This document shows, one piece after another, positions 1 to 64,000 of a stretch of 64,000 bases of DNA; positions within the stretch are counted from its first letter, which is position 1, and each line of letters begins with the position of its first letter. The DNA lies in assembly GCA_000004985.1 (NCBI GenBank), contig GG738901.1; one strand, given 5' to 3'. The DNA is from Naegleria gruberi. Taxonomy: Eukaryota. A program made the translations under genes and the position numbers. Below the pieces are notes generated by a model, which saw nothing but the letters and a program-made list of their open reading frames with translations, ran no database searches and was not told the DNA's origin.

Positions 1-925
1 CATCAGGATTCAATCTGGTAGCCTTGATTTGGGCAGTGTATTCGACATCCCAGTCATCTTCTTCAATTTCCTTGATCAATTCATCACGTTCAGTTGGGAA
101 ATATCTATCAATGAACCATGGAGCCATGTATTGTTGAGTCAATCCATTTTCTTCTCTTCTGAGGAGAGGAGTTTCACGGACCAATTCTTCAGTCACGAGC
201 TTGAGTTGTGGCAAAGCTTCAACCAAGTCATCCTTTAATTGACCCAAAACAGGGTTCAACAATTCGTCTAATTTTTCTTCGATAACCTTGGTATCAATTC
301 TTGGACGAGTCTTTTCAACAACCAATTCAAAATCTCTCTTAATCTTTTGAACAGTTGAAGTACCCAACTTCTTTTCCCATTCAGCCCAATCAATAGAAAC
401 TTGCTTCTTGTGGGTTTCTTCTTCCAATTCCATCTTGAATTGCTTCATTTCCTTGAATTCTCTTTCAAATTGTGGCAACAATGATTTTTCAGTTTCAGTA
501 CGTTGGAACAATCTGGCAAATTCAATCCAATCAACATCCAAATCACCATTGTCAGATTTTTTATAGAATTTTGGTTCTTTACCTCTGAGGATTTCTTCAA
601 CTTCTTCCTTTGGGAAATCCAAGGTCTTGTTGATGAAGGAAACAAATTCATCATCATGATAAGTAGTCTTGTTCATGAGTTCTCTGAATTGTGATTCGAA
701 TTCTTCAAAAGATGTTTCAAATCTTGGTTTGAAGAGTTTAGCATCTTCATCTTGCAAAAGTTCTTCGAATTTCTTAACAATGTTTTCAGTAGTGATCAAG
801 TCATCATGATAAACAGTTGGTTCAGAATCAGGAAGATTAGCTGTGGAAGCGCTTCTCTTAGCGATGTTGTTCAACACAGCACAAGTGCTTCTCTTTTTGA
901 TGAGAGACAAACCTTTGCGAAGCAT
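1..925 (-). CDS. Partial CDS of a mitochondrial-presequence-like protein of uncertain family. The 3' end runs off the window at position 1.
   Basis: A continuous minus-strand reading frame of at least 308 codons starts at ATG 925..923 and has no stop before position 1. The N-terminus MLRKGLSLIKKRSTCAVLNNIAKRSAST is basic and Ser/Thr-rich, like a mitochondrial presequence. The rest is E/K-rich with repeated DxDWxEF and IDWAEW motifs, which resemble ATP-synthase peripheral-stalk subunit d. That resemblance is from memory only. The ORF track omits it because the frame leaves the window. Confidence 0.6.
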   Translation of the reverse strand, partial: MLRKGLSLIKKRSTCAVLNNIAKRSASTANLPDSEPTVYHDDLITTENIVKKFEELLQDEDAKLFKPRFETSFEEFESQFRELMNKTTYHDDEFVSFINKTLDFPKEEVEEILRGKEPKFYKKSDNGDLDVDWIEFARLFQRTETEKSLLPQFEREFKEMKQFKMELEEETHKKQVSIDWAEWEKKLGTSTVQKIKRDFELVVEKTRPRIDTKVIEEKLDELLNPVLGQLKDDLVEALPQLKLVTEELVRETPLLRREENGLTQQYMAPWFIDRYFPTERDELIKEIEEDDWDVEYTAQIKATRLNPD

Positions 926-1548
926 TTTTCGTGGTGGATTTTTTTTCGTTTTTTTAAAAAATTTTATTGTAGTTTACAATCCCGAAAAAATGCTAGCTGT
1001 GTCGAAATGAAGGAATCATTAAAATATTAATATCTTCATCATCTTTGGGTATATTATTGGCCATGAATTGTTTAATATTATATTCTTTAATATTTACCTC
1101 CATACAACATTAGAAAACAGGCTTGCTTTTGCTTTCCTTTAGAATCCTCATGATGTTAGCGCGCCAAAAAAAATTACTAGTTCGCATTTTTAATGGTCCG
1201 ACTTTAATTTTTCCATTCCGAACGTCATCATCATGTAAAAATTAATTAATTAATATTTTGTGATGATGAGGCTTGATCGGGACATTGTGTTTCTCTTCTC
1301 TTTTCGATTATGTGGTTCTCTTTAGTAGATGAAAGAGATTAACGATGAACTATTAGCAAATTTAATAATTCAAAAGAGGATCAAAATCGCTGGACAGATG
1401 ACAATTTTCAAAATAAAAAAATTTCCAATTAACAAATCGGATAATCATCATCATACCTTTTGAAATTCAAGCACACTAGAACAAAATCTACATTGAAAAC
1501 AATCATCACACCTTTTAATTAGCATATCTAAATATTATCATCATTGCA

Positions 1549-3804
1549 ATGGGTGTAAAACAAAAGAAATATAAAAACGGAGAGGAATATAATGGAGATT
1601 GGAGTAATAATAAAAGACATGGATTTGGTATTCATTCATGGCCAGATAATAGAATTTATGTATGTAATTTAAATTTGCATCGTGATGGAAATTTATTCGA
1701 TTTATTATTCGAAATAATGATGGCAATAGGAAGGTCAATTTAAAGACGATTCAATGAATGGTCATGGAAAATATCAATGGCCAGACAATAGACTCTATGT
1801 AAGTACTATTACAATACTCTAAAATAATTTATTCAATAATTATTGAATCAATTACTGAACGACATAATTATTCGAATTCAAATATAAAAGGAAGGATCTT
1901 TCGTCCAAGATCACATGACAGGAAGAGGTCATTATTTTCAAGATAAAAGAGATCCTCTCTTAGAAGAAATCAGCGGAGAATTTTTGAATGGAGTTCTTCA
2001 TGGTCGTGGAACTTGTTTTAAGAAAATTCTGAGTCCTCAAAATGTAACTACTGGACTTGTGATAACAGTTGGATATTGTTGGAATAGAGGAACTTTACAT
2101 CACGGGTTTGAGATTATAGTAGATAGTAATAATAATGTTCAATCTATCAAACAATTCAAATCAAATTTCAAATATTCATTTGATCCACATGCAGGTGACA
2201 TTTTCTTTGAAAATGATAATGATGTTCCAGTTTCAGTGACTACTAATGGAGGCACAAATGGAAATGCACCAACAACTCCAACAAGTGGTAAAGTTCCACT
2301 TTTGAGTTTATCTAATATTGGTAATTCAAGTTCTGGTAGTTTGGATGCCATTTCTCCGAGAGTGAATAATTCACTAACTCCAAATTCTTCAAGGTCACCA
2401 AGAACTCCAAGAAATCACTTGATAAAACCAGTTGGAATCAACGAGGCCAAGATTGAACAAATTGAATTTATTGAAGTTGGAGAGCTGAATCGTGTGAAAA
2501 ATGATTTGGTGGAGAAACAATCGGGTTTACTTCATGCATGGAAGGAAAAATTGAATAATGTACAAGAAAAGATTAAAAATCTCACAAAACAAAAGGCAAA
2601 TTTGGAGAGTCAATTGGCTGAAGTAACAGAGGAATTAACCTATTTCAGAAATAAGGACACTGAAACTGAGCAAAGATTAGAGCAATACATTTCCCAACAT
2701 AAGGAACTTTTCGAAGAATATGAACTTGTCACCAATAAGAAGATTAAAACATTGGAAAGCACTATTCATGAGATTAATCAAGTTAAAGAAATGGAAATTG
2801 CAAAAAAGAATTCAGAAATGGAAGAATTGAGACAATCTCTCCACAACAAGATTGAAAATCTAGATCGTGAATGGAATCAAAAGTACTCTGATTTGGAAAA
2901 GGTCAAGACAACACAACAACCAACAGCTGCAGTCGATGAATCACCAACAAGCCTCTCTCCTGAAACAAATCAAATTTCAGCAATACCAAAGAGGAGATCA
3001 TCCATAATGAGACACAGAAGATCATTCTCCTCAATGGACGTTCCACAAATGCAAACAACAAGCGAGGGAGATGATTCGAGCTCAACTAGTATTGGATCAG
3101 TATCTCCTGCCTCAAATACCAATATTGGAACTCAGGTCATTGGAGAAGAGTTTGATATCGAGTCAAGTCCACATGCCACAACAACTTACAAAACTCTAAA
3201 CAGCAACACTGCCATCAATACAAATTACGAAACGGCTCAACAGAGAGAAAATAAGATTATTGGACGACCTCGATCAAATTCACAAGACAATTCCTCAGCA
3301 ACTTCATCCATTGACATTGTGAGAGGAACAGTCAATAGTGCCCAGCTCAATATTCAAGAACGACCACCACAACCAATCATTGACATTGCAGCTACATCAT
3401 CTGAAAAATCCACAACTGAAAATTCATCATCTGAAAACACAACTGCATCCTCAAATGGAAATTCCTCAAATTCTACTCAAGAATCATCTCAAGCAACAGA
3501 GCATTCTAATGACAATGAAAATAATTCAATCAACTCGAATGAATCAAATCAAAATATGCAATTTGACATTTCTCCACGTATTTCCACAAGTGAAACCAAA
3601 CATTCAATCAAATCAACTTCTCTTGAGAATTCTCCAAAATCTTCTCAAACTTCTACGTGGGTTTCTGCTGATATTCTCTATCAGAAAATTAGAGAAAATC
3701 TCAAAAAGACTTCCTCTCCATCAGAAAAGGAAAGTTCTGGAAAACAAATTTCAGATTCCTTTGATTGGCGACAAGTTTTGAAAAAGAATAACAACCATAA
3801 ATAA
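1549..3804 (+). CDS. MORN-repeat protein with a long coiled-coil and Ser/Asn-rich C-terminus. Exons are 1549..1659, 1730..1798 and 1891..3804.
   Basis: Exon 1 encodes YNGDWSNNKRHGFGIHSWPDNRIY, exon 2 encodes EGQFKDDSMNGHGKYQWPDNRLY, and exon 3 begins EGSFVQDHMTGRGHYF. These are three to four consecutive MORN repeats (YxGxWxxGxxxGxG). Introns 1660..1729 and 1799..1890 have GTATGT/GTAAGT donors and AG acceptors. Exon phases are 0/0 and in frame with track ORF 1915..3804. The downstream part is heptad-rich (LESQLAEVTEELTYF...), followed by S/T/N-rich sequence. Confidence 0.75.
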
Positions 3805-4020
3805 ATTAATTGTAAAATAGATCATATCAGCTCTTAGAGTAATTTTCGATAAACTATTTATGAATACTTTAGGAAATAAAGCAGGAAGACTGTTTTTTCT
3901 AAAATAGGAATTTTTAAAAAATTGTTAATTTACCAAAAATGGAATTTTAATTGAAATTCACAAGATGATTTTTAAGCCACTACTAGTTTTAATCAAAATT
4001 TGAAAAATTAAACAAAAATA

Positions 4021-4974
4021 ATGTCCACCTCGCCAATCATTTCTTCCAATGCTCTAAACACAATCAATGCTGAGGAAACTGCAACCTCCAACAAACCAGA
4101 ATTAACTGACAATCCACCACCACAAGAAAGTCTCTCCATAGCTGGTGGAGAATCTAATCTGTTGAATAAATCAGACGAAACAACAAAACCTTCATCAACA
4201 GATGAAATTCCAATTATTCATCACCATCAACATCAAGATCAAGTACCTGCAATGAGCACAACAAGTGCATCTAGAAGTGGTGAACATTCTGTTGGCTCCT
4301 CATCCTCTCAGCAAATTGCTCCAACCACAACGATGGTTTCTGTGATTGTGGACGAATCTGAGGAGGATAAGGATTTATTGAGAAGTGATTATGGAAATAA
4401 GAGTTTCTATCACCTTCATGCACTGAATGATGAACCATTGAGCAATTATTGTAAAAACTATGGAGAATCCACTGAAGGAAATAAGTTTGCCAAGTTGGCC
4501 AGATTGATTAATCACTTTCCAAATTTCAATAGAAAAGGAATGGAGAGATTTACCTTGGAGGGTTTGAAAGAAATGTGTCTTGAATTAGGGTTGAATACAG
4601 AAGGAAAGAAGGCCCTTCTAATTGATAGATTATTCAACTTGTACATTGAGAAACATAAGGATTCAAAATTGGAATTCACATTCGATACTGCAAAGGGAAC
4701 CACCACTGAAAGTGAAGAACTTCACACTCATGAAGAGGAAGAAGAAGAGGTCAATCCAAAAACTGGAGAACCATTCAGAAAATCTCCTCGAGTTGCAAAG
4801 AGAAAACAAACAGAAAAAGATACATCAAGTAAGAAAACAAAATCAGACGACTCCATCACCAGAGAATACTTTATGAAACATGCTGATGATTTGAAATTCA
4901 TTGTTGATGGAAAGGAACACACAGCTGCAAAGAAATCTGAAACTCACAATTCATTTGGATGGCATTACAGGTAA
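4021..4974 (+). CDS. SAP-domain protein that is acidic and lysine-rich. A 3' exon 5018..5123 is possible but unconfirmed.
   Basis: ORF of 317 aa starting at ATG 4021. It carries the SAP motif LEGLKEMCLELGLNTEGKKALLIDRLFNLY. The stop TAA at 4972..4974 lies inside a consensus donor, cag|GTAAGT. A phase-compatible acceptor (aaaacag|T at 5016/5017) would splice to an in-frame 35-codon tail ending at TAA 5121..5123. Confidence 0.7.
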   Translation: MSTSPIISSNALNTINAEETATSNKPELTDNPPPQESLSIAGGESNLLNKSDETTKPSSTDEIPIIHHHQHQDQVPAMSTTSASRSGEHSVGSSSSQQIAPTTTMVSVIVDESEEDKDLLRSDYGNKSFYHLHALNDEPLSNYCKNYGESTEGNKFAKLARLINHFPNFNRKGMERFTLEGLKEMCLELGLNTEGKKALLIDRLFNLYIEKHKDSKLEFTFDTAKGTTTESEELHTHEEEEEEVNPKTGEPFRKSPRVAKRKQTEKDTSSKKTKSDDSITREYFMKHADDLKFIVDGKEHTAAKKSETHNSFGWHYR

Positions 4975-5146
4975 GTTTTTGAGCTTTCAATCTCAATTGA
5001 CTCACATATGAAAACAGTGGAGCAGGAAAGATTGATGTTGGATCACATTCAGTTCCAGTTACATATACATTTAATGCAATAGTTAAAAAGAGTGGAAGAA
5101 AAGAAGAATCAGAGGAAGAATAATCTCTTCTCTTGTTGTAATTTTA

Positions 5147-6611
5147 TCAACGCTTCAAATTGTTAGGAGTAAATTCTGTGAATTTCAGAGCTTTTCTCTT
5201 CTTATCTTTTTGCTGTGTTTCATGAATGCCATGATAAAAATCCTGATATTCATTCGTGTTAAATGTCACTGATGAGTTTGATGATGAACTGTTTCTTCGT
5301 TGATTAAAATCAAATGATTGAGGCACGTTACTATTAGTTATTGTAATTCTCTTCTTTTTTCCTGTATTATTATTTGAAAGATTGGTTACACTAATACTTG
5401 GTGTCGTTAATTGGAAATTACTGCTGGAATCCGAATCACTTCCTTGATATTGCATATTATTGTTGGTATTATTATTATCAGGAGATGGAATACTGCCTAG
5501 ATGAAAATTGTTAAAGGAAGAAAGAGAATTATTGGTCTGTGACATTTCAAACATTGAATTTCTTCGATAGGATTGGGATGGTTGTAAATGTGTTTTGGAA
5601 ATCAATGGATTCTGACTCATAAAGACACGTTGATGGTAAAGATTTTGAGAAAATTCACTTATCTCTGGTGGAGTTAACATGTTTTTGACATGTTGAGGAG
5701 GGTTTGTCATATTCATTGATAAATTATTCATACTGCTGCTGTTATTATAATTATTGCATGTATTGAATGGTAGATTAAGTTGAGGATCAAACATTCTATG
5801 ACTTGCAGGTTCTTCCATTAATTGATTTCTACTACTAGTTGGAATTTGTTTTGAAGTCTGCAGCATTAAATTAGTGAAAGATGTTGATGATTCATCCAAT
5901 GATCTTGCTTTTCTGACATGTCGATATTTTCTCAATCCTTCTTCTAAGAGATCATCCAAGCTTTCCTCCTTTAAAACAAAAGTTCCATTAACATTGTTAT
6001 GATGTGATGTATTGTTGATACTATTAGTATTGTTCTGATCAGAAAGTGCTGGAGATGTTGTACATGTGATATCATCAATTTGCATCTTTAAACATGTGTG
6101 TGATGAATATGAGAGTGACCAAATTGCTTTTACCTACCTTATTAAAAGATTCATATTCATTATTGGGAATGCCCGGAGATGACTCCATCATTAAATCATT
6201 ATTCGTATTATTGATCATTCTCATATTCTCTGGTTGTTGAATCACAATATTAATTAAGGCTTGAATATTTGCCTGATCTGGCGATTGTTGTTGTTGGTGA
6301 TGTATTGGATGTGGAGATAATGGCATGGTTGGACTGTTATTATTGAATTGTTGTTGTTGTTGCTGTTGTTGGCGTAATCTCGAATTGTTCATGTTGAAAG
6401 CATGTTGTGGTGCATTGTTTGGTTGTGAGTGGAATGAAATGGTTTGCTGTTTCATGTTGGATGATGGTGAAGAAGTGGAGCATGTAGGTGATGGTGATGA
6501 TGTATTATTTGCAAGATTTGTTGAGGCTTGATGATTAACACTATCAAATGATAGGCTTCTTCTAAAACCATTGGACACATCATTAAGCATGGAAAATTGT
6601 GAAGGATTCAT
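5147..6611 (-). CDS. Gln/Asn/Ser-rich low-complexity protein with a polyQ tract. Exons are 6138..6611 and 5147..6085 on the minus strand.
   Basis: Two minus-strand track ORFs are in different frames. They are joined by a 52-nt intron at 6086..6137 with a GTAGGTAAAAG donor and a tttaaag acceptor, in phase 0. The product has (Q)8+, N-rich and S-rich tracts and no recognisable domain. A further 5' exon was not found. Confidence 0.6.
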
Positions 6612-7196
6612 TAGGATTCCATGAAAGTATAAAGCAGTCTGCTGGTGGTTTGGTCTTTGGTAATATGAGTTGGTGTTGTTGTTGTTGTTGTTGGTTTCTA
6701 AAGACAGTCCCTTCTCTTCCTTCTTATCGTATCTTCAAAATGGGGAAAACTAACAAACACCTCAGTCGTGCTTTTCTTTTAAGGTATTTTCTGTTCCAAA
6801 CACTTGAGGAGGCAAATACATTCCACTATCCATTCCATCAACGATTCGATATTGGTGCTCGCAGTTGTAAGAGTTAGTTAATAACCATGTACCATTGTTA
6901 CTACTATTCTATTGTGTAATGTAATAGTGGAGAGTATGATGTTGTTAAATAATATAGTATCTTTGGCAGGTGGTATATTCCATTGAGCGTGCTGAGATGT
7001 ATCAATACTATTGAATAGAACATCAAAGGAAACAACAGTAACACTCCTTAAAACAAATAAGGTAAGGGATTTCTTTAATAGCAAAATTTAAGTTATACAG
7101 ATTTTTGTAAAGGTCGCCATATTTGCCACTGAAGCCGCCAAATAACGACCACCACACTCAATAAAATCAAGCATTGCTTGTAAGGTGCGTAATAAT

Positions 7197-8867
7197 TTAT
7201 TGTTGTGGGCAACCTGGAGGCATTTCGCCACCTTTTCCTCCCTTCTTCTTCTTTTGGCCACCAAAGGCAAGTTCTTGAAGGAATTGATTCATCACCTCAT
7301 TAGCATTACCTTCAGCAAATTCATCCATATCTTCATAGTCATCATCCTCATCACCTTCTTCAACATCTTCGTAATTTTCATCATCATCATCTTCATCATC
7401 ACCTTCTTCTCTCATTCTTTTGAGTTGATCTGCAATATCTTTATCAAAATCATGTTCTTCGAAAGAATAATCTGCTTCTGATGGACAACCACACATGGTT
7501 CTCATTCTGTATCCAATCCAATCGTCATTGCAAAGGGTTGTATCGCCACTATGAACTGTAGAGCTGAAATAAATAGCTCTCAACAATTGATAATCGCTAA
7601 TAATTGAGTATCTGGTATCATTTCCAAGAATGACAGTTCTAAATTCTCTTAATTGTTTCAAGAAAATTCTGAAATTTCTCTTTTCAATAGCTATCCAATC
7701 ACTTTCTTGGAATCTATCGTCATCATCCAAATAATTTTCAAAGAATAATGTCCATGGGATTGATTTCAAACTTTCTGCATCGCTTGTTGCCAATGGCAAA
7801 ACCCTATAATCGAGTTTAGTTAAAAAGTCGTGACTATGATAACGAGCCTTGTGGAAGAAGGTATATTTGAGCTCAATGCATTCATATGATTTTGTAGAAT
7901 GGAATCTAACAAGTGTATCCAAGCTTCCAATAGCTCCAACATCAATATATCCTGGGCTGAAATCAATTACACATGCTTGAGCACAGAAATCAGCAACAAT
8001 GGACTTATCTTTGATATCAGAGAGGGCATTCTTCATAATTGAAAATGTAGTTTTCAATATAGTTTCGCAGCTATCCTCATCTTCTTCTTCTGCATACTTA
8101 TTATGTTTCTTTTGATTTTCAACACGATCAACAAAATATTGATGCCACTTTTCATTTTCTTCAGGTGTTAATTCATCAGCAGAAGGTTCCAATTTGAAAA
8201 TTTCCTTGCTCTTTGCTCTCCAATCGATAGTCTTATTTGTTTCACTTTCTTGAATGATTTGATCGGCTTTATCTAAATCAAAGTAACCAGTATTCTTTGA
8301 AAGAGCCAAAACTTTGGCTTTATATTCTTCGAATTCCTTTAAACCTAAAGTAGTATTTGCAACGACGAAAGGATTGTATGATTCAATAAGATGGGATCCA
8401 GTTTCGAAAGAAATATGATGATTCTTTTCAACCAAATAATAGAATACGAAAGCATCCAATGGTAAATTCAATAATTTAGAGAGTGACAACTTGACAGTTT
8501 GTTCACTTCTTCTCTTGGTCAATGGAATTCTGAATCTAAAATGTGGTACAGCAACATTGTCTCTTTCGACAAGTTCAATATTTCTCTTTTTTACAAATTC
8601 GCTAACTTCTCCAATGCACAACAAGGAAAAATCAATTGTTCTGAACATTCCCTCATTCTTGGTTTCCTCTTCAAGAGGAGCAAGAAGTTTTTCCAATTCT
8701 TCATCACTCAATACCACAGCATCAAGTGATTCTCCGATTGGTTTTATCTCCTCAGGTTTTGTTTCTTCTTTCAAACCTCCAACAATGGTGATAACTTCTT
8801 CCTCCTCGACATATTCTTCAATGACTGGCATTGTTGCTTTGTGATGATATTTTTTTAAAAAGTTCAA
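7197..8867 (-). CDS. Hypothetical protein with a strongly acidic C-terminal tail. The start is 8867 or 8831.
   Basis: Uninterrupted minus-strand ORF of 556 aa. Two ATGs are available, MNFLKKYHHKAT and MPVIEEY. The C-terminal 90 aa are D/E-rich (EEGDDEDDDDENYEDVEEGDEDDDYEDMDEF), followed by a GGQKKKKGGKGG tail. I could not assign a family with confidence. Confidence 0.6.
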   Translation of the reverse strand: MNFLKKYHHKATMPVIEEYVEEEEVITIVGGLKEETKPEEIKPIGESLDAVVLSDEELEKLLAPLEEETKNEGMFRTIDFSLLCIGEVSEFVKKRNIELVERDNVAVPHFRFRIPLTKRRSEQTVKLSLSKLLNLPLDAFVFYYLVEKNHHISFETGSHLIESYNPFVVANTTLGLKEFEEYKAKVLALSKNTGYFDLDKADQIIQESETNKTIDWRAKSKEIFKLEPSADELTPEENEKWHQYFVDRVENQKKHNKYAEEEDEDSCETILKTTFSIMKNALSDIKDKSIVADFCAQACVIDFSPGYIDVGAIGSLDTLVRFHSTKSYECIELKYTFFHKARYHSHDFLTKLDYRVLPLATSDAESLKSIPWTLFFENYLDDDDRFQESDWIAIEKRNFRIFLKQLREFRTVILGNDTRYSIISDYQLLRAIYFSSTVHSGDTTLCNDDWIGYRMRTMCGCPSEADYSFEEHDFDKDIADQLKRMREEGDDEDDDDENYEDVEEGDEDDDYEDMDEFAEGNANEVMNQFLQELAFGGQKKKKGGKGGEMPPGCPQQ

Positions 8868-9477
8868 AATATATATTTGATGATCAAATTTTCTACCAAG
8901 CCAATATGAGAATTTGTAATGTTCAATTATTGAATTAAATAATTAATTATATTTAATGGAAGTGATTTGGAAAATAAATTAATTTCATATTTGTAATGAT
9001 TTGTCCTTCCTAATTGAAAATTCAAAGATTGTAATTCGATGGTCAAAATTCATTTCACCAATAAAGGAGAGTGTATTGATTTATTTGTGAATCGGTCCAA
9101 AACTTGAAGGAGAATAAAAGATTTTTAGATTTAGATTACAGTGTGCAATATCTTGATATCCGTGAGCTTTTTGGAACAGTTCAACTCCCTAACCACCAAA
9201 CGATCTTCATATTCCTTCCTATTCACATCTTCCTACAAGCATTCAACAAAATTACGTATCCACACTACCTCCCTATCAAAACATCTCGATTATCATTCCT
9301 GATTACAATTTCCTTGCAGAATTGTTACGATTTTGCAAACAACAATGTCAATGTCTTCCACTTCCGCGTGCTGAAATTTGATTAAAAAAAAATTGCAAAA
9401 AATAAGAAAATTTAAATTTTCATATCCTTGTTGGAAGATTTGCTATCAACCTATCTCGAGTGTTTGACAAATTTGAA

Positions 9478-11259
9478 ATGCCAAGTTTTTTTAAATCGGT
9501 ATCATCCGATAAGACTGATACTCACATGTATAATGTAGAGGATATTGATATTAGAGATTGGAGTGTTGAAGATTTTGCCTATTGGTTATTACAGAAAAAT
9601 TACAAAAAGAAAATCATCAAAGGTTAGTTTCATCATCATCATCATCATGATATTTATTTGTGATTTAAAAAAGTATTGAAAAAGGAAAAGTGGAATGGTG
9701 ACTCTTTAATGGAATTGAAACAAGAAGGAGATTTACAATCTAAAATTCCTTCAGGTGTTGCCAAATCAATATTTGCTGATATTCAATTATTAAAAACAAA
9801 ACAAGCTGAGGAAAGTCAAAAGAAAACGGAGAAATTAACACCAGACGAAATACGGAAATCTCGATCATTTAAACCTGTTAATATTGTAGATGATGAAACT
9901 GAACATGTCGGATCTGTTCTCAGTACAACAAGTTCTATAAGATCTAGGGAAGGATCAATGATTAAAGCAGCAACTCCTATTCCTGTTGATAATGGAAACA
10001 ACAATCCACTTTCATCAAATGAATTTGTAGAACTCTTTAATGATATGAGAAATATAGTAATTGCTTACAAATCAACTTCACCAATTAACATGGCTCGTTC
10101 GGGTACTGTCATTAATAATTCTAGCACTCAATCAAATGATAATTGCCCTGCTTGGGATATTGAATCTCTGAAAATCAATCAAAAACAAGATTACAATTGT
10201 TGTTATGGAAAAATTGAACAAATTATTGAAAAGTTTAAAATTGAAAAGAATGTGAGATTGAACACAATTTCGAAAAATCAATTGCAAGAAATCACACAAA
10301 ACTTGATCATTCAAGCAAGATTTTCCTATCAATTTTTAAATCCACAACGGTTGCTGAAGAGTGTATTGTTGGAAAATAAGAATACCATCAGCTTTTTGAG
10401 AATTAAAATCGGTGTCAGGGTAATGAACTCGGATGAAATTAATGATTATGTTAATATGATATCTGAACTACCTGAAGAAGACAAAACTGAAGAACTTCAT
10501 CTTCTTTCAGCTAGAATACCATATGCAGGATTCGCAATGGCAATTATTATTGGTCCATTCTACATTGAATGGAACAGATTTGGTATTGCAACAGTGAGAA
10601 ATAAGCACTATAGCCATGACGTTTTGTTTTTCGATGCTAAAGTTGTTAAAGGAAACGATGAAATTACAACACTTTTGAGCAAGCTGTCAACTTGGGCTTG
10701 TTATTGGAATGGTCAAAAAGATTTTGATATTTTACATGCCAACTCTTACACATTTTGTAAAACTATTTTTGAGAATATTGAGTGTCTGAATGATTTCCCA
10801 TCCCACATCAAAGATTTGATAGAACTATTTAAATTGGGAGGAGTTTGTGGAAATACCATCTATTTGAATTCACAACTTGAGAAATGCATTCAGCAACATG
10901 GCAGTGAATCTCTTCGTTCGAAACTTATCCACAAACAACTGCAAGCATCCATAACATTTACCAATCAAAGAGTATTCAACGAGTTTACATCAATTATTCA
11001 GGAACATCTTGATTCTGAATATCTGGAGTACTATAAGACGCTAAAGTATCAATTACAAATGATAGAACGAGGTTTTTGGTGTGATATGGAAAGAAATGGA
11101 AGAGGAATGGAAAATGAACCACTCATGGTTGACAATCAATGTAAAGCCATGTTCAATCCAAGTGGTCTTTTAGAAAATGCCTTCCTTTCCACTGATGAAC
11201 ACAATATTCACACAGATTTCGAATTTAGTAACTACTCTGTACCATTACCTAAACTTTAA
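9478..11259 (+). CDS. Protein with an N-terminal SAM-like module. Exons are 9478..9622 and 9674..11259.
   Basis: Exon 1 starts at ATG 9478 and encodes MPSFFKSVSSDKTDTHMYNVEDIDIRDWSVEDFAYWLLQKNYKKKIIKG. The unspliced frame then hits TAG. An intron at 9623..9673 has a GTTAGT donor, contains a (CAT)6 run and ends with an aaaaaag acceptor, in phase 1. It joins in frame to ORF 9676. WSVEDFAYWL...WNGDSLMEL is SAM-domain-like. Confidence 0.65.
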
Positions 11260-11296
11260 CGAGTAAATTATTATTGAATTAGTTCTATATTACAAT

Positions 11297-12442
11297 TTAT
11301 TTTTGAAAATGTTCAGCAGTCTTTCTAACCAAACGTTTCACATGACCAAGTTTCTTTACACCTAATTTCTTATAGTCTTCTTCTGTCATGTCTCTTATAT
11401 CTTTCATTACCAGCAGTTTCTTCTTTTTGAATAAACTCCAATTTTCATCCATGTGGTTTTCTTTCAGGAATTCTTCCACAGATTTCTGTTCCTCCTTCTG
11501 AGAGAATTCAATTGCTTTGGAGAGAACCCAAATTTTAAAATCTTCAGTCTTTCGTAAGTGGTTGAACACCTCTTCTTTCATTTGTGATAATACAGATTGG
11601 TACAATGTTTTTAAAACTTTCTTTGCTTCTGATTCATCTTGCTCCTTTGCTGCCTTATTAACAGCTGCCTTAGTTTTGGAGCTAACATTTAATTCGAATT
11701 GAGAATCATCATTCAAGAATTTTTCAACTACAATCAATGAAATGTCAAGATAGGACAAGTGTTGAATATCTACATTTCCAAACACTTTCTCAGTGGCATT
11801 ATCAATAACCTTGATATTCATTAATTTATCTACAAATATTTCATCATTTTCCAAACAAGTCATCATTACATTTGACAGATTAGAATTCAGTGAACCAACA
11901 CTGTTCGAATCACTCGAATCTGACTCATCAAGCTCTTCATCACACGAACTAATTCTGTGTTGAATTTTAGGATTTTTCGAGAACCAAGGTTCCAAAGCTT
12001 CAATAAACACCAATTGCTCATCATTCCTAGCTGATTCCAAATATTCTTTCAATCTTTGCTTTCCATCATTTTGTTGAATAAAACTTTCAAAGTTATTGTA
12101 AGTTTTCAATAGTTCTGAAACGGTGGCAAAATCAGAATCAGATGTAGTGGAATTTGCACTCGTTGATCTTCTCTGCATTAATTTATCAGCACAATTCAAT
12201 GATGATCGACAAGTACCACTATTCACACCACTATTCCCACCAACAAGTAGAGAACCACGTGGTGAAGCATTGTTATTGATTGTTACGATTGCCACAGATG
12301 ATGTGGTCGAATTGGCAGGTTGTTGATAAGCAGTAGCAGTGGTGGGTGACAGCAGCGATGCAGAGCTCACATGCTGATGATTCATGGACGAGGTTGTTGC
12401 TGCTGATGGTGAAGAAGCATTGTGGTGTAGAATGTTTAACAT
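11297..12442 (-). CDS. RGS-domain protein with a C-terminal SAM-like helix bundle.
   Basis: ORF of 381 aa. FESFIQQNDGKQRLKEYLESARNDEQLVFIEALEPWFSK matches the RGS-fold signature region. The N-terminus is S/T/N-rich. The C-terminal LVMKDIRDMTEEDYKKLGVKKLGHVKRLVRK is SAM-like. Confidence 0.65.
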   Translation of the reverse strand: MLNILHHNASSPSAATTSSMNHQHVSSASLLSPTTATAYQQPANSTTSSVAIVTINNNASPRGSLLVGGNSGVNSGTCRSSLNCADKLMQRRSTSANSTTSDSDFATVSELLKTYNNFESFIQQNDGKQRLKEYLESARNDEQLVFIEALEPWFSKNPKIQHRISSCDEELDESDSSDSNSVGSLNSNLSNVMMTCLENDEIFVDKLMNIKVIDNATEKVFGNVDIQHLSYLDISLIVVEKFLNDDSQFELNVSSKTKAAVNKAAKEQDESEAKKVLKTLYQSVLSQMKEEVFNHLRKTEDFKIWVLSKAIEFSQKEEQKSVEEFLKENHMDENWSLFKKKKLLVMKDIRDMTEEDYKKLGVKKLGHVKRLVRKTAEHFQK

Positions 12443-12849
12443 TTTTTTCTTATGAGGGCTTTTTCACTTTTGCTTGACAAATTGAGTTTAACGAAACTGA
12501 TGTCTTGCTTCAGTTTTCATTGACTCAAAATTTCAATGTCAAGTTTATTTTTTCATTTGATCAAGTTTCTTCCCAGTACGGTAATTATTAGAAACAAGAA
12601 GAGAGAAAGGACAACCCTACAGGTATATTCGCCATTAAATTTTCCGTTTTTAACGAATAAGAAGACGGAATACACCTGTTGGCACAGTTAAATTTTGTTA
12701 ATTTTCCCAATTGGGATGAGTTGAATATTTCCATAACTTGATATAATATACTATTCCGGTGAAATTAAATGCAATGTCACTGATGATTACTACATTGTTA
12801 GTACGTGATATTAGATAAGAATCATTGAATTGGAAAAATAGTAATGAAT

Positions 12850-15039
12850 TTACTTCTTTTTCTTTTTCTTTGATTTGTTGTTGGTTATAATTGAGCTACC
12901 AGAAGAGGAGCTTGGTTTTAAGGTTTGTGAAACTTGTTGATTGGTTTTTGCAACCTCATGTTTGGCTTGATCCATTTCCTTGTCGTATTTTTCTAAGAGT
13001 TTTTGGAATCGTTCTTCTTTTTCATCTTTTGAAAGTCCTTTGAGTGAGGAAATATTCTTGTAGGCGTGAGAAACTTCTTGATAGAGTTTAGATTCATTTC
13101 CGAGAGCCTTTTCAACTCTTTGTAAGCTTGCTTCCAATAATGACATGGCTTCATCGATATTTCCACTATGATTGAAAAGATTTGCCAATTCTGTTGAGGC
13201 AAATTCTCTTTCGAATAGATATTCATTTCCATATTGTTGTTCGAAAAGTCTCATTGCATTTTGGAGATGCTGAATACCTGAGTCTACTGAACCTGTCAAG
13301 TGAATTTCTCTGCTGGAAAGGTACAATTCATTGATAGTTGTTGGATTTGGTGGGAAACTGTTGAGTGTTGTTTGTCTGAACATTCTGGTATCTTCTCCCA
13401 TAATTTCTTCAACTTCAACTGAACCCTTTGTTAAAGGAATATTTATCAAATACTTGCTTGGACTCATTTCTATAACTTCACGAATGAGTTCAAACAAATT
13501 ATTGGCCTTTTCCCTCCATTCATCCAATTTCTTTTGATTTTCCTCAGAGAGTTCAATTTGAATATTGTCCAATTCTTGTTGTTCTTGTTTGATATTTTCA
13601 GTTCCCATTTGTCCAACTTTATCATTCATGGCTTGTTCTTGCAAACATGAGCAAAGTAAATCATAATTACTTGCCAAACTGTAGGCAGCCAAGATCCAAA
13701 CTGGATTGTCTCTACCATAATGCTTATCTACAATATTCATACCAGCTGAGATGTACTTTTCTGCATCAATGTATGGTTGAATATCGTCTGGTGGAAGGTT
13801 TTTAGCAGCATTGGAGTGAATTTCACCAATAGTAATCAGAGCCTTGGCCAATTTCACTTCATATTCTGGATTTTTCTTGTTAAGCTTGTCTGGAATGGCA
13901 TTCAGCAAGACACAAGCTCTTTTAGCATACGATAAACCTTGTTCATACTTTTCGGCCAAATTACAGAGAGAGGATAGAGGTGATAAAACTTCTCCGACTT
14001 GAATTGAATTTTTGCCGTAGAATGAAATGGCTTTAGTGAGAGCCTTTTCATATTGCAAGATAGCTAATTTGATTCTTCTTTCAGATTCAAATAATTGTGC
14101 AACTCTCTTAATTATTTCAAAGATTGAATCCTTTTGTTTTCTAATCTCTGCCTTTGTATCTGATTTGTAGCTTGTGAGTGTGAGCTTGGCTAGAACATTT
14201 TCCTCCTTCTTCAACTTGTCATATAAAAATCTTTCTGCCATTTCATATCTTCTCCATTCAGGAAATTGAGAAGCCAATGAGGTTAAAGTTAATTGACTAC
14301 TCAATTCTGTTCCATTTGTATAGAGTTTGAATAGGGAATTTTTCATTTCTGAATTACTGAAAACTCCATAAAAGAAATCAATATAGAATGAAACATAATT
14401 AATAGAATAAATACAATCCTTCACAAGAGGGAATCGATCATCATGAGCTTCAACCAAATTATAGGCCATAAAGTACATGTTATGAACCTCTTTCAATGCT
14501 TCAATCATATTATTATTATAAAAATGTATCAGTGCCAACTTTTCCCTCAATTTAAACATGCTAATATGATTTTCTCCTAAAAAGTCAACAGTAACATCAA
14601 TACAATATTGCAATTCCACCTTGGCTTGTTCAATTTCCTTCAAATCCATCAATAAATCAATCAATCTATAATAATAATTCAAAATAACTGCAATACCTCT
14701 ACGATTACCAAAGGCTTCTTTAATTTGTGCTCTCAAAATTTCAACTTCATCCCTTTCTTTAGCATTGTTACTTGATGTAAATTCCATACTACTATTAGAA
14801 ATAAACTTGTTCAACAACATTTCCATATTATTTTCAATATTATTATTTCCATCATTCAATAATGAAAGACTTTGATGATATTCCGAACAAGTTTGCAATC
14901 TTCCGAATCCATATTCTTGATGATTTAAAATTAGGATACTCTGTCCTGCTCTGAGTATGGTTCCTTTAATATTGTTGTGGTGGCAGGAAATATGTGCACG
15001 TTGACAATGGGAAAATGTGTGTTGAATGAAATTCTTCAT
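12850..15039 (-). CDS. Tetratricopeptide (TPR)-like repeat protein.
   Basis: ORF of 729 aa with repeated 34-residue helical units. These carry A/Y/L-rich motifs such as LAIHFYNNNMIEALKEVHNMYFMAYNLV and AKRACVLLNAIPDK. The tail ends in a Lys run. Confidence 0.6.
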   Translation of the reverse strand: MKNFIQHTFSHCQRAHISCHHNNIKGTILRAGQSILILNHQEYGFGRLQTCSEYHQSLSLLNDGNNNIENNMEMLLNKFISNSSMEFTSSNNAKERDEVEILRAQIKEAFGNRRGIAVILNYYYRLIDLLMDLKEIEQAKVELQYCIDVTVDFLGENHISMFKLREKLALIHFYNNNMIEALKEVHNMYFMAYNLVEAHDDRFPLVKDCIYSINYVSFYIDFFYGVFSNSEMKNSLFKLYTNGTELSSQLTLTSLASQFPEWRRYEMAERFLYDKLKKEENVLAKLTLTSYKSDTKAEIRKQKDSIFEIIKRVAQLFESERRIKLAILQYEKALTKAISFYGKNSIQVGEVLSPLSSLCNLAEKYEQGLSYAKRACVLLNAIPDKLNKKNPEYEVKLAKALITIGEIHSNAAKNLPPDDIQPYIDAEKYISAGMNIVDKHYGRDNPVWILAAYSLASNYDLLCSCLQEQAMNDKVGQMGTENIKQEQQELDNIQIELSEENQKKLDEWREKANNLFELIREVIEMSPSKYLINIPLTKGSVEVEEIMGEDTRMFRQTTLNSFPPNPTTINELYLSSREIHLTGSVDSGIQHLQNAMRLFEQQYGNEYLFEREFASTELANLFNHSGNIDEAMSLLEASLQRVEKALGNESKLYQEVSHAYKNISSLKGLSKDEKEERFQKLLEKYDKEMDQAKHEVAKTNQQVSQTLKPSSSSGSSIITNNKSKKKKKK

Positions 15040-15149
15040 TTTTTATGTTCAATCAATTTTTTCCATAGTTGAACATAAACTTTTATTGAATGAATATTAC
15101 AGAATCTTTCATACATTCAAAACAATTGTTCAATAATAAACAGGTCCTT

Positions 15150-16587
15150 TTACTGAGGAGTATGCTTTTGAATGAAATCATTAATGTGTTGACATACTTT
15201 GTCAATACGATTGGCAAAGAATAATTGACCACAATCTCCATAAGTAACGAGCTTACTATTTGGAAGGTGTTGGAATGCGTAGATGATTTGATCCTCATAA
15301 TCTACAGTCTTGTCGAAAATACTGGCCTGGATGAGAGTTGGAGTTTTGATGGATTGTAAATAGTCCTTCTTACTCTTTGAAAATTGCAAAAAGAGAAGCA
15401 AATCAGTAATGTATCCAATATTCTTATTGTGAATTGTGGCAATGTTGTACTCGAGTCCTTCTCTTAATTGATACTTTTCAAATGTGATTTTAGTCTTCTC
15501 GAGGCATTTCATGTCCAACATTTCTGGTTCAGTGTTGACAACGGAGAACTTTAGAATTAGATCAGGGAAGAACTTTACCAATCTTACAACCATATAGCTC
15601 ATCAACTTTAAAATTGGCTTTTGACTTCTGAACATTACAGATGGATCCATAGCAAAAGCACCAAATCCAATACTGGCATTAAATGGCTTTGGCTCCTCTA
15701 CATCCATACCCAAAAATTTACTCTTCAAATTTGAATCATCGCTTTGGTCCCCAATCTTGGATACTATAATCTCCTCATTAGTTTCCTGTTTTTCATTCAT
15801 TAAATTCACAAGATTTGAAATTTTCTTTGGTGATTCTCCTCTTCCAATCATTAAATTTCTCGTAACAGGTGCAATTAATTGCAGAGATTTCACTCTGCTT
15901 GGGTACTTTTTAGCAATGTGCATTCCAAATGGTCCACCTCCAGAAACTGAAATAATATTAAATTTTGAATTACTTCCAAAGAGATGATTCATTAAATCAA
16001 TCATCATTTCACCATTTCTCTCAATCAAAAAGTTCAATAAAGGTGGTGAAGATGAATTTCTTTCTTTCAATGATTCCAATTCATAAATATTTAACATGTG
16101 TGTAACATTGGTAATATCAAAAGCATTAATCAATGGAGAAAACTTTTCTTCGACAGGAAAATAAAATCTCATTGCACGAACTTCATCCTTATTGATTCTG
16201 GAATAGTTTGTCAAACCATATCCAATTCTAGAAGGTGAAACAACAATCCAATCCTTTGGACATGATTTCATAAAATTAGCTCCTTCTTCATAGCCTCCTG
16301 GTGTTCCATGTCTATGATTTAATTCAATATATGGCAATCCACCAATTTAAAACCTACATGTATAAGAACAATTCTCTCGATTCCGACTTGGATTTTCCCT
16401 CATAATTTAAAGTATGAAATTGAATAGGTCCATTCCTCGTCTCGAATAATTTTGTTTCATTCTTCTCCTTGATTGCATATATTCCCGATGATTCCGACAT
16501 TAAAATACTAAAATCCATTGTGATGATGCCCACCACAGCAACAATCATCACAATAAAGTAAAAACAACACTTTTCTGATAGACACAT
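15150..16587 (-). CDS. Alpha/beta-hydrolase-fold protein with an N-terminal transmembrane anchor. Exons are 16358..16587 and 15150..16311 on the minus strand.
   Basis: Exon 1 encodes MCLSEKCCFYFIVMIVAVVGIITMDF...SRELFLY. A 46-nt intron at 16312..16357 runs from GTAGGT to catag in phase 2. Splicing gives LFLYIHGTPGGYEEG, the canonical HG(G)PG oxyanion motif of alpha/beta hydrolases. A nucleophile-elbow-like IISVSGGGPFG lies downstream. Confidence 0.7.
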
Positions 16588-16844
16588 TTTTTTGTAAGTT
16601 TACATTTAATCATTATCAATTTGTTCTTCTTTTAAACATTTCATTAAATTAGTTTTCAATTAATAATCTTAATTCAATACTTACATTGAATTAAATATTC
16701 TCCTATTTATTTCTCGTTTACAAAATTACTTCTCTCAACATCCCGACTAACACTATCGAAGGCTTGCATTTTTCATCTCGCAATTTTATGAAGAGTTTTT
16801 AATGCCGAACGGAAAATATTTTCATCAAATAACAAACGGAAAAA

Positions 16845-18483
16845 ATGAAATCAACTCAAAGCTCGTCTTCAGCAAGACGTATGTCTGTGCTCCAACAACA
16901 CTTGTTTCCTTCATCATTGAATAGTAGTAATGGAGAACATCAATTTGGATCATCTTTGAAGGAGGAAACTCTTTTAAATGAATCATTTGTTGGATTTAAT
17001 GAAACTTCATCAGTGTCCGATAGTCAAAAAAAGAGAAAAGCAGTTATTGTATGTGGTGCCCGTACACCTTTTGTTAAAGCTTTTGGAGATTTAATGGAGG
17101 TAGGTTGATAGTGATGAGGATTTTTAATGAAGATTTGATACAATTTTAAAGGTTGATTCTATTGGATTGGGAGTTTCTGCTGTTGAAGGACTTTTAAAGA
17201 AGACAAAATTGGATCCAAACCTTATTGATGAAATTATTTGGGGAAATGTTGTATTAAATACTAAAGCACCAAATGTTGCTAGAGAAATTGTCATTGATTT
17301 AAATTTACCAAAGAAAATTACTGGTGTGACTGTCAGTAGAGCTTGTTTGTCTGGTCTTGAAGCAATTTTACAAGGAATTAGATTGATTGAACATGGTGCT
17401 GCTGATGTAGTTGTAGCTGGTGGCAGTGACTCTATGTCTAATGGTGAAATGGCCTTACCGAGGTTTGTATTTATTTGATGAACTATGAATTTATTTTCAA
17501 TTAATTTACTGTTAGAAATTTGACATTAGCTCTCGGAAAATACAGTTATGGAAAGGATAAAGGATCTATGAAGGGATTAATTCAATTCTTTAAAGATGCA
17601 GGATCACCATTATCTTGGATTCCAACTGCTCCTGCAATTGCCGAAAGATCAACTGGAAAGGTATGTTAATAATTATTTCAATATGTTGTTGACATTTAAA
17701 TTATAGACTATGGGTTATCATGCTGATTTAATGGCCGATTTGAATAAGATTACAAGAAATGTACAAGATGAATTTGCCACTGCATCTCATAAGAATGCTG
17801 CCAAGGCAAGACGTGAAGGTAAATTTGAGGAAGAAATTTCTCCAGTCCGTTTGAAGAATGGTAAAATTGTAAATAGAGATAACCTTATTCGTGAAGATAG
17901 TGATGTTTCAAAGATGGGTAAATTGAAACCTGTATTCAGAAAGACTGGTACTGTCACTGCTGCCTCATCATCCCCTCTTACTGATGGTGCTAGTTGTGTA
18001 TTAGTTATGAGTGAAGAGAAAGCCAAAGAATTGGGTTATCCAACAGATATCAGAATTTCATCATATGCTACAACTGCCGTTGATCCATATCCACAACTTC
18101 TTCTTGCTCCAGTTTTAGCCTTCCCAAAGGTTTTGGATGGTGCAGGTGTTACACTGGATCAAGTTGATTTGTTTGAAATTCACGAAGCTTTTGCTGCTCA
18201 AGTCTTGTCAACCACTGCATGTCTTGCTAGTGATGAATTCTGTCAAAAGAGACTTGGTAAGAGTAAGGCTCTTGGTGTTATTCCACCTGAAAAATTGAAC
18301 GTAAATGGATCTTCAATTTCTCTTGGCCATCCTTTCAGTGCAACTGGTGGTCGTATTTTGACATCAGCAATGAATGAATTGAGGAGAAGTAATAAGAGAT
18401 ATGCAATTCTTTCCGTCTGTGCAGCTGGTGGTCTTGGTGGTGTTGCCCTTGTTGAAAGAGTGCCTCCATCTGAACAAAAATAA
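16845..18483 (+). CDS. 3-ketoacyl-CoA thiolase, mitochondrial trifunctional-protein beta-subunit-like. There are four exons: 16845..17099, 17152..17462, 17516..17660 and 17707..18483.
   Basis: Thiolase signatures are present:
- KAVIVCGARTPF
- VSRACLSGLEAIL, carrying the active-site Cys
- GHPFSATGGRIL
- LSVCAAGGLGGVALV
It also has the HADHB-like insert SMSNGEMALPR/NLTLALGKYSYGKDKG...TMGYHADLMADL. The three introns are 52-53 nt with GTAGGT, GTTTGT and GTATGT donors, and phases are consistent with track ORFs 17167 and 17710. The N-terminal 60 aa look like a presequence. Confidence 0.8.
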
Positions 18484-18695
18484 TCATTCCTGTAGTATAT
18501 CATTAAATTATTCATAATTTCATTTGTAAATTTGAAAATGTGTTTCATATTTTAAATACGTGCTGGTAATGGTTTATCGTTTTATGGGATGTTCTTGGTA
18601 CTCTTAACAAATCTTTTTCATAGAAGAAGTCGTACACGTCATCTGATTAACCTCACACACCTGAGCATTGTTTCACACCAAAAGTTTGTAAAAAA

Positions 18696-19517
18696 ATGCC
18701 ACCACAAAAGAGGGTTAAAGATCCAAAAGAAAAGGAGAAGAAGAAATATGAAAGACTCCAAGAACAAGTCACAGCACCACAAGATAGTGCTTTCAGATTC
18801 GCTGTTTTGTTCGGTTGTGCTTTAGTTGCTTTCATTGTTTTACTAGGTATGTGTGTAATAGTGTAAAATGATTTGATTGATCATCATCAATAATAATTTA
18901 TAGGCTTGGTATTCACATTCAGCGGTGAACGTAAATATAAGAAGACTGAAGAAGGTCTTCCATATCCAGCTAACGTTGAAGTTACCGATAAAGTTTTCTT
19001 TGATATTGCTGTTGGTAAGCCATCAAAGAGAAATCCACCTATTCGTATCGTTCTTGGATTGTTCGGTAATGAACAACCAAAGACTGTTGAAAACTTCCGT
19101 TCATTAGTTACTCATGAAAGACAAATTGGATACAGAGGTTCACTCTTGCACAGAATTGTTCGTGGATTTGTTCTTCAAGGTGGTGATATCACTAAAGGTG
19201 ATGGTACTGGTGGTGTTTCAATTTATGGACAAAGCTTTGATGATGAAAATTTGAGTATTGAAACCTTCAAGGGTTGTCTTGCTATGGCCAACAAGGGTCC
19301 AAACTCTAACAATTCTCAATTCTTTATTACTATGGCTTCTACTCCTCATCTTGATGGTAAGCACACTGTTTTCGGACGTGTTTTGAGAGGATGGGAATTT
19401 TTACAAAGATTGGAACTTATTAGAGTCAATGAACAATACAAACCAGCTGTTGATATCATGATTGTCAACAGTGGTATCTATAAGGAAGAAGAACAAGCTC
19501 CTCAACCACAAGAATAA
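18696..19517 (+). CDS. Cyclophilin-type peptidyl-prolyl isomerase with an N-terminal membrane anchor. Exons are 18696..18846 and 18904..19517.
   Basis: Exon 1 encodes MPPQKRVKDPKEKEKKKYERLQEQ... followed by the hydrophobic AFRFAVLFGCALVAFIVLL. The intron at 18847..18903 runs from GTATGT to tttatag in phase 1. The cyclophilin core carries HRIVRGFVLQGGD, GTGGVSIYG, NSQFFIT and LDGKHTVFG. The Trp121-equivalent position reads His (TPHLDGKH). Confidence 0.8.
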
Positions 19518-19742
19518 ATTTTGTACTATTAAATATTTTGTAAATTATATTGGTGTAGATTATATTTAGTAGGAGGAGCATCAAAAGAGCTTGATAGATG
19601 TTTTAAGAAAGCAACATTGAACTTGAGGCAACCTTAGAAATAACTGTAATCGTAAATATTAATATTAAAATTCGTACCAATGAGAAGAGCTCCTTTATGA
19701 TGAACCTTTAGGTTTGCTGAAGTATTTAAAAACCCTTAAAAA

Positions 19743-22700
19743 ATGTCAGAAAATAAGGTCAAGATAACCTATGAAAATTCTTATATGGGAGACATCAAGT
19801 TGGCCCATATGTACGTTGATAATCTATCCGGAAAATACATGTACATTAAATTCAACTTTACTCTCAATAACATGTTCCATACAACCATTGAGGGAGAAAA
19901 GTCTGGAAAAACAAAGGAATTTTCTGTACTGTTGTATCCAACAGATCAACATGTCTATCTAACCAGCTTCCCAGTCCTTGATAGATATAAGAGTTGGAAA
20001 TACAATTATACTTATGCTTGTTCGATTGCTGATAAACCAACTGAATCAAGAGAAATTTATGATGGTGTCTTCTTTGAAACATTCCATATGGGATTCGGAA
20101 GTTTGGTTGTTGCATTGAAAAACAACAATGTTTTGCAAAATTTAAACGGAGAAAAACATATTCAGGTTAAGATTAATTATACAACTCTCCAAAACTTGAC
20201 ACCAACAAAGACTTATGAAGATTTTGTTGATTTGTATGACCTTAGAGTTTTAAACGAATTGACAATAGATAATAAGAATGAAAAAACAACTTACAAGTAC
20301 AAATACTTTATCAAAAAACCTGAAAAGACCCTAACTTTGGAAGAAATAAGCTCAAGTTTATTAACTCACTACTCTCCTAACTTTTCTCTCTTCTCCTCTC
20401 TTTTGGTTGAAAGAAGAGAACTCATTCCTGGAGTATTTGGAACATTGGAATTGACTAAGAGTGGTAGTGCAGTGCTTAGTTTTGAAAATAACAACAAGAC
20501 AGCTGTCATTATTACAGATGTGGTAGTAAAGGGAGGTGAGATTTCATACGTGGATGCAAACCTCAGCGGGAGAGATCCAAATAGTCCCCAATTAATTGTT
20601 TTCCCAAATGAAACTTGCAAAGAGTTCTTAAATATCAAACATCCAAAGGGAGTGTTCGACATTTCGTATGAATGTAAGGTTTCTGAAGGAAAACTTGTTG
20701 AAGAGAATGAAGTCAAACCGTCTCTCTTTGTCTATGCTTACTTCTTCAAGACCTTTAATAGCTTATTATTGGCTGTCAAGAATAATTGCGAGAAGGCTCA
20801 TATGTGTTATTTGTTTATGAAACAAATGCAAAATTGTACAATGGATACTGATTATTCAGATCAAAACAAAATGATGGTCAAACCTTATCAAACAAAATTG
20901 TATTCTAGTATTTTCTTGACCGATGTAACAAAACCATTCGTTTACTCATATGCCTATCAAGTCAGTAGAGTTGCAGATGAAAATGATCCAAATCAAGGCA
21001 ATAAGCAAACAATTTTGGCTAGTTCAGATTCAAATGATGTAAAATCCCCTGAACTTCAGGCACAAGCTAATATTGAAAGAGAATTGGAATTAAGTGCAAC
21101 CTTGACGGGTATTGAATATATGTCTGTTGTCAGTGACCTTGTAAAGACTAAAATTGAATCAGGTGAAGTGTTTGTTGATCCTGACTTCCCTGCAGAGACA
21201 GATGTATCTGTTTATGAATCAAGCTTCTCTGGAAAGAGAATTGAAGATATCAAATGGTCCAGAGCTTCTGAAATTCTTGGGCATAATTACGAAATTTTCT
21301 GTGATGGTATTTCTGCAGATGACATAAAACAAGGTTGTTTGGGTGACTGCTGGATGCTGTCTGCAGTTGCTGCTATTGCTGCACAACCATACTTAATTGA
21401 AAGATTATTTTCCACTCGTTCAGTTAACAAGGCTGGTATTTATGAATTGAATATTTGCACTGGAGGTGAATGGACAAGAGTAGTCGTTGATGATTTATTC
21501 CCTACAGATCAGTATAATAATTCTCTATTTGCTCACAATCATTCTGCCGAATTGTGGGTCATGTTGTTAGAAAAGGGTAAGTAATAGAACAAACATAATT
21601 GTGTAAACCTTATTAGCTTATGCCAAGGTTTGTGGATCTTATTCAAAGCTCATTTCTGGATTTGCTGAAGATGCATTCGAAGATTTTACTGGATATCCAA
21701 CATTCTCAATTAGAATTAATACTAGGGAAAGCTCATTTAATGCTCAAAACACTTGGAATGAGTTATGTAATTTGTTGCAGAAAAATTACTTCTTCTGCTG
21801 TTCCACATCTGCAAATCCAGCTTTGGAAAAGGTTGGACTTGTATCTTCTCACTTTTATTCTCTGTTAGGTTGTAAAGAGGCTATGGGAGTTAAACTAGTC
21901 AAATTGAGAAATCCATGGTCAAAGACTGAATGGACAGGAGACTGGTGTGACGATGATACTAGATGGACATTACAAGCAAAGAAGGCATTCAATCATATGG
22001 AATGTACAGATGATGGTGTTTTCTACATGCCATATTCTGAATTTGTCAACTACTTTGTGAGTGTTACTGTTTGCAAGTACAATCAAGAATTTTCAAGAAA
22101 TCAAGTTAAGGTTCATTGTAGTCCAAACACTGGTAATTTGGAAGATAAGTCAACTTATCCAGTTGCTGAGATTGAACTAGCTGAAGATCAAAACGAATGC
22201 TATTTTGGTATCCATCAAAAAGATCAACGTTACAAGGACGCCCCAAAAACTGCAGCTGGAATGGCATTTGTTGTTTTGGAGAAGACCACTGGTAATATTG
22301 TTGGTGGCTCGCCTTTCTCTTCATCCAGATCCTCATATACAAAGGGAATGTCTCTCAAGGCAGGAAACTACTTGCTTGTACCTGTTGTACATTCTAAGGA
22401 CAGCGCATTCACATCATTTGTGATCAGTTCCCATACTACAGGTAAGAGAACTGCTTTGAGATTGATGGAAGCTGGCTTCGTATCAATTGGTGATAAGCAA
22501 AAAACCTTATTGGAAGTATATGGAATGGCTGTTCAAAAACTTGGTAACACTCGTGAAACACCACTTAGAGAAGCTAAAAAGAGGGCCACTTTAACTTCTT
22601 ATACTTGGGGAACCTCAATTGCGTATGGTACAGATCACAATAAGAATGTTACTGTTGAACTCTCGGTAACAAGAAACAATATTGTCGATGCTGTTTTTGT

Positions 22701-22818
22701 TCCAAAATTTGATTTGACAGTTACTTCTCCTTTGAAAGTTGTTTGGATTGGTTATTGCCAAGCTCCACGGGATGGATTTTCTTATTCATCAAGTTTCTCC
22801 TTCTCATACTTGTACTAA
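19743..22818 (+). CDS. Calpain-like cysteine protease with a ~450-aa N-terminal extension and a C2-like domain III. Exons are 19743..21576 and 21617..22818.
   Basis: The catalytic core has QGCLGDCWMLSAVAAIA (Cys), GLVSSHFYSLLG (His) and LRNPWSKTEWTGDWCDDD (Asn). The core is split by a 40-nt intron at 21577..21616 with a GTAAGT donor and a ttattag acceptor, in phase 1. Splicing restores the conserved LLEKG|AYAKVCGSY. The N-terminal 450 aa have no motif I recognise. The C-terminal ~250 aa look like a beta-sandwich domain III. Confidence 0.8.
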
Positions 22819-22828
22819 ATTCACAGCT

Positions 22829-24604
22829 TTATTGCTTTAATAAATATTTTTGTAAAAAGGAAATAACTCTTTCCTCAAATTCATCCTTTAAATGTCTGTG
22901 AATACAAGAATGAGGAGCATCTTCTACAATCCAGTACTCAATTGGTCCACTAGCTAAAGAAGAGAGGATTTGACTATGCTTGAAATCAACAACCTTATCT
23001 GTTTTGGAGTGCATCAATAGTAATGGTTTACTCATTTCCCTCATTGCATCAGATGCATGGTATGGATTAACAGAGAAGTCGCACATTCTCCAATTAACCA
23101 ATACTGACACACCACGAATTAACAATTCAGGAATGAATTTACCGTAACTTTCAATGATACCAGCAAACAAACTTGGTAACTGATGGGACCATCCATTCTT
23201 ATAAAGAGCTGACTCTAATACATCCTTAATTTGAAGAGTTCTTTCAGCAAATGGATTTTCAGCAATAATTGCCTTAATTCTTGGATCTTGAGAAGCGGCA
23301 ACAATTGAAGAAGCGGCACCAGTTGAGCTTCCAAATGCAACAACTTCTACATCTGGAACTATTCCTTCAAGATAATCAATTGCTCCCATTACACCCATCC
23401 ATTCACGGTATCCCAATGAACACCCTTCATCGCCATCACTAACTCCATGATTCAACATATCAAATAATAATACATGAACTCCTAATTTGTGAATGTAAGG
23501 TAAATGCTCTAAAACGTCTCTTCTGTCATAAAAGGCCCCATGAACAATGACGACAGCCTTTTTGGAATTCTTATCATTGGCCTCTACATACCATCCTCTC
23601 AACATCTTATTCTTCTCATATAGAGATGAGAATGAAATATTCTTATATTCCAAACCAAAATCAATGAGAGGATCATTCTTATGTGGTAACGCTTCAATAT
23701 AATCAACCAACCTGTCACGATGATTACCCTTCATATATGAAACATGATCCATAGTAGCAAATGGTGGATGAATATCGTGGTCAACAGGGGTTTCCTTCTT
23801 TTCTTCATTATTCTTCAGTAAATTGAATCTTGAAACATCAATCTTCAATCCTGCCTTTCTATTAAAACTTTCTCCATTATCATCAGTATTACTTGTAATG
23901 GTATTATCAGGGAAAGTTACCAAAGTCTCTGGAATGTTTGCTGTATGAACCAATTTTCTATACAAAGTTGCATCTTCGTGAAGTAAATGGTGTTTAGCAG
24001 AAACAGAGACATAGGCAGCAGGGTGCATGAATAAATTAGGTAAAACAAATGTAACAATGGCTGCAAATGTGATAAATCCAAGAATATTCAGAGCTGCACA
24101 TGTTACTATAAATTTGATAATCATTGATGTCTTTCTTGTAACTGGCTTCTTTACAATAATTCTTGATTTCTTTGAGAGTAATTGGTTGAGTATTCTTTTT
24201 GCCTTTGCTCTCTTATTTTCCTTCTCAACAATTGGAGTTAGGTCAGCTAAGGATGATGGTGAGTTAATGGAAATAGAGGAAACTCTATTTCTAGTAAGGT
24301 TATTAGTATCCAAAGTAATTGGAATCTTGTTCAAATTCACTCTAGCATGCATATCTCTTTCATGAATTGAATTAGTATCCAATGATTTTTTTGGTTGAAC
24401 AACGTTGACTGATTTTGTAAAGTATTGATTCAAATCTTCATGACTCCAACAAGAAGAAATTGTTGAAGAAGGTTTCAAAGTAGAACCAGCACCGCCTCCA
24501 ACAGTATCAAGACTCGCCATAGACGAGGCAATAGGAGTGGAAATAATAAATAGCTCGGAAGACATATTTACAAAAGGTAATTTTACAAATCTAGCGTTTA
24601 GCAA
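22829..24604 (-). CDS. Membrane-anchored alpha/beta hydrolase of the esterase/lipase class.
   Basis: ORF of 591 aa. The TM segment is IKFIVTCAALNILGFITFAAIVTFVLPNLF. The hydrolase core has VVIVHGAFYDRRD and a GxSxG-like nucleophile elbow (AFGSSTGAASS). D and H candidates lie downstream. Confidence 0.65.
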   Translation of the reverse strand: MLNARFVKLPFVNMSSELFIISTPIASSMASLDTVGGGAGSTLKPSSTISSCWSHEDLNQYFTKSVNVVQPKKSLDTNSIHERDMHARVNLNKIPITLDTNNLTRNRVSSISINSPSSLADLTPIVEKENKRAKAKRILNQLLSKKSRIIVKKPVTRKTSMIIKFIVTCAALNILGFITFAAIVTFVLPNLFMHPAAYVSVSAKHHLLHEDATLYRKLVHTANIPETLVTFPDNTITSNTDDNGESFNRKAGLKIDVSRFNLLKNNEEKKETPVDHDIHPPFATMDHVSYMKGNHRDRLVDYIEALPHKNDPLIDFGLEYKNISFSSLYEKNKMLRGWYVEANDKNSKKAVVIVHGAFYDRRDVLEHLPYIHKLGVHVLLFDMLNHGVSDGDEGCSLGYREWMGVMGAIDYLEGIVPDVEVVAFGSSTGAASSIVAASQDPRIKAIIAENPFAERTLQIKDVLESALYKNGWSHQLPSLFAGIIESYGKFIPELLIRGVSVLVNWRMCDFSVNPYHASDAMREMSKPLLLMHSKTDKVVDFKHSQILSSLASGPIEYWIVEDAPHSCIHRHLKDEFEERVISFLQKYLLKQ

Positions 24605-25159
24605 TATATTTACAAGTTAAAGTTTTTGGATAAACCACAATCTATTATTAATACAAAGATGACGAAAATTGTTAAAGCCCCTACAAATCTCCTCTATCTA
24701 ATAATATACAATTTTTAAATGATAACACACAATATCGATTTGCCCGTTTGTGTCTTAACGTCTTTTTTTTTTAATGTTTTGTTCTTGTGGCCCTTCATTA
24801 AGAAAAATCTCCCGCCAACAACGATCGTTTTTATGTACCATTAGCAACAGAAATAGAATTTACAACAGATTCTCAACTTGAAAGTGTTGAGGAATTGCCA
24901 AAATCACACACAGAGATTGTTAGATAGGAGAACAGAATGATGCAAAAGGAAAGAATAGCGAAAATGGTTAGCATCAACCATTGATGTTGTAAAATGCTAA
25001 GTGAATGTATCATAGTAAGAGAGATTTGCTTCCCAAAGAGTGATATCTTTTATTTGATATATTCACATTCATCAGAAACAGTTCACAAACCCAATAGTTA
25101 GAGAAGAGATTATTGTAATCTTCTTTGTATTGATGAACTTTGGGCATTACAGAAAAAAA

Positions 25160-25420
25160 ATGCAATTATTTCTCAAACTCCTTTCGGGAAGGACCCTCAC
25201 TGTCGAGTTTGAATCGAGTGATTTGGTGGAAGATGTAAAGAAACAAATTGCAAATTTATTAAATGATGATAAACTTACTTCGGAGAAATTGAGTTTATTT
25301 TTTCAAAACAATGAAATGGAGGATGGAAGGGTGATTTCGGATTATAATATTCAGAAAGAACTCAATTCTTTTGTGGTTAAATTAAAAACAAATGCAGGAT
25401 TCAAAGATTATAAATTTTAA
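25160..25420 (+). CDS. Small ubiquitin-like (beta-grasp) protein with no C-terminal Gly-Gly.
   Basis: [30 protein letters not shown]...[31 protein letters not shown] aligns with ubiquitin (MQIFVKTLTGKTITLEV...[30 protein letters not shown]). It ends ...NAGFKDYKF, so it is not conjugatable. The first ATG is at 25160, and the track ORF begins at an upstream alternative start. Confidence 0.55.
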   Translation: [86 protein letters not shown]

Positions 25421-25872
25421 TTTTTTAATTTTTTTGTAATTGACCATTTTTGGAAGTAAATTTTTTTCTTCAGGTTCAATAATTTCAAGTACTTTATTTT
25501 CATTAAAAACAACACAAGACCATAATTTCTGTACTGTTTTACCAACCAATCTCAATTGTTTTTAAGGAGAGTTTGATTTGCACCGATTGGTTTCTTCATA
25601 CTTACCTTGAAGGACATTTCAGTGATCATGCAGACTGAAATGTGACTCTGGAAACTCTCCTCCTTGCACTCTGAGGATGAGTCCAGAATTTGGTCAATGA
25701 TCAAAGTGATTGTTGCCCTCCTTCTCAATTTTTTTCCTGTGAGGACTCATCTGGTATGATTTCTCGCTCTATTCAGTAATTGAAACTTTAGGTCATTAAC
25801 TCTGATATTTAATCTATCAATCAAGAAATATCAGATTTGCATTTGAAAGGTTGAAAGTGTTAATACTCCAAT

Positions 25873-27312
25873 TTATTTCTTAATATAATATTGAGAATCG
25901 GAAGAGTTTGCTGATGGCACTGGTGGATTATATGTTCTGGAAAAGAATGTTCCATCGACAGTGTTAATTACTTGTTGAAAGATTGTTCCCTGAGTGAGAA
26001 CATTTTTCTTAGAAAGACATGAGAGGCAATACTCTAACATGTGATTTGGAATGTTTGGTTTTGGAGAGTGTTTGAATAGGTATTTGGTTAATTGTTTCTT
26101 TTTCAAATCAATTTTGGTGTCTTCCTGATTAAACCAATCAGTGTCTCCTTGAACAATGATTCTTCTTCTGGCCTGTGTTTCCAATTCAATTGATCCATCA
26201 TCATGAGTTGTTGATTCCTTGTGGAGGAGTAATGATTGTTCCTCACTACTTCTTCCTCTACTTATCAATGTGGCATTATCCCCAGAACAGACTAAAATAT
26301 ATGAGGCACTATTGGTCCTACTTGTTCTGATATATTCCAGTGCGTCCTTGTACTTTTCACATTTTTCCATGACTTCTCTGAGAAGAAATTCAGTATTCCA
26401 AAATGCAAGAATGGTTCCAAACCAGCTTGCAACATCACCTAAAAATCCCTCCTCAACTGTTCTCAAGCTGTAGGAGAATGAGTAACTACTCCTTTGTGTG
26501 AATTGTGAAAATCTTAAACCATTAGAAACGCCAACCAGTGGTAAAAAGGTAGTTGTTTTGAATATTAATCTACCATCCTTAATAAAATCAATATCCACTG
26601 TCAATAATCTCAATATCTTGGCTAAATTGTGTTCATAATTACTATGTCTCAATTGAAAAACACCATCTTCATTAATTTCACTAAATGCCACACTGCTATT
26701 CACACCAAAATCATTATACGAAATATTAAACTGATAAATTAAATCATAAGTTAACCCATATCTATTTGTAATATCAGCAATTCCCCACATTTCTTGCTCC
26801 AAATCATCAGGTGTGTAAATTTGTGAAATAATATCAGTCATACTAGGTGCAAACGAATCAGAATCGTCTTGATATACATTTGTTAGATATTTTGCTAAAA
26901 GTTTCAATGGTTCAATCATATCCATCACAATATGTTTCCATCTCTTTTTAGCATCCATATTTAAATTAACAACATATTTAGGAATAGGTTTAAAATAATC
27001 AACATGTTGTAAATAGTCAACATTCGGCTGGTCTTGTTGATTGATATGTTCCTCTATTTCTTCTTTTTGTTTGTTTTTTAATGTCGCTTTAGATGATTGG
27101 TTTTGTTTTGTCTCAACTTGTTTTACCAGATGAATAGTTTCGTATTCTTCTTCATCTTGTTTAGTTTCGTTACTTGCTCGGAGTGGATCACTTGTTGTAT
27201 GTAACGTTTCCGAATCATCATGATCTTCAGCAGAACCAACATTCATGAGTGGATGAGAGTTTGTTGTTTGTTCTTCCATTTTTTTGATTGTAATTTTCGT
27301 GTTTCCTGTCAT
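25873..27312 (-). CDS. Acid-ceramidase/NAAA-like (Ntn-hydrolase) protein with no obvious signal peptide. The nucleophile Cys is apparently replaced.
   Basis: The sequence aligns by eye to acid ceramidase at:
- VVNLNMDAKKRWKHIVMDMIEPLKLL (NLDxxxxKRW)
- EQEMWGIADITNRYGLTYD (EEEMKGIAAVTD)
- LLTVDIDFIKDGRLIFKTTTFLPLVGVSNG ([29 protein letters not shown])
- SASYILVCSGDNATLISR ([20 protein letters not shown])
At the expected autoproteolytic Cys position the sequence reads FGVNSSVAF. The N-terminal 90 aa are acidic and hydrophilic. Confidence 0.55.
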   Translation of the reverse strand: MTGNTKITIKKMEEQTTNSHPLMNVGSAEDHDDSETLHTTSDPLRASNETKQDEEEYETIHLVKQVETKQNQSSKATLKNKQKEEIEEHINQQDQPNVDYLQHVDYFKPIPKYVVNLNMDAKKRWKHIVMDMIEPLKLLAKYLTNVYQDDSDSFAPSMTDIISQIYTPDDLEQEMWGIADITNRYGLTYDLIYQFNISYNDFGVNSSVAFSEINEDGVFQLRHSNYEHNLAKILRLLTVDIDFIKDGRLIFKTTTFLPLVGVSNGLRFSQFTQRSSYSFSYSLRTVEEGFLGDVASWFGTILAFWNTEFLLREVMEKCEKYKDALEYIRTSRTNSASYILVCSGDNATLISRGRSSEEQSLLLHKESTTHDDGSIELETQARRRIIVQGDTDWFNQEDTKIDLKKKQLTKYLFKHSPKPNIPNHMLEYCLSCLSKKNVLTQGTIFQQVINTVDGTFFSRTYNPPVPSANSSDSQYYIKK

Positions 27313-27441
27313 TGGATACTTTCTAATCTAAAAACTTATTCGGACATTTTCCTCTCAAATGATTCGTCCAAAACAACAAAAAGAAACATATTTGAAATAA
27401 TAACAAATTGAAAAACTCAAATTATTTGAAATGTTGTAAGT

Positions 27442-30396
27442 TTAATGAAGAGAAAAACCTTGTGAACCATATCGAATAGCTTTTCCAAATCTTTCTTTCA
27501 TAATTTCCTTTGATTCATATGGTGGAATATCAATTCTATTGAGACATGTGTGAGCAACAGGTAAATGATCAGTCGACACATTTCTTAATAAACATAAAGT
27601 GAATGGAGGTGTCAATCCTTCAAATCCATCACTTGGTAAACATGATGTTCCTGTTGAAAATTGTAAAAGTTGAGCAATTTGTGTTTGCGAATATCCTTCA
27701 ATCATTTCCCAGAAATATTGAACTGTTGGATGATCTGTATCAAATCCTCCTTCATATGAAATATTGTCCTTCCATTGGGAAATTGAAACTTCCCTACTAC
27801 CACACAATAAAAGTTCCAATTCAGTCTCGCTAAATATAGTTAAAAATTCTGGAGGTAACACTTCGTAAATTCCTTCAAGCATTTTTTCGACTTGTGGTCG
27901 AACTGATTCTACCAGTTTCCATTTGGAATATGCCTCAACAAATTCATGTTTGTTTCCATCATTTACTTCAATTTCTGCTCCATTAAAACAAAGTTCGTAA
28001 ACATTATTCTCACCAAAATCATTCAAATCGGCAGTGAAAGTCATTTCCATAATATTTTCAATATCCTCCAAGAGGAGAAGCTTTTTCAAGGAGAGGTACA
28101 TGGTTGGATCGACGGCTTCCAAATCTTCAAACATGACAGGTTTTCCAGCCATAAGTTTGAAAATTACTTTTGTGAAATGAGTATCCATAATCTTGTTATC
28201 AGAAATTGCTTTACCTATCAACTTGCCAATGAATTGGAAATATTGTAAGTGATCTCCATTGACAGCTGAAGCAGGATTTGGATGGTAGGTGTTATTAGGA
28301 CCTGTTTTGATGAAAAGTGCATTATTTGGATTGAGAATTTGTTGGGAAAGTAAATGATAAAATTCTCTTGTTACTCCACCAACATCAAATCCTTCTTCAC
28401 CAGCAAAATATACAAACATTGGCCTCAATAAATCGGCACCTTTGAGGACTGAGAAGTTTTTACAAGCATCAAATACCAATTGGTCTCTTCTGACCATTAC
28501 AACAGTTGGTTGTAATAATCCATCACCTTTGAGAGCTTTCAGCTTTTTGTAGAATAAGTCTTTTCTCGTTTCGTAATCCATCTCACGTTCATCGTCTGTA
28601 TAAATACATGAAAATGATTCTACAGCTCCAATTGGAGTCATTGATAAGGTGGAAATGGCCTTCAGTCTCTCTTCAATAGTTTGGACAGTATTTGGAACAA
28701 TGGAGAGTTCAAAATAGATATTTCTATCTGACAGATCTTGATTGTCTTTCACAAGTCTGACTTCATTATTCTTTGTAATGTAGTAAATATCCTCGATAAT
28801 ATCCACATCAGAGCCAAGACTTTCATCATCTTGTTGCTGTTTGAGATATTTAATTGTTTTTTCTATTTGATCGTCCAGAGTTTTGCACTCGTCCAAGTAC
28901 TTGTGTTTTTGAAGATCTTCAATTACCTCAGCAACTTTAGTCACTGGATAGAAAAGGATATCAACCAAGTAATTGAATAATTCTTCATAGTTCATGTAGG
29001 CAGGACGTGAAGCTCCATTTTTCAAGTTCAATGAGAAAACAGAACTAATATCAATAAATTTGACAAACATTCCCGAGGAGAAGTATAGTTTCTTTGTCTT
29101 TGCATCTACTGAAAGATTAGAAGCATCCAATATAGTTTCCTGAGGAATTGTATGAACAAGAGTTATTTCATAAGTATCATAAAATTCAAATTGTCTCTTA
29201 TCCTTATTCCAGCCAACAATATATGAAGAATCTTCATCTATTTCAAATATACAAAATTGAGTTATTCCAACTATTGGTGGATTAACCTTATTAGTTTCAG
29301 TATTGTAAGAATAAATATTTTGTGGTTGACTAATGTAAATATTTGAACCAACTTTGTAAAAGTAGTGTGAATACTCCCGACAACTATGAACTTTGATACA
29401 TTCGAGAGATGAAATATCCCACATTCTCACTGTACAATCAGCACCTGAAGTATAGAGTATACCTTCAGAATGTTCATAAAACATATCTTCTACTTTTTTA
29501 ACGTGTCCATTGAGTTTAGCAATTTTCTTTCCCGTTTTCAATTCATATACTGATATCGAGCTGTCATATCCAGAACAAAACAGGTAATCACTACTAACAG
29601 CCAAACATGTTATCCAATTTTCATTGGAATCAAATACTTGTTTACATGTTTGAGTTTCAATATCCCAAACACGAACAGTTCTATCATATGAACCAGAATA
29701 TAATAAATTATTTTTCATATCAATCTTTAGGCAAGTGACAGCTTTCGTGTGTCCTTGGAACAATTTTATGCATTCTCCTGTTTCCTTGTCCCAGCAACAA
29801 ATGTTTTTATCCAAAGAACTTGTCCATATGCGATTATTTTCAACCTTGATGCATGTAATTTTATAGAAATGTTTAAATTTCTTATAATCTTTCAATGATC
29901 TAGGTATCAATGGTTCTGTTCTTTTTTCCTTCCTCACAAAGGATCCAATAGAAGTCAATTGATATTCCTCATCCTCCAATGAATCATTACTAGTATCCTG
30001 CTGTACATTATCGAATGAAGTTCTCATCGTCGACGACTCTGATGACTGTGTTTTAGTACTATCCGATAAATTACTAGTGAATGCTCGCAGTGTTGCTGAT
30101 GTGGTTGGTGTGAGTGTTGTTGGTTTGAAGAGTTTTAGAAGAAAATTCTTCTTTTGTCTCACTTCGGGTGATGATCCCTCCATCATTTCTGCAAAATCAT
30201 TAAAAACTTGAATGTCTAATAGATTCAAGTAATTGTTTGATGATCAAAGATGATGATCATCATTAACAATGATATAAAATCACAAATATTCAACAACCAC
30301 CATAATTGACAAGTTGATATTATTATTGTTGTGATGGGATATGTGTTATTACTTACCATCGCCAGTTTCATTTCTACCACTTGGTGATTGTCCCAT
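27442..30396 (-). CDS. WD40-repeat plus HECT-domain E3 ubiquitin ligase with a short 5' exon. Exons are 30357..30396 and 27442..30215 on the minus strand.
   Basis: The HECT domain has LHTCFNRLDLPPY-type catalytic Cys context (LPVAHTCLNRIDIPPY) and the upstream block GGVTREFYHLLSQQILNP. The N-terminal half has WD40 units (WDKETG, VRVWDIETQ, VRMWDISS). The main ORF has no ATG; the track started it at TTG. A 40-nt exon encodes MGQSPSGRNETGD and ends at a GTAAGT donor. It joins through a 141-nt intron (30216..30356) to the acceptor ctattag, in phase 1, giving ...ETGDDIQVFNDF. Confidence 0.75.
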
Positions 30397-30867
30397 CCTT
30401 CTTCAATCAAACACATACAGTGTAATATCTGTGTTATTGTTATTGTCTATTACTGATAAAGATTGTGTTCACCACCACTTGACGTTTTAAAAATCCCGAA
30501 TGGTCCAGGAAGCTGCTGAGAGAATGAAAACAGTTGTCTGTTTTTTTTGAAAATAGGTTTAATGTGCTGCATTTTCCGTTGCTAATGTTAATGCAGCTTT
30601 TTTATCTCTTGATCGAATTGGATGGATTGAGGCTTTTGGAAAATTGTTTCTGAAGGTTTTGGAAATGAAGTTTGTTATCTCAAAATTGATGACTGACTTA
30701 ATTGGAAGGATTGAGTGTAAAGAAATTCTCAATTTGAAATCAAGATTGGCTTGAGAGTACTCTAAAGAAGAATGATCATAATAATGTACATTGGCAGTGA
30801 ATGCTGGAATGTTTTACAAAATCAAATTAAACGGTTTAGAACTCTGGACGACTTTCCAAATTAGCAA

Positions 30868-31094
30868 TTAACTGCATTTAGCATTTGCAATAGTGATTGA
30901 GGGATATCCCTTGGTTGAATAATATTGAGCAAGATCTTGTTTACAACAACTGTGATAATATTCTAACTGATCACCAACCAATTGTAGAGTTCTTTCGATG
31001 AGATAGGTTTCTCTGAATTTGCAGGTAATTAAAGTATCAAACAATGTCAATATAATGGAGAATCAAACTCTTACACAGTTGTTACTGATACCAT
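30868..31094 (-). CDS. Possible small Cys-containing protein of about 55 aa with two exons. This call is speculative.
   Basis: Minus-strand ORF 30868..31050. The exons 31075..31094 and 30868..31012 are phase-compatible across a 62-nt GTAAGA...ttcag intron. Together they encode MVSVTTVETYLIERTLQLVGDQLEYYHSCCKQDLAQYYSTKGYPSITIANAKCS. No family was recognised. Confidence 0.25.
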
Positions 31095-31289
31095 AGACTT
31101 CAAAACAACATTTTTGATTGAGTAAGTGCATGGGTAAGGTTTATAAACCAACAAGACACGTTTGAAATGCTGAGACACGTTTCTTCACTTAAGTTATTAA
31201 ACAACACGTGTTTGGGATTTTGTGTTCCTTTTATTAATTATGATAAAAATAAAAATAGACAATTACCAAATTTCCAATACACAAAAAAA

Positions 31290-32180
31290 ATGTCATCAAA
31301 AGTTTTACTCATCACCTTTATTGCCTTGATTTTTAGCATCACTCTATCAACACAACAGGGTTCCAATATCGGAAATGATGCCATTCACTTAACACAGATA
31401 AAATCGATAACACTTTACAAGAATGCATGGACAACAGCGAGAAGATCTCATCCAGTCCCACAATTAAAATGTATTAGCAAACCAGATAATTACGAACCTG
31501 ATCAGGTTGAATGTAGTTATGAAGGTAATGGATGGAGGTGTAATGCCAAATTGCGATCAAATTATAAATTTGGTAAAATGAATGTTAATTGTGAAGGTTA
31601 CAGATATTCGGGTGATGATCTTGTATTGAAGGGAAGTTGTGGATTAGAATATACATTGGAGTATAATCAAAAACCACAGTCAAATCAACAACAACAACAC
31701 TACAGACATGAACCTATTCCTTCAAATCCTAGCTCTCTAGGATCCTTTTGGATTGTAATAATTGTACTGGTTGTTATTGGCTGTATTTGGTTGTCCAAAC
31801 AAAATTCATCATCAACAATTCAAAGTAATAATCAACAACCTTATCCTTCCATGTATCCAGATGTAAACCCAAATTATAATCCAGATCTTCACCAAACATT
31901 CGTTCCTTCCAGTTCCTCATCCCAAACCTCATCCACTATTCCTACTTTTTTAGCAGGTGCAGCAGCCGGTTATGCAGCTTCATCTCTTTATAATTCACAA
32001 AGAAATAGTGGTGCTACTGGAGGAAATGGATCATATTTTGAGAGTTCTTCTAATGACAGAAATTATGGAAATCATTATTCAAATTATGAAAATCAAACCT
32101 ATCACTCATACTCTCACCACGATGATGATGATGATACACGAGATCATACAGTTTATGGAATTTCTACAACTTCCAGGTAA
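31290..32180 (+). CDS. SARAF/TMEM66-like single-pass membrane protein with a signal peptide.
   Basis: From ATG 31290 the signal peptide is MSSKVLLITFIALIFSITLS. The lumenal domain ITLYKNAWTTARRSHPVPQLKCISKPDNY...GWRCNAKLRSNYKFGKMNVNCEGYRYSGDDLVLKGSCGLEYTLEY matches the SARAF domain pattern (LTLYRGRYTTARR..PIPQLKC...KFGKT.VSCEGY...YVLRGSCGLEY). The TM segment is FWIVIIVLVVIGCIWL, followed by an S/N/Y-rich tail. Confidence 0.7.
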   Translation: MSSKVLLITFIALIFSITLSTQQGSNIGNDAIHLTQIKSITLYKNAWTTARRSHPVPQLKCISKPDNYEPDQVECSYEGNGWRCNAKLRSNYKFGKMNVNCEGYRYSGDDLVLKGSCGLEYTLEYNQKPQSNQQQQHYRHEPIPSNPSSLGSFWIVIIVLVVIGCIWLSKQNSSSTIQSNNQQPYPSMYPDVNPNYNPDLHQTFVPSSSSSQTSSTIPTFLAGAAAGYAASSLYNSQRNSGATGGNGSYFESSSNDRNYGNHYSNYENQTYHSYSHHDDDDDTRDHTVYGISTTSR

Positions 32181-32372
32181 AGATTTTCATTTAGCATGAT
32201 TATTCTTCTCAATTGTCAATAAATCCACTTTGTAAATTCAAGAAAAAAATTTAAAAGTTTATTAATCGTATGAACCCGACGGGTTCGTCTTGATGATATT
32301 ACGAATATTAAATAATAAATTCTTTCTTGTTGGGATTGCTTTGTTCATTTCTTGTAACTCTGTGGACACAAA

Positions 32373-32501
32373 TACTTGGCTTGAACACCCTATGCTGGAA
32401 CCCCGGGTAGTATAGGGTACGGTGACCCGACGTAAGTATTGCGGCAACACACTGTGGTCTCAGGGTCAACAGTGTAGTTACTGAGTGGTATGACATTTTT
32501 T
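32373..32501 (+). ncRNA. Candidate small structured RNA ending in a T8 run, as a Pol III terminator would. Its class is unknown.
   Basis: A ~125-nt segment sits in an otherwise AT-rich spacer and is locally GC-richer. It has two nested hairpins: ccctat/ataggg closes a loop containing CCCCGGG, and acactg/cagtgt closes tggtctcagggtcaa. It ends ...gtatgacTTTTTTTT. It does not match the tRNA, U6, 5S or SRP motifs I know. The overlapping minus-strand small ORFs look spurious. Confidence 0.3.
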
Positions 32502-32914
32502 TTGAGACGAAATTCAAGAAAAAAATGTAATTTAGTGAATTGTATTATTATTGAGCTTTTTCTTAATGACAGAATTTCCAAAATAAAGATCATTGCATTT
32601 TCCTACCATTAAGGTTAAGTTTATTTGAATCTCCGGCCACTGGTTATATAGATTTGTGGGTGATGATCTATTCTATTGCGTTGAATAAAGTCAATGACCT
32701 AAAAGGCAGCATTTCTGAGCAACATACCTCATCCTTTGGATGAAGAATATGTTGAGTGAGCTTCTACCCATTGGTTTATCAACGATTGTTTTATTGTTTC
32801 TTTTGGAGAAATATGCGTTTTGAAATCTCTTTGTCATTTCAATTTTGGATTTGATTTTGCAAATTTTTTGATGATCAGTCTTTCGTAAGAGGTGAACTGA
32901 CTGTTCAAGAAAAA

Positions 32915-34632
32915 ATGTCAGCAACACTAACAAACCTCTCACACGATGATCTGTTTAATATTCTCGATTTTATTTATCCCTTCTTTTCAGAATATGTCAA
33001 GGCAGTAGGAGGAAAACAATTCGAAGCTCAACATAAACGAGAATATTTAGCCAAGATAATTTTCGGAATTATGAAAGGAAATAATGAGAGGAAGGATTGG
33101 ATTTTGGATTTTCGTGGTAAACACTCTAAAATTATGGGAATTAAACTTGTTTCCAATTTGAATTATAATGAATACTTTTACAAATCGCTCGACGATTCGA
33201 ATGTTTATGTTCCTGCTTTATATTTGAGAAAGTTTTATGAGGATTTAGTTAAGGAAGTGAAGAATTGGTTACTCATTGCAAAGAATGGTCTTTTCTATGA
33301 AATTTTAATGCAAAGTCACATTCCAATAGTTCAACTTTTTTGGGAAAGTTTATTTCACATTATTTAGAGATACTCCTATTATTATGGGAAGTATGAAGTT
33401 TAAACAATATTACAATTTGGAATTGCCAATGATTCAGGATTATATTTTGGATAATATTATTGTGCATGTGATGAAGGCAGTGGAGGAACCAGTTTGGTTA
33501 TTCGAAACTTTTGTTTTCAATGAAATTTCATCTAAAGATGCCCATAGTTTGGGATTCAAAAGTTATCTACGACATTACCAGTTAGAAGAAGGTGAAAAAC
33601 ACGAATTGTATCAGGATGTTTTGGTGGAAAAGAAAGATTGGACGAGTTTGGCAACTGACAATCATTGGGAAGGTTTCTTGATGTTTCTTTCGGATTGTTT
33701 TAACAGATATCCAACTATTTTAAGTGATTCCAAATATGTAGACTTTATCAATTCTCAATTTGAAAAAGATCTAGGAAGGATTTCAAAATTTACTACTGAG
33801 CTTGCCAAATTCCTTTACCTTGACAGAAATATTCCGATTAATCCTATAATTTCAAACAAGTTGTTTACTCTGTTATCATTCACACCAGTTTTTAAACAAA
33901 TTCTAGAAAAGAAACTGAATGAATTAAGGATAACGACAAGGAAAGAAACTCGTTTCTTGCAAATCTCTTTTTAAGAGATTCACTACTTTCTTCCTCTATT
34001 TTAAATTTACAATTCGAAATAATTGACATGCATTTAGATTATATGGACGAATGTTTGGATAGTAAGGTGATTGATTCACACTTCTCAAAGTGCCCTGTAG
34101 TGACTTATTTCATAGAGGGTGCCCTAATGATGGAAGATTTAAGCGATCCATTGAAAAGTTCCATGATTGTTATTGAGTACATTGAGAAATTTAGGAAATT
34201 ATTCGAAAGGTTCAATAGAAAAAATTTTGGTTATTCAATTTATAGAAATATCATAACATTGTTTTCAAATTTCACCCGCAGTGGTCTTACAGAAGATTCA
34301 TATGAATGGCAGTAACGTTTTATAATCTTTACTGAACTATTCCAAAACCTGGTTTCAAATAAGATTGACGATTTACCCGAAACTGACCTATCTTTTATTT
34401 TCAGATATACCTCCAATGAAAAGATTATCACCTTCCTATTCGAACAACCACCACTATTCCATCAAATGTTAGCAAGATACATTCCAGATAGAATTAATGA
34501 AAATCTTTTGAAAATTATCGAGAAATATGTTGGCAATAACAATTCATATTATCAGAGGAATCAAATTGCAATATCCAATGATGAGAAAAATCTCAATGCT
34601 AAATCTACTACCACTTCTACTTTAAGATTATA
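32915..34632 (+). pseudogene. Reading frame of about 570 codons broken by two +/-1 frameshifts at T-homopolymers and one in-frame TAA. It is probably a pseudogene, but an assembly error is also possible.
   Basis: Four consecutive track ORFs join into one continuous protein under three edits:
- deleting one T from the T6 run at 33336..33341 joins ORF 32915..33367 to ORF 33384..33974
- adding one T to the T5 run at 33968..33972 joins that to ORF 34028..34315
- reading through the TAA at 34316..34318 continues in frame to 34632
No GT-AG intron of plausible length spans any of the three sites. Confidence 0.5.
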
Positions 34633-35446
34633 AGAAACACATTCTCTTCTTAAGAATGTTGTTATAGGGTTGACTGATTAATGTTGTAATTTATACATAA
34701 GTTTGTTGACCATTTCCATTAGTAGGAGGAGTATAATAAGAAGGTTGTGGAGTAACATAGGTTGGTGGTGGTTGATTGACCATCATTGGTTGACCGTATT
34801 GTGGTTGATAAGGTTGTTGAGTCATCATTGGTTGACCATATGGTTGTTGTGGTGGATATGGTTGACCATAAGGTTGTTGTTGAGGTGGATAATAAACACC
34901 AGGTCCTGGATTTTGAATAACAACTGTAGTGACAGGTGGCATTGTTGGTTGAGCAGTGACAAGAGTAGAAGGCATTGTTGCTACTCCAATGGCAGCTGCT
35001 GCTTGTTGTTCTTGAGCTCTTCTCATCATCATAAGTCTTCTCTTTCTGGAAGCAGCACTAACAATAATGATAATTGCAATAAATATTATGAAACCTGGAA
35101 TTCCAAATCCTAAACCATATCCTAAAGCATCATAATCTCCATAACTATTCGAAACACAAACATTGGAAGAACAAGTTTGGGAAGAAGAACAACATGCATA
35201 ACTAGAAGCAATACATGTTGAATAACCAGATTTTCTACAACAAGTTTGTCCAGATAAGCAATAAACATAATTAGTGGAACCTGTTACTGAGCAACAAATA
35301 CTATCTTGAACAGCTGACACTTGGCTTTCATTGAGAGATGAGAAAGAAAGTTCCCCCTTTAATGAATTATCACCATAAGTTGTCAAACGGGCAGAGATTT
35401 TGGCACCTGACACGAGGAGTAATAACACAACTAGTGAGCTGGCAAT
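34600..35446. repeat. Segmental duplication, copy A. It is paralogous to 38620..39460.
   Basis: About 850 bp of near-identical sequence lies in direct orientation 4.0 kb apart. It covers the 3' UTR and CDS of the membrane-protein gene. Identity stops exactly at the position of copy B's start codon. Confidence 0.8.
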
Positions 35447-35899
35447 TTGGACCCATATTCTAATTTGCTCTTTGATTTGAGTTCTTTTCAAAGTTGGAGC
35501 ACTCTTTTTGATGAAACTAATTACTTTTGGAAGAAGGTTGTTGTTGGTTGGATCTGGCTTTGAAGATGAAGGATGAAGTGCTTCGTTTTGATGAATATCG
35601 CACCTTGCTTGGTGGTGATGAATTACCTTCAACTTTACATTACAAAATTCATTGCATTGACATGAAATATAGTAGTAAAGTTGAGGAGTTCCTACTTCAC
35701 ACTTATTGAATTCCTTTCTTTCTGAGTAAATGTCTTTCAATTCATAAATCATATTGTCCTTCATAACTGCTCGGCATAAAGAAGCTTGCTCAGTCACTTC
35801 ATGAACAGAGTGCACCTTCCATGGACGTTGTAAGTGGTTACAAATTCTATCGAACACATCTTGGTGCTCAATATTTGAGAGTAGTGGAGTATAACTCAT
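34691..35899 (-). CDS. Membrane-protein gene, copy A of a duplicated pair. It has a Cys-rich ectodomain, one TM segment and a GYPPQQ-like Q/P/Y-rich tail. Its 5' end is a chimeric fusion to a non-homologous upstream ORF.
   Basis: The 3' 750 nt are about 97% identical to copy B (38702..39487). Where B has its start codon and signal peptide, A reads ...KEQIRIWVQIASSLVVLLLLVSG. This is in frame with 150 upstream codons, MSYTPLLSNIEHQDVFDRICNHLQRPWK..., that have no counterpart in B. Confidence 0.55.
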   Translation of the reverse strand: MSYTPLLSNIEHQDVFDRICNHLQRPWKVHSVHEVTEQASLCRAVMKDNMIYELKDIYSERKEFNKCEVGTPQLYYYISCQCNEFCNVKLKVIHHHQARCDIHQNEALHPSSSKPDPTNNNLLPKVISFIKKSAPTLKRTQIKEQIRIWVQIASSLVVLLLLVSGAKISARLTTYGDNSLKGELSFSSLNESQVSAVQDSICCSVTGSTNYVYCLSGQTCCRKSGYSTCIASSYACCSSSQTCSSNVCVSNSYGDYDALGYGLGFGIPGFIIFIAIIIIVSAASRKRRLMMMRRAQEQQAAAAIGVATMPSTLVTAQPTMPPVTTVVIQNPGPGVYYPPQQQPYGQPYPPQQPYGQPMMTQQPYQPQYGQPMMVNQPPPTYVTPQPSYYTPPTNGNGQQTYV

Positions 35900-36799
35900 T
35901 CTATTTTTTTTGCTTGTTGTTGATGAATTGTTCCTTATTGTTGTTTTGTGGTTCTATTGCAAGATATATGTGTTGGTGTGTTGTGTGGTGTTTGTTGTAT
36001 CGTTAAGAATTTTTTTGATTGGTTGAACAATTGGCGCCATGTTTAATTTCCGTGTTTTGCCTTTTAGGAACAATAAAATTTGCTGTTTAAGAACAAAAAA
36101 TTGCAAATTAAGATGGATTTCTAAATTGTTCACAAATATGTACTTTACTGTGCTGGATGTAATGGAAAATAATGCTACTCAAATTAAGATATTAGACTTC
36201 CTTAAAAGTCAAAAAGACTAAGACACAAATTACAGTTTCAAGCGAGGAGCAGGGGTAGAAATCTTACTTTTAATTTAGGGTTCATCAAAAAATTGCGAAA
36301 TAATTGGGGTAAACAACATTATTTATTTATTTATTTCTTCTTTCGTGCTCTACTAGAGTTTCTCTTTACTGCTTCTTCAAATTGTGAATTCTTTGGTCCA
36401 CGTTTTTGTTTCTATAGCGGTTCTTCTTGTTCCAATTCCTTCTCTTGTTAAGGCTATGGAATTATCGTTGCTGAGAAAGTCTTCTTCACTTTTTCTTTGT
36501 TATGATGGGGTGAAGTACAAAATAATTGTATCGTGCTGGTTGTTGTGGATTAATCTTCCTTTCTATTTACAAAAGTGTATAACCAATTACCATCTCTACT
36601 AAGGTAATATATCCTTTAGTAATTTCTTGATGGAAATAGCTCTTGGCATTCATGAAGCGAAGGTAAGGTGTTTTATTGTAGGTGCAGTGGAAACATTTGG
36701 GAGTGCCTGCTTTTGTTTTGGTAGAGGATTTGGTTCCTTGAGGTTTTTTTAAATATTTACAACAAAGAACACAGCAGAAGAGGTTTTCGAAAAGATAAG

Positions 36800-36945
36800 A
36801 ACAGATTCGTGACAACAACTTACAACAGTTGGATGGAAAACGATGCATTCGGTCAACTCTGGGAGAAAGACTCACTGAATTATCTGAGATTATTGTGTGC
36901 CTCCTTTAGGTCTGATCCCCCAAGCTCTTTTCCATCTAATCGAGA
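36800..36945. repeat. Diverged ~150-bp repeat unit, copy 1, with a partner at 37545..37690.
   Basis: caacagttggatggaaaacgatgcattcggtcaactctgggagaaagactcactgaattatctgagattattgtgtgcctcctttaggtctgatcccccaagctct matches caactcttggttagaaaacgatgcggttcaagaactttgggaacaaaactcaatcaattattgtgttcctccaataggtctgataccacaagctct at about 70% identity. The two copies are ~745 bp apart between the duplicated genes. Confidence 0.5.
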
Positions 36946-37544
36946 GCGAACGGAACTTTTGAAGTGCTGTAGTGGCCAACTTCTCATTGGTTCTCAATAC
37001 TATTAAGGATTTCCTTAAAAGTGAGAAAGGTTCCAAGAATGCTTAGTGTGGATCCATACACCGAATTGTTCAACAAATTCGAAGTTTATGGAGCTTTCCA
37101 ATGGTTCGTAGTGATTCACAATATTCCAAGATCCAATCCTCATACAATAGAATACTTTGCAACTTACCTTTCAGAAAGGGTATGTTTTAAACAATTTGAA
37201 GCCAGCTCTTCAATCTTTTGTAGACGTTGAAGGTTGGAAACTTAATGTTCCCAATGGTTTTGCTAGACTAAAGAAAGGACTTTCATAAGGGTTACTACAT
37301 TGTTGATAGAAAGAAACTAAAAAATAAATGGAGTTTCAGCTTATGATATTAAGAATTATATTGATTCCGTGGCTTCCCATAATGAATTCACAGAATGTGG
37401 CAGGAGAATTGCAAAAGTATTTTTCATTCCATCAGAGAAAAATTCAATTGCATACAAACTTTGCTAAGCCTTTTAAGCGATTGGAAATCATCACCAGAAT
37501 TGATAAGTATGGTAGAAAAAGAATGCGGAAACCACACCATCGAC

Positions 37545-37690
37545 AGATTTGCAACATCAGAGTAGGCAACGACAATCCAATTCAACTCTTGGTTAGAAAA
37601 CGATGCGGTTCAAGAACTTTGGGAACAAAACTCAATCAATTATTGTGTTCCTCCAATAGGTCTGATACCACAAGCTCTATTTCACTTGAT
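37545..37690. repeat. Diverged ~150-bp repeat unit, copy 2.
   Basis: See the copy-1 entry. No intact ORF or domain is associated with it. Confidence 0.5.
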
Positions 37691-38160
37691 CCCATCAAAG
37701 GATATAGCAACATTCGTAGTTCCTTTTTGGCTAACAGCTTACTGATCTTGCTAAAGATATCTTTTGAACAGAGAAGTGTTCCGCTCCAATGGCTTATAAC
37801 AGAGCATTACAACGAACTGCACAAACTATCAGGCAATCTTTAGTTCATGGCAGTCAAAGTGAATGGAATGCTCTCCTTTCAATGAGATTTCAGGCTTTAT
37901 CTACTGCTCTTGCAGAATCCACAGTCAAAAAGTATTCTTTAACTTATTCAGAATTTTCTTATTTCTGTCTACTCCATTATTTTAAAACATTCAGAAATTA
38001 GAGCCCCACCCTCTTGCAGTTCACAAAAAGCTCTACAGGTTGAATAATTTGAAACCTACGTTAGATTTCTATTCAAATTTGGAAGGATGGATCCGTAAAT
38101 TATTCCAATCAATTCTAGAATTCAAACAAGGTTTGAATAAGTTTTATTCACGAGCTGATA

Positions 38161-38427
38161 TTGACACTTGATACTCCTTTTATCAGTTGGGTTTCTTTTG
38201 ATCTTTCTGGTCACAAAACAGACCAAAATTTGACAGATGAAGAAACTCCTATTGAGGAAATAAGAAATACTGTCCAGTTTATAACCTTAGAAGATACATG
38301 GATTATGCCAGATCGTGAGATGAAAATTTTAAGGATTTGGCAATTATTGAATAAAGACTTGATGTTATTTGAAAAGATTTCAAAGTTGGCTCAATCTTCA
38401 GCTAATTATCAAAAGATTGATGTTTGA
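38161..38427 (+). pseudogene. Diverged fragment paralogous to the 3' end of the broken + strand gene (34330..34630).
   Basis: ORF of 88 aa. ...NTVQFITLEDTWIMPDREMKILRIWQLLNKDLMLFEKISKLAQSSANYQKIDV parallels copy-A ...EKIITFLFEQPPLFHQMLARYIPDRINENLLKIIEKYVGNNNSYYQRNQIAIS. Nucleotide similarity continues into the shared 3' flank (aaaaatgtcaatgct...ctttaagattataag). Confidence 0.35.
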
Positions 38428-38619
38428 TTTCTTGTGTTGTTTCAAAATAAAGAACTTTAAAACACAAAAAAGTTGTTTTGAGACAGCTGGTAATTGGGTG
38501 CCTAATTCAAAAGTGAGATTGAGATATCAACGTAGAATTGGCCTTGCTACTCATGGTTTAACTACTTCTATTATGAGAACTGATTAATTGTATATATAAA
38601 TAGAAAAATGTCAATGCTG

Positions 38620-39460
38620 CTACTAGTTCAACTTTAAGATTATAAGAAACCGTTTCTCTTCTTAAGAATGTTGTTATCGGGTTGACTGATTAATGTTTAA
38701 TTTATACATAAGTTTGTTGACCATTTCCATTGGTAGGAGGAGTATAATAAGAAGGTTGTGGAGTAACATAGGTTGGTGGTGGTTGATTGGCCATCATTGG
38801 TTGACCGTATTGTGGTTGATAAGGTTGTTGAGTCATCATTGGTTGACCATATGGTTGTTGTGGTGGATATTGTTGACCATAAGGTTGTTGTTGAGGTGGA
38901 TAATAAACACCAGGTCCAGGATTTTGAATAACAACTGTAGTACCACCACTGACAGGTGGCATTGTTGGTTGAGCAGTGACAAGAGTAGAAGGCATTGTTG
39001 CTACTCCAACGGCAGCTGCTGCTTGTTGTTCTTGAGCTCTTCTCATCATCATAAGTCTTCTCTTTCTAGAAGCAGCACTAACAATAATGATAATTGCAAT
39101 AAATATTATGAAACCTGGAATTCCAAATCCTAAACCATATCCTAAAGCATCATAATCTCCATAACTATTCGAAACGCAAACATTGGAAGAACAAGTTTGT
39201 GAAGAGGAACAACATGCATAACTAGAAGCAATACATGTTGAATAACCAGATTTTCTACAACAAGTTTGTCCAGATAAGCAATAAACATAATTAGTGGAAC
39301 CTGTCACTGAGCAACAAATACTATCTTGAACAGCTGACACTTGGCTTTCATTGAGAGATGAGAAAGAAAGTTCCCCCTTTAATGAATTATCATCATAAGT
39401 TGTCAAACGGGCAGAGATTTTGGCACCTGACACGAGGAGTAATAACACAACTAGTGAGCT
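38620..39460. repeat. Segmental duplication, copy B.
   Basis: See the copy-A repeat entry. Confidence 0.8.
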
Positions 39461-39487
39461 GGTAATTAGGACGAGAATTGATTTCAT
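38702..39487 (-). CDS. Membrane-protein gene, copy B. It has a signal peptide, a Cys-rich ectodomain, one TM segment and a GYPPQQ-like Q/P/Y-rich cytoplasmic tail with a PPxY motif.
   Basis: The start is ATG 39487..39485, encoding MKSILVLITSSLVVLLLLVSGAKISA. The ectodomain has about 20 Cys (CCSVTGSTNYVYCLSGQTCCRKSGYSTCIASSYACCSSSQTCSSNVCVSN). The TM segment is GFGIPGFIIFIAIIIIVSAA, followed by an RKRRLMMMRR stop-transfer. The tail reads VYYPPQQQPYGQQYPPQQPYGQPMM...PPPTYVTPQPSYYTPP. Compared with copy A it carries a 12-nt SGGT-coding insertion. Confidence 0.7.
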   Translation of the reverse strand: MKSILVLITSSLVVLLLLVSGAKISARLTTYDDNSLKGELSFSSLNESQVSAVQDSICCSVTGSTNYVYCLSGQTCCRKSGYSTCIASSYACCSSSQTCSSNVCVSNSYGDYDALGYGLGFGIPGFIIFIAIIIIVSAASRKRRLMMMRRAQEQQAAAAVGVATMPSTLVTAQPTMPPVSGGTTVVIQNPGPGVYYPPQQQPYGQQYPPQQPYGQPMMTQQPYQPQYGQPMMANQPPPTYVTPQPSYYTPPTNGNGQQTYV

Positions 39488-40323
39488 TTTTTTTAATGGG
39501 GAAAAGTAAGAAGGAATTTATTTTGTTGATATTTACAACATAATGTTGATGAACCTGAGAGCTGCCTTTCAACAACATTCGAATAGCACTATGGTGGAAT
39601 AGAGATAGGAAGGTGAGGTGTCAATGTCAGCAGTATCTTTTGTTTGGTACTTTTTTAGACCCCAAGATTCGTTTAGGCTACGATACTTGCCAAAAATTAT
39701 GTTGTATTACGTTTTCTCAAGCCTGTTTGTGTTTCACAAAAAATAATTAGCGATTAATTTGAAAACTATATTTGTATTGATGTGTTTTGAATTCGTCCAA
39801 AAAGTAGTGAGGTGTTGTGACATTAATTTCTACTTGTTGTTGCATAGAATTGTTTTTCAGTGTAGTTTTACACTCTAACTCTATCGATTCAATCAATTGA
39901 TTGATCTACATACAACAGTGAAAGATTTTGACAATTCCTTACGATTATCTCTAAAATAATTATTGAACCAAAAACTTGTTTTATTGTTCTGGTATTAAAA
40001 ATTGAACAAATGCTCAATACTATTGCTCAATTTCTTAGTCTTTTTTTGAATGTCTTGTGATATTCAGGGTGAGAGGATCTGTGACAGGGCTTTTTTATGA
40101 TGACCAAACACTGTTAAGTTGACAAGCAAACATCTTTAGTAAACTATTTTTAACAGATATTCAGTTCTCAAAACCATAACATTTAAACTTTTTCAATTTT
40201 TACGAATTCAATAAGGAAAACAAATTCGAATAGAATTTCAATTCGTTCTAAAAATCTTTGTCATTAAGTTCACTATTCACATGTCCAGCACCATGAACTT
40301 GATTCCAAAAATCATTAAAAAAA

Positions 40324-41808
40324 ATGCTTAAAATCAGTTCTACTACTGCCTTCACGACTCGCTCACCAACAATCAAACAACAATTGCAAAAACAAATCTT
40401 TTCCGATGATATTTGCTTTGAAATTTTATCATTTCTTGATTTTAAATTTATTCTAACGAATTGTTGTTTAATTTCTCATCAGTGGGAGAATGTCATCAAT
40501 GTACAATCTAATTTATCAGTCATTTTCAATAATCAAAAAGTGACGAATGAATTTATTGATAAATTAATGAAAAATAGTTATTTGAAACGTTTCGTTTCGT
40601 TGAAAACTAGAGAAAGAAGCTTTTTGCATGATCGAGAAAAAGTTTTGAAACTTGTTGGAATGATGCAGAATTTGAAATCACTCTCCATTGTTGGTAATGG
40701 ATTAGTGGATGAACATTTGAAAGAAATTAGTGAAATGAAAGGTTTAACTTTACTCGATGTGAGTGAGAATAAGTTTGGAAAGGAAGGTGCGGAAAAAATT
40801 AGTGGAATGGTTGGATTGACCACATTGAATATTAATGATAATTATATACTTGATGAAGGGGCTAAATTCATTGGAACGATGAAACAATTGACCTTGTTGA
40901 AAATGAAATATTGTGAAATTAGAGAAGAAGGTGCGAGAGCAATAAGTGAATTGAAAAATTTAACATTTCTCAATCTGCATGGTAATTTTATAGGTGATAA
41001 AGGAGCCAGCTATATAAGTGAAATGGTCAATCTGACACATCTCAATGTTGGTAGCACCCAATTGACAGCTGAAGGGGCAAGACATGTTAGTGGACTCAAA
41101 AATCTGAAATCTCTATTGATTCATACCAATCAAATTGGACATCAAGGAGCAAAGTGGATTAGTACAATGAAAGATCTGGAAGGGTTGACTTCACTTGATG
41201 TTAGTGGAAACTCCATTCTTGATCAAGGAGTACAATATTTGAGTGAAATGTCAAATCTGACACATTTAGATATTGGAAGTAATCATGTTGGAGTTAAAGG
41301 AATTGAATCAATTATTGGAATGAAAGGATTAATCTCGCTAAATGTCAGTAGTAATGATTTGGGATCATCAGGAGCAAAGTTAATCAGTGGAATGTCAAAT
41401 TTAACCTCACTAAACATTTCAGCCAATCGACTATTAGGTGAAGGAGCTAAATTTATTGGAGAAATGCATAACGTAACAATATTAGTTATCAGAAACAATG
41501 ATATTGGTGATGAAGGAGCCAAATTCATTTGTAAAATGAAACAATTGAAATCTCTCAATGCTGTGTATAATAGAATATCTTCGAAAGGATTTGAATCAAT
41601 AAGTGAAATGAAACAATTAACATCACTTGATATTGGTTACAACAGTATTGACTCAAAAGGAGCTAAATCTGTTCGCAAATTGAAAAATTTGACTTCTCTC
41701 AATGTCAGAAGTAATATGATAGATGATGAAGGATTGAAAGCTATTGGTCAACTCAAAATTCCTTATCTAACCACTGGATATCAACAAGCAAAACAATCCA
41801 ATAATTAA
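40324..41808 (+). CDS. F-box plus leucine-rich-repeat protein with ribonuclease-inhibitor-like LRRs.
   Basis: ORF of 494 aa. The N-terminal motif is F-box-like (IFSDDICFEILSFLDFKFILTNCCLISHQWENVIN). It is followed by about 14 units of about 28 aa built on LxxLxxLxLxxNxIGxxGAxxIxxM. Confidence 0.75.
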   Translation: MLKISSTTAFTTRSPTIKQQLQKQIFSDDICFEILSFLDFKFILTNCCLISHQWENVINVQSNLSVIFNNQKVTNEFIDKLMKNSYLKRFVSLKTRERSFLHDREKVLKLVGMMQNLKSLSIVGNGLVDEHLKEISEMKGLTLLDVSENKFGKEGAEKISGMVGLTTLNINDNYILDEGAKFIGTMKQLTLLKMKYCEIREEGARAISELKNLTFLNLHGNFIGDKGASYISEMVNLTHLNVGSTQLTAEGARHVSGLKNLKSLLIHTNQIGHQGAKWISTMKDLEGLTSLDVSGNSILDQGVQYLSEMSNLTHLDIGSNHVGVKGIESIIGMKGLISLNVSSNDLGSSGAKLISGMSNLTSLNISANRLLGEGAKFIGEMHNVTILVIRNNDIGDEGAKFICKMKQLKSLNAVYNRISSKGFESISEMKQLTSLDIGYNSIDSKGAKSVRKLKNLTSLNVRSNMIDDEGLKAIGQLKIPYLTTGYQQAKQSNN

Positions 41809-41893
41809 CTAAAATGTATGAATGCGAATAAACTTGGGCTTTCACATGTTGTTGTTATCAATTAGAAACCAAGAAAAATGTTTAAAAATATTT

Positions 41894-41964
41894 CTCCCCC
41901 TGGTGGGTTGAATATCGACCTGCAGATTAACAGTCTGACGCTCTACCGACTGAGCTAAGGGGGA
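41894..41964 (-). tRNA. tRNA-Asn(GUU)-like gene with an aberrant, shortened T-arm. It may be a pseudogene.
   Basis: The minus strand reads TCCCCCT-TA-GCTC-AGTCGGTA-GAGC-G-TCAGA-CTGTTAA-TCTGC-AGGTC-GATATTCAACCCACC-AGGGGGA-G. The acceptor stem is perfect over 7 bp. The D-arm is canonical (A-box TAGCTCAGTCGGTAGAGC). The anticodon loop is CTGTTAA. The T-arm region is only 15 nt, has no GGTTCGANTCC B-box and forms no 5-bp stem. Confidence 0.45.
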
Positions 41965-42514
41965 TACATTCAGCAATAAAAAATATTTATAATATTCGAT
42001 GGAAAAAACTGTTTCTTTCCATTTTTGGAATTAACAGCCAAAGAGGTAAATATAATCAATTCGGTTTATCAATTAATAAAACAAAAAATCTGATTTCCTT
42101 CATTGCATTGTAATCATTGCCCTTCTCAGACCAATCAAAATTTGTCCAACCCATGCACAAACTCCTTGAGTATTACAACTTTCGAATAATATGACTGAAT
42201 TTCTTAGCTCATTCCCAAAATCTCATTCACCTCTTATTCATCAAAAACACATCCACAATCCATACAATAACCAAAACTCACTCATCAATATCTTCAAGTT
42301 CATTCCTTTAATCTTCTATCTGTCTTCCATTATCTAAAACCAATTACACCTTCTAATTTTCATCATCTATGTAACCCAACAAGAAGTAAACTAATCACCT
42401 TGGGTAATCAAATTGCTGGGGGAACCTGTCAAATTCTGAGTCAACTAAACTTCATTTGAACCTTTTAGAGGTTGCAGTAAATCGGTTTTTCATTGCAATT
42501 CGAAACAAAAAAAA

Positions 42515-43119
42515 ATGAGAGAAAGTGGCGTAGTAAGTATTTGCATCTTGTGAAAACAATCTCACAAACTGTCTTTCTCATTACCCAAATGGTTTCTAAT
42601 ATACTTTCGAATAATAACAATATCGTTTTGTGATGATCATTATTAATAGGCTTATCTTCTTTGGTTAGGTTGTTGTATTGGATTCTTCGGTTTGCACCGT
42701 TTCTATTTGGACTCTGTCATTTTGGGTGTCATCTGGTTCTGTACTGCTGGTTTGTTCGGCTTTGGTCAATTGATTGATCTTAGTAAGTAATCTTATTTCT
42801 AATATATGATGATTTAACCATTATCTATTACTCACACTAACACACATTCCAACTTTCTCTGTTACGAAAATCAACTTTCGAATAACAATTTAATTCTAAA
42901 GTCCTCATCCCAGGTATGGTCGATGAATGTAACCGTAAATATGGTACTCCACAAGTTACCACTGCTGTTACCAACGTAACAACTTATCAAACTCAACCAC
43001 AAGTCCAACAACCATACGTCCCACCACAACAAGCATATTATCCACCACAACAAGGTTATGTTCCTCCACAACAAGGATATGCTCAACAACCTGCTGTTAA
43101 TGTTTATGTTCAACAATAA
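42515..43119 (+). CDS. TM2-domain protein with a GYPPQQ-like C-terminal tail. Exons are 42515..42532, 42650..42782 and 42914..43119.
   Basis: Exon 2 encodes [44 protein letters not shown], which is the TM2-domain signature (GxHRFYLG...G..Q.....G). Exon 3 encodes ...[27 protein letters not shown]. The introns at 42533..42649 and 42783..42913 have GTAAGT donors and phases 0/1 consistent with ORF 42916. The 6-codon first exon MRESGV is tentative. Confidence 0.6.
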
Positions 43120-43249
43120 ATATTATTAAATAATTTTAATTATGATGATGAAATATTGTTTTGTTTCGAATAGTGCTAAAGAAGACTAATGGATTGTGAA
43201 GAAAAGTTAAGAAGGGTGATGATGGATCCATCAGAATATACAATAAAAA

Positions 43250-43570
43250 ATGATGTTAAGAAGGAGAGCAGAAGATGAGTTGCAACTCTCAGCAACCATC
43301 ATCAAGGTTGAAAATCTCCAAACAGATCCCAAGTAAGTTTATTGCTTTATTCGAAAGTTGCCAACAACCCACATCAACAGCTCTGTCTATGCCATCCTAA
43401 CTTTCAATCAGGTCCAAAAGAAAGTTTCAACAGCCGACAAAAACCTCGAAGGAAAGAATAGTTACGAATGGTCTGACAATAACAATGTGCTCTTCAAGGA
43501 AATTCCAGAATTTTGCAATGAAAGACTCAAAATTGAAGTGAGGGATAAACAATCGGATAAGTTAATGTAA
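43250..43570 (+). CDS. Small C2-like domain protein of about 90 aa. Exons are 43250..43332 and 43381..43570.
   Basis: Exon 1 encodes MMLRRRAEDELQLSATIIKVENLQTDP. A 48-nt intron at 43333..43380 has a GTAAGT donor and acatcaacag acceptor, in phase 2. Exon 2 encodes NSVYAILTFNQVQKKVSTADKNLEGKNSYEW...LKIEVRDKQSDKLM. The pattern L.V.I..A.NL...D...S.Y..L......KT.V.....NP.W.E.F.F.V is C2-like. Confidence 0.4.
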
Positions 43571-43766
43571 GGATTTTATGGATCTCAACTTATCTAATCA
43601 AATTGATTTATTTCATTACTATATTATTAATTGATATGATTTTAATGTCGTGCAATGATCATCATCATCAGGAATTAATTTATTATTTTAATTGATGATG
43701 ATCAAATTTATTTCCGAATGATCGATCAATTGAATGTAATATTAATAATAATAATACTATGTATTG

Positions 43767-44480
43767 ATAATGATGAAAATGGATATATATTGGAAAATTA
43801 GAGGAATGACCACAACCTCACTTGAATCATTACCAAAGAATTTGGAAATTACACGTAAACTCAAACTCTACGATACCAAGAATGCAGTTGTTCACTTGAG
43901 GATGAAAGCAATTGGATTTGGAGTTGAGCAACGTTTGTTTGAGGTTCACTCTAAAATAATGCCCTTCCTCAGATCTATTCACACACCAACTGATGCCATG
44001 AGAAATGTTGTCATTATTCCAATGACAATGGAGAATTTCTTTGGATTGGAGCCAGCTATTGAGGCATTGAAGAAGATTAGAGAGAGAAGTTCTCCAGTGG
44101 CTACTCATGCTCTCTTTCCAGTCTTGTTGATTTTCCCTGGAAAGTATTTAGTGAGAGAGACCATTAAATTGACAGCTGCTTTGAATGGTTTGGTAATTTT
44201 TGGAATTACTGACAGTAAAGATAGTAGAGTTGAAATTATTCCATACAAGAAGAGTGAACCAATATTTGATTTATCAGTTGATGTGAATATTATTCACATG
44301 CATGGGTTGACTTTTGAGGCAGATAGTTTGTGTGTTAAGGCAATTAATCCAACAACTAAATTGGAAGCCTACTCGTGTGATTTATCAAAGATTTGGCCAC
44401 CTAATAGTAGTGTTGCTGATATTGTAAATTATGAATTCTTTGGAGAGGAAAATATGGACGAAGAAGAAGGTTTCTACTAG
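43767..44480 (+). CDS. Hypothetical 238-aa protein immediately upstream of the PARG gene.
   Basis: An intact ORF. The mixed alpha/beta character (NVVIIPMTMENFFGLEPAIEALKK...LVIFGITDSKDSRVEIIPY) is inferred from residue pattern only. No family was recognised. Confidence 0.45.
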   Translation: MMMKMDIYWKIRGMTTTSLESLPKNLEITRKLKLYDTKNAVVHLRMKAIGFGVEQRLFEVHSKIMPFLRSIHTPTDAMRNVVIIPMTMENFFGLEPAIEALKKIRERSSPVATHALFPVLLIFPGKYLVRETIKLTAALNGLVIFGITDSKDSRVEIIPYKKSEPIFDLSVDVNIIHMHGLTFEADSLCVKAINPTTKLEAYSCDLSKIWPPNSSVADIVNYEFFGEENMDEEEGFY

Positions 44481-44656
44481 TAATATAAAAATTGTAATTG
44501 TATTACATGTCATTTCTTAACATTTTTATCTTGATCCAGTTAACTTTGTAAACCATTCAATAGAAGTCAATTAGACCTTCAAGTGTCAGAAGAAGATCAA
44601 TAGTAATCAAACTTAGTTCCAACTTCCTTAATTTACAATTTTCAAACTTTAAAAAA

Positions 44657-46180
44657 ATGCTTTCAAACAACCTTCCCTCCACAGATGTCTCCACTCAATC
44701 AGTAGCAGCAGCAACAACAACTCTTCCGAATGGTTATTCTCGGGAGTGGCCAATCATCGTTGAAAATTTACAGAAAATTGCAAATAGAGAAAAAGTGTTT
44801 GGATCGATTGCAGCTTGGATTGAATTTGTAAAGGATTTGGATCAGAAAATTGTTGATGATTGTATGAATAATAATCGTGATGATGACGATGATGGTAGTG
44901 TTCAAGAAGTTTCCAGATCAACTGATTATCACTTTAGAAATTTATCATTCCTTTATAAAAAGATGAATATTTCGGACAAGAAGGAAGCAAAAGAACATTC
45001 ATTGATGAGTGAGAAGGAATTTATGGAAAAGGTTGTTCCAAAGATTGCTCAGTGGATTTTGGATTTGGAAAGAGAGTTTCCAAGTGGAAAAATTCCAGTC
45101 TTGATGATGAATGCATCTGGTGTTGTGAGATTGACCAAGAGACAGATCAGGTCGATTATGAGTTGTGCATTTTGTTGTTTATTCAGAGAAAGAGGAGATG
45201 TATCAAAGAAAAATATGGGTGTTTTCGAGTTTGGATTATTCTGGAGTGTTGCTTCACAAAATTTCCTAATGTCATTATTTCACTATTTTGAGAGGATGTA
45301 TAAATTAGACAATGATAGCTCAACAAGCAGTTCTTTGGATGAAATAATTTTATTTGAAAGGAAGGTTTTAAAGAACAATTATAGGCGATTCATAGAAGAG
45401 GAAATTTGCAAGAGTCAACAAAAGATGTGCCCTTTATTATTCAAACAAGGAAAGATTCAAGATAATCTTAATCACTTGATGGTTGATTTTGCAAATTGTA
45501 TGATTGGTGGACATGTGCTCGGTGGTGCAGTTGCACAAGAAGAGATTTTATTTGTTGAATGTCCAGAGCTTTTTGCATCCATTTTAATTTGCCCTCAAAT
45601 GCAAGTTCATGAAACTATTAAGTTCACAGGATTTGAGAGATATTCAAATTTGAAAGGATACATTAAGAGTATGACTTATGAGACCTATCTAGACAATCAA
45701 CCAGTAATCGAGAACGTAAGAAAGAATCAACTAATTGCTATGGATGCTCTGCAAGGAGTGGGAATTTTCCAATTCCAAAAAGAATTCATTCTTAGAGAAA
45801 TATTCAAAACCACCTGTGCTTTCACATCAAAAGAGAATGATTTCCTCAAAGATTCATCATCTGATTTACCAACATTAGAAAACGAACCTATTGCAAGTGG
45901 ATTCTGGGGCTGTGGAATGTTTGGAGGTGATAAGCAATTGAAAACAATCATTCAATGGTTGAGTGCTACTTTATGTAATAGACCTTCTCTAACTATTCAT
46001 CTCTTTTCACCTGAGGATGAGAAAATTGAACAAGATTTCAACACAAAAATACTTCCATTAATTGTGGAGAAGGAGTTAAGTCTTGGTCAAGTTGCAGATG
46101 CATTACTCAACACTTACCAATCAGTTAGAAAAACAACATCTTTTTCAATTTTTGAATTTCTTCATCAAAACTTCAAATAA
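44657..46180 (+). CDS. Poly(ADP-ribose) glycohydrolase (PARG) catalytic-domain protein.
   Basis: The PARG signature VDFANCMIGGHVLGGAVAQEEILFVECPEL (GGG-X6-8-QEE) is present. The macro-fold continues downstream (RYSNLKGYIKSMTYE..., GFWGCGMFGGDKQLKTIIQWLSA). The single ORF is 507 aa and starts at ATG 44657. Confidence 0.8.
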   Translation: MLSNNLPSTDVSTQSVAAATTTLPNGYSREWPIIVENLQKIANREKVFGSIAAWIEFVKDLDQKIVDDCMNNNRDDDDDGSVQEVSRSTDYHFRNLSFLYKKMNISDKKEAKEHSLMSEKEFMEKVVPKIAQWILDLEREFPSGKIPVLMMNASGVVRLTKRQIRSIMSCAFCCLFRERGDVSKKNMGVFEFGLFWSVASQNFLMSLFHYFERMYKLDNDSSTSSSLDEIILFERKVLKNNYRRFIEEEICKSQQKMCPLLFKQGKIQDNLNHLMVDFANCMIGGHVLGGAVAQEEILFVECPELFASILICPQMQVHETIKFTGFERYSNLKGYIKSMTYETYLDNQPVIENVRKNQLIAMDALQGVGIFQFQKEFILREIFKTTCAFTSKENDFLKDSSSDLPTLENEPIASGFWGCGMFGGDKQLKTIIQWLSATLCNRPSLTIHLFSPEDEKIEQDFNTKILPLIVEKELSLGQVADALLNTYQSVRKTTSFSIFEFLHQNFK

Positions 46181-46327
46181 AATCCAGAACTTGACTAATT
46201 TCAAATAGTAATCCTGTCAACTAAATCAATAAAACTAATTTACCAAATGGTATTAACAAAACCAAAGCACTTTAAAAAAGAAAACAAGTGCAGAATGTTT
46301 CTTGATATTAAAACACAAAATTACAAC

Positions 46328-46400
46328 CGCCCCACGTGGGGCTCGAACCCACGACCGTTGGATTAAAAGTCCAACGCTCTACCGACTGAGCTAGCAGGGC
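46328..46400 (-). tRNA. tRNA-Lys(UUU).
   Basis: The minus strand reads GCCCTGC-TA-GCTC-AGTCGGTA-GAGC-G-TTGGA-CTTTTAA-TCCAA-CGGTC-GTGGG-TTCGAGC-CCCAC-GTGGGGC-G. The 73-nt cloverleaf is canonical, with A- and B-boxes and anticodon TTT. Confidence 0.9.
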
Positions 46401-46503
46401 TGCTCATCAAAAATATCAAAGAAATTTACAAATAATACCCCATCCCTTTAGAGCTCCTAGGAGCCAAATTCCAAAGTTCATGATGAAAACCAACAGTAAA
46501 AAA

Positions 46504-47281
46504 ATGAAAACAAGGCTAGATAGATTAAATCTTATTCGTTGGTCTGATGAGGCAGAACGATTTGAGGGTTTGTTATTCTCCAAACAATGGTTTGCAAATA
46601 ATTATTAAAGATCTTATAAAATTTACAAAAAAATCAATTATTGAAATTCTTGATTCCGATTTGCCGATCCCAACCAAAGAGGAGAGAAATTGGATTGGTG
46701 GTTGTTTTAAAAGAACCATACCTGCAAAGATATGTTCCTATCGATCAATAAGAGTTCTACAACAACGAGAACAGAATGCCTCTTCTTCTCCTCATCATAG
46801 ACAATTAATTGATGATTATTTATTCAAAATTGCAAAAGAAATTATTGATGATTCAACGGAAATGATTGGATTAATAGATGAAATATTAAAGAGGGATTTA
46901 TTGGATGATGAGGATCGTTTATATTATTGCCACCTTAAAGGAGATTACTACAAAATGTTGTTTGCTATTGATGGGGAACAAGACAAGTGGAAGTTGTTGT
47001 ATTGTCAGAGTTTTGAGGATGGTAGAGATTCGTTGGAGAAGGTATCTCCTCTTAATGTTATTGGATTGAGGACGTCTCTTGCTGCCTCTGTATTCTACTA
47101 TGAAGTGATGAATGATCAGGAAAAAGCAGTTGAAATTGCAAAATCAGCATTCAACGCTGCTGTTCCTTTATTTGATGAATTGGATGAGGAAGTTACCAGT
47201 GAAATTTTGATGTTACTGCAAATGTTGAGGGATAACTTGACGCTGTGGACTTTTTCAGAAGAGCCAGATGAAGAAGATTAA
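46504..47281 (+). CDS. Divergent 14-3-3-like protein. Exons are 46504..46567 and 46611..47281.
   Basis: Exon 1 encodes MKTRLDRLNLIRWSDEAERFE, matching the 14-3-3 N-terminus (..LAEQAERYDDM). A 43-nt intron at 46568..46610 has a GTTTGT donor and ttattaaag acceptor, in phase 1. Exon 2 carries EERNWIG...RSIRVLQQ ([26 protein letters not shown]), HLKGDYYKMLFAI (KMKGDYYRYLAEV), LNVIGLRTSLAASVFYYEVMN (PIRLGLALNFSVFYYEILN) and LLQMLRDNLTLWT. It is much less conserved than canonical 14-3-3 proteins. Confidence 0.7.
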
Positions 47282-47800
47282 GGTTCTAAAGAACATTGTA
47301 TGCTGGTAAGAGTATTGTATTTACTTGAATGACAGAGTATTAATTTACATGCCATTTGGAAAAATTATGTAATGTTGTTGGAAGTATTAAGGGATGTATG
47401 CACACAACAGCAGGAATAATATTCACGATTAGATTATCTAGCATGCAGAGCTCTATTGCATTGTTAAATTGTAGATGGACGTATCGTTGTATACAGTAAG
47501 GGAGAGGATGATTCATTTCGATTAGATAAAGGATAGGTTCGTTGTTGGTGTTCCTACATTCAAAGTGACAGTCAAATTGAAATAGGATATTATCAGAATG
47601 TAATTGTTCCTATTTTGAAGTGAGAGAGTTCTCTGCTGAGTACTTCCTATTATTGGTTGCGTGGATGCAAAAACTCCAATAATTAAAGTGATGTCCACCA
47701 GTTGATAATAGTTTCTAATGTTCTTCTATTGTCATGAAGTTTGTTTGCAATTCAACTGATGTATTTTATGGTGTTACAGACAAGATAAGAGACGGCCTGA

Positions 47801-48595
47801 TTATTGTTTGGTCAATTGAATTATTTGCTGAACAACACTGGCAACATCTTTTTCTTGGTTATCTACCACTACTAATTTGGCATTCTTAATTGTTGGATTA
47901 ATTGTGAGTTCAAGAGTTTCGAATTGACTAGGAATTAAACTACTATTCATAAAGTGTGCAGAACGATTTTCTAATCTATCCTGTGCTTCGTTTTGAGAAA
48001 TGGACAAGTTGACAAATAGCCAGTTGATATCCAAATTAACATTGTGTTGAATTGGCTTATCCAGAAGTTCCTCCTCATTTTCACATAGTTGTGCGTCACC
48101 CAACACAAGTAATTCTCTATAAATATTCTTCAAAGCACTACAAGAAACCACCACAATCTTCCTATTCGAATGTTTAATCTCATTCATAATTTGTAAATGA
48201 ATGGCCAATAACCAAGGTCGTCTATCCTGATCATTCAATGGAATTCCCTTTGCCATTTTCTCCACATTACTCTTTGAATGAAATTTGTCTCCCTCCAAGA
48301 AACAACACTCTCCACCACATTCGTTTAAATATTGAGTCAAAGCCTCTCCAATCGTCGATTTGCCACAACCACAAACTCCAAACAATACAATCACCAAATA
48401 TTTATCATCATTTACTCTTTCATCAGTATTTAAAACATTTTCAGAAGAAGTAAATTGATTCAAATTTTTATCACTCATCATCATACAACCAGAATCAAAG
48501 CCTTGAAGTTGTTGTTTATCTTCCATTCCGACGCAATTTTCTTGCTGTGCTGCGGCCAAAGATTTTGTGTTTCCTTGTGTAAGCAAATTGTTCAT
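47801..48595 (-). CDS. Gluconokinase (GntK-family carbohydrate kinase).
   Basis: The P-loop is VIVLFGVCGCGKSTIGEAL. GDKFHSKSNVEKMAKGIPLNDQDRRPWL matches gluconate kinase (GDxxHPxxNxxKMxxGxPLxDxDRxPWL). The start is placed at ATG 48595 (MNNLLTQ...). The track ORF extends to an upstream alternative start at 48718. Confidence 0.7.
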   Translation of the reverse strand: MNNLLTQGNTKSLAAAQQENCVGMEDKQQLQGFDSGCMMMSDKNLNQFTSSENVLNTDERVNDDKYLVIVLFGVCGCGKSTIGEALTQYLNECGGECCFLEGDKFHSKSNVEKMAKGIPLNDQDRRPWLLAIHLQIMNEIKHSNRKIVVVSCSALKNIYRELLVLGDAQLCENEEELLDKPIQHNVNLDINWLFVNLSISQNEAQDRLENRSAHFMNSSLIPSQFETLELTINPTIKNAKLVVVDNQEKDVASVVQQIIQLTKQ

Positions 48596-49494
48596 TTTTT
48601 TTAAATGGAAAAAAAGATTTGGAGGGAAAATCTGCAAATTAGCACAAACTACAAATGCAAGCAATTTCCAAACTAATGAAATTTGTTTCCATTCAAAGGT
48701 TTGGTTACAATGAAACAATATGATTTTGATACTTACAAAGAATAGTTTGTACGATGTTACACTAAAGGCAATTTGTTAATTATTTATCTTATTCGAAAGG
48801 CAAGGTGCTAGGGGAAGGAGTCCTTGACAAAAAGAAAGTTTATATCACCACTCGTTTCGTCTTAATGAACCTTAAAATTTGTTTACAATAAACTATTCGA
48901 AACTGCAGAACCCTGCTTCATACAAAGCATACTCAAATTATACTCCAACTAAATAAAGTCAGAGAATGTTTCTTGTATCATACCCAAGAATCAACACAAT
49001 AACGCACTGAAGTTACAACTGCGGCCTATTTCAGTACAAGGTCCCAACTTGCCAAGACATTAAACGAAACTATTCGAAAGGGTAGATAAGGCAACCACTG
49101 CATATTACTGCTAAAACATCCTTTTTTACAATCCTTAAAACTCGACATTGACACATTGATCCAGATTTAATGTTGACTTTTCAACAATTCCGCTAATAGA
49201 AGTGATGCATAATGCATTCGGATAGTTTCATTGAGTTGCAAACTTTAAATTATTTAAAAAAGAGCAATAGGAATCTGCAGCACTTTCTTTTATCATCATC
49301 ATTTCCTACAACATTGTAGTTTTGTCTACAACCACCAATAAACTAAACAGAACTATTGTAGACGAAACAAAAAGAACACAAAATTCCACAACAACTCCAC
49401 CAACACAATTTACCTAATTTTGAAATCATCATCAACACATTTTCCCTCCTTTCCAGAGATTTTGAAATTTACAGTCAACACTTTTTACTAAAAA

Positions 49495-52122
49495 ATGTTT
49501 GGTTTCACAAGTGAATCGAGGTCTAATAGCAATGAGGATGGTGGATTTGTTTCACCTGCCAAGATTCGTTCTCAACAACAGTCGGCTTCAGTTTCGTCTA
49601 GTCATTCGAATACAATGATTCAGAATTTACCGACCACTTCGAATACACATGCACTTGATGGAGGAGACATACAAGACATGATGCATTCACCAAGATTTGA
49701 GGAAGATGAAGTGGACTACAGAGGTAAAGCTAGAGATTCGAATAATGATGATGAAATTAATCAATACGAAATTTCAATACCTGTTAGTGCGATTGTATTG
49801 AATACTTCATTTACTCCGATTTTGGTTACTAATCAATCCAATTCCACAAATTTACTTTCGAATAATCAACAATTTATGAATGTATCAGGTTTATCAAATA
49901 ATTCTTCAAATCAGTCAGCATCTGGTTCTGGTCAACTCAATTTATTCGAAAGTTCAACTTCTCAAAAACCAAGACCACAATCAGCTAGATACTGTAACTC
50001 ATCCATTTCTTCAATTGTTCTAGCGATGAATCCACCAACACCTCCACAAGGAGAAATTCAACAAAACAAATTGTTGGCCGTTTCTAATATTGAAAATTCA
50101 TTTAATAATTCTGGAAATTCATTACTGTCAAGTCAAAACTCTGCATGCAGTGGAGCTCATACAACATCTTCAATTATTTCGAATAAGGGAAGTGGAACTG
50201 GAAGTAATGGAGAAAGTGGATGGACCATGACGAAACAGCAACGAGAAAGGTTTCAACATGTGGAAAAATTGAGAAGTAAATTATTCGAAAGTATGGAAAC
50301 AATGAATTGGTTGAATGAGAAGGCATCATCCTCCAAACATGCAGATCAGAAAAACTCAGTTGAAGTCAAGAAACAGAAATTTGTGATGGAATGTGTGAGC
50401 AAACTCAAGTTTTTGGATGAATTCTACGATGCCCTCAATGGGAGAGTGAGAACATTTGATTGTGTGAGGGATGTGGTCGAGGCTCTTGATAATTTCTGTT
50501 CAAATATTCTCAGTTTTTCACATGAAAAGTTTGGATATATTAGGAGTCAAGAATCAAATGGTTCTTCCTCCTCAAGAAAATCCATTCGAATGACAACCTC
50601 CACTGGGTTGAGTACTGTTTCAGTGGGTGAAAAGAAGAGTGGAAGTGGCAATTTACTGACCGGAGCCTTGAGTAGAGATCCCAGCTCTGAAGATATGGGC
50701 AGCGGTTCACCACTCACAACTACAGCCCTATTGAAATCATCCCTAGATAATAATATCAACGAGTTGGCCAATGCAATGGAGCAAAACAAACTCTCACCTT
50801 GTTTTCAACATGAGAGGTTGAGAGATTTTATTATTGGTATTTGGTTAGAATTGACCAAATGTGATAATAACGAGAACAAATTGAATACACTTTTGAATAC
50901 CAAGATCAAACGATCAGTTGTTGACTCTGAGAGAATCAACAATACATTTAATAACTCTAGGAGAAATTCCACTAATTTGACATCACTTTTGCAATCTACT
51001 GAAGATTCAAGTCTCTCCCTGTTCAATTCTTCATTGGTGAGGAAGGAATCAGTAAAGACCCTCGAAAAGATCCTCATCATTGAAGAAAACCTTGGAGAAA
51101 AGCTTTCTAACGATATTAGAATTTTGACCGACATGTTCCTCACTGAAATGGATGATATTCTTGCTGTATTCCACGATAAGCAGGTAAAGTTTATCAGATC
51201 GTGGTATAATGAAGCTCTAGATAAATGCTTACTCCCATTCCACTCACTGAATGCAATGAAGAAGAGAAAGGAATGCCTCAAGGGATTGAAAACAGATCAC
51301 ACACTCAGTGAGGAGGATTTCGCTCTCAAGTATGTCATTGAGAAGGATTGGAAGTTTTTAGATAGACTTTGTGAATATACTCCAGATTGGAAAATTGTAA
51401 GCAAGAATCTTCCACTTGTCTCTGCATGGACATCTAACGAAAACTATAGCAACATTTCTGATATGAGGTTGACCAAGTTTGTTGGCTATTTTGACTGTTC
51501 GATTGAGAATGCAACAAGAGCACTGAGTCACGATGTATCACTAGAAAAGATTTACAATAACAGAGTTGTGTGGCATGAGTATAGTAAGCCAAGCATGTCA
51601 AGCTCTCTCGAAAAGTTTCCAACTGCGCTCATGTCTTGTGTGAATGAAACAAGTGGTCTACACAAGAAACAATCAATGGAATTGGTAATTTCAGGAAAGA
51701 CCAAATTCATTGGTAATGAATCCACTACAGAGCTAGTCGAGTCATGCTTTTGTTTCAAGTCATGTAACATCTTGAAAGGCAATAATTCAAAGGACTCGGA
51801 TTCCTCACGTTTCATCTCAATCGGTGCCAGATATATAACCAAAGTTGACAATAACAGAATTAGAGTTATGGAAGTGAGATTTAGTAGAATTGCAGGATTT
51901 TTGAAAAAGACCTTCCTCTTTTCTATCAATATGAAAAAGGAGATGGGTTTATTCTATACATCTCTGATTGAAATTTTTACAGGAGAAGAAGAGAAAGGTT
52001 TCCCACTTGCCTCTACAAGTAATAATCTAATGAAAGTCATTTGCGACTACGCAAGAACGTATTGCCATGTGGATTTTGGTATGAAATACTCACATAGCGA
52101 GGATGAAATTCCAGTCATTTAA
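49495..52122 (+). CDS. Large hypothetical protein with an S/N/T-rich N-terminal half and a structured C-terminal half.
   Basis: Single ORF of 875 aa starting at ATG 49495. Low-complexity S/N/Q tracts run through residue ~240. After that the composition is ordinary, with conserved-looking Cys/Trp positions. No family was recognised. Confidence 0.55.
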   Translation: MFGFTSESRSNSNEDGGFVSPAKIRSQQQSASVSSSHSNTMIQNLPTTSNTHALDGGDIQDMMHSPRFEEDEVDYRGKARDSNNDDEINQYEISIPVSAIVLNTSFTPILVTNQSNSTNLLSNNQQFMNVSGLSNNSSNQSASGSGQLNLFESSTSQKPRPQSARYCNSSISSIVLAMNPPTPPQGEIQQNKLLAVSNIENSFNNSGNSLLSSQNSACSGAHTTSSIISNKGSGTGSNGESGWTMTKQQRERFQHVEKLRSKLFESMETMNWLNEKASSSKHADQKNSVEVKKQKFVMECVSKLKFLDEFYDALNGRVRTFDCVRDVVEALDNFCSNILSFSHEKFGYIRSQESNGSSSSRKSIRMTTSTGLSTVSVGEKKSGSGNLLTGALSRDPSSEDMGSGSPLTTTALLKSSLDNNINELANAMEQNKLSPCFQHERLRDFIIGIWLELTKCDNNENKLNTLLNTKIKRSVVDSERINNTFNNSRRNSTNLTSLLQSTEDSSLSLFNSSLVRKESVKTLEKILIIEENLGEKLSNDIRILTDMFLTEMDDILAVFHDKQVKFIRSWYNEALDKCLLPFHSLNAMKKRKECLKGLKTDHTLSEEDFALKYVIEKDWKFLDRLCEYTPDWKIVSKNLPLVSAWTSNENYSNISDMRLTKFVGYFDCSIENATRALSHDVSLEKIYNNRVVWHEYSKPSMSSSLEKFPTALMSCVNETSGLHKKQSMELVISGKTKFIGNESTTELVESCFCFKSCNILKGNNSKDSDSSRFISIGARYITKVDNNRIRVMEVRFSRIAGFLKKTFLFSINMKKEMGLFYTSLIEIFTGEEEKGFPLASTSNNLMKVICDYARTYCHVDFGMKYSHSEDEIPVI

Positions 52123-52589
52123 CTAAACTAATTTTTTATTGAACTGAATATTTACAATTTTTCCAATAAGAATAAGGATGTGTTGCGTGTGGAAAGACAA
52201 TTGTTCTGACATAGACGAATTGTGAAACTGTCTTAATTCCATTTCCAATAAACAATGAAGTGGATCTTCAGGAGCCTTTTCTTAAGAGAATGTCAGAATA
52301 TTCATGGTTTCTCAGTAGTGGCTATATATTGATAAAATTGAAATCTTCATCTAAAACACGTAAACAATGGATCATATTAGTATTGTAAAATACTTGTTCC
52401 GATATTTATTGTTTTTGCCTCATCACTCGAGTTAAGAATGGATTGTAAAGAAATCGAGAGGGAAACTGAAACAACAAAAAAAATACCTCAACTCGGTTTG
52501 TCAACACAGCTTGTAAGGAATCCAATCAAGGCTAAAGTCTTGCATTATCAACTTGTCAATTCAGTCTTTGAAATCATTTCGTCCACCTC

Positions 52590-52740
52590 ACTACTCGAAA
52601 GAAGGCTAATTAACAATCACACAATCTTTCATTATTTCACTGATTCAAAGAAGGCTTCATTACTATCATCATACAATCTTCACTAATAGAAAGAAGGCTT
52701 CGTTTAACTACAATTCTCAACAAATTATCACAAGAAGCCA
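52590..52740. repeat. Imperfect tandem repeat of ~47 bp in three copies, lying within 190 bp upstream of the ATG at 52778. It may be a promoter element.
   Basis: The core aaagaaggct(t/a) recurs at 52599, 52648 and 52692. Flanking similarity runs caatcacacaatctttcattatttc / catcatacaatcttcactaat / ctacaattctcaacaaatta. Confidence 0.5.
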
Positions 52741-52777
52741 CATTACAATTTAAAATCGCCAGGTGCTATTATAGATC

Positions 52778-53362
52778 ATGGAAGACATACAGAAATTCCT
52801 ACTATCTACTCAATCAAACAATGAATTAGTAATAGAAACATTGAAAGACAGAATCAAAGAACTGGAAGCTAAACTCCCAAACAATGATCTTCTTATGGAG
52901 AATGCTCTTTTAAAGCAATCTAATGCAAACCTCAAACAACAATATGTGTTACTTTCCGATAAAATAGCAAACATGAACACCATGTTAGAACCACTTTCAA
53001 ATCCCTTATCATCTTTGGGCTCAGGTAGTAAACCTTTAAAGAAACTGACTCTTGCAGAGGCATTACTAAAAGAAAATATTGCTCCATTCAGAGGTGAATT
53101 GGCTGATGTTTTAGTCCCTCCACAAAGGAGAGAACGTCTTAGACATTGTGATTTTAATCCTGAAAATTGTTGTACATCCCTTCGTGAATACTGTAACAAG
53201 GCAACAGAAATCATGGGAGAAAGGATTTATTTTCCTGGTGAAGAATCTGAAAAGAAGAAGACTAAAAAGAAGTCTGTAAAGAGAAAGAAAGATGGTACTG
53301 AATCAGATGAAGAATCAGATAAGAAGAAGACTTCCAAAAAGAAGTCTGTAAAGAAAAAGTAA
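52778..53362 (+). CDS. Coiled-coil protein with a Lys-rich C-terminal tail.
   Basis: ORF of 194 aa. The N-terminal 70 residues show heptad periodicity (LKDRIKELEAKLPNNDLLMENALLKQSNANLKQQYVLL). The C-terminus reads KKKTKKKSVKRKKDGTESDEESDKKKTSKKKSVKKK. Confidence 0.5.
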   Translation: MEDIQKFLLSTQSNNELVIETLKDRIKELEAKLPNNDLLMENALLKQSNANLKQQYVLLSDKIANMNTMLEPLSNPLSSLGSGSKPLKKLTLAEALLKENIAPFRGELADVLVPPQRRERLRHCDFNPENCCTSLREYCNKATEIMGERIYFPGEESEKKKTKKKSVKRKKDGTESDEESDKKKTSKKKSVKKK

Positions 53363-53466
53363 ATGGCGTTCAAGAACAAATACCTTGACTTTTTACAATA
53401 ATAAACACTGTCACTTAAAGTTTTTTCTCAATTTCCAGCATTGATTGGAAATTAAGAGTAAAAAAA

Positions 53467-56400
53467 ATGAAACGAAAACTCCCATCATCATCTTCATCAA
53501 ATTCGGGAGGAAATTTTGATCATCATCAGCAAAATTCTCTTTCATCGTCCAATTCCCGAATGATGGAAATGATTAGGAGTCAGAAGGAGAGACGGAAAAA
53601 GATTAAACAACAGGAAAATACTTCATCAGCCTTTTTTATTATGGATACATTGCATGGAATTTATTCGGAAAAGAAGAATACATCATCATCAGCTTCATCA
53701 GAAGTACAGAGTTTATTTAATCTAGTGACGATTGGTTTATTAGCCGACTTGTCGAAATGTGAGAATTCATTGGAAATATTTAGAGAGAAAATTGAAAAGT
53801 ATATTGTGCATTCTGATCAGTATCGGGATGAAGCCAATTTAATGAATCAATTTATTGTATATCATATTTATCTTTCACAGGAGATTTTCCTTTGTTTTTT
53901 GAGGAGTAAAAGTGAGGCTGTGATTAGAGACAGATTAATAGAAATTGGATTGAAGAGCATTTTGGCTTTTGTAAATTCTAATAGCAATATTATCGAGTAT
54001 TATTTTAATAGATTCTTCAAGTTTTTAAACTGTGAATTTATTAACAAGTTGGCAGATAGAAATGTGTGGATACACATGCTGTCCAGCACGGAATTTCTAC
54101 AATTTACTTCAAAGGGGATTCAAAGGTTGTTTAATGTGACAAGTGAAGATACTCTCACATTGCACATTACAACTCTGTCACTTCTACAAGAATCTCAAAC
54201 TATTTCAATACCTAATTTTATAATGACATGCTCCGACTACTTTATAGATAATTTGGCACATAGGACAATATTGGAAAATCATAACTTTGAGAGCAATCCA
54301 AATATTGTTCAACACTTTGAGAATGTTTCATATCAGTGTATTTGGTTTATAACATTCTATGATAAGAAACGAGACACATCAAAATTACTGAGATTTATTT
54401 CGAATTTCAGGAAAGTTAGACAAGGGGAGAATTCACCTCTAATGATATGGGAAAACCTCTCTAATAATTTATCCAATCCTTTACCGCTGAAATCATACAT
54501 GACACTGTTAAAATCTGGAAAGAAGATTATTGACAAGCCTCTATTTCAATCTTTTGTAATTAGCGAGTTTTATAATTTATTCCAAGTTTCAGACAAATTA
54601 TCAACAGAGGAAATATTTAAAAAGAACAAGGAGCCAATCTACTTGACTGTAGAACCAGGATCTGACAAGATCTTAGAAGAGGTATTTCAATGGAATATGG
54701 ATAATTTGGAGAATTTTAATGAGCAAATGTGTGACATTTTGCGAGAGTTATTCTCCTTTCAGAATCTTGATTTTGTAGTCATGACACATTTTGTTAACAA
54801 GTTGTTAAAACTACAAGAGAATACTATTCTTAAATTATTGGATGAATTAGTTTTGGAATATATCAATAGAGAGGACATTCCTGGATGTGTAAATTGCCTA
54901 ATTATTGGAAGGAATATCTTTCCAATCCCAAAAACAATGAAACCTAAAAATGCTGTCTCCAATGGTAACCTACATCTTTCAACCATTGATCAGTGGATGA
55001 AGGACAACTTTTTCGTATACCTTTCTTCAGGTGGAACCAATACTGGAATTGAAAGAAATACGAGGCAGGCGTCCTTTGTGACTAAATTGATAGAGTATAT
55101 TATTCCACTAGAGAATAGCCTTCTGTTGACATTGTATCAAAAGGTTTTAAATAACCTTGTAAATTCTAGGTATGAATTAGTGAGTACCTTATTGAATAAG
55201 ATTAAGAAGGCACAACAATCTGAAACTGAAACCGATCAAGACTCAACAGCTGACTCCGACTATGAGGAATTAAAAACAATATTATTGGAGTATGAAAAAT
55301 ATGGAGAGAATGCCTATAACACATCATCCAAGTCCTCAATTCTTCCCCTCTCCTACTATCCAGTCATGAAAAAGACCAAATGGTGCAATGTGATTGTTCC
55401 CCAACTTCTCTCCTTCACACTAAGGGACAGTCATGATGGAGTAATGAGAACAAAATTTGAGAAACTCAAGTCAGCTCTCATTTCATCATTGGTCAATAGA
55501 AAGCTAATTCCAAAGGATATGATACAAATTGCAGATCCAAAAGAGGATAGCCAAGGTGTGGAAAGCGCTTCTTCAACACTCCATCTCAAAGTTTCATTAG
55601 TGGAGGGATGTTTGTTACGAGTTGTTTCTGAAATTGAAAATCAAATCAAGAAACAATCAACTAACATTGATTCACTCTTGGCACTCTTTTTTGAATGCCA
55701 CACAGCTATTACAGCTGTTACTAATATTTTAAAATCAGAAACATTTGATGTGAAAGTGAGGAACTCTACTCAAAGCAAACTGGTGGAAATAGTACTTCAA
55801 TCATTTTATGAATGTTGTATGGTAATGGGATCATTTAGCCAACACGAGGGATTACTTGTTACTATTTTGAGTGATGGAAATTCTCAAATATCTGAAACCT
55901 CGTCAAGTCAAAGAAAGCAAAACCATCTCGATTGGATAGTGCTATTCAAAGTTTCAGTTCTGATGCCTTTGGCTAATGTTAGTTCTTTGATCAAAGATAG
56001 AATACTGAAACTGCTGAAAAATATCAATACCAAAGACTCTAACTCTGATTTGATATTTACAATGTCAGTGCTATTGTCATCATTAATTACTGTTTCTACT
56101 AATGAAGTTACAATTATTCAAGAATTTATAGAATTGACCAACAAAGGAAAAGATCAATCCTCCCACAAAGTATTAGCAAATGGACTTGAAGAAAGAATGG
56201 CTTTGATTAAAGCCTGCTTTTTCATTTGGGATGAAATCAAGCCAAAGAATTTTGTTGAATCAATTATATTTGCCAAGTTGATAGTCTCCTGTTTAGAATT
56301 GTGCCACCATTTTCAAAACTATAACTCTGATTTTGGTGAATCCATCAATGTAATTGATTGTATTTCACATAATATTCTTGAAGAGACCTTCCAAAGATCT

Positions 56401-57864
56401 ATAGTCGAGCACTTTACTTCCTCTCAACCTAGAGATAATGAGTTCTTTTGCTTTATTCCAGCCAAAATGCAAAGATTATACTTTTGGATTAGCTCAAGAT
56501 ACTCTTTACTATTTTCTCAGGTGGATATTTCATCAAGAAAGAGTGAGAAGGTCCAACAATTTTCAAATTTGACCAAGCAAGATGAGTCTAAATTCAAGCA
56601 AGTGAAAAATCATTTAGAAAGCATACACTCATCCTTTAATAATGAATTTATTGATAATCTATTTAATGGAATTCAATTACTTGACTTTGATGAGTGGACA
56701 TATTTCGAGTTAAATATCCAGGATGAAATGTGCCACAAGGTATTATCTTCCTACTATAAGAATCAATTCCTTCAATATAATACCCTACTCTCATCCAAAA
56801 TGTCCCAAAACTCATTACCGTTCATGCTTTCAACATTGTTTTCACAGGCATTGTCTTTTGAAAGGGAATGCGAGCATCATTCTATAATGATACAATCCCT
56901 GATTGGCTTGATTCCAAAATTCAGTACGAATGACCAATTTTCCAACCAAGACCAATTTTGGCTATTTAAATCATGGCTACAAGCTATGCAATCAAGTCAA
57001 GAACATTCGAGAAAATGCCTCTATGATTTCGTAATATTTACCGAGCATCTAGATCCAATTATTTATTATTTGGGAACATATTCACTCTCTGTATTCTCCC
57101 AAGATTTTGATTCGAATATCAAGGTTTTGAAAAATACCCTTTCTCAATTTTCAAAATCTTGCCTTATACCAATATCACATCTGCATCCTTGGCCAGTTTT
57201 GTTTACCTCAAAGATTTTGGAAGGATTATTTTCACTAGTTTCCATTTCTCTAACCTGGATACCAAAGAGAGATACTTCAACTAGGGAACTGAAACAGTTG
57301 TTCAGAAATTTCATAACAGAAAACGAAATACTCAAACTTAATATTACAAGACATCTAGGATTACATGTATCAAATTTGGAGACTTGGATTTTCAATTACT
57401 TTTCAAACTCTCAAACAAACAAGGAAGAACTTTTATATAATTCAAAGGAAACACTCAAGGAAATTGTATCAGATTTGGAAAGGGATTATAATTTTGGTTT
57501 AAAGTTTTTGGTAAAGGAAACTCCTCTTGCCTTACTGAACACAATGTTGAACAAAATTGATTGCAATTTTGGAGGTTTATTGATTTCAGACATGTTGATT
57601 TCACTATTTATTAGTCCAACAGCTTCGAAATATTTGGATCCATTCTTTGAATTGAAAGAAAAAACAATTGAACAGCTGCCATCTCAGATATCAATCCATT
57701 CCCAAACAATTCTTGATTATCTAGATGAAACCAAATTCTCAAATACCACAGACACCAATAGATTGTCCAAAATAATAGAACTTGTATTTGGGAGAATAAG
57801 TTCCTTACTGAACACTCAGGAATTGGGTAGAGAAATGGTTCGACTTTTTCCAACAATTACTTAA
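53467..57864 (+). CDS. Very large hypothetical protein of 1465 aa, predicted to be mostly alpha-helical.
   Basis: Single uninterrupted ORF starting at ATG 53467. It opens with a Ser-rich, basic segment. The remainder is leucine-rich and helical-repeat-like (HEAT/ARM-like by composition only). No family was recognised. Confidence 0.55.
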   Translation: MKRKLPSSSSSNSGGNFDHHQQNSLSSSNSRMMEMIRSQKERRKKIKQQENTSSAFFIMDTLHGIYSEKKNTSSSASSEVQSLFNLVTIGLLADLSKCENSLEIFREKIEKYIVHSDQYRDEANLMNQFIVYHIYLSQEIFLCFLRSKSEAVIRDRLIEIGLKSILAFVNSNSNIIEYYFNRFFKFLNCEFINKLADRNVWIHMLSSTEFLQFTSKGIQRLFNVTSEDTLTLHITTLSLLQESQTISIPNFIMTCSDYFIDNLAHRTILENHNFESNPNIVQHFENVSYQCIWFITFYDKKRDTSKLLRFISNFRKVRQGENSPLMIWENLSNNLSNPLPLKSYMTLLKSGKKIIDKPLFQSFVISEFYNLFQVSDKLSTEEIFKKNKEPIYLTVEPGSDKILEEVFQWNMDNLENFNEQMCDILRELFSFQNLDFVVMTHFVNKLLKLQENTILKLLDELVLEYINREDIPGCVNCLIIGRNIFPIPKTMKPKNAVSNGNLHLSTIDQWMKDNFFVYLSSGGTNTGIERNTRQASFVTKLIEYIIPLENSLLLTLYQKVLNNLVNSRYELVSTLLNKIKKAQQSETETDQDSTADSDYEELKTILLEYEKYGENAYNTSSKSSILPLSYYPVMKKTKWCNVIVPQLLSFTLRDSHDGVMRTKFEKLKSALISSLVNRKLIPKDMIQIADPKEDSQGVESASSTLHLKVSLVEGCLLRVVSEIENQIKKQSTNIDSLLALFFECHTAITAVTNILKSETFDVKVRNSTQSKLVEIVLQSFYECCMVMGSFSQHEGLLVTILSDGNSQISETSSSQRKQNHLDWIVLFKVSVLMPLANVSSLIKDRILKLLKNINTKDSNSDLIFTMSVLLSSLITVSTNEVTIIQEFIELTNKGKDQSSHKVLANGLEERMALIKACFFIWDEIKPKNFVESIIFAKLIVSCLELCHHFQNYNSDFGESINVIDCISHNILEETFQRSIVEHFTSSQPRDNEFFCFIPAKMQRLYFWISSRYSLLFSQVDISSRKSEKVQQFSNLTKQDESKFKQVKNHLESIHSSFNNEFIDNLFNGIQLLDFDEWTYFELNIQDEMCHKVLSSYYKNQFLQYNTLLSSKMSQNSLPFMLSTLFSQALSFERECEHHSIMIQSLIGLIPKFSTNDQFSNQDQFWLFKSWLQAMQSSQEHSRKCLYDFVIFTEHLDPIIYYLGTYSLSVFSQDFDSNIKVLKNTLSQFSKSCLIPISHLHPWPVLFTSKILEGLFSLVSISLTWIPKRDTSTRELKQLFRNFITENEILKLNITRHLGLHVSNLETWIFNYFSNSQTNKEELLYNSKETLKEIVSDLERDYNFGLKFLVKETPLALLNTMLNKIDCNFGGLLISDMLISLFISPTASKYLDPFFELKEKTIEQLPSQISIHSQTILDYLDETKFSNTTDTNRLSKIIELVFGRISSLLNTQELGREMVRLFPTIT

Positions 57865-58063
57865 ATCCCTTTTCATCCACTACATTTCATTCATTAAGAA
57901 AATAGAACACATCTCTACCGCAACAATTCCAAATCCTCAAATTAACACCATCCACCAAGATATTCCCAAAATTTTAAAAACTATTATCCATCAAATATTA
58001 GCAAGCAATCCGATTAATTTTATTGCCATTGCCGAACAAGCCATACATGGCAACATTTCAGGT

Positions 58064-58393
58064 TTGCCACACTTTGAAGAAGACTCCTACCAAAAAGCGG
58101 AATATCAATCATTAATTACCATAGCCCTAGTTCAAATAATTTTGGCAAATGATGAGTTAATAAGATGCATCCTTAATCCAGATAGTGAGTCTCCATGGCT
58201 CGCTTTAACAAACTCTGCTGAATTCCAAAATATACTTTCTCAATTATTGGAAAATATTAATTCAATGGCTCTCCATAGTGAGATTCTTGTAAATTCACAA
58301 AGAATCAAGCTCAACCGAATCACTCCAACAGCACTCAATTTGGCTAGAAAGTTAATTCAAAAGAAATTAATCTCTGAAAGCGCCATTATCTAA
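58064..58393 (+). CDS. Orphan 109-codon frame with no in-frame ATG.
   Basis: The frame stays open from about 57950 to 58393. It has no ATG before codon M64 of the track translation, and the track started it at TTG. It may be an exon of a neighbouring gene or non-coding. Confidence 0.2.
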   Translation: MPHFEEDSYQKAEYQSLITIALVQIILANDELIRCILNPDSESPWLALTNSAEFQNILSQLLENINSMALHSEILVNSQRIKLNRITPTALNLARKLIQKKLISESAII

Positions 58394-60076
58394 TCATCTG
58401 ATACAATCAAGTACATAATGTAGGAAATAATAAATATCAGCGAAGGTGTACTTGATTTGATCATTTCATAAAGAACTTTTCTATTCTTAAGATTAGAATA
58501 AATCACCATAAGGAATTGTCTAGGAGCAATTTGACCCTTGAATTTTCCCAACTTGTCATTGATCTGAATTTGCCTCACATCGCTTACACTAAATCCAAAT
58601 GCTGTCAAAATCCAATTAATCAAGGAAATGTATTTTGTTGCCTGAACTGTTTTTAACTCTGAAACTAAATCTGTTTTTGGATCATACTTCATGACAGTAT
58701 ATTGTCCATTGAAAAAGTTTGAAGGTTGTAACCAAATTGAAGGAGCATTTTGAATACTCTTTGTATGTTTTCTCTTTTGAGCTTCCATGAAAAAATAATA
58801 ACGACTATAAACTTCTGACATCATGGCTCTCTTCCAAATGAAAATGAGTCCCAAACAGAATAGACCAATCCAGAAAACATTGCTTTGTTTCCATCTATTC
58901 AATCTACTGGCAGTCAACCAAGAATAGAAAAATACAATGAGTGTAAAGTCCCAACTCGTTACAATACCAAATGAATATAATTCTGATGAAATTGGATACA
59001 AGAGTGCAGTACCAAAATTAGTCATGAAATCCAACAATAAATGAGAACTCAAGCAACATGCAGATAATGTTGTACAATGTGTAAAGCTGTTAAATCCATG
59101 CAAGCCCAACACTTTCTGAACTCCAAAACCAATGAGTGGGGATAATAATAAATTAATAGGCAGAGAATGTGAAATAGTTCGCCTAAATGTAAGACTATTC
59201 TTGTCACGTCTTTCAAGCATGGCTTTCCAATTTCTTCTTGCGTTAGTAACTGTTGGTTGAGTATCCTCAGAATCAGAATCATATTGAGATAAATTACTAG
59301 AGCTACCAGCAGGAGTCTGTGCTGCATTAAGTGAAGAACTACTGAAACTTGAAGTCATTCCACCACCAGAAGATTCCTCCTGTTTCTTATTTGTTAATGA
59401 AATAAAAAGCTCCCACAATCTATGAATTCTGTCAATCATTCTCGAAAATCCCTTGAAGAATGACAAGAAAAACGAAATGATGAATAATGCAATATCTACA
59501 TCAGGTAAATTAGCCAAAATCATTCCAACTACGTAATACTTTTGTTCAAAAGTCAAATGGGAGAAGAATCGTTTAATTCTCCTCAGAAATTTAAACATAT
59601 TCGTGCTCAACACTTTAAAGAATTGTTTGAGTGATGTTTTTCTCAATAATTGTATCTTATCCTTTCCCATCATTAATTTACTTGCTCTATAGAGTTTCAA
59701 TTATAATATTTGGATCATTATTTTCCAATCAAGGCAATACATTCCATTGTCATCATTATCCGATAACAATATTTAAATAACAATTAATAGTAAATTTAAA
59801 TAATAATATTGATGATAATAATAATAATATTATAAATTAAATTGATGATCATCAAACATACCCATTAGCAGCCATTACTCCTCCATCCACAAGTGATTTT
59901 CCAATCAAGTAGAGAAATTGTTGTTGATCGGAGGTGTGTTTCAAATGTTCACTGTGTTTGACCATTGGACTCTCAGGAATCATTCGAAATCTCTTCCCTT
60001 TATCCGATACAAAATTCCTCTCAAACAAGTATCTCGAAATGACATAACCAAATATTGAGTGAATATCTGTTAACAT
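58390..60076 (-). CDS. Multi-pass membrane protein with at least 6 TM segments. Exons are 59862..60076 and 58390..59686 on the minus strand.
   Basis: Exon 1 encodes MLTDIHSIFGYVISRYLFERNF...VMAANG and ends at a GGGTATGT donor. A 175-nt AT-rich intron (59687..59861) ends at ctctatag, in phase 2, and joins in frame to ...ASKLMMGKDKIQ. The body has hydrophobic segments with His/Cys-containing loops (HSLPINLLLSPLIGFG, HCTTLSACCLSSHLLLDF). Confidence 0.55.
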
Positions 60077-60300
60077 TTTTTTATCTTAGTTTTGTTTCTG
60101 TTGTGTAAACAATTGTTGTTTGATAATTTTAATACTTTAAATAATAAAATTAAATAATAATTATTAAATATTTATATATTATTAAATTATGGTTGAATTA
60201 TCGTGCTTGGGTCATCATCGTCTTGATCTTGAGAAAATATCGCAACTGACTCTAATATCCTAGGAGGTGAATAATAAATTAGTGCTGGTTCTCTGAATAT

Positions 60301-61406
60301 TTATTCAGTCTTAGTCTTCTTCTTCTTGTTCCAATGAGGCTTACCACCACGTCCACCAAAGCCCTTTCTCTTATTCTTATTGCTTTCAGCAAACTTAGCT
60401 TCACAGGTCTTAGCAATATACTTTTCCAAATCTTCTGGAGCCATTTCCGAAGCAACAGCTTTACCTGGAAGTTCAATCTTTCCTTCATCGAATTGTTGTT
60501 TAAGAGAATCGAAAACTTCCTTTGATTCCAATCGAAGAATAGCCTTGGTCTTATCACCATCGAGTGGGAAATCAATAAACTTCAAACCATTCTTCTTGTT
60601 GTATGGCAATTTCTTGGAGAAATCAGCAAATCCGAACTTTTCGTCACCTTCAATTCCTTGAATGTGCAAGAAAAAGTTTTGCTTCAATTCAGTTTGCATA
60701 TTAGAAACATCTTCTTGCTTCTTTTCTTGATTCTTCTTTTGCTTACTTTCTTCACGTTCCTTTCTCTTTCTATCAAAATGTTGTTGCTTGGTTTCCAAGA
60801 GGAGAACAGATTCTCCAAACTTGAAGTCAGACTTTCCAGCCAATTCATTAACAGTAGATTCAGAATCGAATTCAATGAAAGCAGATCCCTTGAATGTACC
60901 ATTCTTTTCTCTTCTGGCTCTAACACAGACAACTTTACCAAAAGGTTCAAAAAGAGCCTTGATTGAATCGAGATTAGCAACACTTTCATCGAGTGGGAAT
61001 CCCTTAGCATATAAAGTACGAGCATTGCTAGTATCAACTTCTGGAAGAGCAGTGATTCTTCTAACCAACTTTCCTTCAGCATCAATTTCCAACATGGAAC
61101 TCTTCTTCAAAGCAGAAACAATAAGATCCATATCAGTAGAAATTTGTTTCATTCTATTAAAGGAAGCAATAGTCTTAAGTTCAACATCTATTCATCATCA
61201 TCATTATCAAATTATCATCATCATCAACAATAATATCAATGTATGGGATATCGGTTAATCAATATTGACAATATAAAACACTTACATCCTTCAGGATTGT
61301 TAGCAACGAGACTTCTCAAAAATTTATCCTTTGGAAGATTACTATCACTAAAGTAGAATTCAACTTGTTCACGAATCTTGTTTGAAGTAATTTCAGCGTC
61401 AGACAT
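60301..61406 (-). CDS. La protein (SS-B-like) with a La motif, RRM1 and RRM2. Exons are 61286..61406 and 60301..61187 on the minus strand.
   Basis: Exon 1 encodes MSDAEITSNKIREQVEFYFSDSNLPKDKFLRSLVANNPEG, the La-motif signature (QVEFYFSDxNLPRDKFL). A 98-nt intron at 61188..61285 has a GTAAGT donor and gatgaatag acceptor, in phase 1. Exon 2 begins YVELKTIASFNRMKQISTDMDLIVSALKKSSMLEI. The RRM runs RTLYAKGFP...GSAFIEFDSE and ends with a basic tail. Confidence 0.8.
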
Positions 61407-61832
61407 TTTGGTTATTGTTGTATTTTTTTAAAGACGAAAAAACGTTCAAATTTATTTCTGCAATAACATTTGTTGAAGTTGCTCAGAAATGCATAACAGA
61501 TAATAATAAAATATTTGATGATGGTGATGATGAACATGGAGATCAAGATCTGCATGATATGGTTCGGAATGATTCGTTTTTGAAATATAACGTGTTTATA
61601 AATACATTATCATAATGATGTGAGTTAGGTAATTGTTAATTGTTTAATATTAATGTGAGCATTATTAAGGATATAATTTCAATTGTCATCCTCAATGACA
61701 TTTCATGATAGGACTTCTTGGTTCACTACACTTTTGTTGGAATAACTATCTAGAGCTTGATCTCATTTTCATATCTAATCTTGGTTCCCTATAATATAGG
61801 AACAGCTAAGCAAAGCTTATTGCCTAAACAGC

Positions 61833-63136
61833 TTAGTTTTGATGTTCAGGGTGATTATGTCTCGAGTAGAGTGGTTGATCATCTATTTCGTCAGATAAAT
61901 CTTGTATATGAAGACCAGCAAAGGTACTTGAGCTCAGTGTACTCAATTTGATAACTTGCATTTTGCTGAGGGAGATTTCTAATTCTTGTTCAATTTCCTT
62001 TGAGGATTCCTCAGTGATGGCATTCTGATTTTGTAACCAATTGATAAAGTATTCTTCACTGGAGCAAGTGAGGATTGAGAAAACTATTCCTCTATAGTAG
62101 GACCAAAAGTAGTAACTGCCAACAAATATTGGTGTCATGGAGATGACAATTCTGATTGGAATTATTCTGTGAAGTGATAAGAGCCATGTCAGTAAGGCAA
62201 TAATAATACTAGCTACAATAAGAATGAGTCCACTGGTTTCAGTTGCTGCAGAACTGAACTCTTCAAGTACTCTGGAGAAAGTGAATATTGTAAATAAATT
62301 ATTAGTGAACACTTACTTTCTACTAAGAATAATCATAATAACAATCAATACCAAGTAAAAAATTGTAAATGAAAAATTGACAGCAACAGAAGTGACACTA
62401 TATCTACACTTGTCATTGCTAATATAAATTTCCTCAATTGCACTCGCAATAATACAGTAAATTATTACAGGAATCAGCAAGAGCACAATGAAAACCATGT
62501 TAATATATTTGAGTTTTCTCTTTGTTTTAAATCCAATCAAGACAATGAGTTGTCTTGTGAGCAATGTGCAAATCCAACCAAACTATTTCAATTTTTTAGA
62601 ATAATCCATTGCGAAGAAAATACTTACAAATCCAATATTGAAAAACCAAATTGAAAATGTCACACACAATCCCTTTGTTGAATTTGCGAGTAATCCATTA
62701 TTGAACTGTAAAATTCGAAAGATTAAGAATGTATCATTTCTAATACTGAAAAATATGAAATACCTACACAATATCCAATAAACATGACTGCATTGAAGAA
62801 TAAAGTTTTTGCCATTAGAAAGGGATGTTTCGAACGGACAGCAATCTTCTTGTACTTGGTAAAAACCAAAGCCATAGCAACGAAATTACACAAAATCATG
62901 AAACAACCAACAGAAAAAGCAACAATATCTGCAGGTGTTTGTGATGGTACTGGTTTAAATCCGAAAGGGTTTAGAATAGATGAATTAGAGGAATCTCCTG
63001 AATATAATGGTTGATATTGTTCCGTATCAAAATCTCCAAATAAATTAAACAGAGTTGATAGGAGTGGTGTTTGTTGTTCTTCTCCTATCGAATGAAATGT
63101 TAAATGTGTCATGTCATCCACAGTATGTTGAGACAT
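61833..63136 (-). CDS. Seven-transmembrane receptor-like protein (GPCR-like, family unassigned). The four minus-strand exons are 62768..63136, 62628..62705, 62317..62582 and 61833..62271.
   Basis: Four minus-strand track ORFs join through three introns of 62, 45 and 45 nt with GTAGGT or GTAAGT donors, in phases 0/0/2. The result has 7 hydrophobic helices:
- IVAFSVGCFMILCNFVAMALVF
- LFFNAVMFIGYCFNNGLL
- LCVTFSIWFFNIGFFGWICTLL
- MVFIVLLLIPVIIYCIIASAI
- FSFTIFYLVLIVIMIILS
- GLILIVASIIIALLTWLLSL
- ISMTPIFVGSYYFWSYYRGIVFSIL
The N-terminus is about 60 aa and extracellular. The C-tail is about 90 aa and acidic. Confidence 0.65.
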
Positions 63137-63269
63137 TTTTTATTATAATTGTTTGATGGGCTGACAAGCTTGATTACAATACTTTCGAATATTGTGATAC
63201 ATACATTTATTATGTATAGTGGAGAACTAAATACTGATTAAATATTAAATACATGCAGAATATCTTTGA

Positions 63270-64000
63270 TTACAGAACAAATCTTGGTACGTTCTCATTT
63301 TCCTGTGCTAAATAATTTATATTATCAATGTTATTCATTGATAACATGTTTCCAATATTAAATTGAGTAAGGTCTGTATTCTGAGAGAGGAGAAATGTCA
63401 GAATAGTTTCAGAATCATTTGGTCCTGTATATTCTGTGAAATAATCAGAGAAGGGATACTTTTCCAATTTTTCCTTAAAGAGATCAAGCTTGGTAAAAAC
63501 TATTGAAACATCCGCTGGTATATATTCTGAATAATTTACAAATTCACTAAAATTTTGTAAAGCCAACCAAAGACAATTAGCTCCAGAAATTGAGTCTGTT
63601 AAATTGTAATCTGCAAGGGAAATTAAATAAATTACTCGTGTCATGGTATTGTCAAAATGAGAAATCCACTTTCGTTTCTCATTTCTTTGTGGACTAGGAT
63701 CAATTAGTTTACTTGTTTCAAATGAAAATTCATAAATTGATGACTTGGAATGAGGTATTTTAGTTTGTAAAAGATCATGAATTGTAAAATCTGCATTGAT
63801 TGCTTGTAATTTGGCAATGAAATTCTCAGAAAAAAAGTATCGAATATTTTCCATATATCTGAAATGATGTGAAATGAATTCCAATTCCTCACTCTTTAGC
63901 ATTGTTAAATATTTCATAAATTCGATCATGCTTGATGTGAAAACTCCACTTTTCCTAGCTTTTTTAATTTCCTCATTTAAATTACTGAATTTAAAATCGA
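63270..64000 (-). CDS. Heterotrimeric G-protein alpha subunit, divergent, 3' part only. The 5' end lies beyond position 64000.
   Basis: The minus-strand frame is open to the window edge, and the track ORF's M at 63929 is internal. HDLLQTKIPHSKSSIYEFSFETSKLIDPSPQRNEKRKWISHFDNTMTRVIYLISLADYN aligns with G-alpha [60 protein letters not shown]. The switch-II DVGGQ reads DPSPQ, the switch-I TTG reads SKS, and NKKD reads TKLD. The effector region EYTGPNDSETILTFLLSQ matches FPEYTGPNTYEDAAAYIQ. Confidence 0.65.
   Translation of the reverse strand, partial: DFKFSNLNEEIKKARKSGVFTSSMIEFMKYLTMLKSEELEFISHHFRYMENIRYFFSENFIAKLQAINADFTIHDLLQTKIPHSKSSIYEFSFETSKLIDPSPQRNEKRKWISHFDNTMTRVIYLISLADYNLTDSISGANCLWLALQNFSEFVNYSEYIPADVSIVFTKLDLFKEKLEKYPFSDYFTEYTGPNDSETILTFLLSQNTDLTQFNIGNMLSMNNIDNINYLAQENENVPRFVL

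What the first reader, a model, noticed from the sequence alone, without database searches (positions are those of the whole stretch)
34600..39500. Tandem segmental duplication of a membrane-protein gene in which one copy is a chimeric fusion
Two ~850-bp blocks, 34600..35446 and 38620..39460, are about 97% identical and lie in direct orientation 4 kb apart. They differ by one 12-nt indel. Each block carries the 3' UTR and CDS of a minus-strand gene. The gene encodes a signal-peptide protein with a Cys-rich ectodomain, one TM segment and a Q/P/Y-rich tail.

Identity ends exactly at the start codon of copy B. At that point copy A has lost its ATG and signal-peptide N-terminus. It reads through in frame into 150 upstream codons with no counterpart in B. 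Copy A is therefore either a gene fusion, a 5'-truncated pseudocopy read from an upstream promoter, or a copy with a new first exon.

The neighbouring + strand gene was only partly co-duplicated. A fragment at 38161..38427 is paralogous to 34330..34630 but far more diverged than the membrane gene, which suggests purifying selection acts only on the latter. This looks like a recently rearranging locus.
Basis: seen in the sequence. Interest (0 to 1): 0.6.

Follow-up and report, generated by a model that had tools for sequence, protein, structure and literature searches.

The report
Young gene duplication making transposon-fused copy
In the Naegleria gruberi reference genome, a small membrane-protein gene was recently duplicated around a 3.1-kb block of dead transposon DNA, so one copy lost its own start and is fused in frame to the front end of a transposase gene; this is an ordinary kind of genome rearrangement, but the fused copy is annotated and the intact copy is not.

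Summary
The duplication is real. Window 34584..35452 and 38602..39472 are direct repeats with 21 substitutions and 3 indels (about 97.5% identity). The window is Naegleria gruberi NEG-M, not a dictyostelid.

Copy B (38702..39487, 261 aa) is the intact gene: signal peptide, 10-Cys ectodomain, one TM segment and a Q/P/Y tail. Copy A lacks the first 5 codons. It reads in frame from 149 upstream codons, giving a 402-aa ORF that is annotated as NAEGRDRAFT_52539. Copy B has no annotated protein.

Those 149 codons match the N-terminus of a metagenomic protein that sits just upstream of a MULE+SWIM transposase ORF. They are therefore probably a truncated Mutator-like transposase 5' end.

The rest of the 3149-nt spacer holds two decayed methyltransferase/tyrosine-recombinase fragments of a DIRS1-like element. 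It is not a copy of the neighbouring gene.

A contig from a related strain (L001) shows the unduplicated arrangement: B's 5' flank, one gene, A's 3' flank. The dS values (A-B 0.040; each copy to L001 0.058) date the event after the strain split.

Verdict: a young, strain-specific tandem duplication with transposon-derived filler, creating a chimeric ORF of unproven function. Interest is modest.

The parts
34584..35452 (-). Repeat block A. It holds the last 50 nt of the convergent + strand gene, the 57-nt intergenic region, and codons 6-261 of the membrane-protein CDS (with a 9-nt in-frame deletion).
   Evidence: Self-blastn, pairwise alignment, three-way alignment with L001.
38602..39472 (-). 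Repeat block B. Same content as block A, but part of the intact gene.
38702..39487 (-). Copy B: the intact ancestral-type gene of 261 aa plus stop. It has a signal-peptide-like segment at residues 1-30, a 10-Cys ectodomain, a TM segment at 114-143, and a Q/P/Y tail with PPTY. No protein for it exists in the public collection, so it appears to be unannotated.
   Evidence: ORF. Hydropathy and PPxY. 97% identical to P0001, whose contig has the same 5' flank. Absent from the collection.
34691..35899 (-). Copy A: the chimeric ORF of 402 aa plus stop, identical to annotated NAEGRDRAFT_52539 (EFC39277.1, XP_002672021.1, D2VVA6).
   Evidence: ORF. Exact match to the NCBI protein.
35453..35899 (-). The 149 N-terminal codons of copy A. 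They are the 5' fragment of a Mutator-like (MULE-type) transposase gene, truncated before the catalytic domain. A conserved C-x-C-x3-C...HHH cluster is present.
   Evidence: HMMER hit to P0004 (E = 5e-7 library-wide; pairwise E = 1e-15). P0004 is followed 24 nt later by an ORF with Pfam MULE (sub-threshold) plus SWIM. A 74% homolog is P0002/L002. Omega against L002 is 0.11.
35453..38601 (.). The 3149-nt spacer at the duplication junction. It is absent from the orthologous site in the related-strain contig L001.
   Evidence: L001 runs without interruption from B's 5' flank through one CDS into A's 3' flank. No other copy of the spacer exists in the window.
36809..37282 (+). DIRS1-like debris, partial copy 1. 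Methyltransferase-like fragment at 36809..37083 and tyrosine-recombinase fragment at 37172..37282, with many stops and frameshifts.
   Evidence: tblastn with P0007 and P0006. Internal tblastx repeats. Three-frame translation.
37509..38250 (+). DIRS1-like debris, partial copy 2. Methyltransferase-like fragment at 37509..37742 and tyrosine-recombinase ORF remnants at 37789..37977, 38013..38162 and 38167..38244, with an internal deletion.
   Evidence: tblastn (95% identity to N. gruberi P0006 residues 1-63). Protein comparison. P0007 gives a weak Pfam Dam methyltransferase hit.
34584..34633 (+). The 3' end (last 16 codons plus stop) of the convergent + strand gene. This is the only part of that gene inside the duplicated block. 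Its copy lies at 38602..38645 and is not preceded by an ORF.
   Evidence: Sequence reading, alignment.

Best explanation
Shown:
- In the lineage of N. gruberi NEG-M, after it split from the strain behind contig L001, an 870-bp segment was duplicated in direct orientation. The segment runs from codon 6 of a small type-I membrane-protein gene to 50 nt inside the convergent downstream gene.
- The duplication junction is filled by 3149 nt that are absent from the orthologous site in L001.
- The distal copy B keeps the ancestral promoter region, ATG and signal peptide. It is the working gene.
- The proximal copy A keeps the ancestral 3' neighbour but has lost the promoter, the ATG and the first 5 codons.
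- Copy A's reading frame continues upstream, by an in-frame junction, into 149 codons. This creates the 402-aa ORF annotated as NAEGRDRAFT_52539.

Inferred:
- The filler was already-decayed transposon DNA copied or moved in as one block. It consists of DIRS1-like methyltransferase/recombinase debris plus the promoter-proximal 149 codons of a Mutator-like transposase gene.
- The likely mechanism is a single complex repair or replication event. Either a template switch occurred (replicate through the gene, copy an ectopic TE-rich stretch, then re-enter behind the starting point), or two staggered sister-chromatid breaks were end-joined with captured filler DNA.
- If transcribed from the transposase promoter, copy A would make a protein with a cytosolic Cys/His-rich transposase N-domain. 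The former signal peptide would become an internal membrane anchor, followed by the Cys-rich loop, the TM segment and the PPxY tail.
- I think copy A is most likely a young, non-essential or dying chimera rather than an established new gene.
For: Duplication and boundaries.

The pre-duplication state survives in a relative. L001 (Logan run ERR1078381) matches window 39703..38602 at 96.3% and 35452..34373 at 95.9% within one 1526-nt contig. That is B's 5' flank, one CDS, then A's 3' flank.

Polarising the differences with L001 gives 9 A-unique and 12 B-unique substitutions. They alternate along the block, so L001 is an outgroup and not an A/B recombinant.

dS is 0.040 between A and B, against 0.058 for A-L001 and for B-L001.

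Spacer content:
- tblastn with N. gruberi P0006 and with P0007 finds two partial, stop-riddled methyltransferase and recombinase fragments.
- The two fragments are only 58-81% identical to each other at protein level. They are therefore far older than the 97.5% gene duplication, which argues that the spacer arrived as a pre-decayed block.
- PMC3266345 reports degenerate DIRS1-like sequences in N. gruberi.

N-terminal 149 codons:
- HMMER hit to P0004, with pairwise E = 1e-15 over residues 7-144.
- P0004 is followed by a 697-aa ORF with a Pfam MULE hit over the full profile (18.3 bits) and a SWIM hit (19.8 bits). That ORF also carries the D..A...A..(F)P....C.FH..KN signature.
- Omega of 0.11 against L002 shows it is a real coding sequence.

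Annotation status.
Against: - No read-level or long-read evidence was available, so neither junction (35452/35453 and 38601/38602) is independently verified.
- The donor locus of the spacer could not be searched, because the N. gruberi genome is not in any searchable DNA collection here. Block transfer and junction microhomology are therefore inferences.
- L001 comes from a short-read de Bruijn assembly and could in principle be a collapsed contig.
- The MULE assignment rests on one metagenomic locus, with a sub-threshold MULE score. Pfam, NCBIfam and PDB give nothing for the N-domain itself, and the AlphaFold model failed (pLDDT 33).
- The A-B omega of 0.26 (binomial p = 0.018), with equal non-synonymous and synonymous counts on both branches, fits constraint on both copies about as well as decay of A. 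With 13 changes it cannot discriminate.
- There are no expression data.
Confidence: 0.68

Rival explanations
1. The two-copy arrangement is ancestral. The single-copy arrangement in L001 arose by unequal recombination (loop-out) between A and B, which deleted the spacer.
For: Recombination between direct repeats would give exactly B's 5' flank, one gene and A's 3' flank, as seen in L001. The three sequences are nearly equidistant.
Against: A recombinant should be B-like on one side of the crossover and A-like on the other. Instead, L001 agrees alternately with A and with B along the whole block. dS between A and B (0.040) is lower than dS of either copy to L001 (0.058). No homolog of the fusion or of the 149 codons was found from that run.
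Confidence: 0.1
2. Assembly artefact. The two blocks are alleles or mis-joined clones in the 2010 Sanger assembly, and the genome really has one copy.
For: The copies differ by about 2.5%. The spacer is repeat-derived DNA, where mis-joins are common. No reads could be examined.
Against: Both junctions are unique sequences that a simple haplotype collapse does not generate. The spacer's right end abuts the downstream gene's tail rather than codon 5, so it cannot be one allele with a simple insertion. Each copy carries its own derived substitutions and indels relative to the outgroup.
Confidence: 0.07
3. Stepwise origin. A plain tandem duplication of a larger unit came first. Transposons then inserted between the copies. 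A later deletion ran from inside the transposase gene to codon 6 of copy A.
For: Transposable elements (TEs) do target each other. The structure duplicate-TE-duplicate is also what alternative transposition of cut-and-paste elements produces (from my own knowledge of maize Ac/Ds work).
Against: It needs at least three events within a dS of about 0.02 per lineage. The DIRS1-like fragments are far more decayed than that time allows. No terminal inverted repeats or target-site duplications were found.
Confidence: 0.12
4. Pack-MULE-like transduplication. A Mutator-like element captured a fragment of the membrane-protein gene, and copy A is the captured fragment inside the element.
For: A transposase 5' fragment directly abuts a 5'-truncated host gene copy in the same orientation.
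Against: Copy A retains the ancestral 3' neighbour, continuous with L001 for 211 nt beyond the repeat, so it sits at the original locus. No terminal inverted repeats flank it. The fusion point lies inside the transposase ORF rather than between the ends of an element.
Confidence: 0.03

Closest known systems
Young chimeric genes made by partial gene duplication that recruits foreign upstream sequence (for example Drosophila jingwei or Sdic; from my own knowledge)
   Same: A 5'-truncated duplicate acquires a new promoter and N-terminal coding exon from unrelated DNA. The parental copy stays intact next door or elsewhere. The arrangement is recent and lineage-specific.
   Different: The recruited part here is a transposase fragment. 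No expression or selection evidence exists. The event is a local tandem duplication with filler DNA, not retroposition.
Host-transposase fusion genes such as SETMAR, and Pack-MULE chimeric ORFs in plants (from my own knowledge)
   Same: The N-terminal, presumably DNA-binding, part of a cut-and-paste transposase is joined in frame to host coding sequence.
   Different: SETMAR keeps the whole transposase and is fixed and expressed. Pack-MULEs carry host fragments between terminal inverted repeats. Here only 149 codons of the transposase remain, no terminal inverted repeats exist, and the host copy stays at its native locus.
Tandem duplications with inserted sequence at the junction, as produced by replication template switching (FoSTeS/MMBIR), by end joining with filler DNA, or by alternative transposition (maize Ac/Ds; from my own knowledge)
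   Same: The structure is segment, foreign insert, segment in direct orientation. One copy keeps the left ancestral flank and the other keeps the right ancestral flank.
   Different: The donor of the insert and any junction microhomology could not be examined, so the mechanism is inferred from anatomy only.
DIRS1-like tyrosine-recombinase retrotransposons (PMC3266345)
   Same: The spacer holds methyltransferase-like and tyrosine-recombinase-like fragments in the same orientation and the expected order. They are related to an N. gruberi predicted protein. That paper lists 7 degenerate DIRS1-like sequences in N. gruberi.
   Different: No reverse-transcriptase or RNase H part and no terminal repeats were seen in the window. 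Both copies are fragments full of stops.

Membership tests
Mutator-like (MULE) transposase gene (N-terminal 149 codons of copy A) | Homology to the N-terminal region of a protein that carries the MULE catalytic domain | tested here: met
   P0004 matches residues 7-137 (E = 5e-7 library-wide; pairwise E = 1e-15). In L003, P0004 is followed after 24 nt by a 697-aa ORF with Pfam MULE (E = 0.003, 18.3 bits, profile positions 3-99 of 99, below the 27.6 cut-off) and SWIM (19.8 bits, cut-off 19.6). The support comes from a single locus, and the MULE score is sub-threshold.
Mutator-like (MULE) transposase gene (N-terminal 149 codons of copy A) | DDE/MULE catalytic domain and SWIM finger present in the element itself | tested here: not met
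   tblastn of the L003 MULE+SWIM ORF against the window finds nothing at E < 1. The window copy stops at the equivalent of P0004 residue ~149, so it is a fragment and not a transposase gene.
Mutator-like (MULE) transposase gene (N-terminal 149 codons of copy A) | Terminal inverted repeats and a 9-11-bp target-site duplication | tested here: not met
   There are no inverted repeats of at least 40 nt in 33000..41000. Only chance-level pairs of 24-38 nt at 71-85% are found in 30000..46000.
Mutator-like (MULE) transposase gene (N-terminal 149 codons of copy A) | Zinc-finger-type DNA-binding fold of the N-domain | tested here: inconclusive
   C80, C82 and C86 are invariant in all three sequences. 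The HHH run is shared by the window copy and P0004 only, because P0002 has lost it through a frameshift. No Pfam hit was obtained. The AlphaFold model is unusable (pLDDT 32.6).
Pack-MULE (captured host fragment inside a Mutator-like element) | Host fragment lies between the element's terminal inverted repeats, at a locus other than the parent gene | tested here: not met
   Copy A keeps the parent gene's own 3' neighbour. No terminal inverted repeats were found.
DIRS1-like retrotransposon (spacer 36809..38250) | Tyrosine-recombinase ORF | tested here: inconclusive
   Strong similarity to N. gruberi predicted protein P0006 (95% over residues 1-63, 78% over 80-129, 85% over 187-212). P0006 itself has no Pfam or NCBIfam hit. 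Its recombinase nature rests on motif reading and on PMC3266345.
DIRS1-like retrotransposon (spacer 36809..38250) | Methyltransferase-like domain next to the recombinase | tested here: inconclusive
   P0007 matches 37509..37742 at 68% and 36809..37083 in pieces. P0007 hits Pfam Dam with E = 8e-4 and 19.6 bits, below the 28.1 cut-off.
DIRS1-like retrotransposon (spacer 36809..38250) | Reverse transcriptase/RNase H, and inverted terminal repeats with an internal complementary region | not tested
   No reverse-transcriptase query was run. Nothing resembling one was seen in the three-frame translation.
Small Cys-rich type-I membrane protein family (copies A and B, P0001, P0003, P0005) | Signal peptide, ten conserved Cys (CC..YVYC..CC..C..Y.CC..C..C), a single TM segment starting YGL.(I/F)G(I/L)P.GF, and a basic juxtamembrane stretch | tested here: met
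   Alignment A2 shows 10 invariant Cys and the conserved start of the TM segment. HMMER E = 5e-8 (P0003) and 2e-5 (P0005). Hydropathy. Copy A lacks the N-terminal Met and the n-region of the signal peptide.
PPxY-motif adaptor or substrate of Nedd4-type HECT ligases | Cytosolic PPxY motif conserved in the family | tested here: not met
   One PPTY is present in A, B and P0001. The tails of P0003 and P0005 have no PPxY. This remains a lead only.

The most novel reading that the evidence does not exclude
NAEGRDRAFT_52539 is not a dying duplicate. On this reading it is an expressed, strain-specific new gene. A transposase-derived Cys/His DNA-binding domain is tethered to the membrane by the former signal peptide of a Cys-rich receptor-like protein. 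That would make it a very young membrane-anchored regulator born from one rearrangement, still polymorphic among N. gruberi strains.
Probability: 0.08. Interest if true: 0.6.

Novelty: new member of a known kind. Interest (0 to 1): 0.3.

Why it matters
This is a clean, datable example of how one rearrangement creates a chimeric open reading frame. It has a surviving empty site in a sister strain and a parental copy next door, and it occurs in a free-living protist where few such cases are documented.

There is also a practical point. The N. gruberi reference annotation carries the chimera as a predicted protein (D2VVA6) but has no model for the intact 261-aa parental gene. Orthology and family analyses that use this proteome therefore inherit a misleading 402-aa architecture.

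The finding also adds a Mutator-like transposase remnant to the sparse transposon inventory of Naegleria, and places DIRS1-like debris in context. None of this changes general understanding.

Tried and rejected
- Non-standard genetic code or tiny ciliate-type introns. I considered these because of in-frame stops in the + strand gene. I rejected them because standard-code ORFs tile the window, and the calpain gene shows an ordinary 40-nt GTAAGT..TAG intron.
- Paralogy of 38161..38427 with 34330..34630. Rejected.
- Exact look-ups of copy B and of the LRR protein. Nothing was on record. The look-ups of P0006 and of copy A in the position index also failed, so the reference annotation around the locus could not be displayed.
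- Pfam on the N-domain, on spacer translations and on the + strand gene pieces. Nothing meaningful.
- NCBIfam and PDB sequence searches on the MULE-like ORF, P0004, P0006 and P0007. Nothing.
- AlphaFold on the N-domain with a 3-sequence alignment. Mean pLDDT was 32.6, so no fold search was attempted.
- Metagenome scan with the N-domain alignment. There were 182 pattern matches, none confirmed.
- Terminal inverted repeats around the spacer and around the 415-nt indel. Only weak, chance-level pairs.
- Literature searches for ERR1078381 and for Mutator elements in Naegleria. Nothing useful.
- Gene conversion as the cause of the lower CDS divergence. It is not needed: synonymous divergence (7 of 179 sites) and 3'-flank divergence (9 of 107) do not differ significantly (Fisher p = 0.12).

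Full report
**1. Observation**

A repeat search and a self-blastn of the window find one strong direct repeat. It lies at 34584..35452 and 38602..39472, with 95.7% identity over 878 columns when gaps are counted, 1414 bits and E = 0. No other copy of either the repeat or the intervening DNA exists in the 64 kb.

A base-by-base alignment and a three-way alignment with an outside sequence give 21 substitutions and three indels:
- a 9-nt in-frame indel in the CDS (AGTGGTGGT, Ser-Gly-Gly, missing in copy A)
- a 1-nt indel in the 3' flank
- a 6-nt indel in the 3' flank

Similarity stops abruptly at 35452/39472. That point is 15 nt inside copy B's CDS, between codons 5 and 6. At the other end it stops at about 34584/38602, which is 50 nt inside the 3' end of the convergent + strand gene.

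ORF B (38702..39487, minus strand) encodes 261 aa. ORF A (34691..35899, minus strand) encodes 402 aa. Its last 253 codons correspond to B's codons 6-261 (less the three codons of the 9-nt deletion), and its first 149 codons have no counterpart in B.

The details are slightly off: the indel is 9 nt rather than 12, and the boundary is 15 nt inside the CDS rather than at the ATG.

**2. Organism**

Six of ten first-ATG ORFs from the window are exact matches to NCBI proteins of Naegleria gruberi strain NEG-M, on a 309,005-bp scaffold. Other features agree with this assignment:
- GC content is 33%.
- The standard genetic code fits.
- A 40-nt GTAAGT...TAG intron splits the calpain gene at about 21577..21616.

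The window is not dictyostelid.

The 402-aa chimeric ORF is itself an annotated protein: NAEGRDRAFT_52539 (EFC39277.1, XP_002672021.1, UniProt D2VVA6). The intact copy B has no entry. The homology search with B returns a single 90% cluster. That cluster has only two members, the 402-aa protein and a Logan-derived protein, P0001.

**3. The membrane protein**

Copy B has the following features:
- a hydrophobic N-terminus at residues 1-30, which is signal-peptide-like
- a second hydrophobic segment at residues 114-143
- ten Cys between the two hydrophobic segments
- a Q/P/Y-rich tail with one PPxY motif (PPTY)

An exhaustive HMMER search found only two distant relatives, P0003 (238 aa) and P0005 (245 aa). 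Both come from metagenome assemblies, at 34-39% identity. They share all ten Cys and the start of the TM segment, but not the PPxY tail. No Pfam family matches. The gene therefore belongs to a small, uncharacterised, lineage-restricted family.

**4. The empty site in a relative**

P0001 is 97% identical to B. It is encoded on a 1526-nt contig, L001, from run ERR1078381. L001 aligns to window 39703..38602, which is B's 5' flank, CDS and 3' region. It also aligns to 35452..34373, which is A's CDS and A's 3' flank, running 211 nt beyond the repeat into the + strand gene. That strain therefore has the arrangement: B's upstream region, one gene, A's downstream neighbour, with nothing corresponding to 35453..38601.

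Using L001 to polarise the differences between A and B gives 9 A-unique substitutions, 12 B-unique substitutions and 18 L001-unique substitutions. Nine of the L001-unique changes sit in one rearranged run of Q/P codons. A-like and B-like states alternate along L001, so L001 is an outgroup and not a recombinant of A and B.

The Nei-Gojobori estimates are:

| Comparison | dS |
|---|---|
| A vs B | 0.040 |
| A vs L001 | 0.058 |
| B vs L001 | 0.058 |

The orthologous flanks differ by 2.7% (5' flank) and 1.4% (3' flank). The duplication is therefore somewhat younger than the split between the two strains.

**5. The 149 upstream codons**

The word-indexed search found one 74%-identical homolog, P0002 (97 aa), on the 623-nt metagenome contig L002. 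The nucleotide alignment starts about 16 nt upstream of the shared ATG. L002 has an 8-nt deletion that truncates its ORF. Between the two sequences dS is saturated (1.4) and dN is 0.15, giving omega of 0.11. The sequence is therefore a genuine protein-coding sequence that has been under constraint.

The exhaustive HMMER search added P0004 (226 aa), which aligns to residues 7-137 (E = 5e-7; pairwise E = 1e-15 over residues 7-144). On its 3.3-kb contig L003, P0004 is followed after 24 nt by a 697-aa ORF. That ORF has:
- a full-length but sub-threshold Pfam MULE match (18.3 bits, E = 0.003)
- a SWIM zinc-finger match at threshold (19.8 bits) in the canonical order
- the sequence D-N-C-D-A-S-A-N-V-L-...-P-H-I-I-C-R-F-H-V-L-K-N, which I recognise from my own knowledge as the MULE/FAR1 signature around the second catalytic Asp

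I conclude, with moderate confidence, that the 149 codons are the N-terminal part of a Mutator-like transposase, cut off before the catalytic core. No catalytic part is found anywhere in the window.

The conserved C-x-C-x3-C cluster and the HHH run shared with P0004 suggest a zinc-binding DNA-binding domain. This could not be verified: Pfam finds nothing, and the AlphaFold model is unusable.

**6. The rest of the spacer**

Three-frame translation of 36000..38640 shows many stops. A protein search with a stop-stripped stretch hit two proteins:
- P0006, an N. gruberi "predicted protein" of 213 aa on another, 499,907-bp scaffold
- P0007, 127 aa

tblastn places the fragments as follows:

| Query | Window positions |
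|---|---|
| P0007-like | 36809..37083 and 37509..37742 |
| P0006-like | 37172..37282, 37789..37977 and 38013..38162 |

It shows no similarity to the + strand gene.

P0007 gives a weak Pfam Dam methyltransferase hit. P0006 reads like the N-terminal part of a tyrosine recombinase; this is motif reading and was not confirmed by any profile. A methyltransferase-like domain next to a tyrosine recombinase is the hallmark of DIRS1-like retrotransposons. PMC3266345 lists seven degenerate DIRS1-like sequences in N. gruberi.

The two partial copies in the spacer are only 58-81% identical to each other at protein level. They are much older than the 97.5%-identical gene duplication.

**7. Mechanism**

The anatomy is: left ancestral flank, copy, foreign insert, copy, right ancestral flank. 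This is the signature of a tandem duplication with inserted sequence at the junction.

The insert is far more decayed than the time since the duplication allows, and it is absent from the sister strain. The simplest account is therefore one complex event that brought in a pre-existing chunk of transposon graveyard, consisting of DIRS1-like debris with a Mutator-like element's 5' end next to it. Two routes could produce this. One is replication template switching. The other is end joining of staggered sister-chromatid breaks with captured filler DNA. This step is inferred. The donor locus could not be searched, because no tool here holds the Naegleria genome as DNA.

I found no terminal inverted repeats or target-site duplications. 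Copy A also retains the native 3' neighbour. A Pack-MULE-type capture is therefore rejected.

**8. Is the chimera functional?**

Nothing here shows that it is.
- The frame match at the junction has a prior of one in three.
- The A lineage has only 6-7 coding substitutions and one in-frame deletion, so an intact ORF is expected by chance.
- A-B omega is 0.26 (13 changes, binomial p = 0.018). The counts are symmetric, with 3 non-synonymous and 3-4 synonymous changes on each branch.
- One A-specific change (Leu to Gln) lies in the former signal-peptide core.

If translated, copy A would carry a 149-aa cytosolic N-domain ahead of what was the signal peptide. That would probably turn the signal peptide into an internal anchor. 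I rate an established new function as unlikely (about 0.1) and a young, neutral or decaying chimera as most likely.

**9. Verdict**

The claim of a co-duplicated, faster-diverging neighbour gene is refuted. The event is an ordinary kind of genome rearrangement, but a nicely documented one. It also has an annotation consequence: the chimera is annotated and the parental gene is not.

Noticed in passing
window 38702..39487 (-): The intact 261-aa membrane-protein gene (copy B) has no protein in the public collection, whereas its chimeric neighbour does (NAEGRDRAFT_52539). This looks like a gap in the N. gruberi NEG-M annotation.
   Followed up: partly
window 39704..40118: A 415-nt stretch upstream of copy B is absent from the related-strain contig L001. 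L001 resumes at 40119..40283 with only 77% identity. Near-terminal inverted repeats are weak (20 nt at 75%), and approximate direct repeats GCTTGTCAAC / GCTTGAGAAAAC lie at the edges. It may be a small insertion or a deletion in the other strain.
   Followed up: partly
window 32915..34633 (+): The convergent neighbour gene appears as four consecutive ORFs (32915..33367, 33384..33974, 34028..34315, 34316..34633), with frame changes and an in-frame TAA at 34313..34315. It is either a gene with several short introns or a pseudogene. It has no Pfam hit. Its tail carries a 6-nt in-frame insertion relative to both copy B's fragment and L001.
   Followed up: no
window 19740..22815 (+): The calpain (Peptidase_C2) gene is split by a 40-nt GTAAGT...TTAG intron at about 21577..21616. 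Splicing restores the LLEK-AYAK motif. It is a useful example of intron size and signals in this genome.
   Followed up: partly
window 42916..43119 (+): A short ORF ends in a Q/P/Y-rich tail ([20 protein letters not shown]) resembling the tail of the duplicated gene. It was detected as an inverted nucleotide match to 34829..34858 and 38840..38869. It may be the last exon of another PY-tailed protein.
   Followed up: no
window 41895..41964 (-) and 46328..46400 (-): There are two tRNA genes. Both ARAGORN and Rfam call tRNA-Lys(TTT) at 46328..46400. The one at 41895..41964 is called only by Rfam (38.3 bits).
   Followed up: no
L003 222..3017: This metagenome contig carries a near-complete Mutator-like transposase gene: an N-domain ORF of 226 aa, then a 697-aa ORF with MULE and SWIM matches, separated by 24 nt (a short intron or a frameshift). 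It probably comes from an uncultured eukaryote, possibly a heterolobosean relative.
   Followed up: partly
window 16870..17034 (-): There is a weak tblastn match (E = 0.05, 25% identity) to residues 162-217 of the MULE-associated protein P0004. It is probably chance but was not examined.
   Followed up: no

What the first reader, a model, noticed from the sequence alone, without database searches (positions are those of the whole stretch)
61833..64000. A divergent G-alpha gene with degenerate nucleotide-binding motifs lies 133 bp upstream of a 7TM receptor gene on the same strand
The G-alpha stop is at 63270 and the 7TM start is at 63136. Both genes are on the minus strand and only 133 bp separate them. 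Such tight head-to-tail linkage of a receptor and a G-protein subunit is unusual in eukaryotes and suggests co-regulation or a shared transcript.

The G-alpha aligns well with canonical subunits across switch I, switch II and the effector region. Three motifs differ from the consensus:
- the invariant switch-II DVGGQ reads DPSPQ, so the Gly needed for the GTP-dependent conformational change is lost while the catalytic Gln is kept
- the switch-I Thr (TTG) reads SKS
- NKKD reads TKLD
This could be a GTPase-impaired, constitutively biased or pseudo-G-alpha.
Basis: partly seen in the sequence, partly recalled or inferred. Interest (0 to 1): 0.55.

Follow-up and report, generated by a model that had tools for sequence, protein, structure and literature searches.

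The report
Divergent Naegleria G-alpha beside unrelated 7TM gene
The window comes from the amoeba Naegleria gruberi, where a real but catalytically degenerate G-protein alpha-subunit paralogue lies next to a small class-C-like seven-helix receptor gene; the pairing looks like ordinary tight gene packing, not a functional unit.

Summary
The sequence facts hold. A G-alpha ORF on the minus strand stops at 63270. A four-exon 7TM gene starts at 63136, 133 bp downstream. DPSPQ and TKLD align with DVGGQ and NKKD.

The organism is Naegleria gruberi, not a dictyostelid. The full 326-aa protein keeps a Walker-A P-loop (GACSSGKS). It has Lys for the arginine finger, His at the Mg-binding Thr, Pro at the switch-II Gly, no TCAT box and no lipidation signal.

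It belongs to a small heterolobosean subfamily: an N. gruberi paralogue, an N. lovaniensis protein and two environmental proteins. All share the Arg-to-Lys/Gln and Asn-to-Thr changes. I therefore read it as a maintained, probably non-cycling G-alpha, not fresh decay.

The linkage idea is not supported:
- 133 bp is a normal tandem spacing here.
- The 7TM orthologues in N. lovaniensis and Willaertia have no G-alpha neighbour.
- The G-alpha relatives have no 7tm_3 neighbour.
- No in-frame splice fuses the two ORFs.

A review already records a 44-member G-alpha family in N. gruberi, some members with deviant catalytic motifs. Modest interest: a new member of a known kind.

The parts
63270..64000 (-). 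3' part (residues 85-326 plus stop) of the N. gruberi G-alpha-like gene P0001. Residues 1-84, including the P-loop, lie beyond the window end.
   Evidence: ORF and translation. 100% identical to the N. gruberi predicted protein. Pfam PF00503 at 117 bits for the fragment and 151.6 bits for the full length.
63738..63761 (-). Switch-I equivalent KIPHSKSS (residues 164-171). Lys replaces the arginine finger (Gai1 R178) and His aligns with the Mg-binding Thr181.
   Evidence: HMMER alignment to Go; MAFFT column mapping.
63687..63701 (-). G3/switch-II box DPSPQ (residues 184-188) in place of DVGGQ. Asp and the catalytic Gln are kept; Gly203 is Pro. The following helix RNEKRKWISHFD is well conserved.
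63483..63494 (-). G4 box TKLD (residues 253-256) in place of NKKD. Lys and the guanine-specifying Asp are kept.
63273..63380 (-). Strongly diverged C-terminal tail (residues 291-326: no TCAT G5 box; short helix ending ..PRFVL).
   Evidence: The Pfam match stops at profile position 302 of 333. The BLASTP alignment to the paralogue P0004 stops at residue 290. No conserved tail is found in other frames. Relatives end in ..TVL..VVF or ..VIV.
63137..63269 (-). 133-nt AT-rich spacer (25% G+C) between the G-alpha stop and the 7TM ATG. AATAAA lies at 63211-63206. Stop codons occur in all three frames.
61833..63136 (-). 7TM gene of 383 aa. Exons: 63136-62768, 62705-62628, 62582-62317, 62271-61833 (stop at 61835-61833). 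Introns of 62, 45 and 45 nt, all GT-AG.
   Evidence: Gene model. Junctions match the orthologues P0002 and P0003. Pfam 7tm_3 E=5.4e-7, 30.0 bits; orthologues score 37.6 and 43.9 bits against a cut-off of 33.5. Seven long helices in a low-confidence AF2 model.

Best explanation
These are two independent neighbouring genes in the gene-dense nuclear genome of Naegleria gruberi.

Gene 1 is a paralogue from the large N. gruberi G-alpha expansion. It belongs to a small heterolobosean subfamily that lacks three canonical features:
- the built-in arginine finger (Lys or Gln instead);
- the Asn of NKxD (Thr instead);
- the N-terminal Gly/Cys lipidation signal.

In the Naegleria members the switch-II Gly that senses the gamma-phosphate is also lost.

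Shown:
- the fold family;
- an intact Walker A;
- retained Asp of G3, Gln204 equivalent, and Lys and Asp of G4;
- a well conserved switch-II helix (ExxKW..F).

Inferred: the protein may still bind guanine nucleotide. It probably cannot hydrolyse GTP at a useful rate or undergo the GTP-driven switch-II change. It would then act as a non-cycling G-alpha, that is, a nucleotide-state-independent partner or buffer for G-beta-gamma or another switch-II-binding protein. This is comparable in logic to plant XLG proteins or to Gly-to-Ala switch-II mutants of animal G-alpha.

Gene 2 is a 7TM-only, class-C-like (7tm_3) receptor conserved across Naegleria and Willaertia.

Their 133-bp head-to-tail spacing reflects normal gene packing, not an operon-like unit.
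For: Identity:
- (N. gruberi protein, 100% identical).
- (Pfam G-alpha, 151.6 bits).
- (alignments to solved Go and Gi structures).

Subfamily:
- Only 4 proteins at E<=1e-30 among 1.84 billion representatives; the next hits fall to 1e-20.
- Sources are an N. gruberi paralogue, N. lovaniensis and two metagenome contigs.
- Shared substitutions are shown.

Maintained gene:
- An uninterrupted 242-codon ORF lies in 31-33% G+C DNA.
- The subfamily-typical ..h-V-L C-terminus is kept.

Functional precedent:
- A deviant P-loop (TAQ) in N. fowleri G-alpha-1 slows GTP hydrolysis and abolishes RGS action. Gai1 G42V is GTPase-deficient and G42R cannot activate (PMC9283941).
- XLGs work without nucleotide (PMC8584482).
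- That review also reports 44 G-alphas in N. gruberi, with deviant catalytic motifs in some.

Independence of the two genes:
- Spacing statistics.
- No G-alpha lies near the 7TM orthologues L001 and L002.
- No 7tm_3 gene lies near the G-alpha relatives L003-L005.
- An AATAAA hexamer is present and no in-frame fusion intron exists.
- The other neighbours are unrelated housekeeping genes.
Against: - No biochemical or expression data are available for this protein.
- TKLD fits the general [NT]KxD consensus, and the P-loop, G3 Asp and Gln204 equivalent are kept. Some GTPase activity, perhaps GAP-assisted, cannot be excluded.
- The last 36 residues are unusually diverged even from the closest paralogue, which could mean relaxed constraint.
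- Both AF2 models were low confidence (pLDDT about 46), so nothing structural was added.
- The genomic context of the N. gruberi paralogue P0004 could not be retrieved, and the sequence upstream of this G-alpha lies outside the window.
- Lack of conserved synteny does not prove lack of functional coupling in N. gruberi.
Confidence: 0.6

Rival explanations
1. A functional receptor-transducer gene pair. The 7TM protein signals through, or is regulated by, the adjacent atypical G-alpha, and the two are co-regulated or co-transcribed.
For: Same strand with a 133-bp gap. Both products belong to GPCR/G-protein families. A GTAATC...AAG intron at 63273-63169 could in principle extend the G-alpha mRNA across the 7TM start, giving a tail IIIKNVSTYCG that faintly resembles canonical VIIKNNLKDCGLF.
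Against: The gap is typical for this genome. The adjacency is not conserved in N. lovaniensis, Willaertia or the environmental relatives. Heterolobosean genomes show no polycistronic architecture. An AATAAA hexamer lies inside the spacer. With 44 G-alphas and an assumed 50-100 7TM genes among about 15,700 genes (gene total from memory), about a one-in-three chance of at least one such neighbour pair is expected (my estimate). The G-alpha C-terminal helix, the main receptor-contact element, is the least conserved part.
Confidence: 0.07
2. A decaying, functionless paralogue: a young pseudogene that still has an open frame and was left over from the lineage-specific G-alpha expansion.
For: Catalytic positions are lost: Arg finger, Thr181, Gly203 and G5. 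The C-terminal 36 residues are not alignable to the nearest paralogue. Only 38% identity to its closest relatives.
Against: A full 326-codon ORF in AT-rich DNA, where stop codons arise easily. The same Arg-to-Lys/Gln and Asn-to-Thr changes are shared by relatives in another species and in environmental heteroloboseans, so they are old and retained. Strong conservation of the switch-II helix, of ISLADYN and of the PFSDYF.EYTG blocks.
Confidence: 0.12
3. A working GTPase switch with an unconventional catalytic set-up. It would bind GTP through the P-loop and TKLD and rely on Gln188 plus a trans-acting GAP or Lys164, cycling slowly like the 'self-activating' or slow-hydrolysing Naegleria G-alphas.
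For: Walker A, the G3 Asp, Gln, and the G4 Lys and Asp are kept. The environmental subfamily members keep DxSGQ. Naegleria G-alphas show a wide range of kinetics, and N. fowleri has 28 seven-transmembrane RGS proteins plus 79 other RGS-domain proteins (PMC9283941).
Against: Pro at the Gly203 position has no backbone NH to contact the gamma-phosphate. His stands at the Mg-binding Thr. Cys sits at the Ras-G12-equivalent position. RGS proteins do not supply an arginine finger (established knowledge).
Confidence: 0.2

Closest known systems
Canonical heterotrimeric G-alpha subunits (Pfam PF00503; e.g. human Gi1/Go, N. fowleri G-alpha 1-13)
   Same: Same domain family, with a Ras-like domain plus a helical insertion. 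Walker A P-loop, G3 Asp, catalytic Gln, G4 Lys/Asp, conserved switch-II helix and the ..EYTGxN.. region.
   Different: Lys for the arginine finger, His at Thr181, Pro at Gly203, Thr for the Asn of NKxD, and no TCAT G5 box. The alpha-5 tail is short and diverged. The N-terminus is MSKRKQQ rather than a myristoylation/palmitoylation signal.
Plant extra-large G proteins (XLG1-3)
   Same: G-alpha homologues with weakly conserved nucleotide-binding motifs that function independently of GTP (PMC8584482). This is the best functional analogy.
   Different: XLGs carry a long N-terminal Cys-rich/NLS extension and are plant-specific. This protein is G-alpha-sized (326 aa), heterolobosean, and keeps a Walker A motif. 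The degeneration arose independently.
N. fowleri G-alpha-1 with atypical P-loop (TAQ)
   Same: A Naegleria G-alpha in which the P-loop Gly and Glu positions are replaced. It is experimentally slow in GTP hydrolysis and insensitive to RGS domains (PMC9283941). P0001 has Cys and Ser at the same two positions.
   Different: As far as the paper describes, NfG-alpha-1 differs from the other N. fowleri G-alphas in its P-loop only. P0001 deviates at many more sites. Orthology was not established.
Class C / glutamate-family GPCRs (Pfam 7tm_3), especially 7TM-only orphans
   Same: The seven-helix core matches 7tm_3 over nearly the whole profile. The top, though weak, fold hits of the low-confidence model are CaSR and mGlu receptors.
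   Different: There is no Venus-flytrap or other extracellular domain (about 65-aa N-terminus). The window protein itself scores 30.0 bits, under the 33.5-bit cut-off. A 3-sequence profile finds no solved class C receptor by sequence.

Membership tests
Heterotrimeric G-protein alpha subunit (PF00503) | Significant match to the G-alpha profile above the curated cut-off | tested here: met
   151.6 bits against a 48.8-bit cut-off for the full length; 117.2 bits for the window fragment.
Heterotrimeric G-protein alpha subunit (PF00503) | G1 Walker A GxxxxGK[ST] | tested here: met
   GACSSGKST at residues 33-41, outside the window. Cys and Ser replace Gly42 and Glu43 of Gai1.
Heterotrimeric G-protein alpha subunit (PF00503) | Intrinsic arginine finger in switch I (Gai1 R178) and Mg-binding Thr181 | tested here: not met
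   Lys164 and His167 in both the HMMER and MAFFT alignments. All five subfamily members lack the Arg.
Heterotrimeric G-protein alpha subunit (PF00503) | G3 DxxGQ (gamma-phosphate-sensing Gly plus catalytic Gln) | tested here: not met
   DPSPQ: Asp and Gln are kept, Gly is Pro.
Heterotrimeric G-protein alpha subunit (PF00503) | G4 NKxD | tested here: inconclusive
   TKLD. It deviates from the G-alpha NKxD but fits the wider GTPase consensus [NT]KxD (from memory; not tested here).
Heterotrimeric G-protein alpha subunit (PF00503) | G5 TCA[TV]DT box and full-length alpha-5 helix | tested here: not met
   The Pfam match ends at profile position 302 of 333. The tail is not alignable to the paralogue.
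Heterotrimeric G-protein alpha subunit (PF00503) | N-terminal myristoylation/palmitoylation signal (MGC..) | tested here: not met
   The N-terminus is MSKRKQQKLH. All subfamily members start with basic residues and none has Gly2.
Heterotrimeric G-protein alpha subunit (PF00503) | GTP binding and hydrolysis; G-beta-gamma binding | not testable with these tools
   Needs biochemistry.
Class C GPCR (7tm_3, PF00003) | Profile match above the curated cut-off | tested here: inconclusive
   Window protein: 30.0 bits against 33.5 (E=5.4e-7). Orthologues P0002 and P0003 pass at 37.6 and 43.9 bits.
Class C GPCR (7tm_3, PF00003) | Seven transmembrane helices | tested here: met
   The model shows seven long helices (68-94, 104-125, 134-168, 175-202, 207-240, 247-270, 275-305), although its pLDDT is only 46. 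The hydropathy scan separately picked out hydrophobic stretches over five of them (68-96, 136-168, 171-205, 211-245, 244-282).
Class C GPCR (7tm_3, PF00003) | Large extracellular ligand-binding (Venus-flytrap) domain | tested here: not met
   Only about 65 residues precede TM1 and no other Pfam domain is found.
Co-transcribed or functionally linked gene pair | Adjacency conserved in related genomes or among paralogues | tested here: not met
   L001 and L002 (7TM orthologues) have no G-alpha nearby. L003-L005 (G-alpha relatives) have no 7tm_3 nearby.
Co-transcribed or functionally linked gene pair | Spacing shorter than the genome background | tested here: not met
   133 bp lies within the common range of tandem gaps, 83-225 bp.
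Co-transcribed or functionally linked gene pair | Transcript spanning both ORFs | not testable with these tools
   No RNA data were available. AATAAA lies in the spacer and no in-frame fusion intron exists.

The most novel reading that the evidence does not exclude
The heterolobosean 'finger-less' G-alpha subfamily (Lys/Gln for the Arg finger, TxxD G4, no lipid anchor) could be a distinct, nucleotide-state-independent class of G-alpha-like adaptors that arose independently of plant XLGs. In N. gruberi one member might have been recruited as the dedicated partner of the adjacent VFT-less class-C-like receptor, with the two genes sharing regulatory sequence or a read-through transcript.
Probability: 0.05. 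Interest if true: 0.6.

Novelty: new member of a known kind. Interest (0 to 1): 0.25.

Why it matters
Naegleria has one of the largest G-alpha repertoires known, and Bosch et al. 2022 named only one sequence-similar GPCR candidate in N. fowleri. Two points are therefore useful for anyone mapping G-protein signalling in this lineage, which includes the pathogen N. fowleri:
- a conserved class-C-like 7TM-only receptor exists in Naegleria and Willaertia;
- a small subfamily of G-alphas lacks the arginine finger.

A natural G-alpha with Pro at the switch-II Gly would be a convenient test case for nucleotide-independent G-alpha function outside plants. The gene adjacency itself carries little meaning.

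Tried and rejected
- Fusion gene. I enumerated GT-AG introns that could join the G-alpha ORF to the 7TM ORF in frame and found none.
- Hidden canonical C-terminal exon. I searched all frames of 63000-63450 with the C-terminal 60 residues of relatives and of Gai1. The only hit was an AT-rich IIIKNVSTYCG* at 63149-63117 (E=0.08). It is reachable through a 105-nt GTAATC..AAG intron. I judged it to be chance because the relatives end like the unspliced ..FVL and the spliced tail would be too long.
- Synteny. tblastn and tblastx of the loci around the 7TM orthologues and the G-alpha relatives against the window matched only the query genes themselves.
- Structure prediction. Both proteins, modelled from 3-sequence alignments, gave pLDDT of about 46. 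The fold search on the 7TM model returned only weak GPCR hits (E about 5e-3, TM about 0.4). I did not run a fold search on the G-alpha model.
- A profile of the three 7TM proteins found no solved class C receptor by sequence.
- The third homologue search, with the subfamily profile, returned no new members.
- N. gruberi contigs are not in the contig index, so the 5' flank of this gene and the context of the paralogue P0004 could not be fetched.
- Anantharaman et al. 2011 (PMC3396428) is not held, so its content is cited only through the review PMC8584482.
- A crude motif census of the 150 best representatives found 9 proteins lacking the switch-I, G3 and NKxD patterns together. They include fungal, nucleariid and other proteins, so degenerate G-alphas recur widely.
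Full report
**What is in the sequence.** On the minus strand an ORF runs from the window end (63998) to a TAA stop at 63272-63270. Its 242 residues match Pfam G-alpha (PF00503) at E=1.1e-33, covering profile positions 100-302 of 333. They align with solved Go and Gi structures at E about 1e-15. The next minus-strand gene has its first possible ATG at 63136, with an in-frame stop three codons upstream. The spacer 63137-63269 is 133 nt long, 25% G+C, and has stop codons in all frames. I built a four-exon model for the downstream gene, with introns 62767-62706, 62627-62583 and 62316-62272, all GT-AG. It encodes 383 aa ending at 61835-61833. All three junctions read through cleanly in an alignment with two orthologues.

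**Organism and full-length G-alpha.** The fragment is 100% identical to a 326-aa 'predicted protein' of Naegleria gruberi, carried on a 309-kb contig. The window is thus heterolobosean, not dictyostelid. This fits the 31-37% G+C and the short introns. The P-loop reads GACSSGKST, so Walker A (GxxxxGK[ST]) is intact. However, Cys occupies the Gai1-Gly42 (Ras-Gly12) position and Ser replaces Glu43. The N-terminus is MSKRKQQKLH, with no Gly2/Cys3 lipidation signal.

**Motif audit (mapped onto human Gai1).**
- R178, the intrinsic arginine finger, is Lys164.
- T181, the Mg2+ ligand, is His167.
- DVGGQ is DPSPQ: Asp and the catalytic Gln are kept, and Gly203 is Pro.
- NKKD is TKLD: Lys and Asp are kept.
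- The TCAT G5 box has no recognisable counterpart.
- The last 36 residues do not align even with the closest paralogue.
- By contrast the switch-II helix (RNEKRKWISHFD against [12 protein letters not shown]), the ISLADYN block and the PFSDYFTEYTGPN block are well conserved.
- TKLD fits the general GTPase G4 consensus [NT]KxD. From memory, dynamin has TKLD. On its own it is not evidence of lost nucleotide binding.

**A conserved subfamily, not a one-off.** An exhaustive HMMER search of 1.84 billion representatives found 2181 G-alpha relatives. Only four, counting P0001 itself, reached E<=1e-30, with one more at 1e-27. After that scores fall to 1e-20. The relatives in this group are:
- an N. gruberi paralogue (NAEGRDRAFT_63704);
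- an N. lovaniensis protein (C9374_010133);
- two proteins from one environmental assembly.

All of them have Lys or Gln at the arginine-finger position, Thr at the NKxD Asn, a basic non-lipidated N-terminus and a ..h-V-L-type C-terminus. The two environmental members keep DxSGQ. The three Naegleria members have Pro, Asp or Glu at the Gly position. The deviations are therefore old and retained across species. The authentic C-terminus is the annotated ..PRFVL, and the open frame is maintained in AT-rich DNA. This argues against a recent pseudogene. The uniquely diverged tail of P0001 does leave some room for relaxed constraint.

**Likely mechanism (inferred).** The following rests on established G-alpha biochemistry:
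- Loss of the arginine finger abolishes fast intrinsic hydrolysis.
- Substitutions at the Gly42 position impair hydrolysis or activation. Gai1 G42V and G42R are cited in PMC9283941.
- Replacing the switch-II Gly prevents the GTP-driven rearrangement. From memory, Gly-to-Ala mutants of Gs and Gi stay bound to beta-gamma.

In Naegleria itself, an atypical P-loop (TAQ) in NfG-alpha-1 slows hydrolysis and removes RGS sensitivity. I therefore think P0001 is a non-cycling G-alpha-like protein. It may still bind nucleotide. It would act through its conserved switch-II surface as a constitutive partner or buffer, for example of G-beta-gamma. In logic this is analogous to the nucleotide-independent plant XLGs (PMC8584482). 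None of this was tested. A slow or GAP-dependent GTPase remains possible.

**The 7TM gene.** Pfam 7tm_3 (class C) matches over almost the whole profile, at 30.0 bits, just under the 33.5-bit cut-off. The orthologues in N. lovaniensis (49% identity) and Willaertia magna (42%) pass at 37.6 and 43.9 bits. The protein has only about 65 residues before TM1, so it has no Venus-flytrap domain. After TM7 there is a conserved TCSSEEYF..WL segment. The AF2 model is poor (pLDDT 46) but shows seven long helices. Its best, weak fold matches are CaSR and mGlu receptors among other GPCRs. No N. gruberi entry for this protein came back from the protein database, so it may be unannotated there.

**Is the linkage meaningful?**
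1. Spacing. Rough tandem gaps in this window include 104, 110, 129, 133, 176, 216 and 225 bp. In annotated N. lovaniensis and Willaertia loci, six of 14 tandem gaps are 83-130 bp. So 133 bp is ordinary.
2. Conservation around the receptor. Upstream of the N. lovaniensis 7TM orthologue lie an acylphosphatase gene and a Ras/Roc-type small-GTPase gene. Upstream of the Willaertia orthologue lie a gene with no Pfam match and a PPR gene. tblastn with P0001 finds nothing in either locus.
3. Conservation around the G-alpha. The loci of the N. lovaniensis and environmental G-alpha relatives contain no 7tm_3 homologue.
4. Wider synteny. Nothing else in the 64-kb window is syntenic with those loci. The other neighbours here are La, YdjM-like, 14-3-3, PARG and LRR genes.
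5. Transcript signals. An AATAAA lies 59 nt after the G-alpha stop, and no in-frame intron can fuse the ORFs.
6. Genome architecture. A 2026 preprint finds about 2 genes per same-strand run and equal intra- and inter-run spacers in Heterolobosea. That means no polycistronic architecture.
7. Chance expectation. N. gruberi has 44 G-alphas (review citing Anantharaman et al. 2011). With several dozen 7TM genes (an assumption) among about 15,700 genes (from memory), at least one such neighbour pair is expected by chance roughly one time in three (my estimate).

The co-regulation or shared-transcript idea is thus unsupported. Only transcript data can exclude it.

**Comparison with what is known, and novelty.** The review PMC8584482 states that N. 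gruberi has perhaps the largest G-alpha family. It adds that deviation of catalytic motifs occurs in some Dictyostelium, Naegleria and plant G-alphas. Degenerate G-alpha-like proteins also turn up in fungi, a nucleariid and other protists in my crude motif census. The protein itself is already in public databases as an uncharacterised predicted protein. Two things appear to be new detail. One is the delineation of a small heterolobosean subfamily with a shared 'no Arg finger / Thr-G4 / no lipid anchor' signature. The other is the recognition of a conserved class-C-like 7TM-only receptor in Naegleria and Willaertia. Bosch et al. 2022 listed only one cAR-like GPCR candidate for N. fowleri. I file this as a new member of a known kind, of modest interest.

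**Loose end.** In the G-alpha frame, 63149-63117 reads IIIKNVSTYCG*. This faintly recalls the canonical G-alpha C-terminus and is reachable by a 105-nt GTAATC..AAG intron. I consider it a chance product of AT-rich codons, because the relatives end like the unspliced protein. RNA-seq would settle it.

Noticed in passing
window 34694-35953 (-) and 38705-39517 (-): Two ORFs about 3 kb apart are 94% identical over 264 aa. They look like a recent local duplication of a Cys-rich single-pass membrane protein with a Pro/Gln/Tyr-rich tail.
   Followed up: partly
window 61833-63136 (-): The 7TM gene was not returned as an N. gruberi protein by the protein-database search, which found only the N. lovaniensis and Willaertia orthologues. 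The neighbouring G-alpha is present in that database. The gene may be missing from the N. gruberi annotation.
   Followed up: no
window 63117-63149 (-), with possible intron 63169-63273: In the G-alpha reading frame the sequence over the 7TM start codon reads IIIKNVSTYCG*, resembling the canonical G-alpha C-terminus VIIKNNLKDCGLF. A GTAATC..AAG intron of 105 nt would join it in frame. I judged this to be chance (AT-rich codons, E=0.08).
   Followed up: partly
L001 11399-13081 and L002 7081-8685: A PPR-repeat gene lies close to the 7TM orthologue in both species: adjacent in N. lovaniensis and one gene away in Willaertia. This suggests ancestral microsynteny. No PPR match appeared anywhere in the 64-kb N. 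gruberi window.
   Followed up: partly
L004 1037-1804 and L005 2512-3636 (ENA assembly ERZ27315067): Environmental contigs carry members of the same G-alpha subfamily. They keep DxSGQ in switch II but already lack the Arg finger and the NKxD Asn, and have THID or TYVD at G4. They may represent the less degenerate ancestral state.
   Followed up: partly
window 60301-61406 (-): A two-exon La-domain plus RRM protein gene lies directly downstream of the 7TM gene, about 426 bp from its stop. It is unrelated to G-protein signalling.
   Followed up: partly
proteins P0152, P0041, P0058, P0088, P0031: Other G-alpha-family proteins also lack the switch-I RxxTxG, DxxGQ and NKxD patterns by a crude regex. 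They come from Lithocolla and several fungi (Mycena, Elasticomyces, Pseudovirgaria). Motif-degenerate G-alphas recur across eukaryotes.
   Followed up: no
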